NCBI GenBank assembly: GCA_024614665.1
Contig: GCA_024614665.1_4861.1
DNA length: 64,000 bases
Reading direction: 5' to 3' (one strand)
Source: a phage
Part shown: one piece after another, positions 1 through 64,000 of the stretch
Numbering within the stretch: position 1 is the first letter of the stretch
Layout: each line of letters starts with the position of its first letter
The notes under the pieces: generated by a model
The model's input: the letters and a program-made list of their open reading frames with translations, nothing else
What the model was told of the DNA's origin: nothing
Databases searched by the model: none
Made by a program: the position numbers and the translations under genes

Positions 1-426
1 CTTCACTGCGCGCATATCGATACGTTTCAGATAGTACGCCCAGTAATCCCGCGCGCCGATAGTTTCACGAGTACGGAAAGCGTACTGTTTACGTTGCTCA
101 TCAGATAAGTCATTATCCAATGTACGCAGTACCAATGGAACGCGCGAGAACATCCCTGACGTAATCGGGGATTTCGCGACAGGAACAACGTCTGCCACAA
201 CATCAGACTGATCAACAATGTGTCCGCGATTGCCTACGCACATGTATCCTAAATGCGGGCGTGTAGCGCCATCGGGCACTTTCGAGGTCATGAGTTTATA
301 AAACTCGTTCATCGTGGATTTCTGTGGGTACTGCACGTCAGCGCCTGTCAATAACGCGGTCGTAAGTCGCATCGCGTTAAGAGTCACTGTTGACAGTTTA
401 CCATCGTAAACTTTGGTGTTAGCCAT
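1..426 (-). CDS. hypothetical protein, 5' portion only (gene continues beyond window start)
   Basis: ATG at 426-424 on minus strand opens a frame with no stop down to position 1 (MANTKVYDGKLSTVTLNAMRL...); absent from ORF track because incomplete. Confidence 0.45.
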   Translation of the reverse strand, partial: MANTKVYDGKLSTVTLNAMRLTTALLTGADVQYPQKSTMNEFYKLMTSKVPDGATRPHLGYMCVGNRGHIVDQSDVVADVVPVAKSPITSGMFSRVPLVLRTLDNDLSDEQRKQYAFRTRETIGARDYWAYYLKRIDMRAVK

Positions 427-946
427 TTAAAAATTCTCCTGGGCGAAACCCGTCGAGTGCCCGTTTAGTTACCAGCTGCGCCAGCTTACGGGGAGTTGGG
501 TCAACAAAAGTAATCGCAATCGTGCCTTTGAAAGATAGATGGTGCGGGATTAAGCGCGCCTCATACGATTCCATTTCTGGGGTAATCGGTTCAACCATGA
601 TATCGTAGGTGTCGAGCTGGAGACCCAGCTCATCGACAATATACGGAACTAATTCATGGCTCCATTCCACCGCACCTTTCGGGACTTCAACCGTTACGTC
701 TTTAAGTAACTTGTTTAAGTCCGCACGAGTCAGGTAAAACTCTTGGGTGCCGTGTACTCCATTTACAAAGCGCGCCGCAACTTTAGACTCCACGCCTTTA
801 GCGCGTCGCTCTGCTTGGGTCAGCGGCCACACCCCACGTGGGTTAAACTCGTAGTTATTTTCACTATACGATAACTTAAAAACGTAATTGATTCTCTCAA
901 CCAGAATCTGTTTCGGGGTTTTTGATAAATCTATACGGTATCCCAT
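419..946 (-). CDS. hypothetical protein (175 aa)
   Basis: ORF track; ATG start at 946; 3' end overlaps start of next minus-strand gene by 8 nt. Confidence 0.55.
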   Translation of the reverse strand: MGYRIDLSKTPKQILVERINYVFKLSYSENNYEFNPRGVWPLTQAERRAKGVESKVAARFVNGVHGTQEFYLTRADLNKLLKDVTVEVPKGAVEWSHELVPYIVDELGLQLDTYDIMVEPITPEMESYEARLIPHHLSFKGTIAITFVDPTPRKLAQLVTKRALDGFRPGEFLNG

Positions 947-953
947 AAGTCAC

Positions 954-3137
954 TCACTTTGGTAATTGGTCTAGCCGGAAGCCATCCATGTCACGGTCGG
1001 CCACGCGCTCGGCAAGCGTCCACTCCTCAAATGACGTCCGCACACGGACAACGTCGATAGGCGGCTGTACCATATCGACCACAACATCCTGCTCGACCTT
1101 CACACGGATACCAGGGTAGACATTCATCCGCAACTTAATACGTTGCGGGATTGCCATTTCCTTTATCACGGGAGCGACAGGGATGGGCTTATCCGTCGTC
1201 ATGAATGAACTACGGCTCACACGCTGCACGTCTGTCAGAGGGTAAATGATATTTGTTGTATCGGCAGCCTCTGTGAGAATATCATCCAGAATCGGGATGA
1301 CTGGGTCGGTGACATCGTAGGTGTCAGAACCCATACGTGCGGCAAAATGGACAGTATACGACGAGAGTTTCGTCATTAACCGCACCATCGCGCGTTGTAT
1401 TTCAGCTTGTGAGACAGACGCACGTGTTTCCAGATTAGTGGCCACGTTTAGAGCGTCGGTGGCGATGTCCTGCCAGGTTTCCGCGGAGACTAACTCGTAA
1501 TCAAAACCAAACGTTTTAAAGAACTCGTCGTAATCGCGGTAAGGTAGGTCAAGATCGCACTTATAGTCACGGTAATGGTAGGTAAACAGCATTGTGCCGG
1601 CAGCACGGTCGGCTAGCTTGTGTCGATTATACGAGTAACGGTAACGACGACGCTTCTGCACCATGATTTCGCTAATTTCATCGTACAACTCATCTGCAGA
1701 CATCAAATTACCGATAACTTCATGATGCGTGTCCGTGTAATAGTTAATCAACGCATTAAAACGGCCGGGCCATGAACTTGGCAGATGCTGTTCCATCTCA
1801 TCAAAACCAACCCAGCGTTTGATTAGCACACCAAACACATTCCACACCGGGATTTTATCCAGTGCTACGCCAGAATAACCTTTGAAGCTCGCATACAAGA
1901 ACAGTGCCAGCAGCTCTTTTGAAGTGAGCTTTAGCGTGTCCCCGTTCGTTGGGTTAAGAATTTCGTGGTAAATGTTGTACTGTCCACGTGCCACGATATG
2001 CATCCACTCGTTGAACAAGCCATGCATAAATTCCCAACGTTCGATGGCCTCTGGGTCAATCGCCGTTACCTCAACTAACTTCGTTGGCAGGTTCGGATAC
2101 TGCGTCAAGCTCAAACGCCGATCGAGGTCTTCCTGATAGTCAGGTTCGTGCACTGGGTTATTGTACGCCAGATTGATTTCTTTCTGGATGATGTCAGTTG
2201 TGCTAACAATGTCCAGGTCACGGCCCGAGTCACGTTCAGTATAGTTAAGCGACGACTGGTAGCCGATCGGGAGTGGTGTCAGGTCATCGTCGCTGCCCGT
2301 CGTCGGGTCGTGAATCTGCTGGGCGACCTTATATCCAACAGCAGGCATACCCCAACCTGTCAGCAGGGTGTCAATCATCCAAGTAAAGATTTCTTCCTTA
2401 CCAGAGTTACGTTCCCAGTAACGGATATTGCGATACAGTGTGAATTTCTGCTTGAGGGTCAGGTACGGCATGAACTCGTGCAGTTCTTGGTGCGAAGCCA
2501 AGAACTCGGTCACGTAGTAGGAGTGCGTTTCGGTCGTAAACTGTAATCGTTTGCGGATGTACATGATAAGCCCCGGCCACACCGGGTACTGCTGCATGTA
2601 AAAGGCCAGTACGAAACAGTCGTTGTGAACTTTCCAGCCATCGGCCATGAAACGTACATGTGCCGCACGAATAAAGTTCTCAATATGTGTAATTAACGAC
2701 GTCTCCTGCGGTTCAACTAAAGCAGGATCGTAATACAAAATTGAGCAGTCATCGACACGTATCGCGTATGCAACATCAATCGGATTGAAAGTGCCGCGAA
2801 TGTATACTGCGTAGTCCGGATACTCGGCGATTAAGTCATCGATATACTCCGGGTTAGAACGATATACGTTTGAGGTCTTTTTATGACGGGAGAGGTTCTG
2901 CGTCGTTAACTCTATCTGCTCTTGCGTGTCGAGTGACGTAATGTATATCGGCTTGTCGATTGCATGTCGTTTACCTGCTAAGTGTAGGTAATACCGCCAC
3001 GTCTCACGGTTCTCGGAAACGAAACCGCCGTTTTTGGTTATTGCCAGGTTCATCTGTTGGGCGATGCTCTCTGATTTGACAATCAGGGATTTCGCTAACT
3101 GGATAGCCTGGTCACGAAAAATGTTAAATCTCTGCAT
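954..3137 (-). CDS. hypothetical protein (about 727 aa)
   Basis: Long ORF; track start at 3149 is a non-ATG codon, first ATG is 3137; head-to-head with plus gene starting 3149. Confidence 0.6.
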   Translation of the reverse strand: MQRFNIFRDQAIQLAKSLIVKSESIAQQMNLAITKNGGFVSENRETWRYYLHLAGKRHAIDKPIYITSLDTQEQIELTTQNLSRHKKTSNVYRSNPEYIDDLIAEYPDYAVYIRGTFNPIDVAYAIRVDDCSILYYDPALVEPQETSLITHIENFIRAAHVRFMADGWKVHNDCFVLAFYMQQYPVWPGLIMYIRKRLQFTTETHSYYVTEFLASHQELHEFMPYLTLKQKFTLYRNIRYWERNSGKEEIFTWMIDTLLTGWGMPAVGYKVAQQIHDPTTGSDDDLTPLPIGYQSSLNYTERDSGRDLDIVSTTDIIQKEINLAYNNPVHEPDYQEDLDRRLSLTQYPNLPTKLVEVTAIDPEAIERWEFMHGLFNEWMHIVARGQYNIYHEILNPTNGDTLKLTSKELLALFLYASFKGYSGVALDKIPVWNVFGVLIKRWVGFDEMEQHLPSSWPGRFNALINYYTDTHHEVIGNLMSADELYDEISEIMVQKRRRYRYSYNRHKLADRAAGTMLFTYHYRDYKCDLDLPYRDYDEFFKTFGFDYELVSAETWQDIATDALNVATNLETRASVSQAEIQRAMVRLMTKLSSYTVHFAARMGSDTYDVTDPVIPILDDILTEAADTTNIIYPLTDVQRVSRSSFMTTDKPIPVAPVIKEMAIPQRIKLRMNVYPGIRVKVEQDVVVDMVQPPIDVVRVRTSFEEWTLAERVADRDMDGFRLDQLPK

Positions 3138-3148
3138 CGGAGACCCCA

Positions 3149-5890
3149 ATGGAAGATATTAGTAAATTAACGGGCGACCCCGCGGTAGCTGCCATACTGC
3201 GTAAGTCCACGAGCCCGTCGGCTCAGCAGCAACGCGGTAAGCGTGAAGATGGCGGTGTTACACCAACCCGTACAGAACTCACAGGTATCGCGAGTAGCCG
3301 CATTCGCACCGTTAAAAATGCCGAACGTATCTTTGATGCGCTCCCTGAGTTAGAGGTCATTGTTACCATCGCGACCTCCTCGCTCCTGTCCACAAAAGAT
3401 TTGATTAACACCACGCTGATTTACGACAACGTGGCGGATATCCCGATCGACCTGCGTCAACAGTTGTTAGAACCCGTGCGTGATTTCCATGACCACACGC
3501 GCCAGTTGCCCAACAAACTGTATCAGTGGATTTACGATGCACTGAAATCCAAAGGTGCGAGCCCAGTGTTGCTGATTTCAGATACCGGATTCGATGAACT
3601 CTTCGGCTTAAAGCCGTCTGTTGCAACCGAATCACTGCGCCGGAGCCAATCTGACTTCTTTGAACGTCAGTTGGGTATTCTAGGCAAGATTGGCGGTGAG
3701 AACAAACCGAAGGTTGGTGTAGAAAGTATTCTGGGCCGTGCACGTGGCGCTGACAAGCCCACCAAGCCACAAACCATTAAACTTAACTTTGCATCAGCCC
3801 CTAACAGTCCGTTTAAAGCAGACGGTATGTTAGCTTCCCTGGATATCGTTATCACCGACAACCCGCGTATTACCCTGTTACCAGAGGCTTATCGCCGTGT
3901 GGCACAGGAGAATGCTCGTACCGGCCTGTTCGGGCAGTTAGAGCAGTACGCATATGAACAACCTTCTACACCGACAGGTGCGTCAGCGTATAACGCTGAC
4001 CAGTTCACCGACAGCGAACAAGAGAAGGCAAAACTCGGTTTAATCAACATTGGCGACCTCAACGAAGCGTACCAGAAAACGCCTGAGCAAAAGCTTTACG
4101 GCGAAGTACCGAAGATGAGTTTCTCCGATGCTAACAAAATCGAATACACGGAACGATTACTGCCAGCAGAGTCCACACTCCCGCTCGTTATCGGCGACGA
4201 TGTTCGTAACCCCATAGGTTATCTGGCCATCGTTGACGAAATGGGTAACTTCATTAACTCGCGCTCCACACTTTACGGTGATGCGAACTTCATGAACTAC
4301 CTGAACAACGACGGTATGGTGGATTCAACAATCAACCGTGCAAATCTGGGGATGGGCAACACAACCCGAATCACACCAGACATTGCTAACCGCTTAACAG
4401 CGCGTTATGGTGAGATTGCTGAAGATCAGCTGACAAAAGCGTTGGGTGAGGCGTTGGGGGGTGCTGAGATTAGCATGACGGTAACCGAAACGTTCAGCCG
4501 TATCATGTTAGCGCGCCATCTGGCAAAACGTCATACGCAGGTTATTTATATTCCTGCGGAAAACCTTTGCTACTTCGCCACGGACTTTGATGAAGATGGC
4601 ATCGGTGTATCTATTACCGAACGTTCGTTCGTTATCTCTACTGTCCGTATGGCACTGTTGTTCGCTACCATGAACTCTGCGGTGTTAAACTCTGCGCGTC
4701 ACATGCAGTACGACATTGAGTTGGCACCAGATGACATGAACGGTCAGAAAACAATTGACCAGTTGAAAACAGACATCATGAACTCCTATAACCGTCGTCA
4801 ACCGATGTGGGGGGACATGAACGACACCTGGGCAATGACGACAAACGCAGGTATTGCGTTCAACGTTATCGGTAACGACTACTACGGTAGTACCAAAGTG
4901 TCTGTGTCGGATACCACGCCGGATTATAAATATCCGGATAAGGATTTCGACGAAGGTCTGTTACGCCGTACTTGCCATATCGCTGGTGTTGACCCTGACC
5001 TGGTAATGACCCCGGAGAACATCGAATTCGCTTCACAGATTTTCTCTAAATCGTTGCTGGTCACGCAACAAGTTGTTAAGAAGCAAGAGATTCTCTCTAA
5101 GCCACTGACGCGTTATGTAGTCAATGGGATGTTGGCCTCCCCGTCGTTACAATCAGCGATGATTAAAATCATTGCAGAGTATATCAATGCTAACGGCAAT
5201 GGGATGACTACTGACCAGGTTACGAAAAAGGTCTCTGAGTATCTGGCTGCCTTCATCAACGGTATGAAAGTAACCTTACCACCACCAGACACCTCAGCAG
5301 CAGCTTCGCAGATGGAGTTGTTCGATAAACGTACTGAGTTCTTTGAGAAGCTGGCTGATCTGGTTGTAACGGATGACATTGCTGCGCAACTTCAGCAGGA
5401 AGGCATCTCGATGGACCCGAACGATCTGAAGACGATGATCAAATCCTTCTATACGCGCAACTGGCTGCGTAAACAAGGCATTGAAACCGACTTCTTCGAT
5501 CTGGTTTACGACGATAAATCTCGTCAAGACAACATTACCATGATGACTGATGAAGCGATGGCTGCTTCGAAGACGCTGATTCAACTGGCGAAACGCTTTA
5601 CAGGTCGTCTGGAAACGTTGGCGAAAAATGCTGACCTTGACCCTAACGAATCTGCTGGCGGATTCAGTGGTGGTTTTGATGCGGGCGGTGACACCGGTGG
5701 CGGTGAAGGAGATCTCGGTGGTGGGGGTGACGATGATTTAGACCTCGATCTCGATACGGATGACGGAACCGACGGGGATAGTACAGGGGAAACGACTGAG
5801 TCGACCGAAACCACGGATACAACCACCGAGGGAACGGAAGGCACAGAAGACGAAGGGACTACCGACGACAACCCAGACAACGTCCTCTAA
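3149..5890 (+). CDS. hypothetical protein (913 aa) with acidic Gly/Asp/Thr-rich C-terminal tail
   Basis: ATG with GGAGA about 9 nt upstream; ORF ends immediately before a canonical intrinsic terminator. Confidence 0.65.
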   Translation: MEDISKLTGDPAVAAILRKSTSPSAQQQRGKREDGGVTPTRTELTGIASSRIRTVKNAERIFDALPELEVIVTIATSSLLSTKDLINTTLIYDNVADIPIDLRQQLLEPVRDFHDHTRQLPNKLYQWIYDALKSKGASPVLLISDTGFDELFGLKPSVATESLRRSQSDFFERQLGILGKIGGENKPKVGVESILGRARGADKPTKPQTIKLNFASAPNSPFKADGMLASLDIVITDNPRITLLPEAYRRVAQENARTGLFGQLEQYAYEQPSTPTGASAYNADQFTDSEQEKAKLGLINIGDLNEAYQKTPEQKLYGEVPKMSFSDANKIEYTERLLPAESTLPLVIGDDVRNPIGYLAIVDEMGNFINSRSTLYGDANFMNYLNNDGMVDSTINRANLGMGNTTRITPDIANRLTARYGEIAEDQLTKALGEALGGAEISMTVTETFSRIMLARHLAKRHTQVIYIPAENLCYFATDFDEDGIGVSITERSFVISTVRMALLFATMNSAVLNSARHMQYDIELAPDDMNGQKTIDQLKTDIMNSYNRRQPMWGDMNDTWAMTTNAGIAFNVIGNDYYGSTKVSVSDTTPDYKYPDKDFDEGLLRRTCHIAGVDPDLVMTPENIEFASQIFSKSLLVTQQVVKKQEILSKPLTRYVVNGMLASPSLQSAMIKIIAEYINANGNGMTTDQVTKKVSEYLAAFINGMKVTLPPPDTSAAASQMELFDKRTEFFEKLADLVVTDDIAAQLQQEGISMDPNDLKTMIKSFYTRNWLRKQGIETDFFDLVYDDKSRQDNITMMTDEAMAASKTLIQLAKRFTGRLETLAKNADLDPNESAGGFSGGFDAGGDTGGGEGDLGGGGDDDLDLDLDTDDGTDGDSTGETTESTETTDTTTEGTEGTEDEGTTDDNPDNVL

Positions 5891-5955
5891 ACAAAAAAAA
5901 GAAAAAGAAATAAGGTTTACCTCTCCCTTCGGGGAGAGGTACCTTTTCTTTTTTT
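5891..5955. terminator. bidirectional intrinsic terminator
   Basis: A-tract (5891-5910), stem acctctccc/gggagaggt with TTCG loop (about 5918-5941), T-tract (5943-5955); between convergent genes. Confidence 0.7.
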
Positions 5956-6256
5956 AATCTTCTGTAGCAGCTTTAGGTTTATTAACCAGTTCGTCGAGCA
6001 TGATACCAATCGCCAGAGGGTCGTTCTGGAAAGGTTCTAGCTTTTCCAATACCTTTGTATCCTTTGCTGCTTTTAACGCCTTCAGGAGGCCTTTACGGGC
6101 GTTATAGAAGATTTGCCAGCGACGCCCATGACTGATCGCGGTTTTGGCTTTGTGGAAGTCGGCTAAGAAAGCTTCAGTCGCTTTGTTTTCAGGTAACTCA
6201 AAGCGAAAACGCACACTACGCTCAAAATCCATGTTGACAACAATGAACTTTACCAT
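5954..6256 (-). CDS. hypothetical protein (100 aa)
   Basis: ORF track; ATG 6256 with GAGGT RBS. Confidence 0.5.
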   Translation of the reverse strand: MVKFIVVNMDFERSVRFRFELPENKATEAFLADFHKAKTAISHGRRWQIFYNARKGLLKALKAAKDTKVLEKLEPFQNDPLAIGIMLDELVNKPKAATED

Positions 6257-6268
6257 GCTCGAACCTCA

Positions 6269-6287
6269 TTATAGAGCTACTCTATAA
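6269..6287. repeat. perfect inverted repeat TTATAGAG-cta-CTCTATAA
   Basis: 8-bp arms, 3-bp spacer, in the 34-bp gap upstream of gene 5954..6256; half-site recurs near 19081-19132. Confidence 0.5.
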
Positions 6288-6290
6288 TAA

Positions 6291-6557
6291 TTACGCCAGT
6301 GTAATGTGGTACTTATCAATGTCAGGGAATCGCTCTTTGATCATCCCGCAGAACATATCTAGCACCGGATCAGTTTTTGCGGCCTTCTCCATCTCAGGAA
6401 AAACGCTACGCAGTGGCACGCCAGGGTTCTGCCCTGCCGTTTTCTTAAGCTCTTCTTTATACTTTGCCAACAGAGATTTAACCCCAGCTGTCTTCGGGAA
6501 GCCACACCCTGCGACCCCATCGTTTTCAAAATAGATTACTGCTTCAACACTAGACAT
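6291..6557 (-). CDS. hypothetical protein (88 aa)
   Basis: ATG at 6557 preceded by AAGGAG; track ORF extends to 6575. Confidence 0.5.
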   Translation of the reverse strand: MSSVEAVIYFENDGVAGCGFPKTAGVKSLLAKYKEELKKTAGQNPGVPLRSVFPEMEKAAKTDPVLDMFCGMIKERFPDIDKYHITLA

Positions 6558-6571
6558 TTTAATACTCCTTT

Positions 6572-6615
6572 TCATGATAAAATAAAAAATAATAATAGGA
6601 GACCCGAAGGTCTCC
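6572..6615 (-). terminator. intrinsic terminator (minus strand)
   Basis: Stem ggagacc/ggtctcc with CGAA loop (UUCG in minus RNA), then A-tract on plus strand = U-tract in transcript; follows stop of gene 6623..8299. Confidence 0.6.
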
Positions 6616-6622
6616 GTATTAC

Positions 6623-8299
6623 TTAGTACAACACTGGTGCAGTTTTCTCACCATTGCTCAGAAGCAAGTAAGTGTGCTGCGGCAGCTGCATCAATACAAT
6701 TGCATGTGGCACGTTTTCCTGTACTGCTTCGTAGATAGACACAACCGGGTCTGCGGTATTGCCCAGAGACGCTACCGTAACTACGTCGTGTTTATCAACA
6801 GAATGGTACATGCCTGGAATCACGATGGTGAACTGGCTCTGAATCAGATTAACCACCTTGCCAGAATCGCTCAGCTTGATAGTCAGTTTGCGCAGAGAGT
6901 TTGCTACCATCAGGAACAGGTCACGGAACCAGTCTTCATATTCACTTACGCCGTTGTCGCCAGCGGTTGCTGTGAACAGATCTTTTACGAAGAAATCAAT
7001 ATCGCTGATTTTCCGTTCGAAATCGATAGCTTTGAACTTCGGCACATCTTTACCACGCTTAGTGCCCAGCGACAGCGCGTTGTGTACCAGGAAAGTGATA
7101 TTCGCCAGGTACGCATTAGCAAAGCGAGAAATTTCACTGATAACCACTTCTGCTTCGCTGCTGTTCGCAATCGCATATTCGTGCAGTTCTTTCGTGTTCT
7201 TACGCAGTTCATCGATCGTGCGTTTCACCTTAGCCATGATAGTTTCAACATCTTCTACCAACGCCAAGTTGTCGAGATCGGATTTCAGTGCGTCGTGCTT
7301 AGCAACGAATTGTTTCATGCGTTCGCACATGTCAGTGTTAACACCGACCAGATACGCGCGATAGCTATCCCGTGCACGCACAATCAGGTCAGCCCCGTCG
7401 TAGAAAACAACCTCTTCATTACCGTTAAAGATATCTTGCAACGGTGTAGCCCAATCACGCGTTTCCGCGTAAACAGATTGCTTAATGCGACTGTTAGCTT
7501 CCTTCGCTGGAATCGACATTTTAAGCTCGGGGGTTTTCAGCTCGTGAAGTGCGTAGTCTTCCATCAAATCAATCTCCTGCAGAATGTTGTTAATTGGGCC
7601 ATTGGTAGTGTCCTTCTCGGTTTCTTCTGTTGCGCCGAGTGGGGAAAGCACTGGGTTATTAACTGTAGCGTTAGACACCGGCATTGGTTGTACAGGCACC
7701 TGTGCTGGTTCAGGCTGGGGCTGTTGTGCTGTGGCTGGGACTACTTGCGCCGGTTGTGGGTTCAGGATAGGATCACTAACCAGGTTAAGACCTGCACCGC
7801 CAGCAATCACGGTTAGTGCCGCATCTGTGTTACCAATCTTAACACCGCCGGATGGCGCAGAAGACATGGTCAGGCCATCAGTAACACGGACACCGCCAGA
7901 ACTGTTACCGCCCAGTAACCCGCCTGCGTTGCTACCACCACCTAAACCACCACTGCCACCCAAACCGCCGGACTGCTGAGAACGAATTTCGGCAAGAATC
8001 TTACCGACTTGTTCCCAAGCATTAACCAGTTTGGTGTGACGATCGTCGTTATACGCGTCGCCCGCGTTATGCACCTGCTGATAGGCAGCTGCTTTATACG
8101 CGTCGACCGCATATGCGATAACCTGTGCTTCACTACCCCCTTTGGATGCTGCCCATGCCGCAACATACGTCGCAATCTTTAACGCCTGATCTGGCGGAAT
8201 GCTACGACTACGCATCACGTTATTCAACTGCGACAGTACCGCGTCCTGATCGAGGTGTTTAACGATGACGTTTTTGATTTGTTCAACAGTAATGCTCAT
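6623..8299 (-). CDS. hypothetical protein (558 aa) with internal Gly-rich and Pro/Gln-rich linker
   Basis: ORF track; ATG with GGAG RBS; low-complexity stretch SGGLGGSGGLGGGSNAGG. Confidence 0.6.
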   Translation of the reverse strand: MSITVEQIKNVIVKHLDQDAVLSQLNNVMRSRSIPPDQALKIATYVAAWAASKGGSEAQVIAYAVDAYKAAAYQQVHNAGDAYNDDRHTKLVNAWEQVGKILAEIRSQQSGGLGGSGGLGGGSNAGGLLGGNSSGGVRVTDGLTMSSAPSGGVKIGNTDAALTVIAGGAGLNLVSDPILNPQPAQVVPATAQQPQPEPAQVPVQPMPVSNATVNNPVLSPLGATEETEKDTTNGPINNILQEIDLMEDYALHELKTPELKMSIPAKEANSRIKQSVYAETRDWATPLQDIFNGNEEVVFYDGADLIVRARDSYRAYLVGVNTDMCERMKQFVAKHDALKSDLDNLALVEDVETIMAKVKRTIDELRKNTKELHEYAIANSSEAEVVISEISRFANAYLANITFLVHNALSLGTKRGKDVPKFKAIDFERKISDIDFFVKDLFTATAGDNGVSEYEDWFRDLFLMVANSLRKLTIKLSDSGKVVNLIQSQFTIVIPGMYHSVDKHDVVTVASLGNTADPVVSIYEAVQENVPHAIVLMQLPQHTYLLLSNGEKTAPVLY

Positions 8300-8330
8300 T
8301 GTAAATAATACTCCTTAAGAGATGTAATAA

Positions 8331-10109
8331 TTAGCGGCCGATTTTAGCAATGTCTTCTTCGGTCGGTCTGATGTACGGGTCCAGTTTAGGATTCCGCATC
8401 ATTACCAAACTTGGGTTGGTCTTCATGTACGGGTTGAGGATGTTTGCCTTAAACGGTGCCGACTTAGGAATATAGTAGACGTTACCGCATTCCAGATGCG
8501 ACGCGGATGCGTGCTTAGTACGGTCGTTCAAGTTAACGGTCTTGCCTCCTTTCTTCGAACGCTTAGCATCGGTTTCGGTTTGACCGATGGCGTGCGTAGA
8601 CACTGCCAATACCATTGATTCTGTAGAGGCATTGAAGAAACTGATACCGCCGTTGCTCGTAATGGTGCGCATCACCAGATTGAGCACGATCTGTTTGTTC
8701 AGTGCGTCTCGAATAGACTTCGCCGCTGTCTCTGGAGTCCGATGTTCCAACTGCCCCAGCTTCCAACGTATTTTCGAGATCGTTGTGGTAAAGCCACGTT
8801 GACCCAACAGTAGGTAATCGGTTACCGTGAGACGTTTTCCGTACATAGACGGAATATCATCTTGCTTGGTAAGTCGAGTGCGTACCATCAGCTGCGTGGT
8901 ATACCAGAGGAAATCAAACATATCCAAATCATCAGGGATGGACGGATCGTTTGCCATCAGCTCACCACGGAAGGTGCTGTTGACATAGCGTTCACATTCC
9001 TGGAAGTGGCTGTCCATACTGCGACTCAGTTCGATATCCGAAGGCTTCAGTCCGCGAATACTGCGGCCCAACACTTCACGCCAAGACGCTGCAGAGTTGA
9101 GGTTTGCAATATCTTCGTCCATTGCCATTTCATTAATCTGTGTAAACAGCCCCGGTAGTGTTGGTGCACGACCGTTCTTACTGTTCTGTTTACCTGCGTA
9201 GTAGTGCGCTGCTTTGAAGAACGCAGCAGTCGCTACCAGCAACAGATGTTCGTTTTGATCCCAACGCCCTGCATCGGTGTTAGGCATATCTTCACGTTTA
9301 ACCAACAATACGTACTGGATGGTCTTCGCGAGTTGTGGCTCACCAGATTGAATCACCACATACTTCGTTAAGTCCACATCACGCACTTTAATCGCTGGCC
9401 AAATCGCCACATCAACGCCCGCATAACGCTTCACGGCTTGTTTAAAGCCATAACGCCCAAAGAGCCAATACATCAGTGGCTTCTCATCTGTGTCGTGTCC
9501 AATCTGTCCAGTGGAGACAAACAGATTCGATGTACCCGGCAAGAACAGCTGCTCAGGGCGACCATTCACCAGAATCTTCGTTGGTTTCTTACAGAACTTG
9601 ATAGACACCTTGCGAGTGAAGTCAAAGTTAATAAAGATACCGCCGTGCTCACGACATATACCAGGTTGATGGATTACAGGTGCTACGTGGTACGTTGTAC
9701 CATAGTAGTTCATTAAGCCGCCACGACGAATAAACGGCAGGCTCATTGGTCGTTGCACCGGGCGAGGATCACCTGGAACTCGGAACGAGGCCATTACCAT
9801 ATACGTGTCAGTGGATGAGATGTTAATAATTGACCGGCCACGATTATTTCGTGAATTGTTATCCGACTTCGATAACTTAAAGATAAAAGCTTCAAACGGC
9901 GACATTTGGCGACAACCTAATACCGTTAACCCTTCTGGTAATTTCGGGTTATCGATTTCATCATACGTCAACTCACGACGTAGAATGGTTGCCACACGAT
10001 CATGTATCCCATCTTTAGCTTGTGTGTACCCAACTCCTTCTGCAATTGCACGATTAAAAGGCACTATTTCGCCTGCCTCTTTAATCTTCCTAATCGCATC
10101 TTTAAACAC
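8331..10109 (-). CDS. hypothetical protein (592 aa)
   Basis: Long uninterrupted ORF on the dominant coding strand. Confidence 0.6.
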   Translation of the reverse strand: MFKDAIRKIKEAGEIVPFNRAIAEGVGYTQAKDGIHDRVATILRRELTYDEIDNPKLPEGLTVLGCRQMSPFEAFIFKLSKSDNNSRNNRGRSIINISSTDTYMVMASFRVPGDPRPVQRPMSLPFIRRGGLMNYYGTTYHVAPVIHQPGICREHGGIFINFDFTRKVSIKFCKKPTKILVNGRPEQLFLPGTSNLFVSTGQIGHDTDEKPLMYWLFGRYGFKQAVKRYAGVDVAIWPAIKVRDVDLTKYVVIQSGEPQLAKTIQYVLLVKREDMPNTDAGRWDQNEHLLLVATAAFFKAAHYYAGKQNSKNGRAPTLPGLFTQINEMAMDEDIANLNSAASWREVLGRSIRGLKPSDIELSRSMDSHFQECERYVNSTFRGELMANDPSIPDDLDMFDFLWYTTQLMVRTRLTKQDDIPSMYGKRLTVTDYLLLGQRGFTTTISKIRWKLGQLEHRTPETAAKSIRDALNKQIVLNLVMRTITSNGGISFFNASTESMVLAVSTHAIGQTETDAKRSKKGGKTVNLNDRTKHASASHLECGNVYYIPKSAPFKANILNPYMKTNPSLVMMRNPKLDPYIRPTEEDIAKIGR

Positions 10110-10120
10110 ACCGGCCTCCC

Positions 10121-11125
10121 TCAGAGAATCATCCCAACGAGTGCTACCCCTGCAGCCAAATACGCGGGAATGGATTTCAAGAACTCCGAGCTATCTTTTC
10201 GCTGATAAGCTCGGGACTCGTATTGGTCTTTACGAACATCGGAACGCAACTTAAGCTCATTCGTCTGGATTGCGTTAAGGGTGTTAATCCTCTCCTTCTC
10301 CAGCGCCAGATTATTAAGTTGCGTACGATAATCGAGGTCTTGCCGATTCTTTTTCTCATCGAGATCTTGCAACTTGGCCTGATACGTGGCTTCCAGCTTC
10401 GCACGAACATCTCGCAACTCTGGAATGTTATCGAGCCACCGATAACGCCTCGCTTCTTCTTCAGATGCAAACGCCCGGAACGGGGACATCGGGTCATCGA
10501 AAGCGTACATTATCATTTTACCCCCTTCGACACACTCCGCACCACCGATTACCATGTAAATACCCTCGTCGTAATACTTCGATCGAATCGGTTCGACTTC
10601 CAACATCGTTGTATAGAACCTCAGCCACTTTAAAGGTGCTGGGTCTTCGTACTTCTGCACAACTACCACGCCCAAGGCAAATTCTTTACGATCCCCTCCT
10701 GGCTTACCAATAACCTCAGAATCGAGTTTTACTGGTTGAGTAGAGAAAGCCATTCCTAGCTTTTTCAACACCACCAAGTCGCCTCGCATTAACGCACCGA
10801 TATCATCAACTACATACATCAGCGTTGTTTCGCCGTTCGTAGTTAATTCCTTACATATCTGCGCATACTGCTTTGGCGAATGTGCGTCGCGCAAACCAGA
10901 TAGGTTAGCACCGTTCGCAAACACCGTATAGGTCACGTAAATCACAATCCCAAATTCCGCCGCTGTGGTGGACGACGGGGCTAAAACAAAATGCCCGCCA
11001 CTGAGTTCAGTGACGTAAATGGGAAACCCGGTATTATTTTCGTACGTGATAGTCTTCGACACGGCACCACGGTGCATGGGCCGCTGGGTTAGCGTTGGCT
11101 GAACGTCTAAATCATAACGGTTCAT
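10121..11125 (-). CDS. hypothetical protein (about 334 aa)
   Basis: Track ORF 10121..11149; in-frame ATG at 11125 (MNRYDL...) sits about 40 nt downstream of the promoter-like element. Confidence 0.55.
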   Translation of the reverse strand: MNRYDLDVQPTLTQRPMHRGAVSKTITYENNTGFPIYVTELSGGHFVLAPSSTTAAEFGIVIYVTYTVFANGANLSGLRDAHSPKQYAQICKELTTNGETTLMYVVDDIGALMRGDLVVLKKLGMAFSTQPVKLDSEVIGKPGGDRKEFALGVVVVQKYEDPAPLKWLRFYTTMLEVEPIRSKYYDEGIYMVIGGAECVEGGKMIMYAFDDPMSPFRAFASEEEARRYRWLDNIPELRDVRAKLEATYQAKLQDLDEKKNRQDLDYRTQLNNLALEKERINTLNAIQTNELKLRSDVRKDQYESRAYQRKDSSEFLKSIPAYLAAGVALVGMIL

Positions 11126-11164
11126 TGAGCATCCCAGTAATAATACCAAAAGAATTATTCACGT

Positions 11165-11179
11165 AGATAATATCTATCT
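11165..11179 (-). promoter_or_regulatory. promoter-like 15-bp element, type A (plus strand AGATAATATCTATCT)
   Basis: Exact 15-mer shared by 5 sites; about 40 nt upstream of ATG 11125. Confidence 0.5.
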
Positions 11180-11230
11180 CAGATTACTTTGGGCACGGGT
11201 TCATACCCAGTGCCCGTAACGTAAAAAACT

Positions 11231-11929
11231 TTAGGGTATTAGGCGTTGGGCTATTTCGCGGAGTTGGTCGCGGGTTAAATCAGCCAACTTCTGGTCGCCG
11301 AAGCCCAACTTCAGACCCAGCTCGTACCCAGCTTGCGGATACGTGTTCGTGTTTGCTACTGAGAGGAGTGCATCGGCTATCTTTACCATCGTTAACTCGA
11401 GAGACGCATACGGGGCGGGGATCGGCTGATTCACGATTTGGTAATTATAACGCACTGCGGCGTTATCGTAGTCAAACTCCATCCTTCTGCCGAGAACGTT
11501 AAACGACTCCGCAGAATAACTACCAAATGGGTGATTGGCTTTTTCCCACAAATCTTTCCGTTCAGTAAACCCAGTCGCGAAGTTCTGACGTATGGTGTCG
11601 AATATTTGCGTTGCCTGGCTAGGGTGTATATTTTTCAGCTCATTGTAGTCGTAGTCGGCGATGGAATATAGAGTGAACACAACACCGTTTATATTTAACT
11701 GCGGATAATCCATCCGCAGACTGTCATCACCTTGTAAATGAAGTTCCCACATCCTTACCCACTGCAATATCGCGCTTACCGCATCGTGACTGAGATAAAA
11801 ATTAGTAGGTTCTTCAGGATTTTCACGGAAGGGAACAGAGCATTCCGATACAAAAAAGCCGGCTGCCATAAATCCTCTGCCGTCGAACATAGGCGCAACT
11901 AATCTTGATTTTTCTAAATTGATTACCAT
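11231..11929 (-). CDS. hypothetical protein (232 aa)
   Basis: ORF track; ATG 11929; promoter-like element 41 nt upstream. Confidence 0.55.
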   Translation of the reverse strand: MVINLEKSRLVAPMFDGRGFMAAGFFVSECSVPFRENPEEPTNFYLSHDAVSAILQWVRMWELHLQGDDSLRMDYPQLNINGVVFTLYSIADYDYNELKNIHPSQATQIFDTIRQNFATGFTERKDLWEKANHPFGSYSAESFNVLGRRMEFDYDNAAVRYNYQIVNQPIPAPYASLELTMVKIADALLSVANTNTYPQAGYELGLKLGFGDQKLADLTRDQLREIAQRLIP

Positions 11930-11969
11930 TACTGTCTCCTTAAGTTAAAACCGAACGACTCTCTCCCTA

Positions 11970-11984
11970 AGATAATATCTATCT
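11970..11984 (-). promoter_or_regulatory. promoter-like 15-bp element, type A
   Basis: Exact copy AGATAATATCTATCT immediately downstream (minus sense) of a terminator and 41 nt upstream of ATG 11929. Confidence 0.5.
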
Positions 11985-11988
11985 ATAA

Positions 11989-12033
11989 ATTTTTAGAAAA
12001 AAAGAAAAAGCTTACTCCCCGAAGGGAGTAAGC
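11989..12033 (-). terminator. intrinsic terminator (minus strand)
   Basis: Stem cttactccc/gggagtaag, then plus-strand A-tract = U-tract after hairpin in minus transcript; follows stop of gene 12065..14365. Confidence 0.6.
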
Positions 12034-12064
12034 TAATCTTAGGCAACGTAATCCTTACGGATTA

Positions 12065-14365
12065 TTAGCCGCCAGCGCCTTCACCGCCAGTACCTGGCTG
12101 GGTAGCACCGCCGCCAACATCACCAGCATTACCACCGTCAGTACCGCCGGTGCCGTTGGAAGTAGTAGTGACGTTGAACGCCAGTTTCTCTTCCACGAAC
12201 TTGGTGATACCTTTAATCCAGATCAGACCAGTGATCGGGCAGTGGCAGATGTGCGCGTTACGAGGCTGTACTGCCAGCTCTTTGCTGGTAGCGCCGTTAC
12301 GCTGGATGTTGATGTTGGTTACCATGATCGGAGACCAGAAGTGGTTACCCCAGTTCAGAACACAGTAAGAACCATCATCAGCGGTTGGAACTTTCAGAAC
12401 CCACTGCAGGCGGCGAGTCCAGCTGCCGTCAGCTTCGTTCTTCACACGCCAGCGGTCATCGTTGGTGGTGATAACTTCGTACTCGTAGCGATCGCCCAGC
12501 AGACGCTGGTCGCCCTGAACCAGCAGCAGCATTGCAGCAGTCGGTTCGTCAGTTGCGATAACAACTTTCGGCAGTGCGTTCGGGTCCGCAGTCAGCAGGC
12601 GCAGAGCCGGCATGAAGCGAGAGTCCTGGATAGCACGAGTTACCTGGTCACCGATACGCTGTACCAGACCCTGACGGGCGTTGATGAGCGCATCTTTGGT
12701 ATCCAGAGACTGGATCACTTTGTCCACTTCGTAGTCGCTTTCGCTGTACCACGGAGCAACCCAGTGACGGCCCAGGCCGCGGATAGCAGGTTTGTCCCAC
12801 GGAGTGATCATGGACGCAGCTGCGTTCTTAACCGCTTCGGTGTAAGACAGAGTCTGAGTGATAGCCAGCATTTCGTTACGGATGTTAACCGCAGAAACGA
12901 GGTCGTCCAGACGTTCGGTGTCGTCGTATTCAACGCCAACCGGAGATTTGGTCATGATCGGAGAACCGTACTGCAGTTTGTAGTTCTCTTGTTCCCAAAT
13001 CGGGTCGAGCAGAAGGCCCTGGGTTCTCCGGTTCTCGTTGGTACGAGTACCGTCGAAGCGCCAGCCCAGCAGCTCCAGTTTCAGGTTGTCGATGATGACT
13101 TTGCCGGTGCCGCTTTCGATATCAACAGCAGTACCAGTTGCATCGTACAGACCTTCGATTTCCAGAGACGGTGCAGTCACGTCAACACGACCAGAGAACT
13201 GACCGTTGGTGAACAGAGACATGCTGATGTTCATGGAATAACGAATGGTGTAATCGTTCTGTGCCAGAGCGGCCAGTGCCGGGATTTCAGCACCTTTCCA
13301 GTCCAGAGACTTGGCGTTCAGGGAGAACACAGTGCGACGGAACTGCAGGACCAGCTCACGACCATCACCTTCAGGAGGACGCTGGAAGGTAGCGAACTGC
13401 ATGTCGCGTACGTTCAGTTTGATCAGCGCACCATCTTTCGCTTCTTCGCTCGGCTTACGCACAGACAGCAGCAGGCTACCCAGCGCTGCACCCGGTGCGA
13501 TTTCGTCGGTTTCATCGTAACCTTCCTGCACGATACCCGGATGGGCAGACAGCTGGAACAGGTTCAGACGACGCTCAGAGAAGCTCAGGTAGTTGGTCGG
13601 ATACGCCGGCACACGACCCAGCTGAACGTTTTCGTTTTCGATGATGTCTTCGGATACGAAGAACTTCGCGTTCTCACCGGTTTCCATCACGTAAGGTACG
13701 ATACGGATAGCATCGTCCTGCAGGACTTTGTGGTTAGACAGCGCGTTATGCAGCGGCTGACGGTTGTCTTCAACCACGTCTTTGGTCAGCAGGGCGTTCA
13801 GGATACCACGAGTTACAGTAGTAACTTTGGTACGAACGGTGATGCCGACGTCGTTGGTGTCCACAGTGATGGTCGGGAACAGGGTTTCTGCAAACTTGGA
13901 TTGAGTTTCCAGAGCACGCACGTTCAGCGTCCAGGTCAGACCCAGGTTTTTGTCCAGGTCTTTGTTGGTGTAGTATTCGGTTGCGACCAGCGGAGTTTTA
14001 CCGTAGTCAGCAGCCAGGGATGCTGCACCAGAAATAGCGATCGGCATATAGCTGGCGTATTCCGGCTTCGCGCTCTCAGCAGCAACACGGGTCATGAAGT
14101 CATCTTCGTGACCGGCAGCAGCCAGAATCATCGCAGAAGCAACCTGAGCAGCGTGGCTCATGGTTTTGCCAGGGTTTACAGCTTCGTAGTGCTGCTGAGC
14201 AGTGTCACGCAGGTTGGTGAAGCCGGCAGCATTTTTACGTACAGATTCGCCAACGGCTACGGTTTGCCATACGTCATTAGCGGAAGAGCCTGCCTTGGCA
14301 GCAGCGACCAGAGCATTGCCCTGCTGAACCAGCTGGTCCAGACTAGCGATACGGGTATCTTTCAT
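12065..14365 (-). CDS. candidate major virion structural protein (possibly major capsid protein), 766 aa
   Basis: Strongly biased codon usage typical of a very highly expressed gene, flanked by terminator; size in the range I recall for phiKZ-type major capsid proteins; no motif-level proof. Confidence 0.35.
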   Translation of the reverse strand: MKDTRIASLDQLVQQGNALVAAAKAGSSANDVWQTVAVGESVRKNAAGFTNLRDTAQQHYEAVNPGKTMSHAAQVASAMILAAAGHEDDFMTRVAAESAKPEYASYMPIAISGAASLAADYGKTPLVATEYYTNKDLDKNLGLTWTLNVRALETQSKFAETLFPTITVDTNDVGITVRTKVTTVTRGILNALLTKDVVEDNRQPLHNALSNHKVLQDDAIRIVPYVMETGENAKFFVSEDIIENENVQLGRVPAYPTNYLSFSERRLNLFQLSAHPGIVQEGYDETDEIAPGAALGSLLLSVRKPSEEAKDGALIKLNVRDMQFATFQRPPEGDGRELVLQFRRTVFSLNAKSLDWKGAEIPALAALAQNDYTIRYSMNISMSLFTNGQFSGRVDVTAPSLEIEGLYDATGTAVDIESGTGKVIIDNLKLELLGWRFDGTRTNENRRTQGLLLDPIWEQENYKLQYGSPIMTKSPVGVEYDDTERLDDLVSAVNIRNEMLAITQTLSYTEAVKNAAASMITPWDKPAIRGLGRHWVAPWYSESDYEVDKVIQSLDTKDALINARQGLVQRIGDQVTRAIQDSRFMPALRLLTADPNALPKVVIATDEPTAAMLLLVQGDQRLLGDRYEYEVITTNDDRWRVKNEADGSWTRRLQWVLKVPTADDGSYCVLNWGNHFWSPIMVTNINIQRNGATSKELAVQPRNAHICHCPITGLIWIKGITKFVEEKLAFNVTTTSNGTGGTDGGNAGDVGGGATQPGTGGEGAGG

Positions 14366-14377
14366 TTCAAGTTTACC

Positions 14378-14902
14378 TTATTTAGATAAATGACATGCGT
14401 ACAACTGCGTCAGCACTTCGTGCGCAGCAAACTGCGTCGACGTACTGAACGTATCATCCACGACACGAGTCTTGGGACGCATATATTTAAAAAGTTCTGC
14501 GCAGAACATCTTTTTCGCAGCGTGGTCTTCACTTAAAGAAAAACCCGGTCCGGATTTAGCTTCTGCAAAAGACGCCACAACAACATCGCCACGTTGTGAG
14601 AACACCCAACGTAAACGACCGTCGAATGATTCCCCATATAAATCAGCAAGGGTTTCATTCGTACCTTTCTCAACCAGGTTTAAGACCTGGTCATAATAAA
14701 GAGTCGGAAGTGCAGGTGGTGCCATAATCGATTTATAAATCGAAATAGGGTCACTCACTGGCAGTATGATGGAACTAAAGCCCGACGAGCAGTCATATAA
14801 CCAGTTAAAGAAGCTTGCTTGGAGTTCCTCCAACTTTTTAACGCCAGCCCCTTTATCTATGTTAGATTGAACTTCCCACGGTGGACTAAAACGAATTTGC
14901 AT
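14378..14902 (-). CDS. hypothetical protein (about 174 aa)
   Basis: Track ORF 14378..14956; in-frame ATG at 14902 avoids overlap with divergent plus gene; 12-nt gap to downstream gene suggests co-transcription. Confidence 0.5.
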   Translation of the reverse strand: MQIRFSPPWEVQSNIDKGAGVKKLEELQASFFNWLYDCSSGFSSIILPVSDPISIYKSIMAPPALPTLYYDQVLNLVEKGTNETLADLYGESFDGRLRWVFSQRGDVVVASFAEAKSGPGFSLSEDHAAKKMFCAELFKYMRPKTRVVDDTFSTSTQFAAHEVLTQLYACHLSK

Positions 14903-14916
14903 TTTAAGGATGCTCC

Positions 14917-16479
14917 ATGAATAGTAAAATGATGTTGATAACCGCCTTAGCCGCACTGTATACAGAATCTATGCTGACGGACCCTAGCAAGGATCATGAT
15001 GTCATAAGAAAAGTTCTGATGCAGATCAAGCTTCCGGAATATGCGGAAGATGGCGAAGAGCGCTTTGCACTCATCGAGATCAAGGACATTATCACATCTA
15101 TCATAGACGGCGGCATGGAATACGACCACGCGAGCGTTATGAAGCGCTTGAAGCTGGCCACCACTCAAGTACGTCCTCTATACGATACGATTACCAAATT
15201 CCTCGAAGACGATTTGCCCGAGGAAGAAGACAAACGTACCGAGCATCTTAATCGACAACTGTCTCAATATTATTTCCAATTACGTCAATGTTTACAGAGC
15301 GTCGAACTCAAAACAAAAATGGGTCGCGCGTTCGGAGCATTGAATGGAACTGAGACACGTGTTGATCTGAACACCGCAGTGCTCGAACTCAAAGAGGCGC
15401 TATCTACGTTCGGTGAACGCTCTCATAATAAGATTCCATCACTGGTCGGTGAGCTGGTTACAGATAATCGGGCTCCGTTTGTTAAAGTGTTCGACTCGAT
15501 TAACAAGAAAGCAGCAGGTAATGGTTTGCAGACGGGCTGGAAAGCCATTAACCAAATGCTCGGTTGTAACAAAGGGATTACCGAAGAACTGTGGCTAATG
15601 CCGGCGTTACCTTTTAACTGTAAGTCTTTGTTCAGTCTCTTGCTGAGCTTATCGATTCCTATCTTCAACACGCCTGAGAAAGTAATGGCGGATGTGAAGG
15701 GCACACTGCAACCAATTATTCTTGACTTGAGTTTAGAAAACGAACTCGACGTTAACTTAGCTTACGGCTATCAAGCTCTGTACGGTCATTTTGAAGGACA
15801 AGTTCCACAGATGACCATTTCACAGGATGCAACCGCTGAAGAGAAGTTAGCACACACAACAGCAATGTCTGATTACCTCTGTGGTAAGATTCGCGCAAAC
15901 GGTTGGGACTACGTTTTCCAAAAGCACACCAACTCCGATTTTAAAGTGCACTACATCAACGACCTTATTCTCGACTTACGTCGTCGCGGTTATCATGTTG
16001 TTGGCATTCGCGCAGACTACTTAGGCACAATCAGCAAAGCAGGACACGGCAACGGTATTGCCGGGAGTGATATCAAAGAAATTTATCGTATTGCTCGTAA
16101 CATTCAAGTGGTGCGCAACCGTGGGTTCTTAATTGCCCCACACCAGATTTCCCCAGAAGGTAAGCGCTTAAAAGCGTTAGACCCGGTAGGTTTCTGTAAG
16201 AACTTACCTGGTCGTGGTCTTTACGATAGTTGTTCGAGCCTTGATAACGAGGCCGATGGTGAAATGTATTTTAACAAGCGTGTGGTCAACGGCCATAGCT
16301 TCTTAGAAGTTCAACGCGGTAAGCACCGCACCATTATCGATACTAAAGAATCTTATCACTACACAGTGATACCTTTCCAGGATGTTGGCATCCTGCCTTG
16401 GGATTGTGATAAAGAAGAAACCGTAACAGCGTCGTCTATCAACTTCTTCACCGGTGGAATGGGTGATGATTTGTTCTAA
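14917..16479 (+). CDS. hypothetical protein (520 aa)
   Basis: Long ORF with AAGGA RBS; minus strand over the same span has only short ORFs. Confidence 0.6.
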   Translation: MNSKMMLITALAALYTESMLTDPSKDHDVIRKVLMQIKLPEYAEDGEERFALIEIKDIITSIIDGGMEYDHASVMKRLKLATTQVRPLYDTITKFLEDDLPEEEDKRTEHLNRQLSQYYFQLRQCLQSVELKTKMGRAFGALNGTETRVDLNTAVLELKEALSTFGERSHNKIPSLVGELVTDNRAPFVKVFDSINKKAAGNGLQTGWKAINQMLGCNKGITEELWLMPALPFNCKSLFSLLLSLSIPIFNTPEKVMADVKGTLQPIILDLSLENELDVNLAYGYQALYGHFEGQVPQMTISQDATAEEKLAHTTAMSDYLCGKIRANGWDYVFQKHTNSDFKVHYINDLILDLRRRGYHVVGIRADYLGTISKAGHGNGIAGSDIKEIYRIARNIQVVRNRGFLIAPHQISPEGKRLKALDPVGFCKNLPGRGLYDSCSSLDNEADGEMYFNKRVVNGHSFLEVQRGKHRTIIDTKESYHYTVIPFQDVGILPWDCDKEETVTASSINFFTGGMGDDLF

Positions 16480-16488
16480 CGAACACTG

Positions 16489-16506
16489 GGGAGCTTAGGC
16501 TCCCCT
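16489..16506 (+). terminator. hairpin after plus gene (weak terminator candidate)
   Basis: Stem ggggagc/gctcccc 10 nt after stop of 14917..16479; U-tract weak. Confidence 0.35.
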
Positions 16507-16536
16507 ACGGGCAGTTTATGCGTCCTGCCAAGATCA

Positions 16537-16599
16537 AAAAAAAAATACGACGAACTATTTATATGCATGGAATTACCCGAGTGTTCCAGCACTCGGGTA
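16537..16599 (-). terminator. hairpin plus distal U-tract after small gene (terminator candidate)
   Basis: Stem tacccgagtg/cactcgggta (16574-16599), then plus-strand A10 run (16537-16546). Confidence 0.35.
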
Positions 16600-16613
16600 A
16601 GAGTTATTTCATG

Positions 16614-16760
16614 TTAACTTTTGTTTAGTAGTATTTCACCTCCTAAACCCTTGATACGACGAACAGTGTTCTGCTTGGGCGCAGTCAACTGTTGTACACG
16701 TTGGTTGAATTGGGTTTGCTTAACGTAATAGTTAAGTATTTGCGAACGTAGTTGTTCCAT
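16614..16760 (-). CDS. small protein, 48 aa (tandem paralogue 1: MEQLRSQILNYYVKQTQFNQRVQQLTAPKQNTVRRIKGLGGEILLNKS)
   Basis: ATG preceded by AAGGAGG; ungapped similarity to neighbouring 48-aa ORF including C-terminal IKGLGG(D/E)I motif. Confidence 0.45.
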   Translation of the reverse strand: MEQLRSQILNYYVKQTQFNQRVQQLTAPKQNTVRRIKGLGGEILLNKS

Positions 16761-16872
16761 GTAGTGCCTCCTTAGGCAGGTTGTTAATATATCGCTGCGC
16801 TGTGGTGGTACACAATGCACCGATATACTGTCACGGGAGTTAAAAGGGGTGCTCGAACACCCCTGGTTAGTG

Positions 16873-17019
16873 TTACTTCTTATTGAAGATGATGTCACCT
16901 CCTAGTCCTTTAATGGTACGGGTGGAAGTCTGCGGTTGGCGGGTAACCTCTTGCAGACGTTGTTGAAAAGCGACATGTTTCAGCTGTTGCTGACGCAGTT
17001 GTTGCATAAAGGTATTCAT
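16873..17019 (-). CDS. small protein, 48 aa (tandem paralogue 2: MNTFMQQLRQQQLKHVAFQQRLQEVTRQPQTSTRTIKGLGGDIIFNKK)
   Basis: ATG with AGAGG RBS; paralogue of 16614..16760; below ORF-track length cut-off. Confidence 0.45.
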   Translation of the reverse strand: MNTFMQQLRQQQLKHVAFQQRLQEVTRQPQTSTRTIKGLGGDIIFNKK

Positions 17020-17045
17020 GTTAACCTCTAAGTGGATGTGAATAA

Positions 17046-17085
17046 GCTCTCTCCTTCGGGAGAGAGCGCCTTTTATTTTCTTTTC
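17046..17085 (+). terminator. intrinsic terminator (plus orientation)
   Basis: Stem gctctctcc/ggagagagc with TTCG loop followed by ttttattttcttttc. Confidence 0.55.
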
Positions 17086-17126
17086 GGAAAATAAATATAA
17101 AACCCTCTTACCCGAAGGTAAGAGGG
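17086..17126 (-). terminator. intrinsic terminator (minus orientation)
   Basis: Stem ccctcttacc/ggtaagaggg with CGAA loop, U/A-rich tract in minus sense; follows stop of gene 17133..17993. Confidence 0.55.
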
Positions 17127-17132
17127 ATACTA

Positions 17133-17993
17133 CTACGGTTTATAATCAACTTCGTTGATCTTACCGCAAGCCGGACAAGCAATGTTCATTGTCTGCGAAG
17201 TGTAGCGATGTGTTCTCGGTACCGTTGCGACATGATTGCGGTTACAGCCGGAACACGTCCAACCGACCACTGGTGCCTTCGATTGTTTCGGGGCAGGAGT
17301 GTCTTCTTTTAACAATGCGACTACCGCGTGAAATTTACGAAGTTCTGCGTTAACATGCGCTTCCCAGTCGGCGTCCAAACGCGCCGTGAACCAACGTTGA
17401 ATCTTCTGGCCAAGGCCGTCTTGATTTTCTTCTTCATGGGACATCACAAACTTGAGATTTGCGCGACCCCACTGCACAACGTTCTCTACTTTAATCCCGT
17501 CTACGGTGTCGCTGATTGGCGTATAGTTAAAAGTTGGATAGGTGAGATAACAAGCTTCAGCTGTTGCAAAGACCGTATTGCCTTCAAACAGCGCCATGGC
17601 CTCATCGCCCTTAGCATCCTTCTGTGCGGCTTCCAATCGTGGGCAATGGAAACCTTCAAGTTGCTGGATTTTGGTCGTTAGCGCATTGATACCCTGCAGC
17701 ACAGCGATACGCTTTTTGCTGTCTGTAATGGTTGCCATTACCTTGCACAACGCGCGCGAGATAGCGCTATACATTGACGTTTTGCGGTTTTCATCGAGGA
17801 AACGCTCTTGCTGCTCCAGGTCGTAAGAAGACAGGCCGTAGCTCTGCCCTTCGACCAACACGACGTAAGTACGACGTTTGTCGCGGTCCAGCTGGACAAT
17901 GGCCGCATCGGTTAACGGATCGCTAGCCAATACTTCGTGGTCGGGAGGTAGGGGGAAATCTGAACTTTTGATGAAATCAGTAATGCTGTACAT
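17133..17993 (-). CDS. hypothetical protein (286 aa) with C-terminal CxxC...CxxC zinc-ribbon
   Basis: ORF track; C-terminus WTCSGCNRNH...ACPACGKINEVDYKP. Confidence 0.55.
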   Translation of the reverse strand: MYSITDFIKSSDFPLPPDHEVLASDPLTDAAIVQLDRDKRRTYVVLVEGQSYGLSSYDLEQQERFLDENRKTSMYSAISRALCKVMATITDSKKRIAVLQGINALTTKIQQLEGFHCPRLEAAQKDAKGDEAMALFEGNTVFATAEACYLTYPTFNYTPISDTVDGIKVENVVQWGRANLKFVMSHEEENQDGLGQKIQRWFTARLDADWEAHVNAELRKFHAVVALLKEDTPAPKQSKAPVVGWTCSGCNRNHVATVPRTHRYTSQTMNIACPACGKINEVDYKP

Positions 17994-17995
17994 TT

Positions 17996-18418
17996 TTAGT
18001 CCTTAAGAGAGTTAATAAAGTCATCTAAACTAATATCACGGAATGGGAAGTAAACACCTTCAAGCGGAATCGTGTAGTGTTCACTAATGGCACGTTGCCA
18101 ATCCAGAACAGTTGCAGGGTAGTTCACAACCTCAAAGTTAGGATGCGTAATTGGCGGAATTGCGTTGTAAACATAGCCGTTAATATTTTTCGATGGGAAC
18201 GCTGCACGGAACTTCGGCTCCATGTAGAACATTTCCTCTTTTACTTCCTGGCCTTCCCAGAAACGATAACCGCCCTTACCGTCAGGAATATAAATCGCCT
18301 TGTCACGGGGTATAGGGGAATCCTTGGATAGCGGAACAAATCGTCCGTACTGGTCAAGGACCATCCAGTCGGTGTCATTCTTTAAATACTTTTGGAGCTT
18401 CTCATTAATCATTTTCAT
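17996..18418 (-). CDS. hypothetical protein (about 141 aa)
   Basis: Track ORF 17996..18493; in-frame ATG 18418 preceded by TAAGGAAC and placed after an upstream terminator. Confidence 0.5.
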   Translation of the reverse strand: MKMINEKLQKYLKNDTDWMVLDQYGRFVPLSKDSPIPRDKAIYIPDGKGGYRFWEGQEVKEEMFYMEPKFRAAFPSKNINGYVYNAIPPITHPNFEVVNYPATVLDWQRAISEHYTIPLEGVYFPFRDISLDDFINSLKD

Positions 18419-18428
18419 GTTCCTTAGG

Positions 18429-18458
18429 CAAAAAATAATACCACCCGTAGGTGGTATT
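18429..18458 (-). terminator. intrinsic terminator (minus strand)
   Basis: Stem aataccacc/ggtggtatt with CGTA loop, then plus-strand A-tract. Confidence 0.5.
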
Positions 18459-18470
18459 AAATTAGCTATA

Positions 18471-18659
18471 CTACTTCTTCCCGAGTTCCCCACGGAACTT
18501 CGCCAGCTCTTCTTTCCAGTCCGGCTTCGGTAGTGCGCTTTTCGGCCCCACGATAAACGTACGTTCTGAGGTTTGCGGATTCACCTCTACCGTTTCGTTA
18601 TCTTCCACTTCGCGAAGCATGATTCCGTTTTTACCATCGTAATTAACTAAAACACCCAT
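18471..18659 (-). CDS. hypothetical small protein (62 aa)
   Basis: ORF track; start overlaps stop of upstream gene. Confidence 0.35.
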   Translation of the reverse strand: MGVLVNYDGKNGIMLREVEDNETVEVNPQTSERTFIVGPKSALPKPDWKEELAKFRGELGKK

Positions 18660-18841
18660 TAGTAAATCTCCTGCTGCATTGGAAATACATTACCTGTCGG
18701 TGAGACAAGTAAAACTTGCGCGGTAACGTGAACGATTTCTTCTTCGTCCTGACGACGAACACTGTTAGTGAGATTATCCCACTCACGTTTAACACGCGGG
18801 TGAGATAAGAACTCGGCAAACTGCGCATCAGAAAAGTCCAT
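18659..18841 (-). CDS. hypothetical small protein (about 60 aa)
   Basis: Track ORF 18659..18859; ATG at 18841 overlaps the stop of the upstream small gene (TAATG). Confidence 0.35.
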   Translation of the reverse strand: MDFSDAQFAEFLSHPRVKREWDNLTNSVRRQDEEEIVHVTAQVLLVSPTGNVFPMQQEIY

Positions 18842-18984
18842 TAGCCGCGACCTGTACACATGGCAACAGAGTTACCGTTATCGATGCACTTATTGTAATC
18901 TTGAGTTACAGTGATAGACAGTACCGCGAAAGCAACAACAGCAACGATGGCAAAGATGGCACGTTTATGGTTACGAGTTAACAT
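18841..18984 (-). CDS. small predicted membrane protein (47 aa: MLTRNHKRAIFAIVAVVAFAVLSITVTQDYNKCIDNGNSVAMCTGRG)
   Basis: ATG preceded by AAGGAG at ideal spacing; one hydrophobic helix; first gene after promoter-like element type B; below ORF-track cut-off. Confidence 0.4.
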   Translation of the reverse strand: MLTRNHKRAIFAIVAVVAFAVLSITVTQDYNKCIDNGNSVAMCTGRG

Positions 18985-19041
18985 GGCAATACTCCTTTAG
19001 ATTAATAGTCGATTGAGTTGATAGATTGTCTTCTATCACCT

Positions 19042-19056
19042 AGGTAATATATATCT
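19042..19056 (-). promoter_or_regulatory. promoter-like 15-bp element, type B (plus strand AGGTAATATATATCT; within 26-bp exact repeat 19036-19061)
   Basis: 26-mer identical to 27539-27564; 13/15 match to type A on the coding strand; 58 nt upstream of ATG 18984. Confidence 0.5.
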
Positions 19057-19080
19057 GAAATTATTTTTATTCAGAGTACA

Positions 19081-19132
19081 CCCTCTATAACGCTCTCAAA
19101 CGCGTTTTGAGAGCTTTTATCACTATAGAGGG
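19081..19132. other. nested inverted repeats (candidate structured RNA or protein-binding site)
   Basis: Outer arms ccctctata/tatagaggg enclose inner hairpin gctctcaaa-cgcgt-tttgagagc; lies in a 242-bp intergenic region. Confidence 0.35.
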
Positions 19133-19180
19133 TCGTTCTACCGTTAGAGTGGCTTTAGAAGGTTGTGAGTGCGTTTAGAG
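19124..19180. repeat. four direct repeats of TAGAG-like half-sites (T[T/A]AGA[G/A])
   Basis: tatagaggg / ttagagtgg / ttagaaggt / ttagagggc at about 19126, 19145, 19156, 19176. Confidence 0.3.
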
Positions 19181-19181
19181 G

Positions 19182-19219
19182 GCTAAAATAAAGAGACCTG
19201 GTCTCACAAGGAGACCAGG
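19182..19219 (-). terminator. intrinsic terminator (minus strand)
   Basis: Stem cctggtctc/gagaccagg preceded on plus strand by A-rich tract; follows stop of gene 19227..20024. Confidence 0.55.
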
Positions 19220-19226
19220 CACACAT

Positions 19227-20024
19227 TTACATCAAATCCAGGCTCTGTGAGACCGCAACTTCCGGTTCACTGATGCCGCTGGTCACTGACAATGTAAAGC
19301 GACGATCGTTAATCACTTCAACTGCTTCGCTCGCACGCAGTGAATACTTGTCGGCGATTGGCAGTACACTGTTATCGTTCTGCGGCGGCAGAATCTGTGC
19401 CGGGAACGGAATGTACGAGTTGAAAGTGATATACGGACCGACTTGCATCATCGGGAACACTTCGTTCACGTTATTCGACATCCCTTCATCCGAAGAGATA
19501 ACGGAGTGACGCAGACAGGCACGCAGGCCAACGGTGTACTCCGGATCGCGCGATTCGCCGATCAGTGCGAAACGGAACACATTGAAATCGTAGTCGTCTG
19601 CAGCGAAGTGCTCTGGCAGGATACGCTGTACGTATTCAGGGTAAGTGGTCACGTCACCCGGAATAACATTCACGGCGAGTTTCTGTGCCAGGAAATACGC
19701 ATTCGCGAAACCGTACTGACCCGCCAGCGCAGCTGAAATCGGTGCAGTGGTTACGCAGTGCAGGAACAAGTGATAACCCAGCCCGCCTTTATCTTCGATT
19801 GCCAGGTCCTTCTTACTCTGCACACCGTCAGCAGTATAAATAACTGCCACTGTCTTATCCAACGTCGATGCCATGACAAAATCCAACTGCACCTCACCGC
19901 TCTGCGGTAGTACCTTAACCAGGCGATCCCAGAGCTTGGTCGGTTTGGTGAAGTTAGCGGCTTCGTACGCATCAATGTCGAGAACAGTTTGGCCGGTCAT
20001 GCGAAAGGTGTGAATCGCTTTCAT
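19227..20024 (-). CDS. hypothetical protein (265 aa)
   Basis: ORF track. Confidence 0.55.
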   Translation of the reverse strand: MKAIHTFRMTGQTVLDIDAYEAANFTKPTKLWDRLVKVLPQSGEVQLDFVMASTLDKTVAVIYTADGVQSKKDLAIEDKGGLGYHLFLHCVTTAPISAALAGQYGFANAYFLAQKLAVNVIPGDVTTYPEYVQRILPEHFAADDYDFNVFRFALIGESRDPEYTVGLRACLRHSVISSDEGMSNNVNEVFPMMQVGPYITFNSYIPFPAQILPPQNDNSVLPIADKYSLRASEAVEVINDRRFTLSVTSGISEPEVAVSQSLDLM

Positions 20025-20067
20025 TGCAATATTTTCCTTAAGGTTACTTACGGGTCATACTAGATGA

Positions 20068-21381
20068 CTAAGCTGTAAATTTTTCATCTTTGAGCCAAAG
20101 ACTCAGTTGTGATTGGGTGTTATAGCGTCCTGATGCCATCGTTTGACCGTCGACAGCGGACTGGAACACTTCACCCACCAACGTGCCGTAGCGGGTATAG
20201 ACCCCATACTCGTTGGCAAAAACGTATTTTACTGGCATACCGGGATATAGGATGCCGTGCGTTGAACGGTTCCAGGTTGTTTGCACAATCGTACCCAGAC
20301 CCATCTCCAGTTTAGACCGCTGCGGTTTATCAGTATCACTAAAGTGTTTATCAGGATCGATTGGTGCGTTAACCACGCCGCCTGGATACGCAGCAGGGTC
20401 GGCCTGCGCCACAAACTTATCAGGTGTGGTCATACTGATGTCGCCAGGCGTAAATGAACTACTACGCCCATCCAACACACGTACAGACCCTACCCGGTAA
20501 CCCGTACCGTGGTTAAGCGCGGCCTGGTCACGGTATTCCAAACTACTGGTGTCGCCGCCACAAATCAGATAGATAACATTACCCGCAATATCGGTGGTGC
20601 GGTCAATGTGAGCAGCCTGTTCACGAGGCAGATTATAGATGACCAGTTTAGGCTTCGTTGTGTTATTAAACTTCAACGAGTCCCAAGGTCGATACAGATA
20701 CCATCGTTGTAGGTATTGGAAGACCCCAATACCTTTGCTGTAAACACCGTAATGGTTCTGCAGATAATCAAACACGCTTAAGAAGTCTTCGGAGTCTGGT
20801 ATAACGATGTCCCGATATGCCTGCTGTTCTTCTTCATCGTATTCAATCCCTTTCAACTGCCCCTCTGCAGCCACCCCTTCCGGCAACGTATCCGCCAGTA
20901 TCGAGCGTGCCACTGTTAACCCATCTGTTTCGTGGTAGATGCCGCCCACTTGACGATTACGCAGGAACCACATCGACTCATCCATCAGCTCCAATGTTAC
21001 CAAAGCGATAGATTTCTCATCAGACTGACTCAAGAACATCGTCGGTGTTTCCGCGTTGTGGTCGCGGTTATTTATCACGATGCCGCGGTAGTTAAAGACC
21101 CCCGCGATTTTCTGTCCACGACGCAATAACAGCTTTACCTTCAAATCCCCTTCTGCGGACGACGTGATCATTCGCATGTGGCTGTAGGGTATAGCCAAGG
21201 TGAGATGTGTCAATAAACAGATATCACGCGTAAAGTGACCGGTGTGAATGATAGACAGCATCTTCAACACCGTCACTGGGGCACCGTGTACCGTGAGGAA
21301 TATCCCGTAGTCGATAGCCGGTAACCCCCGAGCATTAGCGATGTGACCGTTCGCCATCTGTTGTAACCGACCAAACGACAT
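20068..21381 (-). CDS. hypothetical protein (437 aa)
   Basis: ORF track; AAGGA RBS region. Confidence 0.55.
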   Translation of the reverse strand: MSFGRLQQMANGHIANARGLPAIDYGIFLTVHGAPVTVLKMLSIIHTGHFTRDICLLTHLTLAIPYSHMRMITSSAEGDLKVKLLLRRGQKIAGVFNYRGIVINNRDHNAETPTMFLSQSDEKSIALVTLELMDESMWFLRNRQVGGIYHETDGLTVARSILADTLPEGVAAEGQLKGIEYDEEEQQAYRDIVIPDSEDFLSVFDYLQNHYGVYSKGIGVFQYLQRWYLYRPWDSLKFNNTTKPKLVIYNLPREQAAHIDRTTDIAGNVIYLICGGDTSSLEYRDQAALNHGTGYRVGSVRVLDGRSSSFTPGDISMTTPDKFVAQADPAAYPGGVVNAPIDPDKHFSDTDKPQRSKLEMGLGTIVQTTWNRSTHGILYPGMPVKYVFANEYGVYTRYGTLVGEVFQSAVDGQTMASGRYNTQSQLSLWLKDEKFTA

Positions 21382-21920
21382 TAGCGACCTCCTCGGGCTC
21401 TATAAGCGTACTCAATACGTTTCATAATCGTATCATTAAAACGGTGGAGTTTAGACTCCAGGCGGACCTGCCCAAATAACGACTGAACACAGTCCGCCAT
21501 CGTTGCCGTGGGTTTCTTGAAATACCCGTAGCGGTTAGCCACAGGAAACAGTTTCGAAGCCAGCACATTGAACTGACGCAACCCTTCGATAGGGACTTCC
21601 CGGTAAATCAGCGTCGGGTTCTCCAGATAGTTCAGCCAGTCCGCAAGGTGTTCCATAATCCACCCGTACACTTTAATCCCGTCATGCGGGTCGTGTACAT
21701 CTAACGCACCACCGGTCGCTAAATACTCAGCAGCTTCTGAGGGGTGCAGATAGATAGGCTTCATGTTCAGTAACAACGCTTGTCGTTTCTTCGGGTCTTC
21801 TGGCAAGAACAATCCGTGTTCCTGACTGGCGTAGGTTGTGATGGTTGCGTATTCCGGTACCCGGAAGAACACCCACGCTTTAAACAGCATAAATGCTGCA
21901 CTGCGCTTCTTCTCCGACAT
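21381..21920 (-). CDS. hypothetical protein (179 aa)
   Basis: ORF track; start/stop overlap with neighbours indicates operon. Confidence 0.5.
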   Translation of the reverse strand: MSEKKRSAAFMLFKAWVFFRVPEYATITTYASQEHGLFLPEDPKKRQALLLNMKPIYLHPSEAAEYLATGGALDVHDPHDGIKVYGWIMEHLADWLNYLENPTLIYREVPIEGLRQFNVLASKLFPVANRYGYFKKPTATMADCVQSLFGQVRLESKLHRFNDTIMKRIEYAYRARGGR

Positions 21921-21922
21921 TA

Positions 21923-23278
21923 CTACCTCGCGTATTTCAAAATCACGTAGACCATCGGGACGTAATAGAACTGACTGTCCTTCGGTAAAGCCAGCACCAA
22001 TTCTGCTAAACGCGCAGCCACTTCACTAGGTACCGGTTGTTTGTTCAGATACAGGTACAAACAATGCTCCAGAACCGAGCTGTACGAGCCGCTATAGAAC
22101 GTTTCGCTTAACAGGTAGGGTTTATACGTCAACGGCAGAAAAGCCACCATATCCTCGCCTGCGTTGCCCTGATACTCAGGGAACATAACCGGTTCAAATG
22201 CTTCGAACTCTGGCCATTCCCCATCGTACGTTGCCAACTGACGAATCTGTGATGTAAAGAAGCGCGTTGAACTGAACTGTGACCACGCGATGGTGTTGCG
22301 GGTCTGCATCGTTCTGAAAGTGCGCGGGTTAACTGCGCTGCATTCTTTCTCGACGTACGGTAGTAGTCCTGGCTGTTGATTTAACAACACCGTGAACAGC
22401 GTTTCGATATCTTGCACAGGTTTCGGCGGGTGTGGGTAAATACGGATATCTTTACCAACGGTTCGAAGGCCGATAGCCTTCACAAACATCGCCAAGAAGA
22501 CGTCGTAGTAGCCGCCTGCCTTTAACCCGTCGAGTTTCCAGTCGTGTGGATAAGCAAGAGTTTCTAAACTGGTATCGTAGAAGCGACGGACAAACGTCGT
22601 CTCAATGTCCTTAATGCGGTCTCCCAGCTCCAGGAACGTACGATACTCGTTGGGGGTCAGTAAGGTATCACCACCGGTCCACGCACGCTCACGGACGTAA
22701 TGGAGCGTTCTGACGGTACACAGACGAATCGTCTCTGCAATCTGCGGTGTAATCTCGTACAACATCGTGTAACGTATCTGGTACGTTGCAATTTTGTTGT
22801 TCGACATTCGGGTAACGGCAGTGATGTTAAACAGTCCGTGTCGATGGTCGCCTATCGGCGCAACAAAGAAGTCACCCTCGTTCGGTGTAATCGATGCTAC
22901 CAGGGTCGACGTCCCGGTCAGTTCGAAAGTCTTACGTTGTTCGTCCTGCGTACGGTCGAGCGGTGCGTTAACACGTAATGACAGATTAACAATCTTAAGC
23001 AGCTGTTGCGTAGGGCTGTCATTCTGAGTATCGAACATCGTCTTCGGATCGTTGCGACCCGACAACGCGTGATAAAAATCAACCGGCCATTCAGAACCTT
23101 CGTTGTATTGCAGGAGATACTGTTTCGGAATCCTGTCGAAGTCCGTTACCGTGGTGCGGGTTGGAATCGTTACCAAGTTGCTGGCTTCTTTTACCCCGTC
23201 CTGCGGTTTATTGATAATCGGAATCTCAGGTTCAACAGGAACGAATTTAGTATCACCCCTCTTGTTCGCCTTGAGCAT
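21923..23278 (-). CDS. hypothetical protein (451 aa)
   Basis: ORF track. Confidence 0.55.
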   Translation of the reverse strand: MLKANKRGDTKFVPVEPEIPIINKPQDGVKEASNLVTIPTRTTVTDFDRIPKQYLLQYNEGSEWPVDFYHALSGRNDPKTMFDTQNDSPTQQLLKIVNLSLRVNAPLDRTQDEQRKTFELTGTSTLVASITPNEGDFFVAPIGDHRHGLFNITAVTRMSNNKIATYQIRYTMLYEITPQIAETIRLCTVRTLHYVRERAWTGGDTLLTPNEYRTFLELGDRIKDIETTFVRRFYDTSLETLAYPHDWKLDGLKAGGYYDVFLAMFVKAIGLRTVGKDIRIYPHPPKPVQDIETLFTVLLNQQPGLLPYVEKECSAVNPRTFRTMQTRNTIAWSQFSSTRFFTSQIRQLATYDGEWPEFEAFEPVMFPEYQGNAGEDMVAFLPLTYKPYLLSETFYSGSYSSVLEHCLYLYLNKQPVPSEVAARLAELVLALPKDSQFYYVPMVYVILKYAR

Positions 23279-24755
23279 TATCGGCTCCTCTGATGGCTAT
23301 AATCGTGGTATTAAATTGCGTCAACAGGACACGGCGATAGAACTTCGTGATTTCATCAATCACACTTGGTGGTAACACAGGTTTATCCCACCACCAATCC
23401 GGGCAATCCCAATCTGGGAATAACCACTCAATAAGCACTTTTGCCGCTTTTGGATAAAGATGCAGTGGCCATAAGTCCAGATTACGCCAGTCGTGTATTG
23501 CCGACTCTGTTAAGTAGTACGCTTTCTCGACATGAACTTCACGGTTACGTAGCGAGAAAACACCGTTCTCCCAATGATAGAAACGCGGTTCAATAATTTG
23601 ACCGTTCTCGAACAATTCCATACGGATAATGCCCGTCTGACCTGTCGGGTCTATCGTGCGACAGTGCTCGATATAAGGAACCACGTCGGCATTCCAGACA
23701 TACGGTAAATCATCGATACTACAAACCTCAGGGTCGATCATGTTTTCTTCACCGAAGGCTACATCGGTGCCGAACACATGCAGAAGCTTTGCTTTTAGCG
23801 GCGAGTGTGTACGTTCGAACTGTTCTGTCGGTGACAGCAGATACGGTAGGCGTAAGAACTGGCGAGATTCATTAATCCACCAAGTGCCGTCGAGGTTCTT
23901 TTGCTGTTGGTGACGTTGCACACCCTCTTCATTACTCACAAACGGTGGGTCTATCTCAGGCCACCATTCATCAGGCAACGGTGTTTGGTTGATGATGTAC
24001 GGGTAGGTAATCACCACCTCTTCGGGTCGCTGATACGAGAAGCGTATAACGAAGCTGGTCTCGTAATGGTTTTCGTCGTTATCCCAGGTAGGAGAGATAA
24101 CATCGTAAACCGTCTCGATACGGGTTGGTGCATAACGCACCGCTAAGACATTCTGGCCACCGGCGACATTGCCTGTGGTGAAAACGTCGGGTGTGAAATG
24201 TGCCTTTAGATAGGCTTTAAAGTCATCGTATTTCGGCACACGGGTCCCTGCGGCAATATAGCATTCGTTCAATAGCTTAAGCGCAGGTTTTGGAATCAAG
24301 TAATACGCTTCGGATTCCGTCATGGTCGAATAGCGACCCATGTCGATAAGTGAATCCAGGCGGTTCGCCCAACGTAACAATTCGTCGCGTGATGGGCCGA
24401 CACGCCGGAGCGTGATGGTCACGTTATACATTACGCGGACAGGAGCAGCGCGTACTTGGTCTTCGGGGTTATGGAAGAATGGAATCTCTGCCGCTAACCC
24501 AACTTGACGGTTAATGCGTGCACGTTCATCACGTTCTTCTTCCACTTCGACGTAGACACGGTTCGGTGCTGAATAGTCCACCGGTGTCTCATCGCCGAGC
24601 GTAGAGCCTGGCTGATGGGCGGTGTTGAAGCTATCCGTGAAAACAACACTGGCACGTTCAATACCAGATTCGTTTAGCACACGTTCTACGACGCCGTCGA
24701 CCACAGCTTTGCGCATGGTCTTGTCCAACGATGGAATTTCAAAATACTGTTGCAT
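23253..24755 (-). CDS. hypothetical protein (500 aa)
   Basis: ORF track. Confidence 0.55.
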   Translation of the reverse strand: MQQYFEIPSLDKTMRKAVVDGVVERVLNESGIERASVVFTDSFNTAHQPGSTLGDETPVDYSAPNRVYVEVEEERDERARINRQVGLAAEIPFFHNPEDQVRAAPVRVMYNVTITLRRVGPSRDELLRWANRLDSLIDMGRYSTMTESEAYYLIPKPALKLLNECYIAAGTRVPKYDDFKAYLKAHFTPDVFTTGNVAGGQNVLAVRYAPTRIETVYDVISPTWDNDENHYETSFVIRFSYQRPEEVVITYPYIINQTPLPDEWWPEIDPPFVSNEEGVQRHQQQKNLDGTWWINESRQFLRLPYLLSPTEQFERTHSPLKAKLLHVFGTDVAFGEENMIDPEVCSIDDLPYVWNADVVPYIEHCRTIDPTGQTGIIRMELFENGQIIEPRFYHWENGVFSLRNREVHVEKAYYLTESAIHDWRNLDLWPLHLYPKAAKVLIEWLFPDWDCPDWWWDKPVLPPSVIDEITKFYRRVLLTQFNTTIIAIRGADNAQGEQEG

Positions 24756-24793
24756 TAGCTGTCCCTCGTTGTAGTCATATCACTGGCCTAAAA

Positions 24794-24826
24794 CGCAAAA
24801 AAAAGAAAGGGAGCCGAAACTCCCTT
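24794..24826 (-). terminator. intrinsic terminator (minus strand)
   Basis: Plus-strand A-tract then stem aagggag/ctccctt; follows stop of gene 24833..25162. Confidence 0.6.
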
Positions 24827-24832
24827 CGTGTT

Positions 24833-25162
24833 TTAGTGGGCCAGCCAAGCCAGCTGCCACTTCTTACATTTTATTCCGCTGTGTCCAACCGGATTGCGGA
24901 TAATGTCCATCGTTTGCCCGACAACGAATTCAATCATCTTGTCTGATAACCTTTTACCCATCGCGATAGAGAGGGCTGTAACTTGATCAGGGTCATCGAT
25001 GTTCGCATAGACCGGCTCATTACTGCCGAAGATAAGATAGAAGGAACCCTCGCACGCCACGATTGAGGTCAGTGGCACGATACACCCGGTATACTCTCTC
25101 GCCAGTTCAGCCGCATTTGGGGTTACTTCCATTACGTAACCTTTAACAGATTTCTTTTCCAC
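24833..25162 (-). CDS. hypothetical protein (109 aa)
   Basis: ORF track; immediately downstream of DHFR gene. Confidence 0.45.
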   Translation of the reverse strand: MEKKSVKGYVMEVTPNAAELAREYTGCIVPLTSIVACEGSFYLIFGSNEPVYANIDDPDQVTALSIAMGKRLSDKMIEFVVGQTMDIIRNPVGHSGIKCKKWQLAWLAH

Positions 25163-25163
25163 T

Positions 25164-25715
25164 TTAAACTCCAGCGATACGATTTAAAATTTGATACGTC
25201 CAACGGTGCGTGTGTTTCTGGCCGTCGGGTAAATGAGTCATGGTGTAGTCGACTTGAAAAACATCTCTGTCGATTTCTGGGAAGAATGCATCTGCACCTT
25301 CAACAGCAATGTCAATACGCGATAGATAAATACGATCCGCACGAGCGAGGGTTTGTTGATAAACTGATGCGCCGCCAATAATCATCACCTCTTGCTCTTT
25401 TCCGGTATCTTTCTCGATACGTTCCAGAGCTTTGATGGCTAAATCAATACTCGTGTGAAACGTCACCAAACGCATGTCGGTGTGTTCTTCCCGGCCATTG
25501 ATGTACCCTTCTGGGTTACGAGTAACAATTAAGTTACCGCGGTTAGGCAAAGGACGACAACCTAACGATTCCCAGGTCTTACTACCCATGATAACGTTCT
25601 TCCCTGTGGTAATTGCCTTAAAGTTAGCCAGGTCGGCAGGCAGACGCCACGGCAGTTCATTGTTTTTACCGATGGCGTTGTTGCGGTCCATCGCGACGAT
25701 AATAGAGAGTTTCAC
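25164..25715 (-). CDS. folA: dihydrofolate reductase
   Basis: Translation matches DHFR hallmarks: N-terminal ...AMDRNNAIGKNNELPWRLPADLANFK..., VIMGSKTWESLGCRPLPNRGNLIVTRN, IIGGASVYQQ; length 183 aa. Confidence 0.9.
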   Translation of the reverse strand: MKLSIIVAMDRNNAIGKNNELPWRLPADLANFKAITTGKNVIMGSKTWESLGCRPLPNRGNLIVTRNPEGYINGREEHTDMRLVTFHTSIDLAIKALERIEKDTGKEQEVMIIGGASVYQQTLARADRIYLSRIDIAVEGADAFFPEIDRDVFQVDYTMTHLPDGQKHTHRWTYQILNRIAGV

Positions 25716-26086
25716 GGTTTGCTCCTACGGGCTTTAGATAATTCTTTCATTGCGTGGCGTAAATGGCGACTAAATTCAAGACGGCTATACGAGAATGTCA
25801 CCGGATAGTCCAGAATCACCGACAGTGATACCGTTCTGGCATCCACTTCGACCAACAGACTGTTCGTACAGCAACCTGCAAACATCCCACTACCAACCAA
25901 CGGCCTCTTAAGCCTAATAGTTAGCGTACCAAGCCATTCCCTGTCGCCGAGCAGCAACAAGGCCTCTGCCAGGTCTTCTTCAACTACCGCTAGACAGTAT
26001 TCGACATCTCGTACACGGAGGCGAATCTGCGGTTCTACGTTTGCGATTTCTGGCGTCATCTCAAATTTAAATTTATCGGTCATCAA
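25712..26086 (-). CDS. hypothetical protein (124 aa)
   Basis: ORF track; 4-nt overlap with DHFR start. Confidence 0.45.
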   Translation of the reverse strand: MMTDKFKFEMTPEIANVEPQIRLRVRDVEYCLAVVEEDLAEALLLLGDREWLGTLTIRLKRPLVGSGMFAGCCTNSLLVEVDARTVSLSVILDYPVTFSYSRLEFSRHLRHAMKELSKARRSKP

Positions 26087-26092
26087 ACAATC

Positions 26093-26124
26093 CCAAAAAA
26101 GAAGGTGGCATGTTAGGCCACCTT
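26093..26124 (-). terminator. intrinsic terminator (minus strand)
   Basis: Plus-strand A-tract then stem aaggtggc/gccacctt; follows stop of gene 26131..26676. Confidence 0.6.
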
Positions 26125-26130
26125 ATTAAA

Positions 26131-26676
26131 TCATTGAACCATACGCTGCGCGTCGTAAGACGGTGCGAGGTTCACAACACGACCATGTAGAGTTTGCTCT
26201 GCTTCGTCTAACAGGTCATCGCGTACGAGCGTCTGGCGAATGTAAAGCGTTGCACGTATCCCCTCAGCGCTGTAAGGCGCGGTGACCATTTTGGTCTGGT
26301 AACCATCAATCGTCACCGGAACACGCTCACCGTTACGACGAACAAAATGCTCCAACTTACCGTAATCGTGACTACAGACTTTAGACATGTCGGACAATCC
26401 CGCATCGATTAAGTATTTCCAAAGACCGATGATGCTCTCCGAGCAATGTTTGTTAAGTTCACCTTCGACGACAAACTCGTACCCACCGTACGTTAGAATG
26501 TGCGTGCCTGCTGCACGACGATCACATTCTAAAATGAATACGCCCAGACCAATCATAACTGGACGCGGGATTGTCATGACACTGGTACTAAATTGCAGCG
26601 TAGTAACCTCATCCCAAAGGGGCGATGATTTATCGTTACTTACGCTAATAATATCTTTAAGATTGACACGTTTCAT
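26131..26676 (-). CDS. hypothetical protein (181 aa)
   Basis: ORF track; AAGGAG RBS; degenerate promoter-like sequence (plus gtaatatttac, about 26728-26738) 52 nt upstream. Confidence 0.5.
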   Translation of the reverse strand: MKRVNLKDIISVSNDKSSPLWDEVTTLQFSTSVMTIPRPVMIGLGVFILECDRRAAGTHILTYGGYEFVVEGELNKHCSESIIGLWKYLIDAGLSDMSKVCSHDYGKLEHFVRRNGERVPVTIDGYQTKMVTAPYSAEGIRATLYIRQTLVRDDLLDEAEQTLHGRVVNLAPSYDAQRMVQ

Positions 26677-26734
26677 TATAAATACTCCTTAAGATTAATG
26701 GTCGATTACATACGGTTTCAGGCTAACGTAATAT

Positions 26735-27496
26735 TTACGCTGCTGGTTCTTCAGCGGTTTTCACTTCAACTGGTTTCATCAGCGAGTTCGCACAGTCGAA
26801 GATAGCATCCAGGAAACCACGGAACGGCTTCATGGCTTCACGCTGGGCGTTCTGACGTTCTTCTTCAATTGCTTCTTCTTGCGCCTGAATTTCTTCAGCA
26901 GTCAGCTCCGGGTGTTCCGTCATGCTTTCTGCCAGGGTCATCACTTTCGGCTGCGCATTCCGAATCGGAATACGGCGGATGACCTTGGTGATATTCCCGA
27001 GCTTCATGCCACCCAGCGCGGTTTCGAACAGCGTACCGAAATCTTGCAGTGGGTCTTCGCTGATTTCCAGTACCGCCGGAGTCGCAACCAGACCAAAGGC
27101 AATGACCAATTCAACAGCAGTGTCAGTGACGTGCACAGCGAACGGGGTGTCTTCCATCTGCAGGTAATTGTTACCATTATAGGTCACCGGAATGAATTTG
27201 ATTTCTTCCCCTTTCTTCAGGCGCAGTGTGTCGACTGCGGCTTTGTACTGAACTTCGTACAGTTCCGGTTTAACACCGTCAACGTTATCCAGTGTAAAGA
27301 GCAGGTCGCCAACCGCCATACGGCGCGGCAGTTTGCGTTTGTTGATTTCGCGCAGCCAGACTTGTAAGCCGGTGAATTGAATTGGGGACAGTATAATTTT
27401 AAAGCCGTTGGTTGCTTGCAGGATAGCACCGTCGTCTTCGCTACGTTCGATAGAGCCATTAGCCAGAGTAAGCAGATTGATAGTTTTCATTTTCAT
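26735..27496 (-). CDS. hypothetical protein (253 aa)
   Basis: ORF track; AAGGA RBS; promoter-like element type B about 49 nt upstream. Confidence 0.55.
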   Translation of the reverse strand: MKMKTINLLTLANGSIERSEDDGAILQATNGFKIILSPIQFTGLQVWLREINKRKLPRRMAVGDLLFTLDNVDGVKPELYEVQYKAAVDTLRLKKGEEIKFIPVTYNGNNYLQMEDTPFAVHVTDTAVELVIAFGLVATPAVLEISEDPLQDFGTLFETALGGMKLGNITKVIRRIPIRNAQPKVMTLAESMTEHPELTAEEIQAQEEAIEEERQNAQREAMKPFRGFLDAIFDCANSLMKPVEVKTAEEPAA

Positions 27497-27544
27497 ATTC
27501 CTTAAGTGATAGTCGGTTAAAAGATTACCAATGCAATCTCACCT

Positions 27545-27559
27545 AGGTAATATATATCT
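27545..27559 (-). promoter_or_regulatory. promoter-like 15-bp element, type B (within 26-bp exact repeat 27539-27564)
   Basis: Identical 26-mer to 19036-19061; sits between an upstream terminator and ATG 27496. Confidence 0.5.
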
Positions 27560-27579
27560 GAAATCTTTTCTAATCTGAG

Positions 27580-27621
27580 ACAAAAAAAGAAAGGGTAAAT
27601 CCCCCACCGAAGTGGGGGATT
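27580..27621 (-). terminator. intrinsic terminator (minus strand)
   Basis: Plus-strand A-tract then stem aatcccccac/gtgggggatt with CGAA loop; follows stop of gene 27633..28892. Confidence 0.65.
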
Positions 27622-27632
27622 CGCCAGTCTAA

Positions 27633-28892
27633 TTACTTAGACTTTTCGTACGCACCGATACCGGCGCTGATGTAGCCGTTAACGCCGGCGATCAGGTTTT
27701 TCTGGCCAGTTGCAACGCAACGTTCGGTCCAGGAGATGTACTGGTTCGCAACGGTGATTGCACGACGTGCAACACGGACGTTGGAAGTCAGTTCAGCGTT
27801 GTCGTCGATCTTCACGCCGTCGATACGTTTCAGCAGCGCCTCAATAGCCCGCTCGTACGATTCTTGAGCCTGGTTATTTTTGTGGTACGCTTTCACGTTC
27901 TCTTCGACTGCTTTACCCAGCTGGTTGAAGAACGCAACCAGAGAAGACAGCGTCTGAGCAGACGGAGTAGAAACAGATTTTTCTACGCTGCCTTCAGCAT
28001 CGATAACGGTGAAGGAAGCTTCCAGGTCATCCCCGTTCACTTTCACGTCAGCTTTACCGATCTGGTTACCCAGCAGTTGAACTTCGCCCGCTTTGCCTGC
28101 AGTGGCTTTGTTAACCGCTGCTGCGAAGCCGCTGTTCAGTTTCCCGCCTTCAACTGCGCTGACCATGCTGGTTGCAGCTTTGACCACTGCATCCTGCTCG
28201 CCGTAGATGCTGCCGATAGTAGACAGAACACCTTTCAGGACGTTGATGTCGTTACCGACGAACTTACCACCGGTGGTCAGGTTCTTAATGAACCCACCGC
28301 TAACGGTGTCTTTCTTCTGCTTGCCCAGGCCACGCAGAGCCGCGTCATATTTCTTAGCGCGCGCCTGAATGGATTTACCCTGGTTGCTGAACTTGAGCCA
28401 GCGATCTTTGATTTTACGGCCTTGTTCTTTCAGCCAGTCGAAGATACGCTGCAGGAACGCTTTGATGTCGTCCCACAGTGATTCACGAGCAACCTGACGG
28501 CGTTTACGTGCGCCGTAAGATTCCTGCGCAACGCTTACGCGGTGATCGAATGCCCAACGTTTACGGATAGATTCCTGCGCAACGTCCAGCTGCTCAGCAG
28601 CTTCGTCAGGCATATCTTCTTCCACTTCCATTGGCTCTTCGCCATCTTCGCCTTCGCCGTCAGCAGCGGCTTCAGCAGCATCAACTGCATCCAGCTGTGC
28701 ATCAGTTTCGTCACCGTCTTCTGCCAGCACGTCTGCTTCTGCGTCCAGCTGGTCGATCGGTTTGGTGTCATGCTCGATGTCGGCCAGGGTACCTTCCACG
28801 GACTCAGCCGGCAGCTCGATGCCATCTGGAACGACAGTGCCTGCGCCTTCGACAGATTCACGAGCGAGTTTACTTTTTACAAAGTTAGCCAT
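27633..28892 (-). CDS. hypothetical protein with acidic N-terminal region, tandem paralogue A (419 aa)
   Basis: Shares N-terminus MANFVKSKLARESVE, internal VAQESIRKRWA and LGKQKK..SGGFI, and C-terminus NGYI(S/G)AGIGAYEKSK with neighbouring gene. Confidence 0.6.
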   Translation of the reverse strand: MANFVKSKLARESVEGAGTVVPDGIELPAESVEGTLADIEHDTKPIDQLDAEADVLAEDGDETDAQLDAVDAAEAAADGEGEDGEEPMEVEEDMPDEAAEQLDVAQESIRKRWAFDHRVSVAQESYGARKRRQVARESLWDDIKAFLQRIFDWLKEQGRKIKDRWLKFSNQGKSIQARAKKYDAALRGLGKQKKDTVSGGFIKNLTTGGKFVGNDINVLKGVLSTIGSIYGEQDAVVKAATSMVSAVEGGKLNSGFAAAVNKATAGKAGEVQLLGNQIGKADVKVNGDDLEASFTVIDAEGSVEKSVSTPSAQTLSSLVAFFNQLGKAVEENVKAYHKNNQAQESYERAIEALLKRIDGVKIDDNAELTSNVRVARRAITVANQYISWTERCVATGQKNLIAGVNGYISAGIGAYEKSK

Positions 28893-28969
28893 CTTTTTCT
28901 ATCCTCTAGGCGGTACGCCGTGTACCGCCATTAATGATTTGTCAACTGACGTTCAGTACGTAAAGCGGA

Positions 28970-30247
28970 TTAAGCTTTAGACTTTTCGTACGCGCCAATA
29001 CCAGCGCCGATGTAGCCGTTCAGGCCGCTGATAACAGTGTTACCAACGTGAGCCACAGCACGGTTCAGAGTCTGGTAGTTACGCACAGCCTGGTCAGCTG
29101 CAGTGCGTGCATTACGCAGCGCTTCCCACTCGCCTTCGTCGTTGGATTTTTTCAGAGCGGCAGCAGCTTTGGCAGCAGCCTCTTCCAGTTTCTCAACGTC
29201 AGCATCGTAGCTGCGGAAGTCTTGCAGGACTTTCTCGAAGCCTTTACCGATAACGTCCAGGGCAGACGCAGCAGATGCCAGTGCAGAAATAGCCGGAGTA
29301 GCGATTTCTTTCGTTTCAGAAACGTCACCCGTCGACAGGAAGGCCACTGCGGTGAATTCCTGACCGCCTGCCAGAGTTTTGGTGCCGGTCTGTACATAGG
29401 CGTTGCCTGGCAGTGCCAGAACTTTCTGACCGCCTTCGCCGTCTTCGAATTGCGGCAGTGCGCGCAGTTTCTTCGCAGCGGTACCAAACAGGGCAACGTC
29501 AACAGCGCCTTTAGCAGCGGTTGCGGTACCGTCTGAAGTTTTGGTGATCGCTACAGCAGAGTCAGCCGCCTGAGAGGACAGCTTGTTGATAGCATCTTTC
29601 GCTTTACCGCCGGTCAGCTCTTTCGCGATAGCGATAGAGTTGGCCACATCGAATTCACCTTCGATAGACAGTTTGCTAATAAAGCCACCAGAAATGTTTT
29701 CTTTCTTCTGTTTGCCGAGCTTACGCAGCATCTCCTGGTAAGCTTTCGCACGTTTCTGCGCGGACTTACCAACGTTGATGTACTTCAGTTTCAGCTCTTT
29801 CGCTTTCGCGATAACTGCTTTACACAGTTCAACGAAGCGTTCGAACAGATCTTTCAGGGTTTCTTTCCAGCCTTCCTGAGCTGCTTTGGTCATGCCACGG
29901 CCACGGCGATAAGATTCGCGTGCCAGTTTGGTACGATCGATAGCCCAACGTTTACGGATAGATTCCTGCGCCACTTCGGTGTGAGCGATGGCTTCTTCAG
30001 GCATCTCTTCACCGTTTTCGATTTTTTCGTCAGCAGCGTCGATAGCAGCTTCGGTACGCTCGGTATCAGCAGCCAGAGTTTCCTGGTCACCATCGAGCTG
30101 TTCCAGCTGACCGTCGATAGACGCAACTTCTGCCAGCTGAACGTCGATGTTCTCTTCTGCCGGTTCAACGTTGCTCAGACCGTCGATTACGTCGCCGGTA
30201 GCTTCAACGGACTCGCGGGCGAGTTTACTTTTTACAAAGTTTGCCAT
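28970..30247 (-). CDS. hypothetical protein with acidic N-terminal region, tandem paralogue B (425 aa)
   Basis: Paralogue of 27633..28892; first about 14 codons and last about 20 codons nearly identical at nucleotide level. Confidence 0.6.
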   Translation of the reverse strand: MANFVKSKLARESVEATGDVIDGLSNVEPAEENIDVQLAEVASIDGQLEQLDGDQETLAADTERTEAAIDAADEKIENGEEMPEEAIAHTEVAQESIRKRWAIDRTKLARESYRRGRGMTKAAQEGWKETLKDLFERFVELCKAVIAKAKELKLKYINVGKSAQKRAKAYQEMLRKLGKQKKENISGGFISKLSIEGEFDVANSIAIAKELTGGKAKDAINKLSSQAADSAVAITKTSDGTATAAKGAVDVALFGTAAKKLRALPQFEDGEGGQKVLALPGNAYVQTGTKTLAGGQEFTAVAFLSTGDVSETKEIATPAISALASAASALDVIGKGFEKVLQDFRSYDADVEKLEEAAAKAAAALKKSNDEGEWEALRNARTAADQAVRNYQTLNRAVAHVGNTVISGLNGYIGAGIGAYEKSKA

Positions 30248-30303
30248 TTGTTTCGGTTCCTTTGGTTATAACCCAATTACACGCCCCTAGATAAGGGGCC
30301 CCC

Positions 30304-30861
30304 TTAGGGACGTGCGATTTTTAAAAACACTGCTAACGACGAGATCATATCGGATAACCCGTTCGGACGTGTCAACCAACGTGCCAGCAGTTCGTGGTCT
30401 GCATAAGATAATAGACGCCGGTCAGGCGTGTACGTCTGATGCGCAGTTCCCATTTGGCGAACTTGCCCACTACGGCCGTAAGCCGCAGCAAGAAGTCGTG
30501 AGCCCAGGGAACCGGTTCGCTCTACTTGCTTGGTAGAGTGGATATCGTTCATGTACGATACCAGAAGAACGGACCACTGTCCTGTTGACACTGTACGGCG
30601 TTTACCGTCAAGTATGAACGATGCAGTTTCGTTATAGAACGTATTAAACGTAAAACCGACCTGCGGATATTCGTCATATAATACTTGTTGGACAGAGTCA
30701 GCGCCCATCATGCGGAAATACGGCAGCACGACGGCTGCAGCTTCCAGGGTTTCATGTATCAGTTCGTCGTCATGAACCAGCACGGGGTTTTGGGTCAGTT
30801 TCGCCATGTAGTTTTTAATCAACTTCTCGGCGAGGTTAAAATTCTGGTCATTGTCAAACAT
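30304..30861 (-). CDS. hypothetical protein (185 aa)
   Basis: ORF track. Confidence 0.5.
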   Translation of the reverse strand: MFDNDQNFNLAEKLIKNYMAKLTQNPVLVHDDELIHETLEAAAVVLPYFRMMGADSVQQVLYDEYPQVGFTFNTFYNETASFILDGKRRTVSTGQWSVLLVSYMNDIHSTKQVERTGSLGSRLLAAAYGRSGQVRQMGTAHQTYTPDRRLLSYADHELLARWLTRPNGLSDMISSLAVFLKIARP

Positions 30862-30884
30862 GAGACTCTCCTGATAATACGGCC

Positions 30885-31817
30885 TTAAACCAGACCGTAT
30901 TTTTTCTCCAGACGTTCACGTTTGTACTTGAGTTCCATCAAGCGCTTTTCGTGCGCTTCGATGAGTTTCTCAATGTGCACGTCCCCTTCACCGGCAGCCA
31001 GTTGTTTCTTGTACAACAGAATACGCAGTTCAGTCGCTTTCGCGGCTTCCACGCACTCGTCATAACGATCCATTTGCCATTCTGCAATATTCAGACGCAC
31101 GCGGTAGACGATCGACAGCGGGAACGGGACGGAGGACATGCCCAGCGGGTCAGTGGTGTTCGAACCGAACTGCTGAACCAATTGGCTATATGTCTCTTCG
31201 TCAAACACCGCTTCGGGTATCTCAGCGTAGTCTGCTTTCAGTTTGGTAATGGGGGTTGCCAGGACGCGCACCGCAATACAGAAAGACGTCTTACGAGTTT
31301 GCAGATACTGAAGGTCTTTCGGACCGATTCCCTTCACTGCAATGTTCGAGTCTTGTACAGCGGCAATCTCTTCGGCCGTGATGTAGTTAATCAGGGTGCT
31401 AGCGTAACCGACGAAGAATTCGATCATATCCAGCAACTGCAACACGGTTTGTTTGTTGAACGTTAGAGATGATGTCACCAACGTCTTCCCGATGTCACGG
31501 TCGATACACTGCTCCAGGAAAGGTCGCAGCGCCTGTACGTTCTGCATAGACGCGATGACGTACTCCAGCATACTTGCGTTACGTAACCCTTTAACTTCCA
31601 AACCGGAGCTATGCAGGTACTTAACGATTTCAGTAGAAAGGTCTGCAACAGGCTTCGCTTTAAATGGCTTACCCTGGATACTTCCTACCAGTTCCTGGAG
31701 GTTCTGGAACTGTGGCTCTAACGCAGCAATCGAGTCGCAGTTAGATGACAGTTGATTTTTTAAGTTGGTGGCTTCGAAGCTCGGCAGCAACATCGCCAAC
31801 ATATTCGGAATCGGCAT
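30885..31817 (-). CDS. hypothetical protein (about 310 aa)
   Basis: Track ORF 30885..31862; in-frame ATG 31817 preceded by AAGGGG avoids 35-nt overlap with upstream gene. Confidence 0.5.
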   Translation of the reverse strand: MPIPNMLAMLLPSFEATNLKNQLSSNCDSIAALEPQFQNLQELVGSIQGKPFKAKPVADLSTEIVKYLHSSGLEVKGLRNASMLEYVIASMQNVQALRPFLEQCIDRDIGKTLVTSSLTFNKQTVLQLLDMIEFFVGYASTLINYITAEEIAAVQDSNIAVKGIGPKDLQYLQTRKTSFCIAVRVLATPITKLKADYAEIPEAVFDEETYSQLVQQFGSNTTDPLGMSSVPFPLSIVYRVRLNIAEWQMDRYDECVEAAKATELRILLYKKQLAAGEGDVHIEKLIEAHEKRLMELKYKRERLEKKYGLV

Positions 31818-31827
31818 TCTTTTCCCC

Positions 31828-32946
31828 TTACAGTACCGGATTCGCGCCAGCGCGATAGGCATCGATGATTTTGTTTACATCGCCGCTACCGGACTTCGCC
31901 TTGCTAAAGTCTGATTTGTCGAGTTCCTGAGACCCGGTCTGACCACGCGTATAAATGGTTACACGGTTCCAGGTCTGGTCGACAACCACGTAGTAAACAG
32001 TCAGGGTGTCTTTGAACACACGCTGGCGGATATTGTAATCATCGAAGTCACCGCCCAGCTGAGCAGTCAGATCGTCGATAGTTTCTTGAGAAACCACCAT
32101 AACCGAAGACGCGTTGTTGATGGATGGGCTCAGTGTCAGCAGGCCAGACAGCCAGTTGGCGTTTTTCTTTTCCATCATCTTGCGGTAATAACCGGACTTA
32201 TCACGGAAGCGGTTCTTACGGTATTCTTCGATGAGGTCATTACACAGCGCGATATCTTTCGCATAGCTGAGAGAGCCTACCTTCGCACGCAGTACGCGTT
32301 CCCAGAATGTTTTGGTCTGATCGCTGAACGCAATCAGTGTCTTCATTTCATCGGTCGGCAGAGACTTCACATCAAGACGCAGACGCATCGGCAGCTCGAC
32401 TTTATTACCGTCACGTTCGAAGGTAACAGAGAACACTTTACCGTTGGACAGACCTTCTTGATCATGCAGGAGCTTCAGCGTGTTGTTCGGCAGCACAGAA
32501 CCTGCGGACGATTCAGTCGCTACTTTGTTATCGGATTTCTGGCGACGGGATTCACCGACCGCAAGCCCGATTTTATCGTATGACGGCAGCGCGTGACGGG
32601 AGGACTCGCCGATAGCGAAAGACGCTAAGCGAGAACCCGAACGTGCAGCCGCGTCGAGGGCATTACGACGGGTGCTAACCTGGTCAAGCGTACCAAGGAT
32701 ATCAACCTCAGGAACACCTACCAGAATTGAGATGGCGGTAAGTTGGTTGCCCGCGAGCAGGATTTGGATTTTCTCCAGAATACCTGGCAGGTAATCTAAG
32801 CCCAACAGACTTTGTTCAACCAGCGTGGTGTGCTCGTTGTACAGCACAGAGTTGAATTCTTCCGTCGATTCCGCCCGCTGGCGAAGCAGCATGGGAAACT
32901 TAGAAAGAAAGGAGACGAGCGATGTCTCAAATGTTTTTTCTGCCAT
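31828..32946 (-). CDS. hypothetical protein (372 aa)
   Basis: ORF track; ATG 32946; head-to-head with plus gene. Confidence 0.55.
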   Translation of the reverse strand: MAEKTFETSLVSFLSKFPMLLRQRAESTEEFNSVLYNEHTTLVEQSLLGLDYLPGILEKIQILLAGNQLTAISILVGVPEVDILGTLDQVSTRRNALDAAARSGSRLASFAIGESSRHALPSYDKIGLAVGESRRQKSDNKVATESSAGSVLPNNTLKLLHDQEGLSNGKVFSVTFERDGNKVELPMRLRLDVKSLPTDEMKTLIAFSDQTKTFWERVLRAKVGSLSYAKDIALCNDLIEEYRKNRFRDKSGYYRKMMEKKNANWLSGLLTLSPSINNASSVMVVSQETIDDLTAQLGGDFDDYNIRQRVFKDTLTVYYVVVDQTWNRVTIYTRGQTGSQELDKSDFSKAKSGSGDVNKIIDAYRAGANPVL

Positions 32947-32968
32947 TTTTAACTAAACTCCGGAGTTA

Positions 32969-34231
32969 ATGATGAGTAACGAGACCGATAAGAACGATCC
33001 GGGGTATGACCCGAATACCGACTACGACAATTCGTATCAAAACCCGAATAATATCGATGCAGTACCATCGGTCGCCGACTACTTTGACCGTCGACTGTCC
33101 GATGCGAAACCCACCACGGCGTACAACGTTAATGATGAGTTATCGGGTTGGAATGACCGTATCCGTCTTACGTTAGGTTTGGGTCTGGCTGCGCAGCGTG
33201 TGACCAACCCCTACATGGGGTTCAACCATATGATGGCGTCGAACCCGACGCCTGTTAACCGTGAGTACGGTGGCCTAACCTTCATTACCCGCCCTGACTT
33301 CAACTTGTGCTTTGACAACATTGCCAACTCGCGCAAGATGTCGAACATGGCTTCTCAGCCGAAATCGTCACTCGACTATTCCATTCTGGCAGCGTTAGAC
33401 CCAGATTTTGAATTGGGGTTCTCTGATTCACCGATGGAAGATGGGCGAAGAAAGAACCGTTTGGGCACGCCATTCATGAAGGACATTATGTTTGACAATC
33501 TTCAGGCATTCATACCATTGCTGAGTACGCAGATGCTGAGCCTCTCGGGGATGCCTGACCAGTCTGTCGATAACTGGATGTCTGAAGAAGGTTTAATGCG
33601 CGAACAGTGGGGTATGGTTGACTCCACACATGAAATCAATAACCAGTACAGCATGTCAATGTCGCTGAACAACCCATACGGCAACCCCATCATGCGAATG
33701 ATGGGCGTGTGGCTGGAATATATGTCCGGCATTAAGATGGGTAAGTTCAAACCGAAGATGCGTAATTCCATCCAGCGTCGCATTGACTACCAGTCGAGGA
33801 TGTACGGGTTTAAATACGATGCGCTCGGAAACATCACTCGTTTCTGGACAGCGTGTGTTTGTTGGCCAATGAACGATAACGCCGGTCAAATGGCGAATGT
33901 CGATAACACCAAGCCTCAATTAAATGACGACACCACAATTAACCTCAACTGGCAATGCATCGGGGCGCGCTTCGATGACCCATTGTACATGGAGATGTTC
34001 AACTTGACGGTGTCTATGTTTAACCCGGATATGATGCCGCAACCAGGGAGCGTTGCAGCGGGCAACTTTATCCCGATTGCTGAAGACCAGCTTGTGCCGA
34101 TTGCACCACAGCTACTACCGCTGTTCAACTACTACGGCTATCCGCACATCGACTCCCTGCGTCGTAAACTGACCTGGTATGTTTATCAGGCAGATTACCA
34201 ATTCATCCTTAAACGAGCGGGCTTACTGTAA
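32969..34231 (+). CDS. hypothetical protein (about 420 aa)
   Basis: ORF track; tandem ATGs 32969/32972 with GGAG RBS; stop overlaps next start (TAATG). Confidence 0.55.
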   Translation: MMSNETDKNDPGYDPNTDYDNSYQNPNNIDAVPSVADYFDRRLSDAKPTTAYNVNDELSGWNDRIRLTLGLGLAAQRVTNPYMGFNHMMASNPTPVNREYGGLTFITRPDFNLCFDNIANSRKMSNMASQPKSSLDYSILAALDPDFELGFSDSPMEDGRRKNRLGTPFMKDIMFDNLQAFIPLLSTQMLSLSGMPDQSVDNWMSEEGLMREQWGMVDSTHEINNQYSMSMSLNNPYGNPIMRMMGVWLEYMSGIKMGKFKPKMRNSIQRRIDYQSRMYGFKYDALGNITRFWTACVCWPMNDNAGQMANVDNTKPQLNDDTTINLNWQCIGARFDDPLYMEMFNLTVSMFNPDMMPQPGSVAAGNFIPIAEDQLVPIAPQLLPLFNYYGYPHIDSLRRKLTWYVYQADYQFILKRAGLL

Positions 34232-37191
34232 TGACTACGAAAACGTACGACGCATTATCGAAAGACTTGCTACTGATGGCACATAACCCATCAGCAATGC
34301 AGTCGTTAATGCTGAACCAGCTCCAAGACGTGCAGGACGCCGACGGGCAAATCCTGCTACGTGACCCGACCGACCCGGTGGTCTACATGACCGAAGTCGG
34401 AATTACGATGGGCCACACGATTATCCAGGGCGATCGGGACACCATTCCGAAAATGTTCCCCTCTATGGCACAAACTCACGATGATCTGTTCCGCCACATG
34501 TCTGACGTGGATTATGTCGATGTTTTTGCCCAGCCATCACAAGCGACCTTACTGCTGCTTCTAGATGTCGACTCTCTATTAGCGAAGGCGATGCCATTAA
34601 ACGTGGCAGGTATTCGTAAAGTCGTGATTCCACGGGATACCGTCTTTACTGTTTCAGGTTACAACTTTGCCATTCAGTATCCCATCGAAATTCGAGTGCT
34701 GCCGTATGGTACCGTTGATAATCCAGCTTTCCAAGTCTTGTGGATTACCGAAACCCAGTCACCGATATCGCCCGTAACCACTAACGCGTTGGACTGGGAA
34801 CTGACAAGTGTTCCCAGCACACCGTCGCAGATACTGGCTATCCGTATTCCGGTGATGCAGTACAGTGTAAAGGACGAGAACGATACGTTGTTGGGGCAGA
34901 ACACGTTTGTGATGACGCGCACGTTCACCAACAAGTTCTTCTACGCACGGGTGTGGAATAAACCGTCCAATTCAAACACCTGGACAGAAATCCATCACAC
35001 GCACAGTCGTGACGTTTACGATCCAAACACACCTACGGCGCTGATTCAAGTCGTTAACCAGTCCATTCGCTGTACGATACCGTCTATCTACATGGCGAAG
35101 AACCTGGTAAGTGGTGAAATCCGCATGGACGTATATACGACCATCGGGCCACTCGACCTCGACGTTTCTGCATTTCCGGCGGACGAGTACACCTTCTCAT
35201 TGCGCGACTTGAACGGTGAATACGATGCGGGATACATCAACCCGTTGAAATCATTCTCCATCAAAATGTTGGTTGCGGAAGAAGGCAGTTACGCCACTGG
35301 GGGGCGTACACAACTTTCGTTTGATGAGTTGCGTGACCGTGTGGTAAACAATGCAGTGGGGATTCGCAAACTGCCAGTAACAGAGAAACAGTTAGAAGCC
35401 ACAGTATCGGATTACGGCCTGACCTTGTCCAAGCCGAACGATTACGTAACTGGGCGTACTTACTTCCTGACTGCGCCGATGCCGGAGTCCACGTTATCTA
35501 AAGTGAGTTCCCCTATCGGGACCATCACCGCCCCGCTGTACTTTAGCTGGGATGAACTGGTGAAACTGCCGACGGTCCGTATTAACGGCAACCGTTTGAC
35601 GATTGAGCCGGATACGCTGTATCGCTTTACGGATACCAGTCTGCAAATCGATGCGGAGATGACCATCCTTGCGAAGACCATGCGTAAAGAAGATTTGGTT
35701 AACGCGGGTAACACTAACCGTTACCTGTTCACACCGTTCCATTACGTGGTGGACATTAACAACAAATCTTGCGATGTTCGTATTTACCAACTCGATAAAC
35801 CGCAGTTGAACTCAAAACGTTTCGTTAGCACCAACGTGACAACGGAGCTGAGTGTTGTCACTGCAGATTATCAGATTGAGAAAACGAGCGAAGGTTATAT
35901 CCTGCGCACTGTGACTAAGTCAGAACCGCCATACCAGGCGTTAAGTGATGACCAAGTCTTTGCGCAGATTTCCTTCTCGCCACGCAACGCAGACGGTAAG
36001 TTGGCGTACATCAACGGCACCTTAGTGGGTCGTCAAGGTTCGGAGCGTGTATGGGAATTCTTGTTGAAAACCAATCTCGATGTTGACCGTAACGATGAGC
36101 TGATTATCAACAACACCCGAATCACCACCGAAGTGGATGTGGACACACCTGCACCGTTGTTAACCGAGTATAACGTGTTCTACGGCTGTACGGGTTACTA
36201 CCCCGGTAATTACGAACGCGCTGAAATGGATACAATGATTGTACCGCCTGCGCGCGATGGTATTGGGATTACTCATGAGATTTTCAAAATCGAGCTGGGT
36301 AAAGCCATGTCCTATTACTGGCGAAAAGCACGTGCAGTAACGGACAGCATCAACTACGAATACTACCAGAAGGACGTTCTGGCGTATTGGGAAAAGGATG
36401 TTATTAAAACCAAAGAAGATGGTGTAACGCCTGAGTATACGTACGACCCTAATGCTGTTCCACCGTTGCAAATCACGTACCTGCATCGCAAAGGCGATCC
36501 GAAAATAGACCCGGTCACCGGTGAACAAGAAATCGCACACCACGTTGGGGAGCAAATCTTCGACGGGAACGGTCAGCCTATTATTGCGAAACCGCGCAGT
36601 ATTAAGTTCCGTAGTGAAATGGCTGTCTTTGATGCCCGTTATAAGTTCGCAACCTCGAAGGCGGTTAAAACGTACCTTGATAGCGTAATTGACAACATCA
36701 TCAACTATGTTACGGTGGTACTGCCTAATCTGAAACCGCTGCTGTTGGAGCAAACTGAAGGCTTCTTTGTTCCTATCACCACGATGGGTTATATCGACGT
36801 ACGTACCGAAGACGGGGTTGTGTCACCACTGCCTGCTGAAAACCAGTTCACTGTCAAATATTACCTCACGGCAGCGAACCGCGCAAACAGCGAGCTTCTG
36901 GCACAAATCCGGAAACGGACTTCGCAAGTCATTAACGATTATCTGTCAACACATCTGACCGTTTCAGCAACCGAGATTGGTAATGCGCTACGCACCACGC
37001 TTAACGATGCCATTATCGGTGTTGAACTCGACGACATGGGGCCAGATAAAGACCTGCGACTGTTCACTGTCATTACCGAAGCGGCACGTGCCACGATTGG
37101 TAAGAAGCTCGATATCGAAGCCAATGGCGACATCGGTTTGAAAGATGACATCGTACTGTCGTACAACCGTCACGATACCGAAAAAGAATAA
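34231..37191 (+). CDS. hypothetical protein (986 aa)
   Basis: Long ORF translationally coupled to upstream gene; ends at a canonical terminator. Confidence 0.6.
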   Translation: MTTKTYDALSKDLLLMAHNPSAMQSLMLNQLQDVQDADGQILLRDPTDPVVYMTEVGITMGHTIIQGDRDTIPKMFPSMAQTHDDLFRHMSDVDYVDVFAQPSQATLLLLLDVDSLLAKAMPLNVAGIRKVVIPRDTVFTVSGYNFAIQYPIEIRVLPYGTVDNPAFQVLWITETQSPISPVTTNALDWELTSVPSTPSQILAIRIPVMQYSVKDENDTLLGQNTFVMTRTFTNKFFYARVWNKPSNSNTWTEIHHTHSRDVYDPNTPTALIQVVNQSIRCTIPSIYMAKNLVSGEIRMDVYTTIGPLDLDVSAFPADEYTFSLRDLNGEYDAGYINPLKSFSIKMLVAEEGSYATGGRTQLSFDELRDRVVNNAVGIRKLPVTEKQLEATVSDYGLTLSKPNDYVTGRTYFLTAPMPESTLSKVSSPIGTITAPLYFSWDELVKLPTVRINGNRLTIEPDTLYRFTDTSLQIDAEMTILAKTMRKEDLVNAGNTNRYLFTPFHYVVDINNKSCDVRIYQLDKPQLNSKRFVSTNVTTELSVVTADYQIEKTSEGYILRTVTKSEPPYQALSDDQVFAQISFSPRNADGKLAYINGTLVGRQGSERVWEFLLKTNLDVDRNDELIINNTRITTEVDVDTPAPLLTEYNVFYGCTGYYPGNYERAEMDTMIVPPARDGIGITHEIFKIELGKAMSYYWRKARAVTDSINYEYYQKDVLAYWEKDVIKTKEDGVTPEYTYDPNAVPPLQITYLHRKGDPKIDPVTGEQEIAHHVGEQIFDGNGQPIIAKPRSIKFRSEMAVFDARYKFATSKAVKTYLDSVIDNIINYVTVVLPNLKPLLLEQTEGFFVPITTMGYIDVRTEDGVVSPLPAENQFTVKYYLTAANRANSELLAQIRKRTSQVINDYLSTHLTVSATEIGNALRTTLNDAIIGVELDDMGPDKDLRLFTVITEAARATIGKKLDIEANGDIGLKDDIVLSYNRHDTEKE

Positions 37192-37237
37192 AAAGCACTA
37201 CCCTCTCCCGAAGGAGAGGGTAGCCTTTTATTTTATT
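37181..37237. terminator. bidirectional intrinsic terminator
   Basis: A-tract, stem ctaccctctcc/ggagagggtag with CGAA loop, T-tract ccttttattttatt; between convergent genes. Confidence 0.7.
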
Positions 37238-38966
37238 CGCCGTCAAGCATATTTTTGCGATTATTGCCTTTCACCAACGGGTTACGTTTGGCCAGGTTCA
37301 GTATCGTCTGCAGTGTAGCGGCAGCACCGCAACAACGCCGCACCAAAGACAGGTTACGTCGCAAGCCGACGAAGAGGTCTTCATCCCCGTCTGGGGAGAA
37401 TAACACCATCGAGAGTTCACGACCGTCGGTACGCAGGCCAGAAGGCTGATTAAGCTCATTCATGATGACTTCGCTAATCAGGTTAACGTATTCAACGTTA
37501 TCCTTGGTTGCTTTCTGGAACTGCTCCAACACTTTAATCGTGTTGTTAACCGCCTTATCCAGTGCACTGTAACGATTCAGGTTAGTCGCAGCGGTGTCGT
37601 TGGTAAAGCCTTGTTTACCTAACGTTACCACTACAGCCAGCAACTCACGTTCGTCACCAACCGATAACGTGCCTGCCTGACGCATTTGCTCTAAGCACTC
37701 GCGTCCCAAGAACGCAGATGCTTGTGCGTTGACCAATACCTTACCAGGCACGAAGTCCACACCATCGTCATGACCCACCAAACCACGAACTTTGTTTTCT
37801 GGGATAACGACCAAAGGTGCAGTAGCGTATTCGAATCCTTTGCGGGAAACGTCGCTGATGATGAAGTTCATCGTGGTGTTCAGCTGCGCTAACGCCTGAC
37901 CGAAAATAAGCGCGGTGTCGTGTGCTGCTTTGTTAACTTGCTTACCGTTGTGCGTGGTGGTTGAACCTTGCTGATTCTTAAAACCTTCGGCGACGCTTGG
38001 GTCAATCATCGCTTTAAAGGCACTCTGGAGCGAGCCAAAGTAACCGATAAGTTCGCTGGCAACATTCGACATCTGATGGAAGTTCAACAGGTTCGGAATA
38101 CGCACACCGGCTTCGCGAGCAGACTTCGGTAACGCCTGCCAGGCTTTCTTACCCACTTCAATCGGGTAGATACCGTACGTCACGTTGTGTTGTAACAGGG
38201 TGTCTAACAGATCGTGAATAACCTGCTGGCTTGACTGACGTTTCTTAGTGTAGCCTTTGAACAACTCAGTGAACGGCGAACGACCCAGCGCGCTGCTCAA
38301 GTCGTTCAGATACTCTTCCGCGTTCATGTTCGTAAACACTTCGTCGGCCATCGCGATAGCCAAGTTCAGGTTTTCCAGATCACGACCTTTCAGACCCTTA
38401 GAGGCTTCGATGTATGCATCTTTCACTGCGCTGATTTTCAACTGACCGATGATAGTGTTTTCGGTCTGGGAGAAACTCTCTGCTTTTTCGCCGACTTTCT
38501 CAGCGTAACCTTCGCCGTCGAATTCGCCATTACCAGCAAACCCGTTACCGTTGCTGATAATCCAACCGATGATTTTGATAATCGCGGTCATGATCAACAC
38601 AACCAATCCCACTTTACCTGCATTTGCCCAGGATTCGAGCGCAACAATAGTCTCTTTCTGGTGCGTGCGGGTATAGTTCGAAGTCAGGATTTTGCGAACG
38701 GCTTCGGGAATTGTACCTGGGCGAGAAGATTCAACAGCGACAGCGACATCTTTCGACAGACCTGCGCGACGCACTTCGTCAAGAATCGCGTCAATTTGCA
38801 GAATCAGTCGAGAGCCGTAGATTAAGTCAGCTTCGTTGCGTTGCATGTACAGATTGAGCTGGTTGACAGAATCAATACGCTCGGTCATACGTGAACGCAG
38901 GACTTCACCGATCTCCCCCAAACGCCATTTGGGGTGGGTGGCGTTACCTGTCATTTCCATGCTCAT
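37233..38966 (-). CDS. hypothetical protein (577 aa) with one predicted transmembrane segment
   Basis: ORF track; hydrophobic stretch VGLVVLIMTAIIKIIGWII. Confidence 0.55.
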   Translation of the reverse strand: MSMEMTGNATHPKWRLGEIGEVLRSRMTERIDSVNQLNLYMQRNEADLIYGSRLILQIDAILDEVRRAGLSKDVAVAVESSRPGTIPEAVRKILTSNYTRTHQKETIVALESWANAGKVGLVVLIMTAIIKIIGWIISNGNGFAGNGEFDGEGYAEKVGEKAESFSQTENTIIGQLKISAVKDAYIEASKGLKGRDLENLNLAIAMADEVFTNMNAEEYLNDLSSALGRSPFTELFKGYTKKRQSSQQVIHDLLDTLLQHNVTYGIYPIEVGKKAWQALPKSAREAGVRIPNLLNFHQMSNVASELIGYFGSLQSAFKAMIDPSVAEGFKNQQGSTTTHNGKQVNKAAHDTALIFGQALAQLNTTMNFIISDVSRKGFEYATAPLVVIPENKVRGLVGHDDGVDFVPGKVLVNAQASAFLGRECLEQMRQAGTLSVGDERELLAVVVTLGKQGFTNDTAATNLNRYSALDKAVNNTIKVLEQFQKATKDNVEYVNLISEVIMNELNQPSGLRTDGRELSMVLFSPDGDEDLFVGLRRNLSLVRRCCGAAATLQTILNLAKRNPLVKGNNRKNMLDGE

Positions 38967-39406
38967 GAAATTTGCCCTTTCAGTTCTGCCATGTAGAAAC
39001 CAACCACTTCCATAAAGCGGCTAATCCACAAACCGACGGTTTCCCAGATATCTTCACCGAGCGCCTGGTTGAAGATTTCACGAACAGAGAAACTTTCCAG
39101 GGCTTTAGCGCCGCCATACACGTTGCAGTAACGATTGCAGTACAGACCCACGGTCATGTCCTCAATCACGCCTAAATCAACACAGTACAGCTCGTTAACG
39201 TCGGAGACGATATTACGCATTACCGGACGTAAAAACGTCCCAGCGGCCTCTGCAGCGCCATATTGGCCATTATCAGCCAGTACCGCGTTATACGCCAGTG
39301 AGAAAGCAACCAGACCAGTCAAAGCACGCTGGGCGTGTACGCCTTTCCCTTCGTTGGTACGTTTGAAATCCAGTACCAGGTTATTTAAAGAAACTTTGTG
39401 CGTCAT
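38963..39406 (-). CDS. hypothetical protein (147 aa)
   Basis: ORF track; 4-nt overlap with downstream gene. Confidence 0.45.
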   Translation of the reverse strand: MTHKVSLNNLVLDFKRTNEGKGVHAQRALTGLVAFSLAYNAVLADNGQYGAAEAAGTFLRPVMRNIVSDVNELYCVDLGVIEDMTVGLYCNRYCNVYGGAKALESFSVREIFNQALGEDIWETVGLWISRFMEVVGFYMAELKGQIS

Positions 39407-39421
39407 GTTAAGTACCCTTAC

Positions 39422-40774
39422 TTAGGAAGAAGTCGCCTGACTAAGCTTCGCAGAAGCCACACGCAGGTCATTAGAAAGATAGCGCTCCATCGTACGCTGA
39501 TAATCCACCCCAGCACGCTCACGGCGACCGCCAGGGGTCAGCGTTTTCATGATGAAGCTAAAGACGTTGTCTTTGTCTTTCACGGTTTTCAGTAGTTCGT
39601 CGATAGACGCAATGCCCTGCAGAATACGTTTACGATGTTCGTTCGCTTCTTTCGTGGTGCTGCCTTTTAAGGTGTTCAGCTCCTCCACTAAGTTACGGCG
39701 CATCGTCTCAAAACGTTCCTGCGGCGGATCGTAGATGGTGTTGCGTGGGTCGTTCACAATCAGGCCGAACGCGACTGAGATAGTCGTGAAGAACAGACCA
39801 ACTGGATTAGTCGAAGCCACAATCAGCAGCGAAACGTTAAGCATCTCCAGCATCAGATGTACACCGTAGTTCATGTACGACGCGTTCCGGCAGAGATAGA
39901 ATTGGGACGTTTCGATTTTGTACAAGGCTGACGCCAGGTACGGGGCTGCACCAAAGCGAGCTGCGAAGTCATCTGCAGCACGTTCCCAGGTACGGTTAGC
40001 GAACCCTTCCGAACCGGTAACAAACGGACGCTCAAGCAGAATGTCTGTCACCAGATGCATGTAGATGTTCTCTTTAGACATCTCTTTGCAGATAGTTTCC
40101 GGCTGATTCACTTTGGTGTTCAGCATACGTTCAACGTCTTTTACGACTTTTAAACGCACTGTCGGGTCTTCTGTTTGCATCATGCGGTTCGCTGCAGCAT
40201 CCGCAATCAGGTTCGTTACCACCGTACGCATCAAGGTACGGAAATAGTAATAGACGTGACCGACTTCATGTAGAATAATCGCCGCGACTTCTAAATCCGT
40301 TAACTCGATACCTGTCAGTAGTTTCGGGGTCAGCCAAAGTGGGGACGGCACCTTGCTGAGTTCGCCTGAAAGCTTCGCATTTTTATCGTCGAACTCGCCG
40401 TTCAGCTCGTTCTCTTTTAAGAACTTACTGTAGACATCCAGGTCGGTGTTACCCTGCACCATCTTGCGTTGCAGGTCGGCGATGATTGGGTTGTTCGCGT
40501 CGAGCTTCGGTGGCTCCACACCCGCAAACACAACGTCCGCCACACCTAAGTCGGACCCGTTACGAGGCAGGACTGTAATACCGTTGTTGTCAAAGACCCA
40601 GGCAGCAATACCAGAACTCTGATAACCCGCTGGCGAGAAGTCGCCCGCATCACGGAACTTACGTACCACTTCCGCCAAAGAGGCGAGTTTCTTTTTATCT
40701 TGGAATCCGATGGACTCCGAGGCCACGGCTTTCGCGTCGGCCAACGAGGTTATGTGCTTTTGCCAGTGTCCCAT
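39422..40774 (-). CDS. putative zinc metallopeptidase (HExxH, M48-like)
   Basis: HEVGH motif (AIILHEVGHVYYYF) followed downstream by TWERAADDFAARFG resembling the M48-family E-x-x-A-D third-ligand motif; hydrophobic segment after it. Confidence 0.45.
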   Translation of the reverse strand: MGHWQKHITSLADAKAVASESIGFQDKKKLASLAEVVRKFRDAGDFSPAGYQSSGIAAWVFDNNGITVLPRNGSDLGVADVVFAGVEPPKLDANNPIIADLQRKMVQGNTDLDVYSKFLKENELNGEFDDKNAKLSGELSKVPSPLWLTPKLLTGIELTDLEVAAIILHEVGHVYYYFRTLMRTVVTNLIADAAANRMMQTEDPTVRLKVVKDVERMLNTKVNQPETICKEMSKENIYMHLVTDILLERPFVTGSEGFANRTWERAADDFAARFGAAPYLASALYKIETSQFYLCRNASYMNYGVHLMLEMLNVSLLIVASTNPVGLFFTTISVAFGLIVNDPRNTIYDPPQERFETMRRNLVEELNTLKGSTTKEANEHRKRILQGIASIDELLKTVKDKDNVFSFIMKTLTPGGRRERAGVDYQRTMERYLSNDLRVASAKLSQATSS

Positions 40775-40844
40775 TTAGACGTTCCTTTTAGAAAATACGT
40801 TACCCACAAATCAGTATAGCAGACACCATATTTGAGAGTAGACC

Positions 40845-42629
40845 ATGGAAATCAATACCTATTACGCACCCGAGGATGTCATCGCTAAAGAGTGCAAGCA
40901 CGTCGCTTATGCGACGGACGAAGAAAAAGAAAATGACTTTGTCCTCATCAAAGAGGTCATCCATACTAAGGATGGCAGGCTTATCCCGCGCTTGGTAATG
41001 CGTGAGAATTTAAAGCGTCCGGTGTACGTTACCCGTGAAGAATATCGTAACCACCAGGAGAAAAAGGAGTTCGAAGAAAAAGGAAAATGTCAAGAACTCT
41101 GGACTACTGATGCGCAGATGGCGAAGACGTTGCAGATGGGTTTAGGTGCACGTTTCCCTGACCCGAAAAAGAACCTGAGGCGTGTTTGTACTAGCCCGTA
41201 CGTTTATTGGGCCGACTTACCGATTACCAGCTGGATTAAACAGAAATACTTAAAGCGTTGGCCAAACAACATCAGTCCTAACCGTCTTTGTGTATACGAC
41301 GTAGAGACCAACGAAATGGACGGCACGAAGGAACCGTGGATCGTGTCATTTATCTTAGACGACGAAATCCATTTCTTTGGTGCTAAGAACTACATGGACC
41401 GCATCGGTAAAAACGCGGAAGAAGTCATTCTCAAAAAAGCGCAGGAACTCTTAAGCAAAATCGAATTCGATGAGAAAGACAAAAAGACTGGCGAAAAGGT
41501 GACAAAGACCAAAGACATTATCAGTGGTTATAAAATCTTCACCTATACCTGCGCTACAGCAGGGCAGTGCATCGTCAGGATGTTCGAAGAAATTCATCCG
41601 CGTCTTCCTGATTTGCTGGTCGCATGGAACCACCAGTTCGATATTTCACGCATGTTAGAAACCTTGCAGAAAGAAGGCATCGATCCACTGGGCGTCTTTA
41701 ACCATCCGGATGTGCCGGAGAAATACCGTCGTCTGTGGTTTAAAGAAGACCAGGCGAACAAAAAGACAGAATCCAAGTCACTCACCAAAGCACCGTCACA
41801 ACAGTGGCACGTACTCTACTGTACTGCGTCTTTCTACTGTGTGGATGCCATGGTGTTATTCCGTTCGTTGCGTGTCCACGAAGGCCAACGTCCTTCGTAC
41901 AAGTTATCTGCCATACTGTACACCGAACTCGGTTTACACAAACTCGACATTCCTGGCCTGCCGTATGAAGATAACCTGCAATGGCACATAAAAGCACAAC
42001 GGGACTACCCTGCCGAATACGCCGTATACAACATGATGGATAACTTGTTAATTGTGTTGTTGGATAAGAAGACGAACGACTTGTCTTCAGCAATATCCAT
42101 TCTGGCAGGTTTCTCGATGTACGATATCTTCCCGTCGCTACCAAAACGTATCTGTGTGGCCTTTACCTATTATCTGTATGACAAAGGATACGTCATCGGC
42201 TCCGTAGGATCTGCAATGCGTAACGATTACGATGAAGAGGTTATCGGTACAGACGGTTGGATTGTTACCCTGACAGCATGTATGAATGCTGAGAACGGTC
42301 TGAATAACATTCTGGAGGAGATTGACGAATATTACTCTGCGTTCCGTGGTCAAACTGCGGATGCGGACTTAACCCAGGCCTACCCTTCGGCCACAAACAT
42401 GATGAACCAGTCTCGTGAGACCACACTCATTGAACTGCTGTCCATCAATGGGGTTAGTGAAGAGATTCGACGTCGCACGGGCGTCAACTTAACTGCTGGG
42501 CGAGTTAATGCCATGGAAATAGCGACAGACTTCTTCTGCTTACCGGACAAAGACACTGTCCTGTCTACGTTCTTACGTAAGCAAGGGGAAGTAGTGACAG
42601 AGCCTATGGAGTACATCTGCGGGTTCTAA
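40845..42629 (+). CDS. DEDD-type 3'-5' exonuclease domain protein (possible DNA polymerase fragment), 594 aa
   Basis: Exo I-like CVYDVETNEMDG, Exo II-like AWNHQFDISRML, Exo III-like YNMMD in correct order; no clear polymerase motifs seen. Confidence 0.4.
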   Translation: MEINTYYAPEDVIAKECKHVAYATDEEKENDFVLIKEVIHTKDGRLIPRLVMRENLKRPVYVTREEYRNHQEKKEFEEKGKCQELWTTDAQMAKTLQMGLGARFPDPKKNLRRVCTSPYVYWADLPITSWIKQKYLKRWPNNISPNRLCVYDVETNEMDGTKEPWIVSFILDDEIHFFGAKNYMDRIGKNAEEVILKKAQELLSKIEFDEKDKKTGEKVTKTKDIISGYKIFTYTCATAGQCIVRMFEEIHPRLPDLLVAWNHQFDISRMLETLQKEGIDPLGVFNHPDVPEKYRRLWFKEDQANKKTESKSLTKAPSQQWHVLYCTASFYCVDAMVLFRSLRVHEGQRPSYKLSAILYTELGLHKLDIPGLPYEDNLQWHIKAQRDYPAEYAVYNMMDNLLIVLLDKKTNDLSSAISILAGFSMYDIFPSLPKRICVAFTYYLYDKGYVIGSVGSAMRNDYDEEVIGTDGWIVTLTACMNAENGLNNILEEIDEYYSAFRGQTADADLTQAYPSATNMMNQSRETTLIELLSINGVSEEIRRRTGVNLTAGRVNAMEIATDFFCLPDKDTVLSTFLRKQGEVVTEPMEYICGF

Positions 42630-42680
42630 AACAAAAAAAGAAAGGCCTCTCTACCCTAGGGTAGAGAGGTACTTTTATTT
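42629..42680. terminator. bidirectional intrinsic terminator
   Basis: A-tract, stem cctctctaccc/ggtagagagg, T-tract tacttttattt; between convergent genes. Confidence 0.65.
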
Positions 42681-43179
42681 AGCCGCCAAAGGCGTGCATA
42701 ACCAGCGAACGGAGGTCCGGGTCGTTCAAGCGACGGGCCAGACGGTCAACATCGTTGGTATCACGGAAACGACCTTTATCGGCGCAGCGTGCGTAACGAA
42801 TCAGCATGTTAATAAAGATAACGAAGACTTCACGCTCGTCACGATTCGGGAAGTTCTCACTGATACGGTTATTAGCAGCCGGTGCGTAGAAAATACCGTT
42901 ACGGTGCTTATTAGCCGCTTCTACAAAGGCGTAGAAACCATCCAGGAAGGCCTGACCGCGCAGTTTAAACAGCTCACGGAAAGAGTGATGCAGCTTATTA
43001 TACGCATCTTTCTCAGCCTGGGTACCAGATGCTTTACGTGGGCCGGCGTTGTTACCTGCTTCATCGAGCATCGTGGTGATCAGTTTAACACGATATTGGT
43101 CGTCGTTGCTGTAAGAAGCGCTATCACGGACCACGCCTTCTGTACGCGGGTCAAGGGTAGTAGTGTCTTTCTTAGTCAT
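42679..43179 (-). CDS. hypothetical protein (about 166 aa)
   Basis: Track ORF 42679..43254; in-frame ATG 43179 preceded by AAGGA. Confidence 0.45.
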   Translation of the reverse strand: MTKKDTTTLDPRTEGVVRDSASYSNDDQYRVKLITTMLDEAGNNAGPRKASGTQAEKDAYNKLHHSFRELFKLRGQAFLDGFYAFVEAANKHRNGIFYAPAANNRISENFPNRDEREVFVIFINMLIRYARCADKGRFRDTNDVDRLARRLNDPDLRSLVMHAFGG

Positions 43180-43192
43180 GAGGAAACAATCC

Positions 43193-44491
43193 TTAGGTGA
43201 TGTGGAATTTAGGGATGTACTCTTTAACCACGGTTTCACGACCGTGCATCGCACCCATTGCAGTGGTCATAACGTTCGAGAAGCCGGATGAGATATCCGC
43301 AGCGATTGCCCGTGGCTCTTCTGCTTTGTGTGCAGAGGCGCACGCCGCACAACAGTCTACGTGACCTTGCTGACATAAGATGGGTCGGCGGAGTCGAACA
43401 ACTTTACCGAATTGCGTTTTCAAATACTCTTCGGTGAGTTGGGTAACTTTACCGTTAATCATCGCGTTCATGCCAACATAACGCTTGTAGTTATACTGGT
43501 TAATTACAAGTGCATGAGTCAGTTTTGTCCCGCAATCTCCAGGCACGATTTTGTGGTTCTGGAAGATCATCTGGATGATACGTACCTGCTCACCACCCTT
43601 AGCGGTTTCTGCACCACGCATGAAGGAACCTTCACGAGTGTCATTGAACTTCTCTACCAGGTACTTCATCCCGGTCTGATCAACTTCCATCAGACTCGTT
43701 GGGATTAAGGTAAAATCTGCACCTTCTTTAAAAGCGGTCTGAATACCATACATCAGCATCAGCTTACGGCGACGCATACGCGCTTTAGGCGAGCTGTAGA
43801 ACTCAACGGACTGGTCGCCACTCAACCACTCTTTATCAAGTTCGTCGAGAGCTTTTTCAATCATAACGATAACCGCAGGGTTATCCAGTTCGTCTTTGTG
43901 CTTCAACAGCAACGCATCACGTACCTTATACGCGTCAGGATGCGTTGTAAGGCTTCTAATTGTTCCTGTTGGGGCAATCCCACGACACAACGGAGCAAGC
44001 TCGTGTAGACCCCCTACAAAGCGTCCTATCATGTATGGCCGAATCGCGTCTTCGTTGTCTGGATCGGTGTCATCGTATTCCACACATCGTTCGTACATCT
44101 CCTTACGGTAGGCTAGCGGGTCACGGGACTCTGCCAGATACGGGAGACGGGTACCGAATGCGTAATAGATAGCAATCCAGTTAAAGACATAGCGACCCAC
44201 GGTAGTCGGAATGGGACCAGCTAGACCTGGGTACATCTCAGGACGCAATTCAAACTGCTCTTCCGGCACGAACAGCTCTTCATCTTTTTTGCACCCTTCA
44301 ATCGGCACCCATTTAATTTCTTCGTTTTCCCAGTAGTGGGGCAAGCCGTCAATGTAGTTCAGGTCGTATTGCTCAGGTGGCTCACCTTTTTCATTAAAGA
44401 TTGCCACGTTGAAAACCGCAATACGCCACACCAGTCTACGCCAAGCTTCTGCTTTACACGCAGCGACCAGATAATCAATCTTGTTCATCAT
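43193..44491 (-). CDS. hypothetical protein (432 aa) with C-terminal cysteine cluster
   Basis: ORF track; tandem ATGs with GGAGGTAG RBS; C-terminal CQQGHVDCCAACASAH. Confidence 0.55.
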   Translation of the reverse strand: MMNKIDYLVAACKAEAWRRLVWRIAVFNVAIFNEKGEPPEQYDLNYIDGLPHYWENEEIKWVPIEGCKKDEELFVPEEQFELRPEMYPGLAGPIPTTVGRYVFNWIAIYYAFGTRLPYLAESRDPLAYRKEMYERCVEYDDTDPDNEDAIRPYMIGRFVGGLHELAPLCRGIAPTGTIRSLTTHPDAYKVRDALLLKHKDELDNPAVIVMIEKALDELDKEWLSGDQSVEFYSSPKARMRRRKLMLMYGIQTAFKEGADFTLIPTSLMEVDQTGMKYLVEKFNDTREGSFMRGAETAKGGEQVRIIQMIFQNHKIVPGDCGTKLTHALVINQYNYKRYVGMNAMINGKVTQLTEEYLKTQFGKVVRLRRPILCQQGHVDCCAACASAHKAEEPRAIAADISSGFSNVMTTAMGAMHGRETVVKEYIPKFHIT

Positions 44492-45359
44492 CTACCTCCG
44501 CGTCCCCACTAGCGTATATGACTTTCAACGCTTCCAATCCTTTCCGCAAGATTTCTCCAGGCGGGACGTTGTCGACGTTCAACAGGGCAAGGTTCTTTTC
44601 TAAGTCACCGTAAGCCCCATCAAACTCCGCATGAGGAATAATCGATAAGCCCACCGCATACATCGTCAGCAAATCAATTTCGCTAACATCTTCTACGCGA
44701 AACTCTAACGACTGCTGCACCACCGTTAAGTCTGGCTCAGCAGGCAGATTCATAAAGACAAACGCTGACGGGTTCTCAGGGAACAACCGCAAGTAAGCGA
44801 CGATACGCTCTTGGCGCTCATCGTCGCTGTTTCGTTTCTGGCTTTCCAACGACTCTGCTGCTAAGAAGTTTTCCATCACGGTAAGCACGCGTGGGCTGAC
44901 AACAGTAATCAGGTCTTCGAAGTGCAGGTTTTCGTCACCGTAAACATAACGACACATGTTCTCCAGGATATACTCTGGTGTCTCACCAGAGGAGACAATC
45001 CCGTAAAGGGCATCACTGTCTTCGAACTCCTCGAAGGCTTCCAACACACCGTGAAGGATACGTACGGTTTCTTTCGGTTTCTGGAAGACGATTTGTGGAT
45101 TAAGTCCGATACCGAGGCGGTTGCCTAATCCAACCGCTACCTTCACGATAATGGATTCCAGACGGACAGTTTCGTCCGCGTGGTCAGACAACGGGTTGCT
45201 ATAAACATCGGATAACGCCACATCGTAACCGTAATCCATACCGAGCGTCACTAAATCTAGCATCGGTGCTGCACGACCTTCGTGACGGTTGACTGTCAAT
45301 ACAGCCGCATAGTCGGTATAAATATCAATCATGGCTCTGTTCCATAGTGAAAAGGGCAT
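44475..45359 (-). CDS. hypothetical protein (294 aa)
   Basis: ORF track. Confidence 0.5.
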   Translation of the reverse strand: MPFSLWNRAMIDIYTDYAAVLTVNRHEGRAAPMLDLVTLGMDYGYDVALSDVYSNPLSDHADETVRLESIIVKVAVGLGNRLGIGLNPQIVFQKPKETVRILHGVLEAFEEFEDSDALYGIVSSGETPEYILENMCRYVYGDENLHFEDLITVVSPRVLTVMENFLAAESLESQKRNSDDERQERIVAYLRLFPENPSAFVFMNLPAEPDLTVVQQSLEFRVEDVSEIDLLTMYAVGLSIIPHAEFDGAYGDLEKNLALLNVDNVPPGEILRKGLEALKVIYASGDAEVDDEQD

Positions 45360-45373
45360 TCATACCAAGGCGA

Positions 45374-45405
45374 ATAAAAAAAAAGAAAACGGGGCCGAAG
45401 CCCCG
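45374..45405 (-). terminator. intrinsic terminator (minus strand)
   Basis: Plus-strand A9 tract then stem cggggc/gccccg with CGAA loop; follows stop of gene 45414..45785. Confidence 0.6.
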
Positions 45406-45413
45406 AATTTCTA

Positions 45414-45785
45414 TTAATGTCCCGTCAGATCTTTCTCCAGCTCTTTTAGCGCACGTTCACCTGCCACCTGTTCGCCGGCTTTGGCGATAATCGCTTTGCG
45501 ACGACGGATATTGTCGAGCATCAGCAGTATCTGCCAGCGGGGGCGGTCGAGGAACTCGTCTATCGACATCCGGTAGTTTTCACCGACCTCTTCACGTAAG
45601 TAAGTGGCGTACCAGATATCGTAAAGACTACCGTATACCGGGTTTTCAAAATCCGACAATCCTACCTGATGGTCGCCGGTATTAAGAGCCAGTGTACGGT
45701 CATACGCTTCCAGAAGCTCGTTATGGGCTTCCTGATACGTAATAGGACGTGTGCTACGCTGCTTGAAGAGAGAGGTGGTATCCAT
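45414..45785 (-). CDS. hypothetical protein (123 aa)
   Basis: ORF track. Confidence 0.45.
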   Translation of the reverse strand: MDTTSLFKQRSTRPITYQEAHNELLEAYDRTLALNTGDHQVGLSDFENPVYGSLYDIWYATYLREEVGENYRMSIDEFLDRPRWQILLMLDNIRRRKAIIAKAGEQVAGERALKELEKDLTGH

Positions 45786-45829
45786 CTTGAGCGTTGTAAT
45801 GATTTGCTCGGACGGAACGTCTTCCTGGT

Positions 45830-47800
45830 CTAGCCAATATCGGCGTATTGATCCAGCAAGAATTTCTGAATCTCGGACACCACTCGAGAGAGCACGAAAA
45901 AAACCCTGTCCGGACTGATGGTAACAATACCACGATACAGACCGTCTTTCTCGCCGTGTGTTTTACCACACGCCGGGCAGCGTTTACCCATGTAACCGAA
46001 TACCGCTAAACGTGTACGTTCGTTGTATTCAGCAATCGCGTTTTCAAACTGACCAACGTAGATACGGTCGGAAGACAGCTCTTCCAACATCTCAACGATT
46101 TTCGCTGTGTCGGTTTCAGTTTGTGGGATAACCTGCATTTCACCGTTTACTTCACGTTGCTCATTAACGGTGATAGATTTCACCATGTGAGCGTAACGCG
46201 TTAAGCGACGGGCTTCTGCAGTTAAACGCATATGGGATTCACGTTCACGCTCGGTAGCAAATTCAGACAGCGCTGCCGTAGTTGACGCGTTAACGTCTTC
46301 AATCCACTTCTCGGTGGAGTCAAAGAAGCTACCCAGGGTAGAACGGCCAAATTCAACACGCACGTCGTGGTATTCAAATACCGAAGATGGGTCAACCTGA
46401 TGCGCCGCGATATATTCGCGCTGTTCTGCAATAGAAATCACTGGACGCTCAGTACCGCGTTGACGTGCCCACAATTGTTTCTGCAGGTCGCTAAACAGAC
46501 CGGAACCGAAACGGATACAGCGTGCGATATTCAGCTTCACATCTTCCTGCTGAGTACAACCGTCCTCACCACACATCAGCGTCCAAGGAATACCAGACGG
46601 CCACTTCGCCTGCAACGGACCCAGAATAACCAACCAGTAGTCAGCCAGATCAATGGTATCCAACAGCACCGTACGCAGATCGTTTCCCGCACAATCGATG
46701 GTTGCTTCGGTAACAAACTGAAGTGCGAATTCAACCATGTGGCGCATGTACACGCCAGACGACGACGACAGCATCAATCCGTAGGTCTGCATACCGATGG
46801 TCGCAGTTTCCAGCGTTAGACGCATGTCGAAGTCACAAAGGTCGCGTTCATGCGGTGCGCGGAAGCCCACGTAGATACCTGTGGCCGGCAACCAAACCAT
46901 GTTCGGAATACCCGATTTACGTACACGACGCAAAGCAGCCAGCGCGCCAGTGTGCATATTGTCACGCGGTGCAATAGCACCAGATGCCTTGCCGTCCGGC
47001 AACATCACGCGCTGTTCCCAAGCGGTATCACCACGGTCCAGTGCACCCGCGAATGCCGGTACGCCGTCCTGTAGACGTGGCGGGGTCATGTTCAAAGCAC
47101 GATAGATGTCGTCGTAAACCTGTTGCTGTTCAGGGCTTTCGAATAGCAGCCGGCCGTCTTTCGGTGAACGTTTAATATTACCGAGGAACTTTTGCAGGGA
47201 GTCTGCAATGATGTTAGGGTCTTGTTTCAGACCAATCAACATCTTCGACTGTGTCAGAATACGATCGGCTTCATCTTCACCCATTTCGGCGGTTTCAGCT
47301 AAATGGGTATTACCGAAGTCAATCTCACGCATCTGTTGTTGTTCCGGAACCTTCGGTGCTGCATCTTCCATTTCTTTTACAGCCGGCTGTGCCGGTGCAA
47401 CCGCTTCTGGAGCTTTTGGCTGCGGAGCAGGTTCTACCGCAGGCGCTTTCTCTACCACCGGTTCCGGGGCACGATGCAAGTGCTCCTGCACCTGTTCAGA
47501 GAAAGTCTGAGCTGCCGGTGATACAGGAGCAGCAGGTTCAGGCAACGCCTCTTCTACAAACGTCGGACGCTCAAGCTTAGGCTCCGGACGATGGTAGTGT
47601 TGGTGATAAACTTCTTCTGCACGGGCAAAAGAAAAATCGGGATTGGCTTGTTTAATAGCCATGATGATTGCATCCGAGGTCGCGTCATCAGGCACGGTCG
47701 GAAGAATCATCTCTTGTTGGGTAGCAGCCGCCACAGGGGCTGGCTGGTCGGGATTAGGGCGACGGGCATTACCCGGACGCTGATCTTGGATCTCAGACAT
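45830..47800 (-). CDS. hypothetical protein (656 aa) with Pro/Ala-rich N-terminal linker
   Basis: ORF track; low-complexity PEPAAPVSPAA...APAVEPAPQPKAPEAVAPAQPA; C-terminal CPACGKT. Confidence 0.55.
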   Translation of the reverse strand: MSEIQDQRPGNARRPNPDQPAPVAAATQQEMILPTVPDDATSDAIIMAIKQANPDFSFARAEEVYHQHYHRPEPKLERPTFVEEALPEPAAPVSPAAQTFSEQVQEHLHRAPEPVVEKAPAVEPAPQPKAPEAVAPAQPAVKEMEDAAPKVPEQQQMREIDFGNTHLAETAEMGEDEADRILTQSKMLIGLKQDPNIIADSLQKFLGNIKRSPKDGRLLFESPEQQQVYDDIYRALNMTPPRLQDGVPAFAGALDRGDTAWEQRVMLPDGKASGAIAPRDNMHTGALAALRRVRKSGIPNMVWLPATGIYVGFRAPHERDLCDFDMRLTLETATIGMQTYGLMLSSSSGVYMRHMVEFALQFVTEATIDCAGNDLRTVLLDTIDLADYWLVILGPLQAKWPSGIPWTLMCGEDGCTQQEDVKLNIARCIRFGSGLFSDLQKQLWARQRGTERPVISIAEQREYIAAHQVDPSSVFEYHDVRVEFGRSTLGSFFDSTEKWIEDVNASTTAALSEFATERERESHMRLTAEARRLTRYAHMVKSITVNEQREVNGEMQVIPQTETDTAKIVEMLEELSSDRIYVGQFENAIAEYNERTRLAVFGYMGKRCPACGKTHGEKDGLYRGIVTISPDRVFFVLSRVVSEIQKFLLDQYADIG

Positions 47801-48455
47801 TGGCCGCTTCCTCGGTTTCTACTACAACGTCGTTGTGATCGACGATGGCGTTTTTAGGGAGTTCTTTCGAATTATTAGCCAGAGCTTCAGCCAACAGAAC
47901 CTCGGCTTGTTCCACGGTATGACCGTTATTCAGCGCCTGCTTCACGAACTTCACTTTCGCGTTATACGTGGAGAAGATTTCGATACTGGTGCCCTGAATA
48001 TCCATCGCAAGCATGTTTGTCTGCTGGTCAATCAGGGACAGTTCGGTGTGGTCGACGTGGAACTGGTCTTTGATTTCTTTCCACGTTTTGCTGTTATCGT
48101 TCAGCATGTCAAACACCGGCACAGCCTTAGCATCTGCCTCAACAATCAGTTTACCGAACAGCTCTTTGCCTTGCTGACACATGCCAAGGAAAGCCGCCTG
48201 TGCTTCATCCAGCGCTTTCAACGTAAAGGCTTTCAGCTCTTCGTGCGTAATGGCTTCAGTTACTTCACGCTCCCGATCAATTTTGCCTGACAGGAATTCG
48301 GTACTTTCGATAAACACAGCTTGTTTTTTCAACACAGACTGCATCATAGCCTTGACGAAATCGCGGGCGTCTTTACGTGGGTTATAAGCGGGTTTCTTTT
48401 TGCGACGACTCATCGTAATAATCCTTTTGAAATTAGGGGTTGGGTGTATACACAA
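47793..48455 (-). CDS. hypothetical protein (220 aa), basic N-terminus
   Basis: ORF track. Confidence 0.5.
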   Translation of the reverse strand: MCIHPTPNFKRIITMSRRKKKPAYNPRKDARDFVKAMMQSVLKKQAVFIESTEFLSGKIDREREVTEAITHEELKAFTLKALDEAQAAFLGMCQQGKELFGKLIVEADAKAVPVFDMLNDNSKTWKEIKDQFHVDHTELSLIDQQTNMLAMDIQGTSIEIFSTYNAKVKFVKQALNNGHTVEQAEVLLAEALANNSKELPKNAIVDHNDVVVETEEAANV

Positions 48456-48473
48456 TATACACCCAAAACGTGA

Positions 48474-48857
48474 TTAACTTGCATCGTGTGGAACAGTCAC
48501 CCAATCGTGCCATTTTTCAGAGTAAAGACGATAAGCCATCTTTGGATTCTGATCGACACTACCGGCCGGGTTCTCATTCCACAACACGTACGTATATAAC
48601 TCGTACGACGAAGTGTTACGGATACTTGACGTGCGGGTGACGTAGTACGTCAACCCGCGTTGGTTAAGGAACAGGCCGCTGTAATGTTCAGTGACCATGT
48701 AGTAGTGAAACGCCTGGTTGATAGTGGCGTCGGTACAGAGTTTCTTAGCGACGTCTTCTACGCCGGGATACGCCTTTAGAATGTTTTCGAGAAAACTTGC
48801 TAAAGTCATTCCGATGTAGGGTGGCAGCGGCTCTGCTGGACGCGGCGGAGTGAGCAT
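48474..48857 (-). CDS. hypothetical protein (127 aa)
   Basis: ATG 48857 preceded by AAGGAAATCA; overlaps 3' end of helicase ORF out of frame. Confidence 0.45.
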   Translation of the reverse strand: MLTPPRPAEPLPPYIGMTLASFLENILKAYPGVEDVAKKLCTDATINQAFHYYMVTEHYSGLFLNQRGLTYYVTRTSSIRNTSSYELYTYVLWNENPAGSVDQNPKMAYRLYSEKWHDWVTVPHDAS

Positions 48858-50451
48858 GTGATTTCCTTACAACGTAGGGGGATGTCGCGATACGGAACGA
48901 CAATACGACATCCTTGAGTGATTTCTGGCGGGCATTCAGGTAATTGCAATGCTTCGGTACGTTATACGCATGGAATAACCACACCGTTGGGTCTATTTCA
49001 CCCCATTCGTTGTGGAGAATCTTACGTGGACGACCGGCCATCTGTTCGTTCAGTTGCTGGTCTTCTACCGGGGTTGAAATGTACATGTGTACCAACCCAG
49101 GTTTATCGACCGCAGTCCCCGCTTTCCCCGGTGTGGAGATAGAGAAGTCTGCTTGGATAAAGTCGTCATACGAATCGCCTGCATTATATTTCGCCACCAT
49201 CAACGGATGGAATACAGGGTCACGCGATAACTTATCTTTCACATACTCGGTAAAGAACTCACACATCGCTACCGTAGCAAAGAGTATCAAACATTTTTGG
49301 CCAGGTTGATACCGTTTAAGGAACGATTTCTCAACCACATCCCAGATCATGTTTGCGTATTCTAAATGCATGTTCTCTTTAATCAGCTTCCCTTCGAAGA
49401 GTTTGTGGTTATACGGCGTCATCTTCGATGCCCACCACGCAAACTTCTTATCATCCAGTCGATAGTACAACGCCTTCACGTCAACTACCGGAACGATAGG
49501 GATACTGATACGGCACTCCATTGGGAAACGCTCCATGTACCGTTCGGCGATAAACGCTTTACTGGAGCCAGGAGTTAACGTTGCCGACATTTCAATGCTT
49601 GGCGGCGGGTTAAGCATTACACCTGCCATGTAGACCAGGTGGAAATGCTCATGTACCTCATCCATTCCCAACAACCCGATACCCAGCACGTCGTAAAACG
49701 TATCCAGGTCCACAGGGTTAGTTGCAGCTGTGTTGATATACTCCTTCAAGAAACGTTGTAGCGTCACCGTAGGGAGGATTATCAGCTTAATCCCACGTCT
49801 ATCCAACTCACCCGATTTACCCATCTCCAGGGCCTCGTAGATGGCCTGTACGCCGGTACAAACCAGCACGCCATCGCGAGATTCCCTTAAGCCAGTCGGG
49901 TCATCAGTGGTATCGAATATCCACTTCGGAACATAGGTCGGTCGAATGATAAGACCTGTCCTAACGCCCTTCTTAACAACCACTTTCATGAAGCTCTTAG
50001 ATTTCCCGGCTCCGGTCTGGATGGCAAATATCGTCTGTTGTCGACCTGGGGTCATCGCCGCTTCGCTAACTTCGTTCTGATAATAGAAACGTGAGTTAGG
50101 ATCGGTGACCTCGAGGTCGAATCCGTAATTATCAAACGTGCACTTATAAGGTGTTCCTCGTACAGGATGGTGCTCTGTTAGCTTGTACTGAAAAGCGTAT
50201 TCAATTGCTGCTCGTTGGAGGATATGTTTAATCTTCTCAGCGAACACTTTATGGAAAATGAACGTCCTTAAAGACGGAATGTGAGCGTAGTACGCGTCAC
50301 CGCGTTCCGTAGTTATTCGTCCATGTTGCTTGCCCATCTTTGGGGCGTGCATATTCTCTTCGGCCCACGCGAGTATGGCCCTTTCAGCCTGGCGGATAGG
50401 GACTTCAACCCGTACCCCCATACTCGTGTAAGTCATTTGAATTTCTACCAT
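48745..50451 (-). CDS. SF2 helicase (DExH-box)
   Basis: Walker A QTGAGKS, motif II LLGMDEVHE, motif III SAT, motif VI QMAGRPRK; track ORF extends to 50508 by reading through the upstream terminator, ATG at 50451. Confidence 0.6.
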   Translation of the reverse strand: MVEIQMTYTSMGVRVEVPIRQAERAILAWAEENMHAPKMGKQHGRITTERGDAYYAHIPSLRTFIFHKVFAEKIKHILQRAAIEYAFQYKLTEHHPVRGTPYKCTFDNYGFDLEVTDPNSRFYYQNEVSEAAMTPGRQQTIFAIQTGAGKSKSFMKVVVKKGVRTGLIIRPTYVPKWIFDTTDDPTGLRESRDGVLVCTGVQAIYEALEMGKSGELDRRGIKLIILPTVTLQRFLKEYINTAATNPVDLDTFYDVLGIGLLGMDEVHEHFHLVYMAGVMLNPPPSIEMSATLTPGSSKAFIAERYMERFPMECRISIPIVPVVDVKALYYRLDDKKFAWWASKMTPYNHKLFEGKLIKENMHLEYANMIWDVVEKSFLKRYQPGQKCLILFATVAMCEFFTEYVKDKLSRDPVFHPLMVAKYNAGDSYDDFIQADFSISTPGKAGTAVDKPGLVHMYISTPVEDQQLNEQMAGRPRKILHNEWGEIDPTVWLFHAYNVPKHCNYLNARQKSLKDVVLSFRIATSPYVVRKSHAHSAASSRAAATLHRNDFSKFSRKHSKGVSRRRRRR

Positions 50452-50467
50452 GCTGCCCCTCTTCGCA

Positions 50468-50494
50468 CAAAAAAAGAGGGGCGCAAGGCCCCTC
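50468..50494 (-). terminator. intrinsic terminator / attenuator (minus strand)
   Basis: Plus-strand A-tract then stem gaggggc/gcccctc; follows stop of beta'-like gene and overlaps RBS region of helicase gene. Confidence 0.5.
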
Positions 50495-50497
50495 GGT

Positions 50498-52603
50498 TTA
50501 CAACTCAATTACCACAGCGGCTCCTAGGTCATCGTACAACGATGCCGGGATTTTGTACTCGGTATAAAAACCAACGCGATCGATATTCCCCTGCTGTCCT
50601 TCAAACAACAACATCGGAATTGCCGAGCGCAAACTAATGAGCGTGTTGTGATCGACAAACCGTTTCCCGGTGGCATTAGTAGAATCCTCACTGTCAAATC
50701 CTACTGCCGGGAACGGGTTGGTTGGTGACTCTACACGAGATATCGCCAACATAATCGCAATATGCGTCATCGGTATACCACTCAGCTTACGCTGGATATA
50801 CTTAAACGTGTCCATCAATGCATAAGTACACTGTTTCTCTGTAGCACCACCCATTTCAACCAACGTTACCGGTTTCACACGACCTTGTTTCTTGTTCAGC
50901 TTCACAGTCGAGGCTGTGTTGATGATTTCCACAATGTCTTCGTTCTTATCGGCAGCAATCGAACGGAGCTTGGTTTCTAAGCCGGCTACGAACTCTGCCA
51001 TCGATTCAGAACGGTTGGTGTAGACCAGGACCGGGTGTTTCGGGTTCCATCCTTTTAAGGGGATTTCTACCGTCTTCTTCTCGATACGAATGTTCGCTCG
51101 TTGTTTCAAGAAGTAGTGCAGGAACGGTTTAGAGAAGTTCCCACAAACACCCATTCGCACATCGATAGAATCCGCAGCGATTATCTGCCCATCTTCTAAA
51201 CGACGTTGGAAAGTTAAGTCGGTGATTTCTGGTAATGCCGTTTCATCAATTGCATCGAGATCTTCATGATACGCAATCTGGCTCAGCTCCGAATAAACTT
51301 TGTCGGTAACAACCAACTCGTATTCTGACCAATTCCCACGCTGTGGTTTTGGCAGCAAGCACAACCCTTTCAGAGAGTTATGTTTGTATTCGGTCATATA
51401 CTCACGCATACGTGGGGTGAGTACCAGGTTGAGCAGATAACGCAAGAAGTCAAGGTGCTTGGTAGAGAGAATTCCCTGTGTACCCTTTTCCGAGATGGAC
51501 GTGGATGCCAGGTGACCTGGTGACGTACCTTCAGAGAGGTTATAAATCAAATCCCCCATACAGGTCGCACAGATGGACTGATTCGCCATCTCTTTACAGG
51601 TCATGGCACTACGGAAGACCAGCGGTTTACCAACCAGGTCAGCGTATCCACCTTTCTCAAATCGCAACCACGGACCGTTATCGCCCTCTAAACGATAACG
51701 CATTCCCACCATCGCTTTATAGGCACGCTCATCCAGCTGCGTATCCTTAAACGTGTAGCGGTGTGCGTGTGTTGTACCGCAGTCGTCGTACGTGAAATAC
51801 ATCAGTACGTTTGCTGCCAGCTGCAGTTTACGTGAGGCGTATTCTGCTTCGGCAATCTTGTCAGTGTTGTACAAGTGGGAACGTGAAGTTGCACCGGATT
51901 CTTTCAAACGCGAAATAACCGAATGCATCCCGGTAAAGAAGCCTTCCCACACCTGATTGGTGTATACGCGCGAGTCAATTTCTGACGTTTTACCACGCAC
52001 GAAGGCTTGCAGTACCTGGTTCATCTTCACGGTACCGTCCAGTACCGACATTACGACTGGGTTATACCGCAGCGCAGGGTCTTTGAAGATTTTCTCGATA
52101 AGCTTATACGCTTCTTCAACCATATCCTGACCATCTTCATCGTAGCCAGTAGGATACTGCACTTCCCACTGACGGATGAGTTCGAAGTTCGGGTGGTCGT
52201 AGATCTCCATCATCGTATCAAAGTCGATTGTCGTACAATAGGACAGCAAGTTCTTCACTGTCATGTTGAACGCATCGGCGTAGACATGTTGACTCAGGAT
52301 ATAACGCGTTTCAGCAAGGTCGACACCTGCTTTACGGGCCAGTACCGCTGCTTCCGACATAAAGTCCAGATGCAGGTCATCTGTTGCTACCTGACCTGGA
52401 CGATACGCCATGGTCGATGGAGTGGGCACCTGCGGATACAGACGCGACACACCCCAATACGGCCAGCTGAGTTTGATGTGGCGACTAGACATTTCCAACG
52501 ACTTACCATCGTCGAAAGTCACGTAATAACGCCCGCGTAGTTTCCACACCTGATCAGAGTTAAGCATACGCAAATCACGTACGTGTACAGAACGACCCGC
52601 CAT
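50498..52603 (-). CDS. RNA polymerase beta'-like subunit fragment (C-terminal portion)
   Basis: Segment CATCMGDLIYNLSEGTSPGHLASTSISEKGTQGILSTKH resembles the bacterial beta' region CAHCYGRDL...AAQSIGEPGTQLTMRTFH; immediately follows the beta-like gene. Confidence 0.5.
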   Translation of the reverse strand: MAGRSVHVRDLRMLNSDQVWKLRGRYYVTFDDGKSLEMSSRHIKLSWPYWGVSRLYPQVPTPSTMAYRPGQVATDDLHLDFMSEAAVLARKAGVDLAETRYILSQHVYADAFNMTVKNLLSYCTTIDFDTMMEIYDHPNFELIRQWEVQYPTGYDEDGQDMVEEAYKLIEKIFKDPALRYNPVVMSVLDGTVKMNQVLQAFVRGKTSEIDSRVYTNQVWEGFFTGMHSVISRLKESGATSRSHLYNTDKIAEAEYASRKLQLAANVLMYFTYDDCGTTHAHRYTFKDTQLDERAYKAMVGMRYRLEGDNGPWLRFEKGGYADLVGKPLVFRSAMTCKEMANQSICATCMGDLIYNLSEGTSPGHLASTSISEKGTQGILSTKHLDFLRYLLNLVLTPRMREYMTEYKHNSLKGLCLLPKPQRGNWSEYELVVTDKVYSELSQIAYHEDLDAIDETALPEITDLTFQRRLEDGQIIAADSIDVRMGVCGNFSKPFLHYFLKQRANIRIEKKTVEIPLKGWNPKHPVLVYTNRSESMAEFVAGLETKLRSIAADKNEDIVEIINTASTVKLNKKQGRVKPVTLVEMGGATEKQCTYALMDTFKYIQRKLSGIPMTHIAIMLAISRVESPTNPFPAVGFDSEDSTNATGKRFVDHNTLISLRSAIPMLLFEGQQGNIDRVGFYTEYKIPASLYDDLGAAVVIEL

Positions 52604-54840
52604 TATTTATCCTCCCGAATTGGACGCACTAATTCAAAACCTTCACAGCGATGGATGTTGCGTATCATCCTGTCAATCTGCGAATCACCCATTGGTAGTT
52701 TCTTACGATCGACCAGCACCCCTGGATTGGTTGGTGTTGGCGAGTTATACAGCCCCGTTACGATCGCACGGTGTACCGCAGGGTTATTAGCGCGGTCATG
52801 AGTTTCGGGGAAGTTGCCCGGACCAAAGCCGTCGGTAAGACGCTGCTCGGAAGGACCACCCCACTTCAACCCTTTCAGGTTAATCGGATATGAACCACGT
52901 CCTTGGTTGGATGCATCAATACAACCCAAATAGTTCGTGTACATCGACGAGATACTGGAGAACTCACGACCGGTTTTATCCAGGCGCAGAGTCTCTACCA
53001 TGCCGACGTAGAACTGGTTCTTCGTCCACTCTTTCTCACCCTGATAGTTAGTAATCAGTAGCTTAGACTTGCGTGGTGCATACTCGCCTAGAGCACGGCA
53101 GATTTCTACCTGGGTAGCATTCAATTCGTGGGGAAGCCAGATACGAATCGTGAAGTCGTAAATCTCTTTAAAGAGTTCCAGACGTGACCCAGTATCCGGG
53201 TGACTGGCATTGAGATAGAATGTCCAGCGTGGGTTATAGCGATCGATATAGTCCATCAGGATTTCCCAGGCTTCATCAACCTGGTTGGCGGCAAGTAAAG
53301 GTTTCAACCGCATCTTCAACTGCTCGGATGCAGCAGACCAATACATGTGGAACAGCGCAGCATAAGTCGAACGACGAATTACGGCGTTCATGGAACGAAT
53401 GACATGCACACGTTCTCCGAACTCGTTAATCGGCATTTCTTCATCAGGCCGCACTGCACCCACGATACCTTTTGTACCTGAACGGTCGGTGATTTTCGAT
53501 GAGACGGTAACTGGGATTGGATAACGTACCACGATGCGTATCGTGTAACTACCGATTGGGTCCCAGAGACCACGCTGAACCGGCTGCGCCAGTTTGTTTA
53601 ACACGTTCTTATCAGCAGAACGGTTATACTCGCCTTTGCGCATGGCTTCATCGTATTCACGACCAATCTCTTCACGGAAGTCGTTATAGACTTCATACGT
53701 CTCAGAACAGAACGCCTTGTCAAGAATCTCAAACGCTTTCGGTGACCAGACAATGTTCTTGTCTTTGGACATCGCAAAATAGAACCGTACGATATCATTG
53801 TAAAAACGTTTCAAAGCGTTCGCGTAGTGATCTAACTCGCGTTTGTTCTCTTCGGTACATGCGATATTGTTAACACCACGATCGCATTTGGTTTCGTCCC
53901 GCCATACCTGAATATCAACGACACGTGAACCGGTACGTTCCATCTTTTCAAAGTCGCCAGCCAGTCGCGCTTTGTAATGCTCAGGGTCAGCATCAACATA
54001 CTCACAACGGTCGAAGTGCGGAGAGACATGTTGTGTTTCACCTACGTGCGAGTCAATGGCTGCCCATAGCTTATCGAAACGGCGCGCGGCAATAACCAAC
54101 CCATCATCACGAATTGCCTGTCCTTTATTGGGCAGGTACTGTGGTCGACGAACGCCATCAATACCCGTTGTCCCATACGTGTCAAGCAGGTACTCGTCGT
54201 CACGCAAGGTAAAGTCAATTGCACGTAAACCATAAGCGTGCATCGCTTTCGCTGCAGTTTCGGAGATGGTGTACGAGTCCTCGATAATGTCCGGGTGCGA
54301 CATTGTCACAGTGTGCAGATTGACCCCATCGACAAACTCACCGTCTTTCTGTGCCGGCAGTACGGTAAGCATTTCATCTTTTTCCAGGTGCTGCGTCTGC
54401 CCGCGCAGCAACGCCTGAAGTTTCCCAGTAGCCTCTTTCTTAGACGAGAAAATGTTATCGTGGTTGGTGTAATACTTAATATCGATTACATCAATCATCA
54501 CTTTGCGCTGGTTGGTTAAATCTGCGCGCGTGAAGAAGATAACATGCTGGAGCGGTTCGTGATCCCCTTCACGACCATAGCGTGCAAAAACAGCTGCACG
54601 AGTAACACCTTCTTTGGTTGTGTAACTGCACACAGTACCACTATCTTCCACGATATCGTTAAAACAATAATCGTGGTAGTTCACATCAGCGCCGGTAAAA
54701 TGGATAGTCGGGTCTGGATTGTCCAGTGGTACCGCCGACTTCATATGTCCACCCACCATTGAGGCACGTGCCCCAGATACGCCAGTGATATTCACCTCAC
54801 GGTCAGCAACGCTTGACATGAGTTCGACTGGTGTTTTCAT
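52603..54840 (-). CDS. RNA polymerase beta-like subunit fragment (C-terminal portion)
   Basis: ITDRSGTKGIVGAVRPDEEMPINEFGERVHVIRSMNAV matches the beta catalytic-region signature GRHGNKGV...EDMP...NPLGVPSRMN; upstream HPDIIEDSYTISE resembles NFEDSILVSE; downstream YVGMVETLRLDK resembles VGYMYMLKLNHLVDDK. Confidence 0.7.
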   Translation of the reverse strand: MKTPVELMSSVADREVNITGVSGARASMVGGHMKSAVPLDNPDPTIHFTGADVNYHDYCFNDIVEDSGTVCSYTTKEGVTRAAVFARYGREGDHEPLQHVIFFTRADLTNQRKVMIDVIDIKYYTNHDNIFSSKKEATGKLQALLRGQTQHLEKDEMLTVLPAQKDGEFVDGVNLHTVTMSHPDIIEDSYTISETAAKAMHAYGLRAIDFTLRDDEYLLDTYGTTGIDGVRRPQYLPNKGQAIRDDGLVIAARRFDKLWAAIDSHVGETQHVSPHFDRCEYVDADPEHYKARLAGDFEKMERTGSRVVDIQVWRDETKCDRGVNNIACTEENKRELDHYANALKRFYNDIVRFYFAMSKDKNIVWSPKAFEILDKAFCSETYEVYNDFREEIGREYDEAMRKGEYNRSADKNVLNKLAQPVQRGLWDPIGSYTIRIVVRYPIPVTVSSKITDRSGTKGIVGAVRPDEEMPINEFGERVHVIRSMNAVIRRSTYAALFHMYWSAASEQLKMRLKPLLAANQVDEAWEILMDYIDRYNPRWTFYLNASHPDTGSRLELFKEIYDFTIRIWLPHELNATQVEICRALGEYAPRKSKLLITNYQGEKEWTKNQFYVGMVETLRLDKTGREFSSISSMYTNYLGCIDASNQGRGSYPINLKGLKWGGPSEQRLTDGFGPGNFPETHDRANNPAVHRAIVTGLYNSPTPTNPGVLVDRKKLPMGDSQIDRMIRNIHRCEGFELVRPIREDK

Positions 54841-54870
54841 TCGTAAATGCTCCTTTTGGTTACCTCGGTA

Positions 54871-54885
54871 AGATAATATCTATCT
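54871..54885 (-). promoter_or_regulatory. promoter-like 15-bp element, type A
   Basis: Exact AGATAATATCTATCT 31 nt upstream of the beta-like gene ATG (54840); also 22 nt upstream of divergent plus gene 54907. Confidence 0.5.
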
Positions 54886-54906
54886 GTTTTATTTTAAGGA
54901 GAGACG

Positions 54907-55230
54907 ATGCTAGATAAATTTGCTACCTTATCCGAAATAATACCTTCGCCTGATTCGACCAAGTATAAGGTGTTGCATGACTATACAGACTTCCTTCGCA
55001 AACACCCAGATACTACAGAAGAAGTTGTTGACCCAAAATATGCCTACCCAGAGGTACACAGTTTCTACGCGTACTGTCGTCTCAAACAGTACGATAATAG
55101 TATTATTTATCCGATGATGTTAATGAACGGAATTTCTACTCCGTTTGATTTCACGCCAGAGATAAGAACCTTATTGGTTCCTAGTGTCGGTGTGGTAAGT
55201 AACATCTTATCGACTATCGTAGAATCTTGA
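54907..55230 (+). CDS. hypothetical protein (107 aa)
   Basis: ORF track; AAGGAGAG RBS. Confidence 0.45.
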   Translation: MLDKFATLSEIIPSPDSTKYKVLHDYTDFLRKHPDTTEEVVDPKYAYPEVHSFYAYCRLKQYDNSIIYPMMLMNGISTPFDFTPEIRTLLVPSVGVVSNILSTIVES

Positions 55231-55260
55231 AAAAAAGAAGGGACGCCCAGTCCCTTCTTT
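55229..55260. terminator. bidirectional intrinsic terminator
   Basis: A-tract, stem gaagggac/gtcccttc, short T-tract; between convergent genes. Confidence 0.55.
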
Positions 55261-55267
55261 CTAACGC

Positions 55268-56635
55268 TTAACGTAAATTAGCTGATGAGAATGGTAGGTT
55301 GCCTAAACTGCTGCCACTTCCGCCACCTAAACCACCCAGACCACCTAACACGTCACTGCTCCCTCCTAAGAGGTTGGTGCTACCGCCGCCCAACTGCGTG
55401 CTACCCCCCAAGAGATTATTACTACTTCCCAGCAAACCAGAACCCAGGCCACTTTCTTTCGTCACCGCATTACCACGCAGCGCTTCACCGAGAGACAGTT
55501 CTTTAATTGTCCCTTTCGGTAAATGGCCGTTGTTCTCACGCAGCGCTTCCTGAATCTTCGGTGCTAACGCATTGAAGCTATTAGCCGAAGACGCCTGTTG
55601 CGCTTTCTTCGCACGGAAATAGTTTACCGGATCGTTGAGATCAAGATTTTCCTGCGGAGCTTGTTGAGAAGCTAAAGCAACGACCGGCTTTGTACCGGCA
55701 GGTGTACGCCCGATACGGAAATCCGTTGCGGTGGTGTCTGTTGCCTGATCGTTACGTGGGCCGGTATTATACGGCAGAGTTTGGATAACGTTATCATAAA
55801 CGCTCATGTTATCCAGTTGGCCAATCCATTCTTCTTCTAACGGACGCAGTGGAGTGTGGTCACGCAGACCACGAACCACTTGATTGTAGTTGGTCACGTA
55901 TTGTGCCCAACCGCGTGCCAAAGAACCGAAGTACGGACGCGGATCGTTAGAACCCGTAACCGAAGGATACCAACCAAACACTGCAGTTAGCAGGTTAAAG
56001 ATAATGACCTTATCCTGCTTACGCTGGAGCTTGGCACCGAAGAATGTTGCCGTACCATCCAGTGACTCTTCTTCAAACATGTGTTTGTAGTTCGCCACGC
56101 GGATATACTTGATACCTTCAATGGTCATATCGCTGGAGATGAAGATACTGGTGATCTTTGTCTTTTTATCTTCTTCCAGCAAACCGTAAACGTAGTTCTT
56201 CACCGCTTGCCAGCTCTGAACCAGTTTCTTATCCATCGTCGGATCTTTCAGGTCAGCACAAACCACATCGCTTAAAAACTTCTTGTACGCTGCCAGACGG
56301 ATATTTTTTCCTTCGGCTGCTGTTTCCAAAATCGCATCGATTAGCTCGAAGCTTTTCAGGAAGAGGTTCGCGTTGATGGCTTTCTTCAGGAAGCGAATCG
56401 TTCCAGATTCGCCAGCCAGTACCGATTCACACAGTGGGTGGAACGCATGACATTCACTACCTTCATCGTCTTCCAACCCACGCTTAATCATCGCTGCAGT
56501 TGGAAGCACCAAGCGGCGCTTCACTTTGTTGTAGGTGAACATTGCCGGATGACCATCATCGATAGTCAACATGTCACCTTCGAATCCGTATCCGAGAGAG
56601 GTCAGAAACGAACGGTAGAATTCAATCAATTTCAT
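55268..56635 (-). CDS. hypothetical protein (455 aa) with Gly/Leu/Ser-rich C-terminal tail
   Basis: ORF track; C-terminal about 60 aa of LGG/GGS repeats. Confidence 0.55.
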   Translation of the reverse strand: MKLIEFYRSFLTSLGYGFEGDMLTIDDGHPAMFTYNKVKRRLVLPTAAMIKRGLEDDEGSECHAFHPLCESVLAGESGTIRFLKKAINANLFLKSFELIDAILETAAEGKNIRLAAYKKFLSDVVCADLKDPTMDKKLVQSWQAVKNYVYGLLEEDKKTKITSIFISSDMTIEGIKYIRVANYKHMFEEESLDGTATFFGAKLQRKQDKVIIFNLLTAVFGWYPSVTGSNDPRPYFGSLARGWAQYVTNYNQVVRGLRDHTPLRPLEEEWIGQLDNMSVYDNVIQTLPYNTGPRNDQATDTTATDFRIGRTPAGTKPVVALASQQAPQENLDLNDPVNYFRAKKAQQASSANSFNALAPKIQEALRENNGHLPKGTIKELSLGEALRGNAVTKESGLGSGLLGSSNNLLGGSTQLGGGSTNLLGGSSDVLGGLGGLGGGSGSSLGNLPFSSANLR

Positions 56636-56647
56636 GGTTAATAATCC

Positions 56648-64000: not shown

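Follow-up and report, generated by a model that had tools for sequence, protein, structure and literature searches.

Tightly spaced head-to-head gene pairs in an SPN3US-type jumbo Salmonella phage and candidate TATG promoters inside the opposing genes

The three junctions and their genes

The window analysed here, a 64-kb stretch of phage DNA, contains three places at which a minus-strand and a plus-strand gene begin almost back to back. The window is 98–99% identical to SPN3US-group phages, and the source phage is an SPN3US-type, phiKZ-like giant (jumbo) Salmonella phage that forms a nucleus. The genes and spacers of the three junctions, with their Shine-Dalgarno (SD) boxes, are as follows.

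954–3137, minus strand: site 1 minus gene, SPN3US gp82-like virion structural protein 9 (SPN3US annotation)
3138–3148: site 1 spacer, with crossed SDs, GGAG at 3139–3142 (plus gene) and CCCC at 3144–3147, the minus-strand GGGG (minus gene)
3149–5890, plus strand: site 1 plus gene, portal protein (SPN3US gp81), phiKZ gp129 orthologue (tblastn, E 4e-38)
12065–14365, minus strand: SPN3US gp75, the major capsid protein (orthologous to phiKZ gp120), encoded second in the site 2 minus operon
14378–14902, minus strand: gp74, the site 2 minus gene, which by synteny occupies the place of phiKZ gp119 (between the helicase and capsid genes)
14903–14916: site 2 spacer, with crossed SDs, AAGGA at 14906–14910 (helicase) and CTCC at 14913–14916, the minus-strand GGAG (gp74)
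14917–16479, plus strand: site 2 plus gene, DnaB-like replicative helicase (SPN3US gp73; Pfam PF20307, E 1e-124)
31828–32946, minus strand: site 3 minus gene, virion structural protein 4, phiKZ gp89 orthologue (tblastn, E 5e-31)
32947–32971: site 3 spacer, 25 nt long if the plus gene starts at 32972, as is likely, with palindrome AACTCCGGAGTT at 32956–32967
32972–37191, plus strand: site 3 plus operon, virion structural protein 3 (32972–34231), then virion structural protein 2 (34231–37191)

The preliminary description of this DNA had reported three head-to-head pairs with near-adjacent starts, and these are real, with spacers of 11, 14 and 25 nt read from the sequence. At site 1, the minus ATG at 3137 (CAT at 3135–3137) and the plus ATG at 3149 are separated by cGGAGaCCCCa; at site 2, the ATGs at 14902 and 14917 are separated by tttAAGGAtgCTCC. 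At site 3, the minus ATG is at 32946, and the plus gene has two adjacent ATGs, at 32969 and 32972. The pair had been described with its plus start at 32969; the head-to-head arrangement holds, but 32972 is the likelier start. We take the spacer as 25 nt, not 22 nt, because the ATG at 32972 is the start aligned in all relatives, has an SD spacing of 6 nt and is the RefSeq start in SPN3US. Among the 17 credible divergent junctions of the SPN3US genome, with gaps of 11, 14, 25, 29, 57, 63, 66, 67, 70, 72, 76, 98, 124, 163, 180, 206 and 280 nt, sites 1–3 are the tightest three.

At site 1, a single nucleotide separates the plus-gene GGAG from the minus start, and likewise the minus-gene GGGG from the plus start. 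At site 2, AAGGA lies 3 nt from the minus start, and the minus-gene GGAG is directly against the plus ATG. Since the SD boxes are crossed at these two sites, each abuts the partner's start codon, and any leader that includes its own SD must begin at or inside the partner's coding sequence, a point that follows directly from the sequence. At site 3, the perfect 12-nt palindrome AACTCCGGAGTT gives GGAG to both strands, and the two SDs abut as CTCCGGAG (32958–32965); this last element was considered as a repeated operator and rejected, as it occurs once in the window. The earlier remark that each ribosome-binding site lies in or next to the partner's start describes the crossed boxes at sites 1 and 2; at site 3, the two boxes abut each other. 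The phrase "overlapping 5′ ends" is apt for the translation-initiation regions and for the predicted mRNA leaders (5′ UTRs), but not for the coding sequences.

The junctions are orthologous to those of phiKZ gp128/129 (site 1), gp118/119–120 (site 2) and gp88/89 (site 3). The site 1 minus gene is the phiKZ gp128 orthologue (tblastn, phiKZ 128430–130304, E 5e-84), and the site 2 helicase is the phiKZ gp118 orthologue (tblastn, E 3.5e-40). No sequence match was detected between SPN3US gp74 and phiKZ gp119. Nevertheless, the minus gene at 14902 is the gp119 counterpart. It heads the operon of the major capsid gene, in agreement with the preliminary description, which had singled out this junction for a two-gene operon ending in a candidate capsid gene. 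At site 3, virion structural protein 3 has the Pfam domain Phage_TTP_15 and is phiKZ gp88-like, and virion structural protein 2 is phiKZ gp87-like. Five of the six junction genes are virion/head genes; the sixth, the helicase, is a replication gene, for which middle rather than late expression would be expected.

Conservation of starts, spacers and SD boxes

Across 9–10 phages of five genera, the junctions keep all six start codons together with their spacer lengths and SD boxes. All 9–10 genomes have the homologous ATG with a properly spaced SD, conservation of the N-terminal peptides begins at residue 1, and upstream extension of the starts meets in-frame stops without an alternative start in most genomes. 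Spacer lengths over the five genera are 11–15 nt at site 1, 11–14 nt at site 2 and about 20–29 nt at site 3; in the same genera, only about 10% of amino-acid-invariant codons remain identical. At site 1, the start ATG of the gp82-like gene is conserved in 9 genomes, in which GGAGAC and CC of the spacer are also invariant, with GGAGACAACTCC in CR5 and Phobos. The invariant elements in 10 genomes are AAGG-TGCTCC at site 2 and ACTCCGGAGT at site 3.

It could be argued that one start of each pair is annotated too far upstream and that the true start, further downstream, leaves an ordinary intergenic region. The conserved ATGs at helicase codons 5–6 and the two adjacent ATGs of the site 3 plus gene would fit such a reading, which is contradicted by the homologous, SD-spaced ATG in every genome and by the conservation of residues from position 1. 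The next conserved alternative starts lie 18–29 codons in, or there are none. Helicase codon 6 is the sole conserved downstream alternative start; it is without an SD, and starting there would still leave a gap of just 29 nt. In addition, a study that identified SPN3US gp81 as the portal protein detected N-terminal propeptide peptides of it by mass spectrometry (PMC5694885). We consider an annotation artefact highly improbable: the tight junctions are ancient, maximally compacted divergent junctions.

Two hairpins near the junctions were examined and set aside. A terminator-like hairpin at 14819–14833, upstream of a site 2 TATG, is not conserved in relatives. The hairpin GAGACGAGCGATGTCTC at 32912–32928 was rejected as a terminator or regulator: it folds no better than shuffles (z −0.37), its U-run is not next to the stem, and it is absent from Wellington. 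CR5 and Phobos carry one compensatory synonymous pair in the latter hairpin. An Rfam scan of 28800–33100 gave no match.

TATG motifs inside the opposing genes

Where, then, would transcription of these genes start? It had been reasoned earlier that the junctions have no space for two conventional promoters, which must therefore lie within the adjacent coding sequence unless they are very short; this is supported, and both are apparently true. We propose that the phage's non-virion RNA polymerase (nvRNAP) starts the genes of each pair at minimal TATG promoters embedded in the opposite gene, a reading of the sequence to which we assign a probability of roughly 0.7. The spacer (11–25 nt) would carry just the two SD boxes, and nvRNAP would initiate at T(−3)ATG(+1), in a T-rich or TTAT upstream context, within the 5′ part of the opposite coding sequence. 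The host sigma-70 polymerase would not be expected to take part. The paired mRNAs would have overlapping complementary leaders covering the partner's ribosome-binding site and start codon, with an overlap of about 143 nt at site 2. The exact transcription start sites (TSSs), the TATGs that fire and the antisense regulatory effect are those that we infer for this phage.

The window encodes the nvRNAP set with five subunits, including a gp68-like one.

8331–10109: nvRNAP subunit, match to phiKZ gp123 (RefSeq name)
50498–52603: nvRNAP subunit, match to phiKZ gp74 (RefSeq name)
52603–54840: nvRNAP subunit, match to phiKZ gp71–73 (RefSeq name)
58361–59995, minus strand: homologue of the gp68 specificity subunit (match to phiKZ gp68, E 4e-11)

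In phiKZ, the late promoter for nvRNAP is T(−3)ATG(+1) alone, and host RNAP is not needed for the development of phiKZ-like phages (PMC4666361, PMC7598289); late promoters of these phages were described as bioinformatically unpredictable in a 2020 review (PMC7598289). The polymerase set of the window and this independence from host RNAP both count against conventional promoters for the host sigma-70 RNA polymerase hidden in the coding sequence. A few 9-of-12 matches do occur near sites 2 and 3, but the sigma-70-like matches (−35/−10, 16–18 nt spacer) near the junctions number 0, 1 and 2 versus 0.7, 1.5 and 0.8 by shuffles, which is not above chance, and we find this explanation scarcely credible. 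As for the early (vRNAP) promoters of jumbo phages, these are AT-rich, about 10–15 nt long and centred near −10. Here the early motif is AGATAGATATTATCT, and the 66-nt divergent gap that precedes the nvRNAP genes contains it. Its 7 good matches in the window are all on the minus strand, and the 1 kb ahead of each of the six junction genes has none.

Measured against synonymous-codon shuffles, TATG in coding sequence reaches 0.61 of the expected count on the sense strand (z −9.4, third most depleted of 256 4-mers) and at 0.52 on the antisense strand (z −6.7, eighth most depleted). AATG, CATG, GATG, CATC and CATT show no similar depletion (ratios 0.88–1.21). TATG is likewise depleted in CR5 and Wellington. 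Upstream of the late genes at 19227–20024 and 23253–24755, it is the sole invariant intergenic element (7 genomes). Fully conserved antisense TATGs are confined to the six head-to-head genes (8 of 8), with 0 in 14 other genes (26.3 kb of aligned coding sequence). CATA was the most enriched among 48 conserved 4-mers tested (p ~4e-4, with 8 sites and a conservation threshold set after viewing the alignments), and the next-ranked TCAT and ATAA belong to the flanks of this motif, TTATGA. TATG behaves as a signal under functional constraint, retained at sites of use and avoided elsewhere.

An embedded conserved TATG, the late-promoter motif of nvRNAP, is present for all six genes, and for five of them it is the nearest partner-embedded TATG.

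2882–2885, plus strand: candidate late promoter/TSS for the portal gene, conserved antisense TATG in gp82, context TTTTTATGAC
3951–3954, minus strand: candidate gp82 promoter, fully conserved TATG inside the portal gene
14858–14861, plus strand: candidate helicase TSS with a 56-nt leader, conserved TATG (TTATCTATGT) in gp74 codons 14–15
15003–15006, minus strand: candidate P119L-equivalent late promoter for the gp74–capsid operon with a 101-nt leader, conserved TATG in helicase codons 29–30
32579–32582, plus strand: candidate promoter for the site 3 plus gene with a 390-nt leader, conserved TATG (TTATCGTATGACGG) in the minus gene
33227–33230, minus strand: candidate promoter for the site 3 minus operon with a 281-nt leader, conserved TATG inside the plus gene

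Second conserved minus-strand TATGs lie in the helicase gene (15424–15427) and in the site 3 plus gene (33511–33514). The two candidates of site 2, at 56 and 101 nt from the starts, are the only conserved TATGs at phiKZ-like distances. The plus-strand one at 14858–14861 is maintained via the rare Ile codon ATA in 10 of 10 genomes, and the minus-strand one at 15003–15006 lies within an invariant 10-nt block (consensus CTTTCTTATGAC; helicase codons ATA AGA). A TATG inside the helicase 5′ coding sequence is also found in Ea35-70 and Eowyn. In addition, gp74 contains two conserved sense TATGs, at 14695–14692 and 14638–14635, which could be extra capsid-gene promoters; phiKZ gene 119 has internal TSSs, P064–P068.

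The conserved TATGs of sites 1 and 3 lie 264–814 nt from the start codons, and none was found within 240 nt of these sites in the multi-genome alignments. The motif at 2882–2885 is the closest plus-strand TATG upstream of 3149, with a predicted leader of 264 nt, and that at 32579–32582 is the sole plus-strand TATG within 1 kb upstream of 32972. The weakest candidate is 3951–3954, because its leader would be 814 nt. A TATG with its G at 3193, which would give gp82 a 56-nt leader, is present only in the window and absent from the other aligned genomes. Leaderless initiation from a start-overlapping TATG was rejected, there being no such TATG at the six starts. The distant TATGs of sites 1 and 3 may have some other role; alternatively, the true promoters there could be specific to a lineage or belong to the ill-defined "middle" class. 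Over their first 100 codons, the head-to-head genes show no overall excess of synonymous conservation over 14 control genes, so that embedded signals, if present, are short; in codons 1–25 the values are 14% (six genes) and 9% (14 controls), on small numbers.

Another explanation is that the embedded promoters are of a non-TATG type, middle-class or with an unrecognised motif, and that the conservation of TATG is incidental. The middle promoters of phiKZ are weakly defined, 32 of 149 phiKZ TSSs are without a motif, TATG by itself is insufficient in vitro, and the helicase is a replication gene. An incidental motif is nonetheless hard to reconcile with the specific avoidance of TATG on both strands, with its invariance upstream of the control late genes, and with the restriction of conserved antisense TATGs to head-to-head genes, most of which are structural and hence late. 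We regard this alternative as quite unlikely and favour TATG promoters.

Comparison with phiKZ and with other divergent systems

The TSSs of phiKZ, mapped by ONT-cappable-seq (bioRxiv supplement), place late TATG promoters inside the partner coding sequence at two of the three orthologous junctions. P070, at 130258(+) and ending in ...TTTTATGA, drives gp129 from a position 70 nt into gp128; P046, at 88779(+), ends in ...ACATATG and lies 175 nt inside gp88, upstream of gp89. Gene 119 is served by P062 and by P063, that is P119L, the model late promoter, which drives the operon of gene 119 and the capsid gene. In each orthologous pair, a TSS was detected for just one of the two partners. Divergent TSSs whose transcripts overlap do occur in phiKZ (P043/P044, P072/P073).

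These data bear on a further explanation, in which the junctions have no dedicated embedded promoters and the flipped plus-strand genes, or their partners, are expressed by long read-through or antisense transcripts from promoters more than 1 kb away, the TATGs having another role or none. Long antisense transcripts are known in phiKZ, for example P069 from inside gene 120 toward the helicase; transcription units of jumbo phages are strongly interconnected (PMC10914365); and the distance of the conserved TATGs at sites 1 and 3 would fit as well. However, read-through would leave unexplained the 8:0 distribution of conserved antisense TATGs and the placement of the site 2 TATGs in invariant blocks held by rare codons, and P070 and P046 are discrete late TSSs. 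We therefore hold read-through to be unlikely, and return to embedded TATG promoters.

The source phage and phiKZ share the TATG core (with the TSS at G in phiKZ) and the same polymerase family with a gp68-like subunit. They differ in spacing (35, 211 and 39 nt in phiKZ versus 11, 14 and 25 nt here), in the position of P119L, which lies between genes in phiKZ but has its presumed equivalent here within the helicase gene, and in the SD boxes, which are crossed or palindromic here, unlike those of phiKZ. TATG avoidance is stronger in the source phage (0.52–0.61 of expected versus 0.85–0.91 in phiKZ), and the TSSs that are mapped in phiKZ are predicted here. The junctions are, then, a compact version of an already known style of phage transcription. 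With a 4-nt core promoter for the phage polymerase, genes can abut head-to-head with only ribosome-binding sites between them, and the tight junctions would reflect host-independent transcription. Avoidance and cross-genus conservation of TATG together yield a short list of candidate late promoters in this clade, above all 14861(+) and 15003(−). Synonymous changes engineered close to the 5′ ends of these genes could abolish the promoter of the neighbouring gene.

In the excludons of Listeria, divergent genes have leaders that run antisense across the neighbour's start region, with mutual repression possible. The leaders predicted here would likewise be antisense over the neighbour's start; in contrast to excludons, the polymerase is phage-encoded, and the overlap would be reciprocal rather than formed by one long antisense RNA. 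It is tempting to go beyond compaction and to see in the crossed-SD junctions a conserved regulatory device, an excludon-like timing switch of nucleus-forming phages, although we hold this to be doubtful. Each predicted leader would be perfectly antisense to the ribosome-binding site and the initial codons of its partner; if the idea were true, a late burst of gp74–capsid transcription from about 15003, for example, would silence the helicase via an RNA duplex or polymerase collision. A second parallel is the pIN/pOUT pair of IS10/Tn10, in which face-to-face promoters give 5′-overlapping complementary RNAs over a translation-initiation region. There, one RNA is a dedicated antisense regulator, whereas both RNAs of the source phage would be mRNAs for essential proteins, with interdigitated SDs. 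Finally, symmetry-driven bidirectional sigma-70 promoters of bacteria give closely spaced divergent transcription from the symmetry of the DNA itself; in the source phage, where sigma-70 would not be expected to act, the site 3 palindrome consists instead of two ribosome-binding sites and not of −10 elements.

Architecture and conservation of the head-to-head junctions

Over its first 20 kb, the window is 98–99% identical to Salmonella jumbo phages of the SPN3US group (best matches SEGD1, 99.3%, and SPN3US, 99.1%), which are phiKZ-like, nucleus-forming phages. The preliminary description placed tightly spaced head-to-head gene starts at three places, and direct reading of the sequence together with the SPN3US annotations confirms them:

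Site 1: CAT(3135-3137)-cGGAGaCCCCa-ATG(3149); minus strand, virion protein gp82; plus strand, portal gp81 (PMC5694885)
Site 2: CAT(14900-14902)-tttAAGGAtgCTCC-ATG(14917); minus strand, gp74 then major capsid protein; plus strand, DnaB-like helicase (Pfam PF20307)
Site 3: CAT(32944-32946)-ttttaactaaaCTCCGGAGtta-ATG-ATG; minus strand, virion structural protein 4; plus strand, virion structural proteins 3 and 2

The minus gene of the 14902/14917 pair does lead an operon that goes on to the capsid gene, as had been suspected. The starts match the SPN3US GenBank and RefSeq annotations, except that RefSeq begins the site 3 plus gene at the second ATG, 32972, which agrees with relatives and gives a Shine–Dalgarno (SD) spacing of 6 nt; of the starts first proposed, five stand as annotated, and the sixth, 32969, is probably replaced by 32972. 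The ribosome-binding sites do lie in or next to the partner's start. The SD boxes cross at sites 1 and 2, each adjoining the partner's start codon, and at site 3 two abutting GGAG boxes form the palindrome AACTCCGGAGTT.

Sites 1–3 are the tightest three among the 17 credible divergent junctions of the whole SPN3US genome (gaps of 11, 14, 25, 29, 57, 63, 66, 67 and 70 nt, plus eight wider, of 72, 76, 98, 124, 163, 180, 206 and 280 nt). A fourth tight junction, of 29 nt, lies outside the window between the tail fibre protein and vRNAP beta subunit genes (NC_027402.1 212327/212357; 28328/28358 in locus L018). Its SDs (CTTCC, GGAG) are back-to-back, not crossed, and its phiKZ counterpart, gp180/gp181, has a gap of 75 nt.

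Nine relatives, spread over five genera, supplied the syntenic region for comparison: Seoulvirus (pEa_SNUABM_29), Erskinevirus (phiEaH2, Asesino), Machinavirus (Machina, ChrisDB), Wellingtonvirus (Wellington, pEa_SNUABM_11) and Derbicusvirus (CR5, Phobos). All three junctions are head-to-head in every relative, with invariant SD boxes and spacers of 11–15 nt (site 1), 11–14 nt (site 2) and about 20–29 nt (site 3). Each of the six junction genes has a homologous ATG start and an N-terminal peptide conserved from residue 1, so the possibility that the true starts lie further downstream is not borne out. Stops bar upstream extension in most genomes, and the sole conserved downstream alternative, helicase codon 6, has no SD. 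Only ~10% of amino-acid-invariant positions keep identical codons across these genomes, and selection therefore acts on the junction anatomy. A search for broad synonymous constraint over the 5′-terminal codons of the six junction genes found none.

TATG as probable late signal and candidate embedded start sites

The phiKZ-like phages have their own pair of multisubunit RNA polymerases, one virion (vRNAP) and one non-virion (nvRNAP). Early promoters of phiKZ carry an AT-rich motif of ~10 nt near −10, and late promoters have only the core T(−3)ATG(+1), needed but insufficient in vitro (PMC7598289, PMC4666361). Genes for nvRNAP subunits are present in the window, as is one for a homologue of gp68, the specificity subunit (58361-59995; E 4e-11).

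Three independent lines agree in pointing to TATG as a promoter signal in this clade. In the intergenic DNA that precedes two co-directional late genes, 19227-20024 and 23253-24755, used as controls, it is the sole element invariant across seven genomes. When all 256 4-mers in the window's coding sequence were ranked against synonymous-codon shuffles, sense TATG was the third most depleted (165 observed vs 272 expected; ratio 0.61, z −9.4) and antisense TATG, CATA, the eighth (56 vs 107; ratio 0.52, z −6.7). AATG, CATG, GATG, CATC and CATT show no comparable depletion (ratios 0.88–1.21), and 4-mers containing TA have a median ratio of 1.01. The depletion, which fits a model in which selection removes spurious nvRNAP start sites from both strands, recurs in CR5 and Wellington (TATG 0.56 and CATA 0.36 in the latter) and is weaker in phiKZ. 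Finally, in an alignment of 26.3 kb of coding sequence (20 genes, 8–9 genomes each), the fully conserved antisense TATGs fall in the six head-to-head genes (8/8) and in none of the other 14. CATA shows the strongest head-to-head enrichment among 48 conserved 4-mers (p = 4e-4, in a test that rests on eight sites), and the next-ranked, TCAT and ATAA, are flanks of the same motif, TTATGA. These sites share a T-rich/TTAT context, often TATGAC; three of the only five TTATGAC copies in the window are among them.

Two other depletions emerged in the window's genes. GATC is the most depleted 4-mer of all (ratio 0.47; 0.27–0.31 in CR5 and Wellington), which suggests avoidance of GATC-specific restriction or Dam-linked activity, and the SD-like GAGG, GGAG and AGGA are depleted too.

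Promoter usage in this clade we infer from conserved TATGs, with site 2 offering the clearest case for candidate embedded transcription start sites (TSSs):

TATG 14858-14861, plus strand: candidate helicase TSS in gp74 codons 14-15; leader 56 nt
TATG 15006-15003, minus strand: candidate gp74-capsid TSS in helicase codons 29-30; leader 101 nt
2885 (plus) and 3951 (minus): candidate G(+1) positions of conserved TATGs, site 1
32582 (plus) and 33227 (minus): candidate G(+1) positions of conserved TATGs, site 3

The helicase candidate is maintained in each of the ten genomes by a rare Ile codon, ATA, and the gp74-capsid candidate lies inside an invariant 10-nt block, consensus CTTTCTTATGAC; its predicted leader of 101 nt compares with 47 nt for phiKZ promoter P119L. 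The two leaders, both with less predicted structure than shuffles, would overlap by ~143 nt. It is doubtful that antisense overlap forced in this way is regulatory, as it would be if leaders of the capsid operon silenced the helicase at late times. In Ea35-70 and Eowyn, a TATG lies 21–29 nt inside the helicase 5′ coding sequence. Two conserved sense TATGs within gp74 (14695-14692 and 14638-14635) are reminiscent of the TSSs that phiKZ has inside gene 119, ahead of its capsid gene. Sites 1 and 3 have their conserved TATGs at greater distances from the start codons (leaders of 264–814 nt), and the use of these TATGs as promoters is less certain.

The 70-nt divergent gap at 40774/40845 (virion structural protein 1/DNA polymerase) contains a minus-strand TATG at 40827. 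A plus-strand TATG at 40754, 20 nt inside the minus gene, would give DNA polymerase a 91-nt leader; even this roomy junction may use an embedded promoter.

Probable early-promoter motif and hairpins

A motif similar to the early-promoter consensus of phiKZ (..AGATCTATATTAC..), namely AGATAGATATTATCT with its variant AGATATATATTACCT, has seven good matches in the window, against ~1 expected:

11165-11179, 11970-11984, 19042-19056, 27545-27559, 54871-54885, 58614-58628, 60030-60044; all minus strand: AGATAGATATTATCT matches

The match at 54871-54885 falls where early genes would be expected to have one, in a divergent gap of 66 nt ahead of the nvRNAP beta genes, and the motif also stands upstream of the gp68-like gene; given these positions, the copies are probably the clade's early (vRNAP) promoters. 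None of the seven is near a tight junction, and around the three junctions sigma-70-like matches occur about as often as chance would predict. The copy at 11970-11984 belongs to a 232-aa ORF (11231-11929, minus strand; no Pfam match) between the gp76-like and capsid genes. SPN3US itself is without this ORF, a difference of ~600 bp, and Erwinia relatives have some gene in that position.

Nearly invariant minus-strand hairpins at ~28905-28926 (GGCGGTAC..GTACCGCC, z −2.8) and ~30270-30306 (CACGTCCCTAAGGGGGCCCCTTATCTAGGGGCGTG, z −2.0) stand directly upstream of the SDs of 27633-28892 and 28970-30247, which encode very abundant ejection/internal head proteins. They show no TATG, U-run or Rfam match, and may be processing, stability or translation elements. 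A hairpin, GAGACGAGCGATGTCTC, at 32912-32928 (codons 7-12 of the minus gene at site 3) has one compensatory synonymous pair of changes in CR5 and Phobos; it was set aside, as it folds no better than shuffles (z −0.37) and is absent in Wellington.

Comparison with phiKZ and its family

Local tblastn matched five of the six junction genes, along with two operon partners, to phiKZ orthologues (gp82 = gp128, portal = gp129, helicase = gp118, site 3 minus gene = gp89, virion structural protein 3 = gp88, capsid = gp120, virion structural protein 2 = gp87). The search returned zero phiKZ matches for gp74, which is equated with gp119 by position only. The orthologous phiKZ junctions have the same head-to-head layout, with gaps of 35, 211 and 39 nt; at the helicase/gp119-capsid junction this layout holds across the family (annotated gaps: RSF1 200, Goslar 39, Eowyn 32, Ea35-70 28, pVa-21 28 nt). 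The same layout with wider gaps points to the SPN3US clade as the compact extreme of an ancient arrangement. The 116-nt gap annotated at the portal/gp82-like junction of Vibrio phage pVa-21 (locus L010, 20639-20756) is probably an annotation artefact; tblastn puts the gp82-like start near 20672, leaving ~30 nt.

Embedded promoters are documented in phiKZ by a published ONT-cappable-seq table (bioRxiv 10.1101/2023.10.13.562163, Table S3). P070 (130258+, "late promoter", ...TTTTATGA) maps 70 nt into gp128 and yields a monocistronic gp129 transcript; P046 (88779+, ...ACATATG) sits 175 nt into gp88, ahead of gp89; P063 (= P119L, 117616+) drives gp119-120; a further TSS, P062, is within the helicase gene; and the divergent pairs P043/P044 and P072/P073 have overlapping transcripts (same source). 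The orthologous pairs have a mapped TSS for only one partner each.

Where the SDs are crossed, no leader can carry its own SD unless it starts at the edge of the partner's coding sequence or within it. Together with the phiKZ TSSs and the TATG evidence, this supports the original proposal that there is no room for two conventional promoters and that the promoters must be embedded in neighbouring coding sequence or very short; both appear to hold. Some of the detail is new and testable: SDs that cross or form a palindrome, the avoidance of TATG, and a few conserved sites put forward as candidate late promoters. The feature itself, as read from sequence, is of a known kind: phiKZ-type transcription in compacted form, with putative minimal TATG promoters embedded in coding sequence.

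Follow-up and report, generated by a model that had tools for sequence, protein, structure and literature searches.

To judge from its conservation across genera, the palindrome that precedes gene 5954..6256 (gp80) is a real, strongly conserved cis-acting control element tied to the start of that gene. It is read here, tentatively, as gp80's own promoter folded into a hairpin beside the ribosome-binding site. Further copies of its half-site in the genome are no more frequent than chance would give.

In a sequence comparison, bases 5000-9000 of the window (the whole 64,000-nt stretch of phage DNA analysed) matched Salmonella phage SPN3US at 99.1% identity; SPN3US is a jumbo phage of 240 kb, related to phiKZ and placed in the genus Seoulvirus. 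The features discussed below are collected in Table 1. The element lies within the 34-nt gap (6257-6290) from the gp79 stop to the ATG of gp80, gp79 being adjacent and on the same strand. Upstream of gp79 lies gp78, an essential, non-virion and suspected regulatory protein (PMC5105663). Among the relatives, the slot of gp79 varies in content by lineage: some have a Sequestin-domain gene there, some have other small genes, and some have nothing at all. In a more distant lineage that was examined, Derbicusvirus CR5, the gp80 gene is absent between the gp78 homologue and the portal gene. The window is rich in terminator hairpins.

Table 1. Coordinates of the gp80 control element, its parts and the neighbouring features of the window.
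Feature	Position	Strand	Remarks
Perfect inverted repeat, 9-bp arms, 3-nt loop	6268..6288	-	ATTATAGAG-TAG-CTCTATAAT on the - strand
Block 1, left arm, TTATTATAG	6282..6290	-	Universally conserved core; proposed initiator-type promoter element (TTATAG/TATAG)
Variable 7-nt centre, AGTAGCT	6275..6281	-	Inner stem pairs and loop
Block 2, right arm and Shine-Dalgarno, CTATAATGAGG	6264..6274	-	GAGG = 6264-6267; CTATAAT = 6274-6268
gp80, 100 aa, controlled gene	5954..6256	-	RefSeq tag ACQ60_gp186; PHROG 10389
gp79, 88 aa	6291..6557	-	TAA stop (6291-6293) directly ahead of block 1
gp78, 558 aa	6623..8299	-	Original SPN3US numbering, PMC5105663
gp77, nvRNAP beta fragment	8331..10109	-	Original SPN3US numbering, PMC5105663
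Portal gene gp81	3149..5890	+	Converges on gp80
Terminator-like GC hairpin and T-run after gp78	6598..6615	-	Terminator scan; upstream limit of the gp79-gp80 unit
Bidirectional terminator-like hairpin, gp80/portal gene interval	5918..5941	.	Hairpin and terminator scans
Nested inverted repeat	19081..19132	.	Only a 7-mer in common; not part of the gp80 element

A previous sequence-only reading had described the palindrome as TTATAGAGCTACTCTATAA at 6269-6287, with 8-bp arms that overlap the ribosome-binding site. The sequence does lie at these positions and the inverted repeat is present, but its perfect arms are one pair longer on each side (9 bp); on the + strand it reads ATTATAGAG-cta-CTCTATAAT. 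On the coding (-) strand the gap reads TAA-TTATTATAG-AGTAGCT-CTATAAT-GAGG-TTCGAGC-ATG, and the element within it, TTATTATAG-AGTAGCT-CTATAATGAGG, ends directly at the GAGG ribosome-binding site of gp80. The perfect stem stops one base ahead of GAGG and abuts it without overlap; the stem extension predicted by RNAfold (U-A, U.G) alone reaches the GA of GAGG. The perfect inverted repeat is unique within the window and within the SPN3US genome. Among the ∼28 perfect hairpins of the window it has the most AT-rich stem, most of the others being GC-rich and terminator-like. A perfect 9-bp hairpin is not rare per se, ∼1.4 being expected per shuffled window; the palindrome is considered non-random because it is conserved across genera, and not because of the rarity of such a hairpin.

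Regions upstream of gp80 were gathered from the SPN3US-like phages, the clade of SPAsTU, pEa_SNUABM_29 and L017, the genus Erskinevirus (phiEaH2, Stratton and Asesino), the metagenomic L019 (66% protein identity) and a metagenomic/IMG-VR group (L013 and L023-L026; 50-55%), together with four sublineages of Machinavirus (Machina/pSal-04, pEa_SNUABM_6, ChrisDB/pEa4/pEa9 and Caitlin). In this collected set, no gp80 orthologue of Seoulvirus, Erskinevirus, Machinavirus or the metagenomic lineages lacks the element upstream, although in Machinavirus block 1 stands alone. TATAG is invariant in 17 of 17 aligned orthologue upstream regions, including those of all the Machinavirus sublineages, and the full block 1 (TTATTATAG) is invariant but for a single T>A change in the SPAsTU clade. 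In the nine distinct non-Machinavirus sequences, which come from four lineage groups, block 2 (CTATA-R-Y-GAGG) shows no variation and stands exactly 7 nt past block 1. TATAG-N7-CTATA is invariant in all nine. The centre varies freely: it appears as AGTAGCT, ACTAGCT, AGACGAT, CTGCCCA or CCGCCCA, constant in length and without compensation. The TTAT flank on the left is almost invariant, whereas the right flank varies (AT, GT, AC or GC).

Such conservation contrasts with the state of neutral positions. Among 11 representative lineages synonymous sites are saturated: where the amino acid is invariant, the third codon position is conserved in none of 11 cases, and over all 34 third positions it is conserved in one. 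Against this background, the cross-genus conservation of the element shows that it is under strong purifying selection. In Machinavirus, block 2 is absent or degenerate and block 1 is kept, partly within the last codons of the upstream gene, and the distance from block 1 to GAGG is extended from 14 nt to 17-24 nt. The retention of block 1 alone in every Machinavirus sublineage argues that it has a function independent of pairing. Moreover, among the nine distinct sequences, none of the 11 helix pairs is altered on both sides (seven of them never vary), and in Asesino, L019 and group C inner helix pairs have disappeared with no restoring change. Given the lack of compensatory changes and these unrepaired losses, conservation acts on the primary sequence.

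The element is also retained in changing surroundings: a terminator hairpin and its T-run may precede it, or else gp79, the Sequestin-domain gene or one of the other small genes. In lineages that lack gp79, the terminator is situated 22-26 nt upstream of the TATAG of block 1; in the three terminator-following lineages the T-run ends 10-14 nt upstream of TATAG, and in these lineages nothing besides the element is conserved between the T-run and the Shine-Dalgarno sequence (SD). Where the Sequestin-domain gene lies upstream, its stop codon is the TAG of the loop.

The occurrence of promoter motifs was surveyed over all SPN3US upstream regions. A quasi-palindromic motif, cAGATAGATATTATCTnnGTGAG, is present in the SPN3US genome in ∼24 copies; it is presumably the promoter of the early vRNAP. 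An early vRNAP promoter can be found bioinformatically in each such phage, and the middle and late promoters of the phiKZ group are said to be unpredictable from sequence (PMC7598289). The upstream regions of SPN3US show a strand bias for TATG (63 versus 32) and GTATG (22 versus 8), a pattern that recalls the late T-3ATG+1 promoter of phiKZ, whose middle promoters carry an AT-rich element near -24 (PMC7598289). A further class, TTT(C)ACG-N14-T(A/G)TG, has 27 matches in the SPN3US genome versus 1.6 in shuffles. Of these matches, 22 are intergenic, on the sense strand and upstream of starts, most of them within ∼80 nt of the start codon and a few several hundred nt away. This class includes a variant that ends in (T/G)TATAG, and it agrees with the late and the AT-rich middle promoters of phiKZ (PMC7598289). 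Upstream of the DNA polymerase gene, TTTTTTCACG-N13-TTATAG is kept in SPN3US, Asesino, ChrisDB and Machina with a varying spacer, and upstream of the 5534 family, TTTTT(C)ACG-N13-16-TATAG-GAGG is kept in SPN3US, SPAsTU, phiEaH2 and Machina. Because it is conserved across genera at these two unrelated genes, TATAG is a conserved, functional promoter-proximal element in these phages, located 0-14 nt ahead of the SD. The TTATAG with which block 1 of the gp80 element closes is the one seen at the DNA polymerase and 5534 promoters.

These comparisons lead to the reading preferred here, in which the palindrome would form a gene-specific expression-control cassette of gp80. Block 1 would be a compact promoter or initiator for the phage's own multisubunit RNA polymerase, and gp80 transcripts would start at or just after its TATAG. 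The right arm (CTATAAT) is the complement of the left arm, fused to GAGG. RNA entering from upstream, be it the gp79 message or terminator read-through, would carry both arms and could fold into a hairpin of 11 pairs (about -12 kcal/mol), whose end lies within GAGG and which would hinder the loading of ribosomes, whereas RNA born at block 1 would lack the 5' arm and be open for translation. The anatomy of the element, its uniqueness in the genome, its conservation pattern and the promoter-proximal conservation of TATAG are shown above; from these we infer that block 1 initiates transcription and that translation is lowered by the hairpin. In lineages with a terminator ahead of gp80, the gene needs a promoter of its own. 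The promoter-proximal place of TATAG at the two other gene families points to the left arm as a promoter element. A promoter role of the left arm had not been considered in the sequence-only reading. The proposal would account for the invariance of the promoter arm, for a partner arm that tracks it without covariation, and for the dropping of the partner alone in Machinavirus.

The predicted hairpin energies range from -12.3 to -15.4 kcal/mol in SPN3US-like phages, L019 and Erskinevirus (-12.5 kcal/mol in the window and -15.4 in phiEaH2), and the fold spans 2-3 nt of GAGG; RNA that starts after block 1 is predicted to have no stable structure. Several observations nevertheless weigh against the promoter-in-hairpin reading. 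TTT(C)ACG was not found 13-14 nt upstream of block 1, and a regex scan of the genome does not return the gp80 site: the window has ATTACA at N12, inside gp79, while the corresponding position holds only a T-run in the terminator-following lineages and GC-rich coding sequence in ChrisDB-type phages. The genome has no further copy of TTATTATAG, whereas a general promoter element would be expected to recur, and as a word TATAG has no upstream strand bias (11 sense versus 10 antisense). The stem abuts the SD and does not bury the SD and AUG as in T4 gene e, the hairpin is missing from the minimum-free-energy fold of group C, and compensatory substitutions are lacking, as described above. Finally, the 5-bp TATAG/CTATA complementarity could stem from a tandem TATAR repeat, because CTATAG is self-complementary. 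Literature searches for transcription start data on SPN3US or its relatives returned none.

An alternative, which we regard as unlikely, is that the palindrome acts purely as an RNA hairpin in a 5' untranslated or intercistronic region, with transcription starting further upstream; it could then tune access to the SD, protect the message from 5'-end-dependent decay, or serve as a processing site. The hairpin is predicted in five of seven lineages, but its shuffle z-score reaches about -2.4 to -2.7 only in the window (-2.4), L019 and phiEaH2, compared with about -1.1 for SPAsTU and for Asesino. The right-arm A-to-G change of Erskinevirus and group C keeps a U.G pair, the stem ends at or inside GAGG, and ChrisDB-type Machinavirus phages have a different hairpin (AUACUC/GAGUAU), which encloses the SD and the AU of AUG. 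Other hairpins near an SD in SPN3US are either GC-rich terminators or 5' leader hairpins, the latter being carried by the early leaders of the same phage, and the gp80 site is the sole AT-rich case found in SPN3US of a hairpin that abuts the SD. However, covariation is missing, the loop and the inner stem are free to vary, the opposite of what is seen in most protein-recognised RNA hairpins, and block 1 remains invariant where its partner has been lost. The structure is also outside the minimum-free-energy fold of group C, and in the terminator-following lineages an upstream promoter would have just 22-26 nt available. Membership in a known RNA family and a covariation-supported helix were both rejected: no Rfam match overlaps 6260-6295, even at E<=10, and 0 of 11 pairs are compensated.

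It is doubtful that the palindrome is instead a DNA operator for a dimeric protein, most simply gp80 itself as an autoregulator, with ATTATAG and CTATAAT as half-sites 7 bp apart; a bound dimer would block the promoter or the passage of RNA polymerase. Both an operator and an RNA hairpin sequestering the ribosome-binding site had been offered in the sequence-only reading. The constant half-site spacing and the free 7-bp centre are indeed the classic signature of an operator, and a unique site that is always linked to gp80 would suit autogenous control. The gp80 protein (a tiny family of unknown function, PHROG 10389, with a pI of 8-9.5) is small and mildly basic, and carries a conserved Arg/Phe-rich beta-hairpin, RSVRFRFELP. 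Yet the arms are unequally constrained, as seen in their flanks, Machinavirus has the left block only with no replacement dyad, and no Pfam domain and no HTH, RHH or other recognisable DNA-binding fold was found in gp80. Its AF2 model has an alpha/beta fold (pLDDT 72), for which an informative structural neighbour was not found. The 14 bp between half-site centres is, in addition, an awkward spacing for a simple symmetric dimer. In favour is, again, the position of gp80 beside gp77 (an nvRNAP subunit) and gp78 (suspected regulatory; PMC5105663).

Similarly improbable is an arrangement of tandem initiators, TATAG and (C)TATAR, at a distance of 13 nt and with GAGG directly after the second. The palindrome would then be largely a by-product of the self-complementarity of CTATAG, and pairing would be of no importance. 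TATAG-GAGG is invariant ahead of the 5534 family in four genera and resembles the TATA(A/G)-Y-GAGG of block 2, which literally contains TATAG in Erskinevirus and group C; furthermore, the 5-bp core (TATAG/CTATA) is the only complementarity conserved in all of the lineages that bear block 2. Three features do not fit: the C before the second TATAR is invariant, as opposed to T or A in the promoter class; the 7-9 perfect pairs of the SPN3US-like, SPAsTU-like and Erskinevirus phages exceed what a direct repeat would yield; and a TTTACG-like element is missing at N13-14 from block 2.

The sequence-only reading had also pointed to the same half-site, CTCTATA/TATAGAG, in the outer arms of the nested repeat at 19 kb. 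The copies are present there (19083-19089 and 19124-19130), but their recurrence is at chance level. The 19-kb repeat sits just upstream of an early-promoter-like motif at 19027-19067, and in SPN3US itself (99% identical to the window) one arm of this repeat differs, reading CTCTAAAG. CTCTATA occurs seven times in the window versus 3.84 ± 1.83 expected. This count was reached in 10 of 100 shuffles, and the arms of the two palindromes account for four of the seven copies. In the whole 240-kb SPN3US genome, TTATAGAG has 10 copies (8.6 ± 2.9 expected), TATAGAG 13 and TTATTATAG one. Overall, searches of the window and the SPN3US genome with CTCTATA, TATAGAG, TTATAGAG, TTATTATAG and TTATTATAGAG (<=2 mismatches) gave counts at or below expectation, and the half-site copies of the SPN3US genome are mostly intragenic with no bias toward gene starts. 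A scan of that genome for ATTATAG-N5-9-CTATAAT (<=3 mismatches) yielded 31 matches versus 42-73 in shuffles, and returned only the gp80 site and low-complexity AT sequence at the genome end. No second site of this kind exists, and the composite element occurs once per genome. The idea of a half-site family, or of a regulon built on it, is thus discarded, random frequency and a lack of bias toward gene starts being what the sequence-only reading had itself named as its refutation.

Several known identities were also considered and rejected. The sequence-only reading was right to discount a terminator: the GC content of the stem is 22%, neither strand has a U-tract (the sequence after the stem is GAGGTTCGAG on the - strand and AATTACGCC on the + strand), and the terminator scan does not call the palindrome, while a real terminator lies just upstream in several lineages. 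As a copy of the early promoter, the gp80 site scores at best -4.6 bits in a matrix comparison, versus 20-39 for the ∼24 genomic copies. The likeness of the group C sequence CACTATAG-TGAGG to the T7/SP6 core promoter was dismissed, the match resting on the palindromic hexamer CTATAG. To our knowledge, no single-subunit polymerase is known in SPN3US-like phages, and none appears in the SPN3US annotation as read. Block 2 contains TATAAT, but there is no -35 partner, and the promoter scan does not call a sigma-70 promoter; such a reading is further disfavoured because a start 7 nt downstream of TATAAT would delete the SD. Transcription in phiKZ is independent of the host RNA polymerase (PMC7598289; PMC11512511), and by analogy a host-type promoter is not expected at the gp80 element. 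A chance feature, or an intrinsic terminator, without any specific role is an extremely improbable reading of the palindrome, despite the hairpins expected in shuffled windows and the abundance of terminator hairpins, and is effectively refuted by the cross-genus conservation over saturated neutral sites.

The 27-nt element is sharply delimited and experimentally tractable, and it is a candidate for promoter-in-hairpin translational discrimination outside the T4 group. The surrounding comparisons lend support to TATAG or T(A/G)TG, with TTTACG at N13-14, as a promoter architecture in Seoulvirus, Erskinevirus and Machinavirus, and flag gp80, a conserved gene beside the nvRNAP genes, as specially controlled. 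There is a small chance that the element represents either a promoter-in-hairpin switch undescribed in Chimalliviridae or gp80 autoregulating through its unique palindrome. In the former case, only RNAs born at the embedded promoter would be translatable in these nucleus-forming jumbo phages; in the latter, gp80 and its palindrome would be the first regulator and operator specific to one gene in these phages. The finding carries modest practical weight: it concerns one gene in one phage clade, with an inferential mechanism.

The element is best filed with phage cis-regulatory elements of known kinds, in a clade for which the literature searches returned no promoter map. In function, its closest parallels may be the short start-site promoters of phiKZ-type nvRNAPs and the T4 genes e (lysozyme), soc, 49 and I-TevI, in which an inhibitory hairpin carries a late promoter in its 5' arm (Uzan & Miller 2010, PMC3014915). 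In T4, as in the proposal for gp80, a short AT-rich promoter motif forms the 5' strand of a hairpin beside the translation initiation region, long upstream transcripts can fold and those started at the motif cannot, and the promoter arm is conserved in sequence, its partner following without covariation. In contrast, the T4 hairpins bury the SD and/or the AUG, while that of gp80 halts at, or 2-3 nt into, the SD; T4 employs the host RNA polymerase with gp55 and TATAAATA, as opposed to the phage's own multisubunit polymerases and a TATAG-type motif; and the gp80 element is known here from sequence alone.

The phiKZ-type nvRNAP promoters (PMC7598289) likewise have a very short start-site motif with an optional T/A-rich upstream part, whereas block 1 has TATAG rather than TATG, lacks TTTACG and carries a genome-unique, invariant TTAT prefix. 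The early motif of SPN3US has the hexamer TATTAT in common with the gp80 site and is also quasi-palindromic, but its AGATAGA and GTGAG parts are absent from the latter. The operators of phage repressors and autoregulators resemble the element in their inverted half-sites, fixed spacing, free centre, single copy and overlap with the control region of an adjacent small gene; they differ in that the gp80 halves are unequally conserved, just one of the halves is present in one genus, and the adjacent gene encodes no recognisable DNA-binding domain. The hairpin promoters of the N4 virion RNA polymerase, with a 5-7 bp stem and a 3-nt loop, are similar as short DNA hairpins upstream of genes in a phage that brings its own polymerase. 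The N4 enzyme, however, is a T7-like single-subunit polymerase that is served by several hairpin promoters with a conserved loop, while the gp80 site has a variable loop, is unique, and belongs to a phage whose polymerases are multisubunit.

The gene gp78 (6623-8299, minus strand) lies directly upstream of the gp79-gp80 unit, a pair of small genes on the same strand. Its product is reported to be an essential non-virion protein, and many virion proteins are no longer made when it is missing (PMC5105663). The protein contains a Gly-rich low-complexity segment, and no relatives were found in PDB or Pfam. Possibly it serves the phage non-virion RNA polymerase encoded beside it as a specificity or regulatory factor.

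The slot between gp78 and gp80 (window 6291-6622) was hypervariable among lineages (orthologous loci L002-L007, L013, L017, L019 and L037-L041). It was occupied by the 88-aa gp79, by a Sequestin-domain (PF21825) protein of 69-76 aa, by unrelated proteins of 74-82 aa or by two small genes, or it was empty. Synteny picks up again exactly at block 1, the conserved left arm of the palindrome before gp80. In terms of predicted structure, the gp80 model matched an 88-aa protein in BFVD, A0A8E7L441 (TM 0.69-0.78, 17% identity), which shares its accession series with the top match of that search, the gp80 homologue A0A8E7L467. The genes gp79 (6291-6557) and gp80 (5954-6256) might be remote paralogues.

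The pentamer TATAG, with which block 1 ends, was ∼2.5-fold rarer in the whole SPN3US genome than in mononucleotide block shuffles, which are uncorrected for TA-dinucleotide depletion or stop-codon avoidance (199 occurrences versus 508 ± 26). Whether or not selection against spurious initiator motifs underlies this rarity, both are possible. In the SPN3US genome (L008-L012), the promoter-like class TTT(C)ACG-N14-T(A/G)TG, one variant of which ends in N13-(T/G)TATAG, gave 27 matches versus 1.6 in shuffles. Its members are usually located directly 3' of a terminator T-run. Both at the DNA polymerase gene and at the SPN3US 5534 gene family, the class is kept across Seoulvirus, Erskinevirus and Machinavirus.

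A separate quasi-palindromic motif, (T)CAGATAGATATTATCTATCTGA / TTTCAGATATATATTACCTAGGTGAGAG, is ∼22 bp long and occurs at ∼24 sites in SPN3US, almost all of them intergenic; both strands score. The phage presumably uses this motif as its early (virion RNA polymerase) promoter. Divergent gaps hold several copies, and a single copy in such a gap could drive both directions.

Promoter-like motifs, leader cassettes and hairpins, by position
Feature	Window	SPN3US	Remarks
Early-type motif	11150-11190, 11955-11995, 19027-19067, 27530-27570, 54856-54896, 58599-58636, 60015-60055		
TTT(C)ACG-N14-T(A/G)TG class	60822-60845 (-), 20056-20079 (-), 11202-11226 (-)		
Leader cassettes	~18985-19030 (-), near 60017, near 26701	upstream of 4501, 65485, 94310, 114059, 223349	
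Inner hairpin of nested repeat	19092-19114		GCTCTCAAA-cgcgt-TTTGAGAGC
GC-rich terminator-like stems	17046-17067, 17103-17126		flank the A/T hairpin
A/T hairpin	17072-17095		9 bp, nearly all A/T; TTTATTTTC-ttttcg-GAAAATAAA

One early-type copy closely adjoins the nested repeat at 19081-19132, whose inner hairpin is followed by TTTTAT on the plus strand. The outer arms of this repeat are ACCCTCTATA/TATAGAGGGT; SPN3US, 99% identical, has CCCTCTAAAG as one of them, so that these arms do not always remain fully complementary. Three further hairpins stand in a row at 17046-17126. The gene for the large terminase subunit is preceded by a GC-rich 10-bp hairpin, CCTCCACCCC-ttcg-GGGGTGGAGG (L012 ~34327-34362; SPN3US 234.3 kb), which carries an SD-like GGAGG within its 3' arm. 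Next comes TATGGAGATTGTATG, a TATG initiator-like motif located after this hairpin and before the start codon.

The leaders downstream of the early-type motif contain a short hairpin, whose arms vary among copies while their complementarity is kept (AGATGAG/CTCATCT, TGATAGA/TCTATCA and GAGAGTT/AACTCTC, among others). The hairpin is followed by a conserved box, AATCGACTATTA..TAAGGAG, the AATCGAC of which occurred nine times in the sense and never in the antisense orientation. These hairpin and box units are repeated regulatory cassettes, and they are reminiscent of the 'PeSL' units of T4.

Follow-up and report, generated by a model that had tools for sequence, protein, structure and literature searches.

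Within the window, the 64,000-nucleotide stretch of phage DNA analysed here, one minus-strand gene is almost certainly that of the major capsid protein in an SPN3US/SEGD1-type jumbo phage of Salmonella (Seoulvirus, phiKZ-like), the reading that best explains the evidence jointly. The assignment rests on sequence homology together with published experiments on SPN3US gp75, a protein 99.7% identical to the one encoded here. The gene itself is already known, gp75 being well studied in SPN3US. We describe the capsid locus (Table 1), its codon usage and the long antisense reading frame that goes with it, as well as a Gly-rich C-terminal tail that recurs in the family.

Table 1 Features of the capsid locus, with positions in the window
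Feature	Coordinates	Strand	Basis
Major capsid protein CDS (SPN3US gp75 orthologue)	12065..14365	minus	ORF of 766 aa plus TAA; Pfam, PHROG, identity to SPN3US_0075
Predicted N-terminal propeptide, residues 1-130	13976..14365	minus	ATE-130 site; published gp75 peptide data
Predicted mature capsid-shell body, residues 131-733, embellished HK97-type fold	12167..13975	minus	PDB alignment, Foldseek, mass
Low-complexity Gly/Thr/Ala-rich acidic tail, residues 734-766	12068..12166	minus	Composition, pLDDT ~30, hypervariable
Predicted intrinsic terminator, 11-bp stem, TTCG loop, T-run	11997..12034	minus	Fold z = -4.75; stem conserved
gp74 orthologue, 174 aa, PHROG 8266	14378..14902	minus	174/174 identical to SPN3US_0074
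715-aa antisense ORF, non-coding by-product of codon usage	12242..14389	plus	Complementary frame, no TTA/CTA/TCA

The first-pass annotation had tentatively proposed a phiKZ-type major capsid protein, and homology searches with the translated product, which runs from an ATG to the TAA stop, bear that proposal out. Residues 72-725 align with positions 2-634 of the 635 in the Pfam model PF25620 (PhiKZ_MCP; E = 7.6e-226), and the score of 751.6 bits against a gathering cut-off of 27 makes the protein a full-length member of this family, for which we found 710 representatives in total. The match to PHROG 3231, ‘major head protein’, covers positions 1-745 of 746 (E = 6.9e-298). Sequence matches in the PDB were jumbo-phage capsid proteins only, with E-values from 1e-49 to 1e-28: 11bt/36za (1.1e-49), the phi-kp24 protein 8bfl (3.7e-32) and phiKZ gp120 (8y6v, 1e-28). 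Each spans nearly the whole mature region, which establishes homology to capsid proteins already placed in a shell. Identity to SPN3US gp75 (SPN3US_0075) extends over 764 of 766 residues, S306T and D743N being the only differences.

Near-identity to SPN3US is a property of the surrounding DNA as well. Over 3.1 kb, the capsid locus is 99.4% identical to SPN3US and 99.8% identical to SEGD1, slightly nearer to the latter. The orthologues of gp39, gp53, gp54, gp65, gp74 and gp75 are each 99-100% identical to their SPN3US counterparts and of equal length, and the neighbours that we checked agree with SPN3US (gp74 upstream, the divergent helicase gene gp73). Near-identical DNA and type-phage gene order around the capsid locus thus place this phage in Seoulvirus. 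Many of the matching GenBank records already annotate the gene as a major capsid or head protein.

We also built an AlphaFold (AF2) model from a 35-sequence alignment. The model is mediocre (mean pLDDT 63, pTM 0.43), and the Foldseek matches it returned combine strong E-values (3e-29 to 3e-6) with low TM-scores, 0.16-0.38, those to solved capsids being 0.29-0.38. The only significant matches were the capsids of the jumbo phages phiKZ, phi-kp24 and Staphylococcus S6, so that the structure prediction proposed earlier as a check agrees with the capsid assignment, though more weakly than the sequence evidence. Taken alone, the predicted fold would be weak evidence for capsid identity. Neither the literature nor our PDB sequence search yielded an atomic model of the SPN3US capsid or an experimental structure of gp75 or one of its near relatives.

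In place of a capsid protein, the first-pass annotation had left room for a different very abundant virion protein, the tail sheath for instance. Only a generic argument speaks for a sheath, namely that strong codon bias is the mark of abundant structural proteins in general. Against it stand the full-length PhiKZ_MCP and major-head PHROG matches and the fact that all significant PDB sequence matches, as well as every Foldseek match with E <= 0.001, are capsid proteins; moreover, the SPN3US sheath is a separate gene, gp256, according to PMC5105663. A sheath or other non-capsid virion protein is therefore scarcely credible, and the PhiKZ_MCP, PHROG 3231 and PDB matches refute the tail-sheath reading in particular.

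Among the solved capsid proteins, phiKZ gp120 is the founder of PF25620 and belongs to the same T=27 size class. It is the best Foldseek match, and its PDB alignment spans query residues 130-726, although identity to the protein studied here is only ~20-24% (PMC5105663 Table 6). The phi-kp24 major head protein (8bfl) and the 740-aa capsid protein 11bt/36za are likewise homologous over the whole mature region. Phage T4 gp23 offers a more distant parallel: PMC5694885 describes it, like gp75, as an abundant late protein with an HK97-type fold with additions and an N-terminal propeptide cut after Glu by a prohead protease, the T4 propeptide having 65 residues versus 130 here. T4 gp23 does not belong to PF25620, and none of our profile, PDB or Foldseek searches with the capsid protein returned similarity to it.

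Published work on gp75 indicates how the protein would mature. According to PMC5694885, the SPN3US gp75 precursor of 83.9 kDa is reduced to 70.4 kDa by loss of a 130-residue N-terminal propeptide, and gp120 of phiKZ resembles gp75 in having a long propeptide at its N-terminus that a prohead protease cuts off behind a Glu. Cleavage of gp75 after ATE-130 was seen by mass spectrometry and does not occur when the prohead protease gp245 is mutated (PMC7411985). In the protein studied here, the ATE motif occupies residues 128-130, as in SPN3US gp75, and E130 is invariant in 35 homologues, across which the propeptide is more variable than the body (entropy 1.75 versus 0.84 bits). The site-spanning peptide TPLVATEYYTNKDLDKNLGLTWTLNVR (residues 124-150), recovered from SPN3US by mass spectrometry, is identical here (PMC7411985 Table 4). 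The masses that we computed, again shared with SPN3US gp75, are 83.8 kDa for the precursor and 70.4 kDa for the mature protein, beside the published 83.9 and 70.4 kDa. By analogy with gp75, the motif points to removal of the propeptide after ATE-130 in this phage too.

Virion mass spectrometry, which the first-pass annotation had suggested as a check, is already published for SPN3US and favours the capsid assignment, since gp75 is the most abundant virion protein there. PMC5694885 reports that gp75, relative to its mass, has the top spectral count in purified virions and is present in 1,560 copies; PMC10052503 puts the number at 1,615 in a T=27 shell and reports that later analyses matched more peptides to gp75 than to any other protein. 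The text of one published proteomics supplement file makes no mention of gp74, gp75 or gp76. Cryo-EM, as summarized in PMC7552025, identifies the outer shell of SPN3US, made of gp75, as an embellished HK97 prototype. On the basis of this work, the protein would be made late in infection as an 83.8-kDa precursor, of which ~1,560-1,615 copies would assemble as hexamers and pentamers into a T=27 outer shell with an embellished HK97-type fold. The prohead protease gp245 would then cut after ATE-130, and loss of the 130-residue propeptide would leave the 70.4-kDa subunit.

The narrow codon set that had first drawn attention to the gene holds up in a comparison of the 51 non-overlapping ORFs in the window that reach 100 aa. 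Wright's Nc is 33.2, the lowest of the 51 (mean 49.8, s.d. 6.8). We scaled codon adaptation (CAI) to 27 E. coli K-12 genes (25 ribosomal-protein genes, rpoA and tufA), a stand-in for an enteric host; at 0.793, the capsid gene has the highest CAI of all (mean 0.47, s.d. 0.108, z = 3.3) and exceeds even the average for the E. coli reference set (0.70). By this measure, cryptic E. coli gsp genes lie at 0.25-0.41. Its codon preferences are the translationally optimal pattern of enteric bacteria: CTG makes up 94% of Leu codons, ATC 88% of Ile, TTC 95% of Phe and AAC 91% of Asn, while GGT and GGC account for 100% of Gly, ACC and ACT for 98% of Thr, and CGT and CGC for 95% of Arg. The codons ATA, ACA, TCG, GGA, GGG and CCC are never used.

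The cross-gene CAI comparison that had been proposed puts the capsid gene first and the gp53 and gp54 genes behind it: ranks 2 and 3 of 51, by both Nc and CAI, go to the ORFs at 28970-30247 (gp53) and 27633-28892 (gp54), whose products are identical to their SPN3US orthologues at 424 of 425 and 417 of 419 residues, respectively. Because gp75, gp53 and gp54 are also the three most abundant head proteins (PMC7552025, PMC7411985), the bias tracks protein abundance. The link between codon bias and expression is a correlation, seen in three of three top-abundance proteins. As a validation that draws on the letters of the genome alone, codon bias singled out the three most abundant head proteins. 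The need for ~1,600 copies of gp75 per virion would explain the strength of the bias: demand for so many copies would select the codons best translated by an enteric host (among them CTG, CGT, GGT/GGC, ATC, ACC/ACT and TCT), and such selection would raise GC3, which is 0.61 in the capsid gene, and lower Nc. A scan of the window for tRNA genes found no phage tRNA genes bearing on the codon bias.

Higher GC and a narrow codon set might instead reflect recent horizontal acquisition from a donor of higher GC content, and local GC does rise to 0.544 over the gene, compared with ~0.48 in the surrounding DNA. The bias is aimed at host-optimal codons, however, with a CAI (0.79) above the reference mean. 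CTG is chosen, yet CTC, TCG, ACG, GGG and CCC, which also end in G or C, are avoided; this avoidance of non-optimal GC-ending codons marks the pattern as translational and not compositional. The same signature is carried by gp53 and gp54. The capsid gene is, furthermore, a core gene with orthologues throughout the phiKZ-like group (the 710 family representatives; PMC5105663 Table 6), and its bias is kept in orthologues at 86-87% DNA identity. We thus regard a horizontal origin as very improbable and translational selection as the better explanation of the codon set.

Codon usage also explains, as had been surmised, the 715-aa ORF that faces the capsid gene in the exactly complementary frame. 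The capsid gene contains no TTA, CTA or TCA codons where ~19 would be expected from usage in the window, and without them the complementary frame has no stops, so a spurious 715-aa ORF results. Loss of these three codons, and with it the open antisense frame, would be a side effect of selection for host-optimal codons. A genuine overlapping gene has two points to recommend it: across 5,000 synonymous resamplings with background codon usage, the longest antisense stretch without a stop had a mean of 131 codons and in no case went beyond 359, and the frame is open in the relative SPAsTU too. Resampling with the capsid gene's own codon usage, on the other hand, left the antisense frame fully open every time. 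The antisense translation, which would begin at a GTG, has neither a Pfam nor a PHROG match at E <= 1 and is rich in Val, Gln, Arg, Thr and Phe, as expected for the complement of a biased gene, and in the orthologue of Erwinia phage pEa_SNUABM_29 the frame is interrupted by a CTA at codon 205. There is hardly any chance that this ORF is a real gene, and we reject it as an artefact of capsid codon usage. Very long antisense ORFs facing highly biased genes call for caution, as they can be artefacts of this kind.

The Gly-rich C-terminus had been held against the capsid assignment as unexpected for such a protein. The sequence quoted in the first-pass annotation matches the end of the capsid protein exactly, but the reservation is not borne out by the family. 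All 34 of the 34 close homologues (43-99% identity) carry a tail, 11-53 residues long. For the wider family, we surveyed the 141 best-scoring full-length representatives of the 710 matches; among these 141, the median extension past the column of query residue 730 is 6 residues, while 28 (~20%) extend by 20 residues or more, for the most part acidic and rich in G, S, T and A. The tail is best regarded, from these alignments, as a recurrent and loosely constrained appendage of the family, and as no argument against a capsid protein. The solved homologues stop where query residue ~733 aligns, and the tail lies beyond: the chains of 8bfl and 11bt/36za, which are without a tail, end at query residues 733-735, and position 735 of 747 in phiKZ gp120 already aligns to query residue 726, leaving a short C-terminal end in which a long Gly-rich tail is absent.

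In composition, the 33 tail residues are 45% Gly and 79% G, A, S, T or P; three of them are acidic and none is basic (pI 4.05), and they are predicted to be disordered (pLDDT ~30). A semi-conserved, GGNAGDVGG-like core is recognizable in most relatives down to ~59% identity, whereas the distal part is hypervariable, and the nearest database variant shows four differences, three of them in the tail. These residues would accordingly form a flexible, low-complexity tail poorly constrained in sequence. Tandem Repeats Finder, run on the capsid gene, detected no repeats in the DNA that encodes the tail, and hence no array there to suggest expansion by slippage. We found no discussion of a Gly-rich tail in the portions of the SPN3US capsid literature covered by our search, which went mostly through mentions of gp75.

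One speculative reading, which we consider unlikely, is that the tail is functional: a fast-evolving, flexible, acidic Gly/Thr-rich ‘brush’ shown ~1,600 times per capsid. Retention of the GGNAGDVGG core in relatives at 59-99% identity, variation of the distal part in length and sequence, the concentration in the tail of differences from the nearest database variant, and recurrence in ~20% of the representatives surveyed could count in its favour. Were it true, the tail might help the phage adhere to surfaces or to glycans of the host, keep so large a particle colloidally stable, or touch decoration proteins or those of the inner shell. The AF2 model, with its pLDDT of 63 and pTM of 0.43, is not good enough to assign the C-terminus to the inner or the outer face of the capsid. 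The tail is a small loose end in an otherwise well-studied protein, and the amber-mutant system of SPN3US makes it testable.

Downstream of the gene, a strong terminator had been predicted, and both folding energy and comparison with relatives agree. A hairpin at 12034..12009, 30 nt past the capsid stop codon, pairs AGCTTACTCCC with GGGAGTAAGCT around the TTCG loop and is followed by TTTTTCTTTTTTT. The 70 nt past the stop codon fold at -27.1 kcal/mol versus -12.9 +/- 3 in shuffled sequences. The stem of both SPAsTU and pEa_SNUABM_29 is AGCTTACACCC/GGGTGTAAGCT, a compensatory swap of T-A to A-T; because both sides have changed and the pair is kept, this is good evidence of a functional hairpin. 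The capsid transcript would thus end at a strong, conserved intrinsic terminator.

Upstream, the gp74 orthologue starts, following the SPN3US annotation, at the ATG at 14902, which gives it 174 aa and not 192 aa. At 0.398, its CAI is unremarkable. Only 12 nt separate its end from the capsid ATG, no convincing terminator lies in that gap, and the records of two relatives annotate the gp74 and capsid genes with a 4-nt overlap; judged by this layout, it is plausible that the two genes share one transcription unit. A sigma-70 promoter scan around the capsid gene returned 5 sites, compared with 4.7 expected by chance. Sigma-70 is the wrong promoter model here, as phiKZ-like phages rely on RNA polymerases of their own for transcription, and their late promoters, defined only by TATG at the start site, are unpredictable (PMC7598289). 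Just downstream of the capsid terminator, the window carries a 232-aa ORF that is absent from SPN3US.

The site that follows the terminator of the major capsid protein gene (a 766-aa product, orthologous to SPN3US gp75) looks like a variable slot occupied by a small paralogous gene family. In this phage the slot holds a 232-aa ORF with its own strong Shine-Dalgarno sequence (AAGGAGA) and the lowest codon adaptation index (CAI) in the window, 0.303; the associated insertion spans about 11240-11885. The same ORF was found in SEGD1 and in the SPLA and SPFM phages, and it is missing from SPN3US, JN03, EC001 and Lh1B, which have about 40 bp there instead. In Proteus phage 7 and MET_P1_082_240, a near-identical match was missing for most of the ORF (37% of the query matched), and the corresponding place is similar in length. 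Downstream of their capsid genes, the relatives SPAsTU and Erwinia phage pEa_SNUABM_29 carry a 45%-identical homologue, together with weaker, paralogue-like C-terminal matches. In neither of these two relatives is the sequence of the small hairpin after the capsid stop codon conserved.

Features flanking the capsid gene, and the gp53 and gp54 orthologues (Nc, effective number of codons)
Feature	Position	Strand	Remarks
232-aa ORF	11231-11929	minus	PHROG 15414, no assigned function; directly downstream of capsid terminator
Second small hairpin, UAAUCC-GUAA-GGAUUA	12049-12064	minus	immediately 3' of capsid stop, before main terminator
gp74 start, ATG	14902	minus	
DnaB-like helicase start, ATG	14917	plus	
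SPN3US gp54 orthologue	27633-28892	minus	Nc 36.9, CAI 0.729
SPN3US gp53 orthologue	28970-30247	minus	Nc 34.4, CAI 0.768

Several SPFM GenBank records (LR5359xx, Salmonella phages SPFM1, 5-10, 12, 14, 15 and 20; proteins P0036-P0039) matched the window only as 13-16 short pieces per 915 bases, and the proteins entered there as 'major capsid protein' (743, 712, 517 and 510 aa) are strings of the true protein's ~20-aa blocks in reversed order. Together, the short-piece matches and the reversed protein blocks suggest a database artefact, with the sequence scrambled in blocks of roughly 60 nt when deposited. Homology searches then show more apparent diversity than there is.

On the other side of the capsid gene, the start codons of the small upstream gene gp74 and of a DnaB-like helicase are divergent and only 14 nt apart, and the promoter of either gene must therefore sit within the coding sequence of its neighbour. 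In the mechanical ORF list, gp74 is lengthened to a GTG at 14956 (192 aa) and so overlaps the helicase start.

Behind the capsid gene, the gp53 and gp54 orthologues take second and third place in the window for codon bias, by Nc and CAI alike. Both are abundant ejection proteins. Their ORFs account for a local GC peak at 28-30 kb.

Follow-up and report, generated by a model that had tools for sequence, protein, structure and literature searches.

Tandem duplication of a hairpin-bounded accessory cassette encoding a 48-residue basic protein in the Salmonella jumbo phage SPN3US

The window analyzed here, a stretch of 64,000 nucleotides of phage DNA taken at its full length, matches the Salmonella jumbo phage SPN3US at 99.8% identity. 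Two minus-strand ORFs of 48 codons are present between positions 16,614 and 17,019, as a preliminary description of the letters alone had proposed, and both are already in RefSeq NC_027402, each as a 48-aa hypothetical protein. The genes, referred to below as copy A and copy B, and the elements around them are listed in the direction of their transcription.

17103..17126, minus strand: terminator hairpin of 10 bp with a T-run at 17088-17102, ending the upstream gp66-gp70 operon
17068..17102, no strand assigned: AT-rich palindromic spacer TTTATTTTC..GAAAATAAA between two back-to-back terminators, conserved in sequence across genera
17046..17067, plus strand: GC-rich hairpin with a plus-strand T-run, its stem covarying between genera, just upstream of the copy A leader TTATTCACAT
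17025..17029, minus strand: weak Shine-Dalgarno (SD) sequence of copy A, AGAGG, 5 nt before the ATG (ribosome-binding site (RBS) duplex -7.0 kcal/mol)
16873..17019, minus strand: copy A, gp71, YP_009153365; 48 aa, pI 11.6, net charge +6
16895..16904, minus strand: internal SD-like TAGGAGGTGA in copy A, codons L39-G40-G41-D42 (-15.9 kcal/mol against the 16S tail)
16842..16863, minus strand: terminator-like hairpin of copy A, GGGGTG-TTCGAG-CACCCC followed by TTTT, with the GTG..CAC top of the family's 3' hairpin
16788..16827, minus strand: imperfect hairpin with 17-nt arms before copy B, more stable in its minus-strand form and followed by TTAACAAC and the SD
16767..16774, minus strand: strong SD of copy B, UAAGGAGG / TAAGGAGG (RBS duplex -12.0 kcal/mol)
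16614..16760, minus strand: copy B, gp72, YP_009153366; 48 aa, pI 10.6, net charge +6
16636..16645, minus strand: internal SD-like TAGGAGGTGA in copy B, codons L39-G40-G41-E42 (-16.1 kcal/mol, the strongest in the window)
16573..16600, no strand assigned: hairpin common to the converging small gene and helicase units, with an invariant GUG..CAC top

Copy A reads MNTFMQQLRQQQLKHVAFQQRLQEVTRQPQTSTRTIKGLGGDIIFNKK and copy B reads MEQLRSQILNYYVKQTQFNQRVQQLTAPKQNTVRRIKGLGGEILLNKS. Aligned without gaps the two are identical at 19 of 48 positions (40%), and BLASTP aligns them at 47% identity with one gap; the E-value of 1e-12 places this likeness far above chance. The description of equal-length paralogues alignable without gaps at about 40% identity is thus borne out, and the shared IKGLGG core and the wider RxIKGLGG[D/E]I[I/L]xNK motif are as it gave them. 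Each protein contains 12 glutamines and asparagines in total.

Both proteins match the profile of PHROG 18219 from end to end (residues 1-48 of 48 positions; E 1.2e-27 for copy A and 6.8e-27 for copy B), which is their own family and one that carries no functional information. Its members are 47-49 aa long, free of cysteine and very basic (pI 10.4-12). Homologues in Seoulvirus, Machinavirus and Wellingtonvirus keep the length, the start and the motif at 35-50% identity, and their indels consist of whole codons. The ratio pN/pS lies between 0.12 and 0.57 in all 16 informative pairs, and against orthologues it is 0.29-0.41 for copy A and 0.28-0.43 for copy B. No conserved alternative or antisense reading frame was found in the homologues; antisense ORFs encoding SPPxPL peptides are not conserved, and neither is a downstream mini-ORF, ATG-AAA-TAA, after the copy B stop, in P16 or SPAsTU. 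The purifying selection, the start, length and motif conserved in three genera and the membership of one PHROG establish gp71 and gp72 as real genes, as the preliminary description had supposed. Judged by these sequence comparisons, they are protein-coding members of a lineage-restricted family: an exhaustive profile search over 1.84 billion representatives returned only three 50%-identity clusters, all of SPN3US-like phages, together with two low-complexity Gln-rich matches at E ~1e-4, and within IMG/VR the family occurs only in SPN3US and Huxley.

The profile searches that had been recommended as a check recovered the family itself and gave no function. Neither protein, nor any of the 32 family members scanned, has a significant match in Pfam; NCBIfam gave no match, and PADLOC defence-system profiles hit no family at E up to 10 when three divergent members were used. 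A sequence-profile search of the PDB gave no significant match, and Foldseek searches of PDB and BFVD with the predicted fold returned zero matches. A literature search gave no paper that mentions SPN3US gp71 or gp72, their accessions or PHROG 18219. Sequence, profile and fold searches therefore give no function for PHROG 18219. With GRAVY values of -0.69 to -1.16 the family proteins are hydrophilic as well as basic, which contradicts a type I toxin of the hydrophobic membrane-peptide kind.

For both copies AlphaFold2 predicts an amphipathic helix, a linker and a β-hairpin. The helix spans residues 3-26 in copy A and 2-26 in copy B (pLDDT about 89 in the latter), and the hairpin pairs residues 35-38 with 41-44 in A and 34-38 with 41-45 in B (pLDDT about 56 in the latter); at pLDDT values of about 56-59 across the two models, the hairpin is weakly supported. 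The KOW-motif β-hairpin of NusG, Spt5 and ribosomal protein uL24 carries KGxxGx[VI]. K37-G38-x-x-G41-x-I43 fits the second half of the KOW consensus, and the predicted tight hairpin has its glycines at the turn; the family nevertheless has neither the SH3-like barrel nor the first half of the consensus, and the KOW profile (Pfam PF00467) matched none of the 32 members at E up to 10. The helix sequence QFNQRVQ resembles QFNLRMQ of Escherichia coli uL29, and weak uL29 signals were obtained (one uL29 chain only at E 0.3 in the PDB profile search; Pfam PF00831 at E 0.042 in 1 of 32 members). The C-terminal half of the family, however, carries a helix-breaking GLGG where uL29 is helical, and homology or mimicry was rejected at an hhalign probability of 1.8% over 13 columns. 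A match to the C-terminus of Gaussia luciferase (KIKGAGGD, E 1.2 in the PDB profile search) was taken as chance. Likenesses to the GroES mobile loop or its 'GDIVIFN' strand, the SSB tail, a Pup-like GGE, clamp-binding motifs, double-glycine leaders and the arbitrium peptide were dropped on simple features, since the motif is not C-terminal and there is neither a signal peptide nor a Q-x-x-L-x-x-F sequence.

The hairpins that had been said to bracket the genes are present, with eight terminator-like sites in 1 kb where 1.0 is expected. A strong SD had been claimed for each gene; this applies to copy B (-12.0 kcal/mol) and fails for copy A, whose AGAGG reaches only -7.0. G-U pairs make the hairpin at 17103..17126 more stable on the minus strand. 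That at 17046..17067 reads as a plus-strand terminator, since its T-run follows on the plus strand, and the plus-strand form is the more stable in most homologues tested. The spacer between them may also hold the copy A promoter. No sigma-70-type promoter was found, and a motif like the SPN3US early promoter is absent before either gene. The imperfect hairpin before copy B is the counterpart of the one upstream of copy A. In a consensus fold of the hairpin at 16573..16600, 7 of 10 pairs show covariation. A scan of Rfam 15 gave only sub-threshold hairpin look-alikes, at most 26.8 bits against gathering scores of 37-245. The conserved double-terminator layout provides landmarks for transcription units in SPN3US-like nucleus-forming phages.

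The site of the small gene is fixed: in Seoulvirus, Machinavirus and Wellingtonvirus it always lies between a gp70-like gene and a convergent gene for a DnaB-like helicase. Copy A occupies the position of the single gene in the other genera, right after the conserved upstream module. The gene is missing at this junction in phiEaH2, CR5 and pVa-21, whose helicases are 87%, 68% and 38% identical to that of SPN3US, and a tblastn search of all phage records gave no match anywhere in these three phages. The phiEaH2 spacer is made up of only the two ends of the SPN3US spacer, which meet at their T-runs. Two copies are present in six distinct phages and one copy in at least 17 Seoulvirus records. The gene is thus an optional, hairpin-bounded accessory cassette that is dispensable at the level of lineages and occurs in zero, one or two copies. 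These properties fit in part the effector-type role, in host takeover or anti-defence, that had been suggested for such tandem small genes.

Within SPN3US the starts of A and B are 259 bp apart. Their leaders match, with a hairpin and TTAACAAC at B corresponding to a hairpin and TTATTCAC at A, and the terminator of A has the same invariant GTG-N6-CAC top as the 3' hairpin of the family; this shows that the duplication took in the whole 259-bp cassette. We conclude that the pair evidently represents a tandem duplication of leader hairpin, ORF and 3' hairpin together; the duplication had been recognized correctly from the two genes, and it extends to the entire cassette, with repeated collapse to a hybrid single gene. 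Copy A has diverged in the N-terminal helix and copy B in the C-terminal tail. Copy B retains the ancestral 3' flank. Its nearest relatives are the single genes carried by SPAsTU-like phages (69-77% identity to P0012, P0016 and P0017, compared with 40% to A). The gene of phage 1252 follows A up to TAGGAGGTGA and is then identical to the SPN3US B tail and 3' flank; SEGD1 has the same hybrid layout with a different B-type tail. Most Seoulvirus relatives carry one hybrid gene, A in its head and B in its tail, formed by deletion or recombination across the shared TAGGAGGTGA. For the single-copy relatives, the TAGGAGGTGA of A marks the upstream deletion junction and that of B the downstream one.

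This shared 10-mer is also an unusually strong complement of the 16S rRNA tail. Its two occurrences rank first and second among all anti-SD complements on both strands of the 64-kb window. They outrank every real ribosome-binding site in those 64 kb. In all 13 homologues compared, pairing of the internal site to the 16S tail yields a duplex of -15.0 to -17.1 kcal/mol, compared with -5.6 to -12.0 for the real ribosome-binding sites of these genes. The sequence encodes the invariant LGG[DE], written with rare codons in every homologue read as DNA: L39 is CTA or TTA in 19 of 20 (the phage uses the two together at 19%), G40 is GGA or GGG in 20 of 20 (usage 21%), A and G both pairing with the anti-SD U, and G41 is GGT in 19 of 20. 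Elsewhere along these genes, all six leucine codons occur at L8 and all four glycine codons at G38. The preliminary description had passed over this spelling of the invariant GLGG[DE] as a perfect SD.

Random synonymous recoding of G-L-G-G-D/E reaches -15 kcal/mol or better in 8-16% of cases, so the estimated significance of ~1e-4 to 1e-5 depends on the assumption that some five deep lineages are independent. The 3' end contains further rare codons (AUA, AGA and CGA), so that the pattern could in part reflect a general clustering of rare codons. RNA folding predicts the motif to be paired with codons 15-18 in copy A and to lie in a loop in copy B; a consensus fold gave no common local structure around the motif, the region being unpaired, and no sequence complementary to the internal SD was found within the window. 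We consider the chances about even that this 8-9-nt anti-SD complement, which precedes the stop by seven codons, has a function at the level of the RNA.

If it does, the selected product might be mainly RNA, with the mRNA acting as a 30S decoy or tether, or with a plus-strand antisense RNA extending from the conserved TATG (16562-16565) as far as the plus-strand terminator (17046-17067), and LGG[DE] would be a by-product of the 9-mer. Synonymous sites are constrained exactly at the 9-mer, the strongest anti-SD complements of the window, and the alternation of D and E is the outcome expected of a free third base in GAN. The antisense form is favored by the hairpin upstream of A, with its plus-strand T-run, and by the downstream hairpin, which is more stable on the plus strand; a plus-strand TATG lies beside the latter in 13 of 13 sequences whose aligned flank reaches it, and the late-promoter core of phiKZ is T-3ATG+1 (PMC7598289). 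TATG is, however, merely a 4-mer, and the A/G polymorphism suits a sense RNA pairing with the U of 16S, whereas an antisense anti-SD mimic would lose its match. Against both forms, purifying selection extends over the whole ORF and not the motif alone, and the start codon, the SD, the length, K37, I43, K47, Q20 and R21 are kept while codons vary. Titrating tens of thousands of ribosomes would presumably also need an implausibly abundant RNA. An RNA as the main product is thus unlikely. The same low likelihood is given to a dual-coded cassette with a conserved RNA core, whose perfect 9-nt anti-SD complement, far exceeding the gene's own RBS in strength and retained in three genera, would program ribosome tethering or pausing, or 30S capture, on a hairpin-capped mRNA exported from the phage nucleus, LGG[D/E] being partly its shadow. 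If real, such a dual-coded element would be a new way for jumbo phages to control translation in cis or to manipulate ribosomes.

A small basic component of the virion or capsid interior, either a DNA-condensing or a cementing peptide, is quite unlikely. The gene lies ~0.7 kb from the major head gene cluster and its product is very basic. Prohead proteases of the phiKZ type cleave at S/A/G-X-E, a motif that G-G-E fits, and trimming at this point would be possible, although half of the homologues have D instead of E at that position. Neither protein is named in the text of the SPN3US head-proteome and essential-gene papers searched, although a protein of 5.6 kDa could escape gel-based mass spectrometry. 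The major capsid protein of phiEaH2 is 88% identical to that of SPN3US (PMC5105663), yet phiEaH2 has no small gene.

The neighboring DnaB-like replicative helicase is very unlikely to have the small protein as its loader, regulator or accessory subunit. The two genes adjoin in every genome that has the small gene, across three genera, but they converge with hairpins between them and are consequently not co-transcribed, and phiEaH2, CR5 and pVa-21 retain orthologous helicases, at the identities given above, with the small gene missing at that site.

Several features would suit a leader or arrest peptide that regulates a gene in cis through its own translation: the ORF is tiny, conservation is highest near the C-terminus of its product, an internal SD and rare codons lie shortly ahead of the stop, and hairpins follow. 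Single-copy phages, however, have no downstream gene on the same strand, only the terminator region and the converging helicase. Transcription in nucleus-forming phages is thought to occur inside the phage nucleus, apart from translation; this separation would make attenuation-type control unlikely, and a cis-acting leader is highly improbable overall.

A larger downstream product, either the 94-aa ORF at 16614..16898 that begins at a GTG in the A motif, raised earlier as the possible expressed product, or an A-B fusion made by +1 frameshifting at the internal SD, is scarcely credible as a conserved product: the frame is open in SPN3US, SPLA3 and SPLA5c, but MET_P1_082_240 has an in-frame stop in the spacer, the 94-aa extension crosses a terminator hairpin, copy B has its own strong SD and ATG, and single-copy phages have no downstream partner. 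Strong SD-like sequences stimulate programmed frameshifting in prfB and dnaX, and a stimulator of this type is present here, but the motif is followed by no conserved slippery heptamer or shift site; products of the other frames differ in every homologue, the +1-frame product is interrupted in MET_P1_082_240 and the -1 frame meets UGA at once, and a programmed frameshift site was rejected for want of the shift site and a conserved trans-frame product. A peptide of the 94-aa ORF or the fusion spanning the spacer would include ...SSIRSNTNQGCSSTPFNSR...

The explanation that we slightly favor as a whole is that of a duplicated accessory cassette to which dosage, a binding effector and an RNA-level element are added as inferred parts. 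In its established part, gp71 and gp72 each occupy their own hairpin-punctuated mini-cistron, and the optional cassette has a single fixed site, flanked by the early gp66-gp70 operon and the convergent DnaB-like helicase gene, in SPN3US-like nucleus-forming jumbo phages. Duplication of the cassette was followed by divergence of A and B and, in most Seoulvirus, by collapse across TAGGAGGTGA to a gene with an A head and a B tail. Because the hybrids are maintained, the two copies probably do the same job, with copy number (0, 1 or 2) a variable of dosage or adaptation, as in a small gene accordion. More tentatively, the product may be a small effector that works by stoichiometric binding: its amphipathic helix of 25 residues, which has a heptad pattern, could serve self-association or docking, and the invariant KGLGG[DE]I[ILV][FL]xK hairpin could be a contact motif. 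Given the pI of 10.4-12, its target would most likely be a nucleic acid or an acidic protein surface, of host or phage. For the internal SD, the leading ideas are that ribosomes might be tethered or slowed near the end of the ORF, or that a bound 30S subunit might protect or tune the short mRNA. As they stand, these are ordinary genes, annotated hypothetical small genes of a well-known phage in a catalogued family; the accordion pattern makes the gene worth knocking out in the SPN3US genetic system.

Three known systems bear comparison with the cassette and its embedded element. Internal SD-like elements with a function include the stimulators of +1 frameshifting in prfB and -1 frameshifting in dnaX and the STAB-SD mRNA stabilizer of Bacillus cryIIIA. 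Like these, the SPN3US element is an anti-SD complement of unusual strength that does not serve as a normal ribosome-binding site and is conserved although genes generally avoid such sequences in their interior. It differs in that no slippery or shift site accompanies it and no product of another frame is conserved, and in that it lies near the 3' end of the ORF rather than in a 5' leader. The pausing of elongating ribosomes by SD-like sequences is disputed, and the embedded SD offers a compact, easily recoded test case for the role of internal sequences of this kind.

As a unit, the cassette resembles the morons of lambdoid and HK97-type phages, extra genes that bring their own punctuation and stand between conserved ones: it is bounded by terminators and bordered by T-runs, and genomes that are otherwise syntenic either have it or lack it at one fixed site. 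Morons, in contrast, were defined in temperate phages and have their own promoter active in the lysogen, whereas SPN3US is a virulent jumbo phage. In copy number, the cassette is comparable to the gene accordion of poxviruses, in which a gene such as K3L expands and collapses in copy number during host adaptation. In both, a small accessory gene is tandemly amplified, its copies diverge, and they collapse to one copy carrying changes of both. The phage case differs in that neither a selective agent nor a third copy is in evidence, and in that the collapse runs through a 10-nt microhomology inside the ORF, so that the survivor is chimaeric. The 0/1/2 copy states and the hybrid survivors suggest that the two copies are interchangeable and the gene an adaptive accessory factor. 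With its states 0, 1 and 2 and its hybrids joined at a 10-nt microhomology, the cassette would be a clean phage case of a naturally occurring small-gene accordion.

The 801 bases around copies A and B match Salmonella phage SPN3US, a phiKZ-like jumbo phage (Seoulvirus, 240 kb), at 99.8% identity (window position x is NC_027402 position 84470 - x, reverse complement). Both small ORFs are already present in the RefSeq entry as 48-aa hypothetical proteins; the numbers gp71 (copy A) and gp72 (copy B) were assigned by gene order. The pair is flanked by gp70, which is an essential, non-virion protein (PMC5105663), and by a convergent helicase gene, shortly beyond which lies the major head protein gene. 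The same module surrounds the small gene in every genome that has it.

Features of the small-gene region (window positions; elements 1-7 in the order of the small-gene, minus strand)
17133..17993, minus: gp70, one flank of the pair
17103-17126: element 1, terminator hairpin and T-run, ends the upstream operon
Element 2: AT-rich palindromic spacer, sequence kept between genera
17046-17067: element 3, second GC hairpin, stem covaries
Element 4: short conserved leader TTAxTCACAT and a weak Shine-Dalgarno (SD) sequence
16873..17019 (copy A) and 16614..16760 (copy B), minus: element 5, small ORF
16573-16600: element 6, hairpin; in the consensus fold 7 of 10 pairs covary and the top is an invariant GUG..CAC
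Element 7: T-run, then the hairpins located after the helicase gene
14917..16479, plus: DnaB-like helicase gene, other flank of the pair

The two ORFs and their translations agree with a preliminary description of this region, and its view of them as paralogues holds, with 19 of 48 residues identical in a gap-free alignment (BLASTP E = 1e-12 for the pair). The surroundings are hairpin-rich, as it had also claimed (8 terminator-like sites per kb vs 1.0 expected), but of the strong SD sequences ascribed to each gene only that of copy B (UAAGGAGG) stands, copy A having AGAGG. Both copies match PHROG 18219 over its full length (E about 1e-27), pN/pS is 0.12-0.57 in all informative pairs (Nei-Gojobori counts), homologues differ in length by whole codons, and no other open frame on either strand is kept across the family. 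Together with the conserved homologues, these results establish copies A and B as genuine genes. A 94-aa ORF (16614..16898, minus), which starts at a GTG within copy A and had been named as the product that might be expressed instead, is open in SPN3US, SPLA3 and SPLA5c; it is interrupted by an in-frame stop in MET_P1_082_240 and runs across the copy A terminator hairpin, and as a conserved product it was rejected and ranked below the two small proteins.

The family has homologues of 47-49 aa, at 35-50% identity, among Erwinia and Salmonella phages of three genera (Seoulvirus, Machinavirus and Wellingtonvirus) as well as on metagenomic contigs; in IMG/VR its sole carriers are SPN3US and Huxley. 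A family HMM from 32 members was run against 1.84 billion representatives with word filters off, and returned just three 50%-identity clusters, every one from these phages. Two extra matches (E about 1e-4) were low-complexity Gln-rich sequences, and a likeness to ribosomal protein uL29 (helix QFNQRVQ vs QFNLRMQ) was rejected at 1.8% probability in profile comparison. M1, Q20, R21, G38, G41 and I43 are invariant in the family, and K37, L39, G40 and K47 almost so. Every member is a strongly basic (pI 10.4-12.0, net charge +4 to +9), hydrophilic protein without Cys or Trp. AlphaFold2, run on two alignments headed by copy A and copy B respectively, gave identical topology: a predicted N-terminal helix reaching residue 26 (pLDDT 83-90), a Pro-containing linker and a C-terminal hairpin with two glycines at the turn (pLDDT only 56-59). 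Helix hydrophobics at positions 1, 4, 8, 18, 22 and 25 of the alignment form a heptad-like a/d pattern, so the helix could self-associate or dock on a partner.

The small gene is optional. In several phages the gp70-like gene leads directly to the helicase, 62-110 nt apart, at the same junction.

Phages with no small gene at the junction (positions in each locus)
phiEaH2, Erwinia phage, L026 3166-3277: helicase 87% identical
CR5, Cronobacter phage, L027 3142-3205: helicase 68% identical
pVa-21, Vibrio phage, L028 3046-3114: helicase 38% identical

In phiEaH2 the spacer joins the two outer parts of the SPN3US spacer precisely: the first terminator hairpin with its T-run is followed directly by the T-run and elements from the helicase side, an arrangement that places the cassette borders within T-runs. 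An A10 run at 16536-16545 (T10 on the small-gene strand), 27 nt past the downstream hairpin, coincides with one border in this comparison and is kept as T8-T11 in all homologous loci. Since these three phages retain orthologous helicase and capsid genes, absence of the cassette argues against a core role with either and for an accessory function; a helicase accessory and a virion peptide are both ranked lower as explanations.

Hairpins were assigned to strands by folding each on both, G-U on one strand being a C-A mismatch on the other. The first (17103-17126) folds more stably on the small-gene strand, as expected if it terminates the upstream operon. The second (17046-17067) has its more stable fold on the helicase strand in most homologues tested and is followed there by a T-run; it is best read as a plus-strand terminator stopping transcription from the helicase side, which would imply some antisense transcription across the small gene. 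The downstream hairpin region shows the same preference for the helicase strand in 12 of 16 cases. The segment 17046-17126 presents two opposite-polarity terminators back to back around a common AT-rich palindromic spacer, and as a whole scores as an inverted repeat with 37-nt arms. Conservation of the spacer (TTATTTATTTTC..AAAGAAAATAAAAG) between genera exceeds the need of T-runs alone; the spacer may therefore double as a promoter or protein-binding site. The phiKZ late-promoter consensus has TATG as its core, and this tetranucleotide stands beside the downstream hairpin (16562-16565, plus) in 13/13 sequences whose aligned flank reaches that far. A second conserved TTATG (16517-16520, plus) sits in a small hairpin (GGCAG..CTGCC), within its loop, and an antisense plus-strand RNA across the small genes could begin at either site. 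A 21-nt motif, AGATATATATTACCTAGGTGA, heads the gp66-gp70 operon, which lies upstream of the cassette; it occurs three times in the window (two exact, one with 3 mismatches) vs 0 expected, and before neither small gene.

Sites of AGATATATATTACCTAGGTGA, before gene blocks
19036-19056, minus
27539-27559, minus
11159-11179, minus

This motif looks like the AT-rich early-promoter class reported in phiKZ-like phages (PMC7598289). It ends in CTAGGTGA, a partial complement of the 16S tail.

The pair arose by duplication of this self-contained cassette. The starts of A and B are 259 bp apart, the copy A terminator and the family 3' hairpin have a common invariant GTG-N6-CAC top, and the hairpin and TTAACAAC leader before copy B mirror those of copy A; the duplicated unit is therefore the whole cassette. 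Copy B shares 69-77% identity with the single genes of SPAsTU-like phages (P0012, P0016, P0017) vs 40% with copy A, and A/B synonymous sites are close to saturation (pS 0.76), so either the duplication is old or B has been exchanged since. Two copies occur in six distinct phages (SPN3US, Proteus phage 7, SPLA1a, SPLA3, SPLA5c and MET_P1_082_240) and one in at least 17 Seoulvirus records, where the single genes are hybrids with an A head and a B tail. Phage 1252 follows A as far as TAGGAGGTGA and then has the SPN3US B tail (EILLNKS) and 3' flank, identical; SEGD1 follows A to the same point and continues with a different B-type tail, EIILNKR. Judged from these junctions, the hybrids are the expected result of a 259-bp deletion between two identical 10-mers, by which the pair collapses at an embedded microhomology. 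Because such chimaeras are kept under purifying selection, A and B are probably equivalent in function, and copy number appears to behave as a small gene accordion. An 11-nt sequence at the copy A start, GTTAACATGAA (17015-17025, minus), is repeated exactly across the copy B stop (16608-16618), which yields ATG-AAA-TAA. The expected number of such repeats in 700 nt is about 0.06. As the mini-ORF is not kept in either P16 or SPAsTU, the repeat is probably chance or a relic. Several SPFM records (LR535901-LR535921) match the region in 7-12 short pieces, with small ORFs truncated or frame-broken into 65-68-aa 'hypothetical proteins', which looks like assembly or sequencing error rather than biology.

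The junction 10-mer (16895..16904 in A, 16636..16645 in B) encodes L39-G40-G41-[D/E]42 and is itself a perfect SD sequence, AGGAGGUGA being the complement of the 16S tail UCACCUCCU. Across 13 homologues that represent every lineage, its duplex with the 16S 3' tail reaches -15.0 to -17.1 kcal/mol, vs -5.6 to -12.0 kcal/mol at their true ribosome-binding sites and never stronger than -9.6 kcal/mol elsewhere in the same ORFs. The two internal SDs rank 1 and 2 among such sites on both strands of the 64-kb window, where the two copies alone match the 10-mer with at most one mismatch. Leu39 is CTA or TTA in 19/20 sequences (together 19% of phage Leu usage), Gly40 is GGA or GGG in 20/20 (vs 21% usage), A and G at its third base each pairing with the anti-SD U, and Gly41 is GGT in 19/20, whereas the same genes use all six Leu codons at Leu8 and all four Gly codons at Gly38. 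By this codon evidence the internal SD is preserved through codon choice; position 42 often alternates between D and E, as expected for the free third base of GAN. Since 8-16% of random synonymous recodings of GLGG[D/E] reach -15 kcal/mol, the combined estimate of significance, roughly 1e-4 to 1e-5, depends on about five deep lineages being independent and is not phylogeny-corrected. Rare enterobacterial codons also cluster at the 3' ends of both genes and their homologues (codons 43-48), independently of the SD-like motif: I43 is AUA in 13/20, and the last Arg is AGA, CGA or CGG where internal Arg is CGT or CGC. Predicted local RNA structure at the internal SD differs between A and B, and in the consensus fold this site is unpaired.

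Neither a slippery site nor a conserved trans-frame product accompanies the internal SD, which rules out a prfB- or dnaX-type frameshift signal, and no downstream ORF could use it. It may be an RNA element under selection, tethering or slowing ribosomes close to the ORF end; alternatively it would bind 30S subunits, so tuning or protecting the short mRNA. Readings of the locus as an RNA-first element or a leader peptide rank below that of a protein effector. The small basic protein would be a stoichiometric binding effector, its helix serving for docking or oligomerisation and its invariant hairpin as the contact, with nucleic acid or an acidic surface as target and dosage set by copy number. 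The preliminary description, which had likened the pair to host-takeover or anti-defence factors or small regulatory subunits, is confirmed in its observation and supported in part in its interpretation. A and B are real, paralogous, accessory genes for small basic proteins. Set against known systems, they are already annotated, their family is catalogued and their kind, an accessory small-ORF cassette, makes the novelty modest; as far as our searches show, the literature searched holds no earlier description of the conserved internal SD and the accordion-like hybrids, both of which are cheaply testable in the existing SPN3US genetic system.

Follow-up and report, generated by a model that had tools for sequence, protein, structure and literature searches.

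The closest described systems are the terminators of phiKZ and 201phi2-1, two jumbo phages whose multisubunit RNA polymerases are phage-encoded. ONT-cappable-seq of phiKZ mapped 133 termination regions, including 61 intrinsic terminators with a common stem-loop plus TTAT motif (BCCYCCCCHWWDGGGRRGGBYTTATKYYGT) and 6 regions in which two opposite termination sites lie 23-183 nt apart (PMC10914365). Over the six phages of that study, 9% of the mapped terminators were antisense to genes and 42 termination sites were located in 5'UTRs (PMC10914365). The same motif, there called motif A, is present at 59 sites in 201phi2-1, and eight terminators of this phage were validated in vivo (PMC11512511). 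Two further systems bear on the locus described here: terminators that overlap or act in both directions at the junction of convergent genes, as reported for E. coli by SEnd-seq (bioRxiv 10.1101/2022.10.23.513370), and the cUUCGg tetraloop hairpin, which was first found in T4 mRNA (PMC4371310). For the SPN3US group, whose members are related to phiKZ and likewise encode their own multisubunit RNA polymerases, we found neither a transcript map nor a terminator description in the literature.

The window analysed here is a stretch of 64,000 nt of phage DNA. Its segment 15500-18500 is 98.8% identical to Salmonella phage SPN3US (NC_027402, Seoulvirus) and Proteus phage 7, and by its sequence the whole window is that of an SPN3US-like jumbo phage of the genus Seoulvirus. 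Gene names were transferred from the SPN3US annotation, under which gp224, gp231 and gp232 are annotated as RNA polymerase beta subunit. Nearly all genes of the window are found on the minus strand, the plus strand carrying only gp185, gp193, gp217-218, gp222 and gp233. At the locus of interest the sole annotated plus-strand gene upstream is gp193 (14917..16479), which encodes a DnaB-like helicase. It is followed on the minus strand by gp194 (16614..16760), whose 48-aa product is a paralogue of gp195, by gp195 itself (16873..17019; 48 aa, phrog_18219) and by gp196 (17133-17993). Two hairpins, which we call H1 and H2, are placed between the ATG of gp195, 26 nt from H1, and the stop codon of gp196, the next gene beyond the pair.

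H1 (17046..17067, plus strand) is a GC-rich hairpin with a cUUCGg loop. It reads GCTCTCTCC-TTCG-GGAGAGAGC on the plus strand and runs into the tail GCCTTTTATTTTCTTTTC (17068..17085). H2 (17103..17126, minus strand) starts 6 nt past the gp196 stop codon and forms a cUUCGg loop in the minus RNA. Read on the minus strand from 17126 to 17103 it has the sequence CCCTCTTACC-TTCG-GGTAAGAGGG, then TTTTATATTTATTTT, and its U-tract, TTTTATATTTATTTTCC in the minus sense, occupies 17086..17102. Both hairpins are present as described in an earlier note on this DNA, which had seen at 17046-17126 a plus-oriented terminator adjoining a minus-oriented one. The following parameters were used to define the stem of an intrinsic terminator: it must be GC-rich, comprise at least about 5 bp and enclose a loop of 3-8 nt. 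H1 (9 bp, 6 of them GC, 4-nt loop, -16.5 kcal/mol) and H2 (10 bp, 6 GC, 4-nt loop, -17.2 kcal/mol) both fall within this definition. Both are also followed by what qualifies as a U-tract: H2 directly by TTTTATATTTAT with 9 T in 12 positions, and H1 by GCC and next TTTTATTTTCTTTT with 8 T in the first 12, an onset 3 nt past the stem that we counted against a terminator reading of H1. The two stems are spaced 35 nt apart with their T-tracts facing each other, so that convergent transcripts would be predicted to overlap little at their 3' ends.

Taken together, 17047-17124 is one imperfect long palindrome. An Rfam scan of 16300-17300 (E≤1) gave nothing above threshold, with a top score of 26.8 bits where the gathering score of the family is 88; the sub-threshold matches to miRNA precursors at 17047-17124 are spurious and result from the palindromic layout. 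The same layout could be taken to mean that H1 and H2 act as DNA, whether as a protein-binding site, a DNA-unwinding element or an origin of replication. The conserved AT-rich spacer of 35 bp is itself palindromic, is enclosed by two GC-rich palindromes and is better conserved in sequence than the stems, and the DnaB-like helicase gene adjoins. We nevertheless hold a role as DNA to be highly improbable. The cumulative GC skew has no inflection near 17 kb, the hairpin-plus-tail design is repeated about 18 times at gene ends in the window, and selection on RNA is indicated by the strand-specific G·U wobbles as well as by the consistent strand of the UUCG loops.

The pair belongs to a larger set. 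Where the earlier note had spoken of at least 15 terminators of one architecture, we identified about 18-20 intergenic GC hairpins as members of the family, the loop comprising four bases in 13 of them; stem length ranges from 6 to 12 bp and stem sequence is varied. The excess over chance was estimated from 200 dinucleotide shuffles. With a minimum of 6 bp and 4 GC pairs, there are 35 tetraloop hairpins in the window and 13.4±3.8 in the shuffles; those with a TTCG or CGAA loop number 9, against 0.13±0.36 (maximum 2), and those with a flanking T or A tract 13, against 1.6±1.3. Although intergenic DNA makes up 5.9% of the window, 8 of the 9 UUCG hairpins are located there. A terminator scan of 10-24 kb yielded 28 terminator-like sites where 13.2±3.4 were expected. 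No extended direct-repeat families were formed by these hairpins, and a mobile-repeat origin was rejected. Minus-strand members lie 3-30 nt past minus-strand stop codons, and the sequence evidence as a whole supports the view that the hairpins of the window behave as a family of putative terminators.

Minus-oriented members with a UUCG loop follow gp188 (6598..6615), the major head protein gene gp191 (12009..12034), gp207 (24806..24827, with a U·G closing pair), gp212 (27598..27621) and gp226 (45390..45405). Other loops are seen after gp198 (18436..18459, UACG), gp201 (19196..19220, 5 nt), gp210 (26102..26124, 7 nt) and gp231 (50476..50494, 5 nt). At the four convergent junctions a single hairpin is found that would serve both strands, namely between gp185 and gp186 (5918..5941, UUCG on plus), gp218 and gp219 (37197..37224, UUCG on minus), gp222 and gp223 (42645..42670, CUAG loop) and gp233 and gp234 (55237..55260). 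T-tracts are present on both sides in three of these four (5918, 37197 and 42645). The seven UUCG positions reported before are all correct: 5928 and 17055 are TTCG on the plus strand, while 6605, 17113, 27608, 37209 and 45396 are CGAA on plus and hence UUCG in the minus RNA. To these we add UUCG loops at 12020 and 24815 (the one closed by U·G) as well as the UACG loop at 18447. The proposed common order of A-tract, stem and U-tract, in turn, describes the bidirectional members at convergent junctions but not the family as a whole, as no A-tract precedes the stem when the unidirectional minus terminators are read in the sense of their transcript.

H1 is accompanied in the window by two other plus-oriented hairpins situated in clusters of minus-strand genes. 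The second antisense-oriented hairpin (19092..19114) has a TTTTAT tail, and the third (60092..60111) is a hairpin with a T-tract on the plus side only. Read on the minus strand, the former lies upstream of a promoter-like motif at 19043-19054 and the latter is followed by N9-TTATGCGT. Two types of tail recur among the hairpins of the window, a TTAT type (GGG-TTTTAT, GCC-TTTTAT, CC-TTTTAT and AC-TTTTAT) and a second type, TTTCTTTTTTTGT (repeat family D6).

The likeness to phiKZ and 201phi2-1 lies in the design of the hairpins: a stereotyped stem-loop, its 5' arm rich in pyrimidines and its 3' arm in purines, is found together with a TTAT-containing tail at many gene ends, some members being antisense or back-to-back, with the difference that the sites of the window are predicted from sequence. 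The literal phiKZ consensus has no match in the window on either strand with up to 3 mismatches. Its general design, pyrimidine-rich and purine-rich arms with TTAT near the stem, fits H1, H2, 19092 and 19196, and is also present at 37197 (both sides) and 42645 (plus side). The loops of the window are mostly UUCG, in contrast to HWWD in phiKZ, the stems of 6-12 bp vary in sequence, and the tail TTTCTTTTTTTGT is an additional type. Loops of the UUCG kind are common in E. coli terminators. Eight of the nine intergenic UUCG hairpins of the window are closed by C:G as in T4 (5918, 6598, 12009, 17046, 17103, 27598, 37197 and 45390), the exception being 24806. The intercistronic siting in a large virulent phage is shared with T4 as well, whereas the T4 hairpins are read by the host RNA polymerase and the polymerases of the phage studied here are phage-encoded. 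With the bidirectional terminators of convergent genes the pair shares opposite signals within tens of nucleotides and an A/T-rich self-complementary spacer. It differs in that H1 and H2 are two hairpins instead of one shared hairpin, and in that the flanking genes are not convergent, gp195 as well as gp196 being encoded on minus. Judged by these analogies, the pair is of a kind already known, since stereotyped, antisense and back-to-back terminators have been mapped in phiKZ and 201phi2-1.

Which strand each hairpin serves is less evident than its structure. A perfect hairpin presents the same arms on both strands, hence only the loop, G·U wobbles and the flanks and tails are strand-specific; for the same reason the pyrimidine-rich 5' arm was dropped as an orientation marker. 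Ten intergenic hairpins carry UNCG on one strand only, and in 9 of them this is the strand with the richer T-tract (p=0.011), the exception being the bidirectional 37197. We then folded both strands of every hairpin version as RNA. Gene context fixes the strand of 11 minus terminators, and 9 of these have the more stable fold in the minus RNA. The minus RNA is the more stable one in all 7 versions of H2, three times by about 5 kcal/mol: in the SPAsTU, Machina-type and pSal04-type versions a C·A mismatch in the plus RNA corresponds to a G·U pair in the minus RNA. For H1 it is the plus RNA that folds more stably in 4 of the 5 versions, and in the fifth the two strands are equal. In the window H1 reaches -15.6 kcal/mol as minus RNA, compared with the value given above for plus RNA, and within 12 nt beyond the stem there are 8 T on plus and 5 T on minus. 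The pSal04-type H1 contains two T·G pairs in the plus RNA, and its T9 leads to a C·A mismatch in the minus RNA (-17.9 kcal/mol as plus RNA, -13.0 as minus RNA). All 4 wobble events, three in H2 and one in H1, are in the predicted direction (p about 0.06), the H1 event being a single mutational event common to five sequences.

The tail gives a further indication of strand. With up to 3 mismatches allowed, sequences like CTTTTATTTTCTTT, the core of the H1 tail, occur 16 times in the window where 6.9±2.8 are expected. In 13 of the 16 the sequence is the T-tract directly behind a family hairpin on the terminating strand; gp185 and gp218, true plus-strand genes, have their terminators among these. 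The portion CCTTTTATTTT matches the terminator tails of the plus-strand genes gp185, gp218 and gp222. The assignment of H1 as a plus-oriented member, proposed earlier from the sequence, agrees with every strand-specific feature: UUCG is on the plus strand and the tail matches.

These observations also bear on a different reading, in which H1 is a minus-strand signal of gp195, a stem-loop in the 5' leader by which the mRNA is stabilised or attenuated, with a promoter in the AT-rich spacer; the T-tract on the plus side of H1 would then be promoter or UP-like sequence. There is something to be said for it. The phages that have H1 are exactly those with the small gene, H1 lies at a fixed distance of about 26 nt from the ATG, and gp195 is located behind the strong minus terminator H2 and so requires a promoter or read-through. 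The half of the spacer beside H1 (GCAAAGAAAATAAAAG on minus) is nearly invariant across genera, and ONT-cappable-seq of Pseudomonas phages, including phiKZ, has shown hairpins or termination sites to be common in 5'UTRs (PMC10914365). However, the loop of H1 would be CGAA in the minus RNA, against the rule that UNCG marks the functional strand, and the C·A mismatch of the pSal04-type H1 would cost such a leader 4.9 kcal/mol. Sequence like that of the H1 tail follows terminator hairpins elsewhere, the spacer contains neither an early-like promoter motif nor TATG, and gp194 has no H1-like hairpin upstream, which shows that a small gene needs none. We therefore regard a leader function of H1 as unlikely.

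We compared the region from the helicase gene to the next gene in 20 or so relatives belonging to four genera. All phages with the small gene share one order: small gene, H1, CTTTTATTTTCTTTKC...AAAATAAATA, H2 and next gene. This cassette was identified in Seoulvirus (SPN3US, SPAsTU, pEa29), in 8 Machinavirus phages or contigs and in Wellingtonvirus pEa11, and a search of viral contigs with the small protein returned 3 loci, 1 of them new. The number of small genes varies between 0, 1 and 2; SEGD1 has a single copy, and EC001/SPFM show the same gap of ~250 bp. Five different H1 stems were found in three genera (GCTCTCTCC, GTCCTCTCC, GGTTACTCCCC, GGTTACTCTCC and (G)TCCTCC) and seven stem versions of H2. 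All of them are fully paired despite complete turnover of the sequence, so that compensatory change is seen in both hairpins across 3 genera. A column-wise count of covariation was dropped, since stem length and loop size of H1 differ between genera and MAFFT places them out of register, and the folding of each variant from both strands was used in its place. In contrast to the stems, the core CTTTTATTTTCTTT of the tail is nearly invariant across genera, and the conservation of 16 nt beside H1 exceeds what a plain U-tract needs, which counts against a terminator reading. On the whole, prediction of H1 and H2 as conserved transcription terminators is well supported by sequence comparison.

In relatives without the small gene a junction hairpin is still present and has a T-rich tail on its plus side. 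Asesino and ChrisDB/pEa4 have a single junction hairpin that could act both ways, the hairpin of phiEaH2 being that of Asesino, and Kwan has a back-to-back plus and minus pair. As the T-rich tail on the plus side is kept even where there is no small gene, a stop for plus-strand transcription ahead of the next minus operon looks like a constant feature of this junction. One may ask whether H1 is still in use at all. It could be a rarely used backstop, or the leftover of an ancestral back-to-back pair into which the cassette of small genes was inserted later, with little or no antisense RNA over gp194 and gp195. Kwan is just such a pair with no small gene in between, the copy number of the small gene is variable, and the hairpin at 16573 with its TTAT-type tail may already stop most of the helicase transcripts. 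Yet a relic would be expected to decay, and H1 has kept its pairing, its UUCG loop and its tail through the turnover of the stem in three genera. Moreover, pEa11 has both a plus terminator of the Kwan type and H1, and the two are accordingly not the same element. A backstop or leftover appears improbable to us, more so than a leader.

A terminator on the plus strand calls for RNA that reaches it. The nearest gene on this strand is the helicase gene, whose stop codon lies 566 nt upstream of H1, and we found no conserved plus-strand ORF between the two. The 36-aa ORF at 16518-16628 on plus, which begins at a conserved ATG, was considered as a reason for H1 and rejected: its frame is not conserved, because the A-tract within it is A10 here and A8 in SEGD1. 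Two hairpins are located on the way from the helicase gene to H1. The first (16488..16505, plus) is 8 nt past the helicase stop codon and has a stem that covaries across genera, without a U-tract. The second (16573..16600), a 12-bp hairpin at the convergent junction of the helicase gene and gp194, is probably bidirectional and has a weak tail on plus (GAGTTATTTC). A minus-strand hairpin (16845..16864), 8 nt past the gp195 stop codon and followed by TTTTAACT, is probably the minus terminator of gp195. Since the hairpins at 16488 and 16573 are weak, read-through from the helicase gene to H1 is plausible.

Transcription could also start locally. The sequence TTTATGCGTCCTGCC (16514..16530, plus) contains TATG and is conserved in Seoulvirus, Machinavirus and Erskinevirus as sequence, not as structure; it may be a plus-strand start site. 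TATG is found on the plus strand at 16517 and 16561, both conserved, the latter 7-9 nt ahead of the 16573-type hairpin in every small-gene phage compared. The late promoter of phiKZ is T(-3)ATG(+1), a motif that is necessary and not sufficient (PMC4666361), and the conserved TATG elements could likewise be plus-strand starts, with the reservation that a motif of 4 nt is no proof in itself. TATG is not enriched in the gene-upstream intergenic DNA of the window (1942 nt): it occurs there 8 times in sense and once in antisense, and as 8 is about the chance expectation, the strand bias was rejected as a sign of promoter use. The early-promoter-like motif ATAKATATTAHC, the largest repeat family of the window, was rejected as a source of plus RNA, all 7 copies being on the minus strand.

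The arrangement in pEa11 is informative in this respect. Between the helicase gene and the cassette this phage has two extra plus-oriented terminators, each with a TATG element ahead of it, and H1 is still kept. The result is three units of TATG and plus terminator in tandem, free of ORFs, and read-through from the helicase gene alone explains H1 poorly there. It is reasonable to infer a plus-strand RNA antisense over gp194 and gp195, and the conservation of H1 adds support. Such an RNA could originate by read-through from the helicase gene, from a local start, or from a start near the 5' end of gp195, in which case it would cross nothing. H1 might further be the terminator of a discrete non-coding unit on the plus strand that runs from the TATG start, antisense over the phrog_18219 gene or genes, to H1, accompanied by a shorter RNA of about 80-90 nt that would end at the first plus-facing hairpin. 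We put this forward tentatively, as something that may well not hold, though we give it slightly more credit than a leader.

The reading we favour as probable, while leaving real room for error, is that of two convergent terminators of the intrinsic type, separate members of a stereotyped family used by the multisubunit RNA polymerases of the phage. H2 would end the gp201-gp196 transcript shortly past the gp196 stop codon, and H1 would keep plus-directed RNA polymerase from entering the gp196 operon in antisense. Given the distance to the helicase gene, such a polymerase would already have crossed gp194 and gp195 in antisense, having either read through the weak hairpins at 16488 and 16573 or started at a conserved TATG downstream of the helicase gene. 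The cUUCGg loops would nucleate fast and very stable folding and probably also protect the 3' ends.

To our reading of the literature given above, about 18-20 likely terminators constitute the first sequence-level map for jumbo phages of the SPN3US group, to which the early-promoter-like motif in 7 copies is added; map and motif should be useful for annotation, operon prediction and phage engineering. The stereotyped-terminator design of the Pseudomonas phiKZ-like phages appears to reach their enterobacterial relatives, here with UUCG loops and two tail types. The conserved wrong-way hairpin H1 marks a spot where the strand opposite a conserved 48-aa protein is likely to be transcribed into antisense or non-coding RNA. 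If the antisense inference fails, H1 and H2 would simply be ordinary terminators; if the discrete unit is real, the locus would represent a conserved cassette of a cis-antisense RNA and a small protein in nucleus-forming enterobacterial jumbo phages.

The largest repeat family of the window is the motif ATAKATATTAHC, which occurs in 7 copies against 1.15 expected and is embedded in a conserved context of about 33 nt. All seven copies are located on the minus strand (11166-11177, 11971-11982, 19043-19054, 27546-27557, 54872-54883, 58615-58626 and 60031-60042), and six of them precede genes, the exception being the copy at 58615, which lies within gp236. Jumbo phages that encode an RNA polymerase are expected to have an AT-rich motif, specific to the phage, at their early promoters, which the virion RNAP reads (PMC7598289), and ATAKATATTAHC fits as a candidate promoter of this type. 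Among the terminators a second stereotyped tail, TTTCTTTTTTT(T)GTYTNAGA on the minus strand, is shared by four members (5886-5904, 27574-27592, 42625-42643 and 45370-45388). As this tail is distinct from the TTTTAT-type, the family of GC-rich hairpins comprises two tail subtypes.

The 939 nt of supposedly intergenic DNA that separate gp190 from gp191, the major head protein, are mostly occupied by an ATG-initiated ORF of 232 aa (11231-11929, minus strand), for which the SPN3US RefSeq annotation of the same stretch has no counterpart. In the interval flanked by gp205 and gp207 (24756-24832), SPN3US gp206 (591 nt) is deleted or replaced, as it has no match within the window. For gp196 (17133-17993) we noted a weak PHROG match of the C-terminus (residues 246-282) to the 'translational regulator' family phrog_6417 (E=0.002).

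The number of copies of the small 48-aa gene (phrog_18219; window locus 16614-17019), in the product of which QR...KGLGG[DE]I is invariant, differs among the relatives. Two diverged copies are present in the window and in SPN3US, a single copy in SEGD1, SPAsTU, pEa29 and the Machinaviruses, and none in Asesino, phiEaH2, ChrisDB and Kwan; EC001 and SPFM have the same gap of ~250 bp at this locus as SEGD1. The one copy of SEGD1 (in the region 1781-2183 of its locus, L005) is intact, yet not annotated in the SEGD1 record. In Erwinia phage pEa_SNUABM_11 three consecutive plus-strand units, each consisting of a TATG element followed by a GC hairpin with T-tract, are placed between the helicase gene and the small-gene cassette (1774-2435 of locus L016); they contain no annotated ORFs and may represent small non-coding transcription units arranged in tandem.

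A composite element, 'GC hairpin - 9 nt - (T)TATG[CT]GT', was found in sense orientation right behind the stop codon at two loci, after the helicase gene (16488-16524, plus strand) and after gp237 (60111-60075, minus strand). Both are kept across genera with covarying stems and lack a sense-side U-tract, and at the gp237 locus T-tract conservation is limited to the antisense side. The element could be a terminator-promoter couple.

Besides H1, the plus-facing hairpin of the small-gene cassette, two hairpins with a plus-strand T-tract sit within minus-strand gene clusters (19092-19114 and 60092-60111), each about 40-60 nt upstream, on the minus strand, of a promoter-like ATAKATATTAHC copy. The same order recurs, namely minus terminator, plus-facing terminator, minus promoter and gene, which suggests insulation from divergent or antisense transcription.
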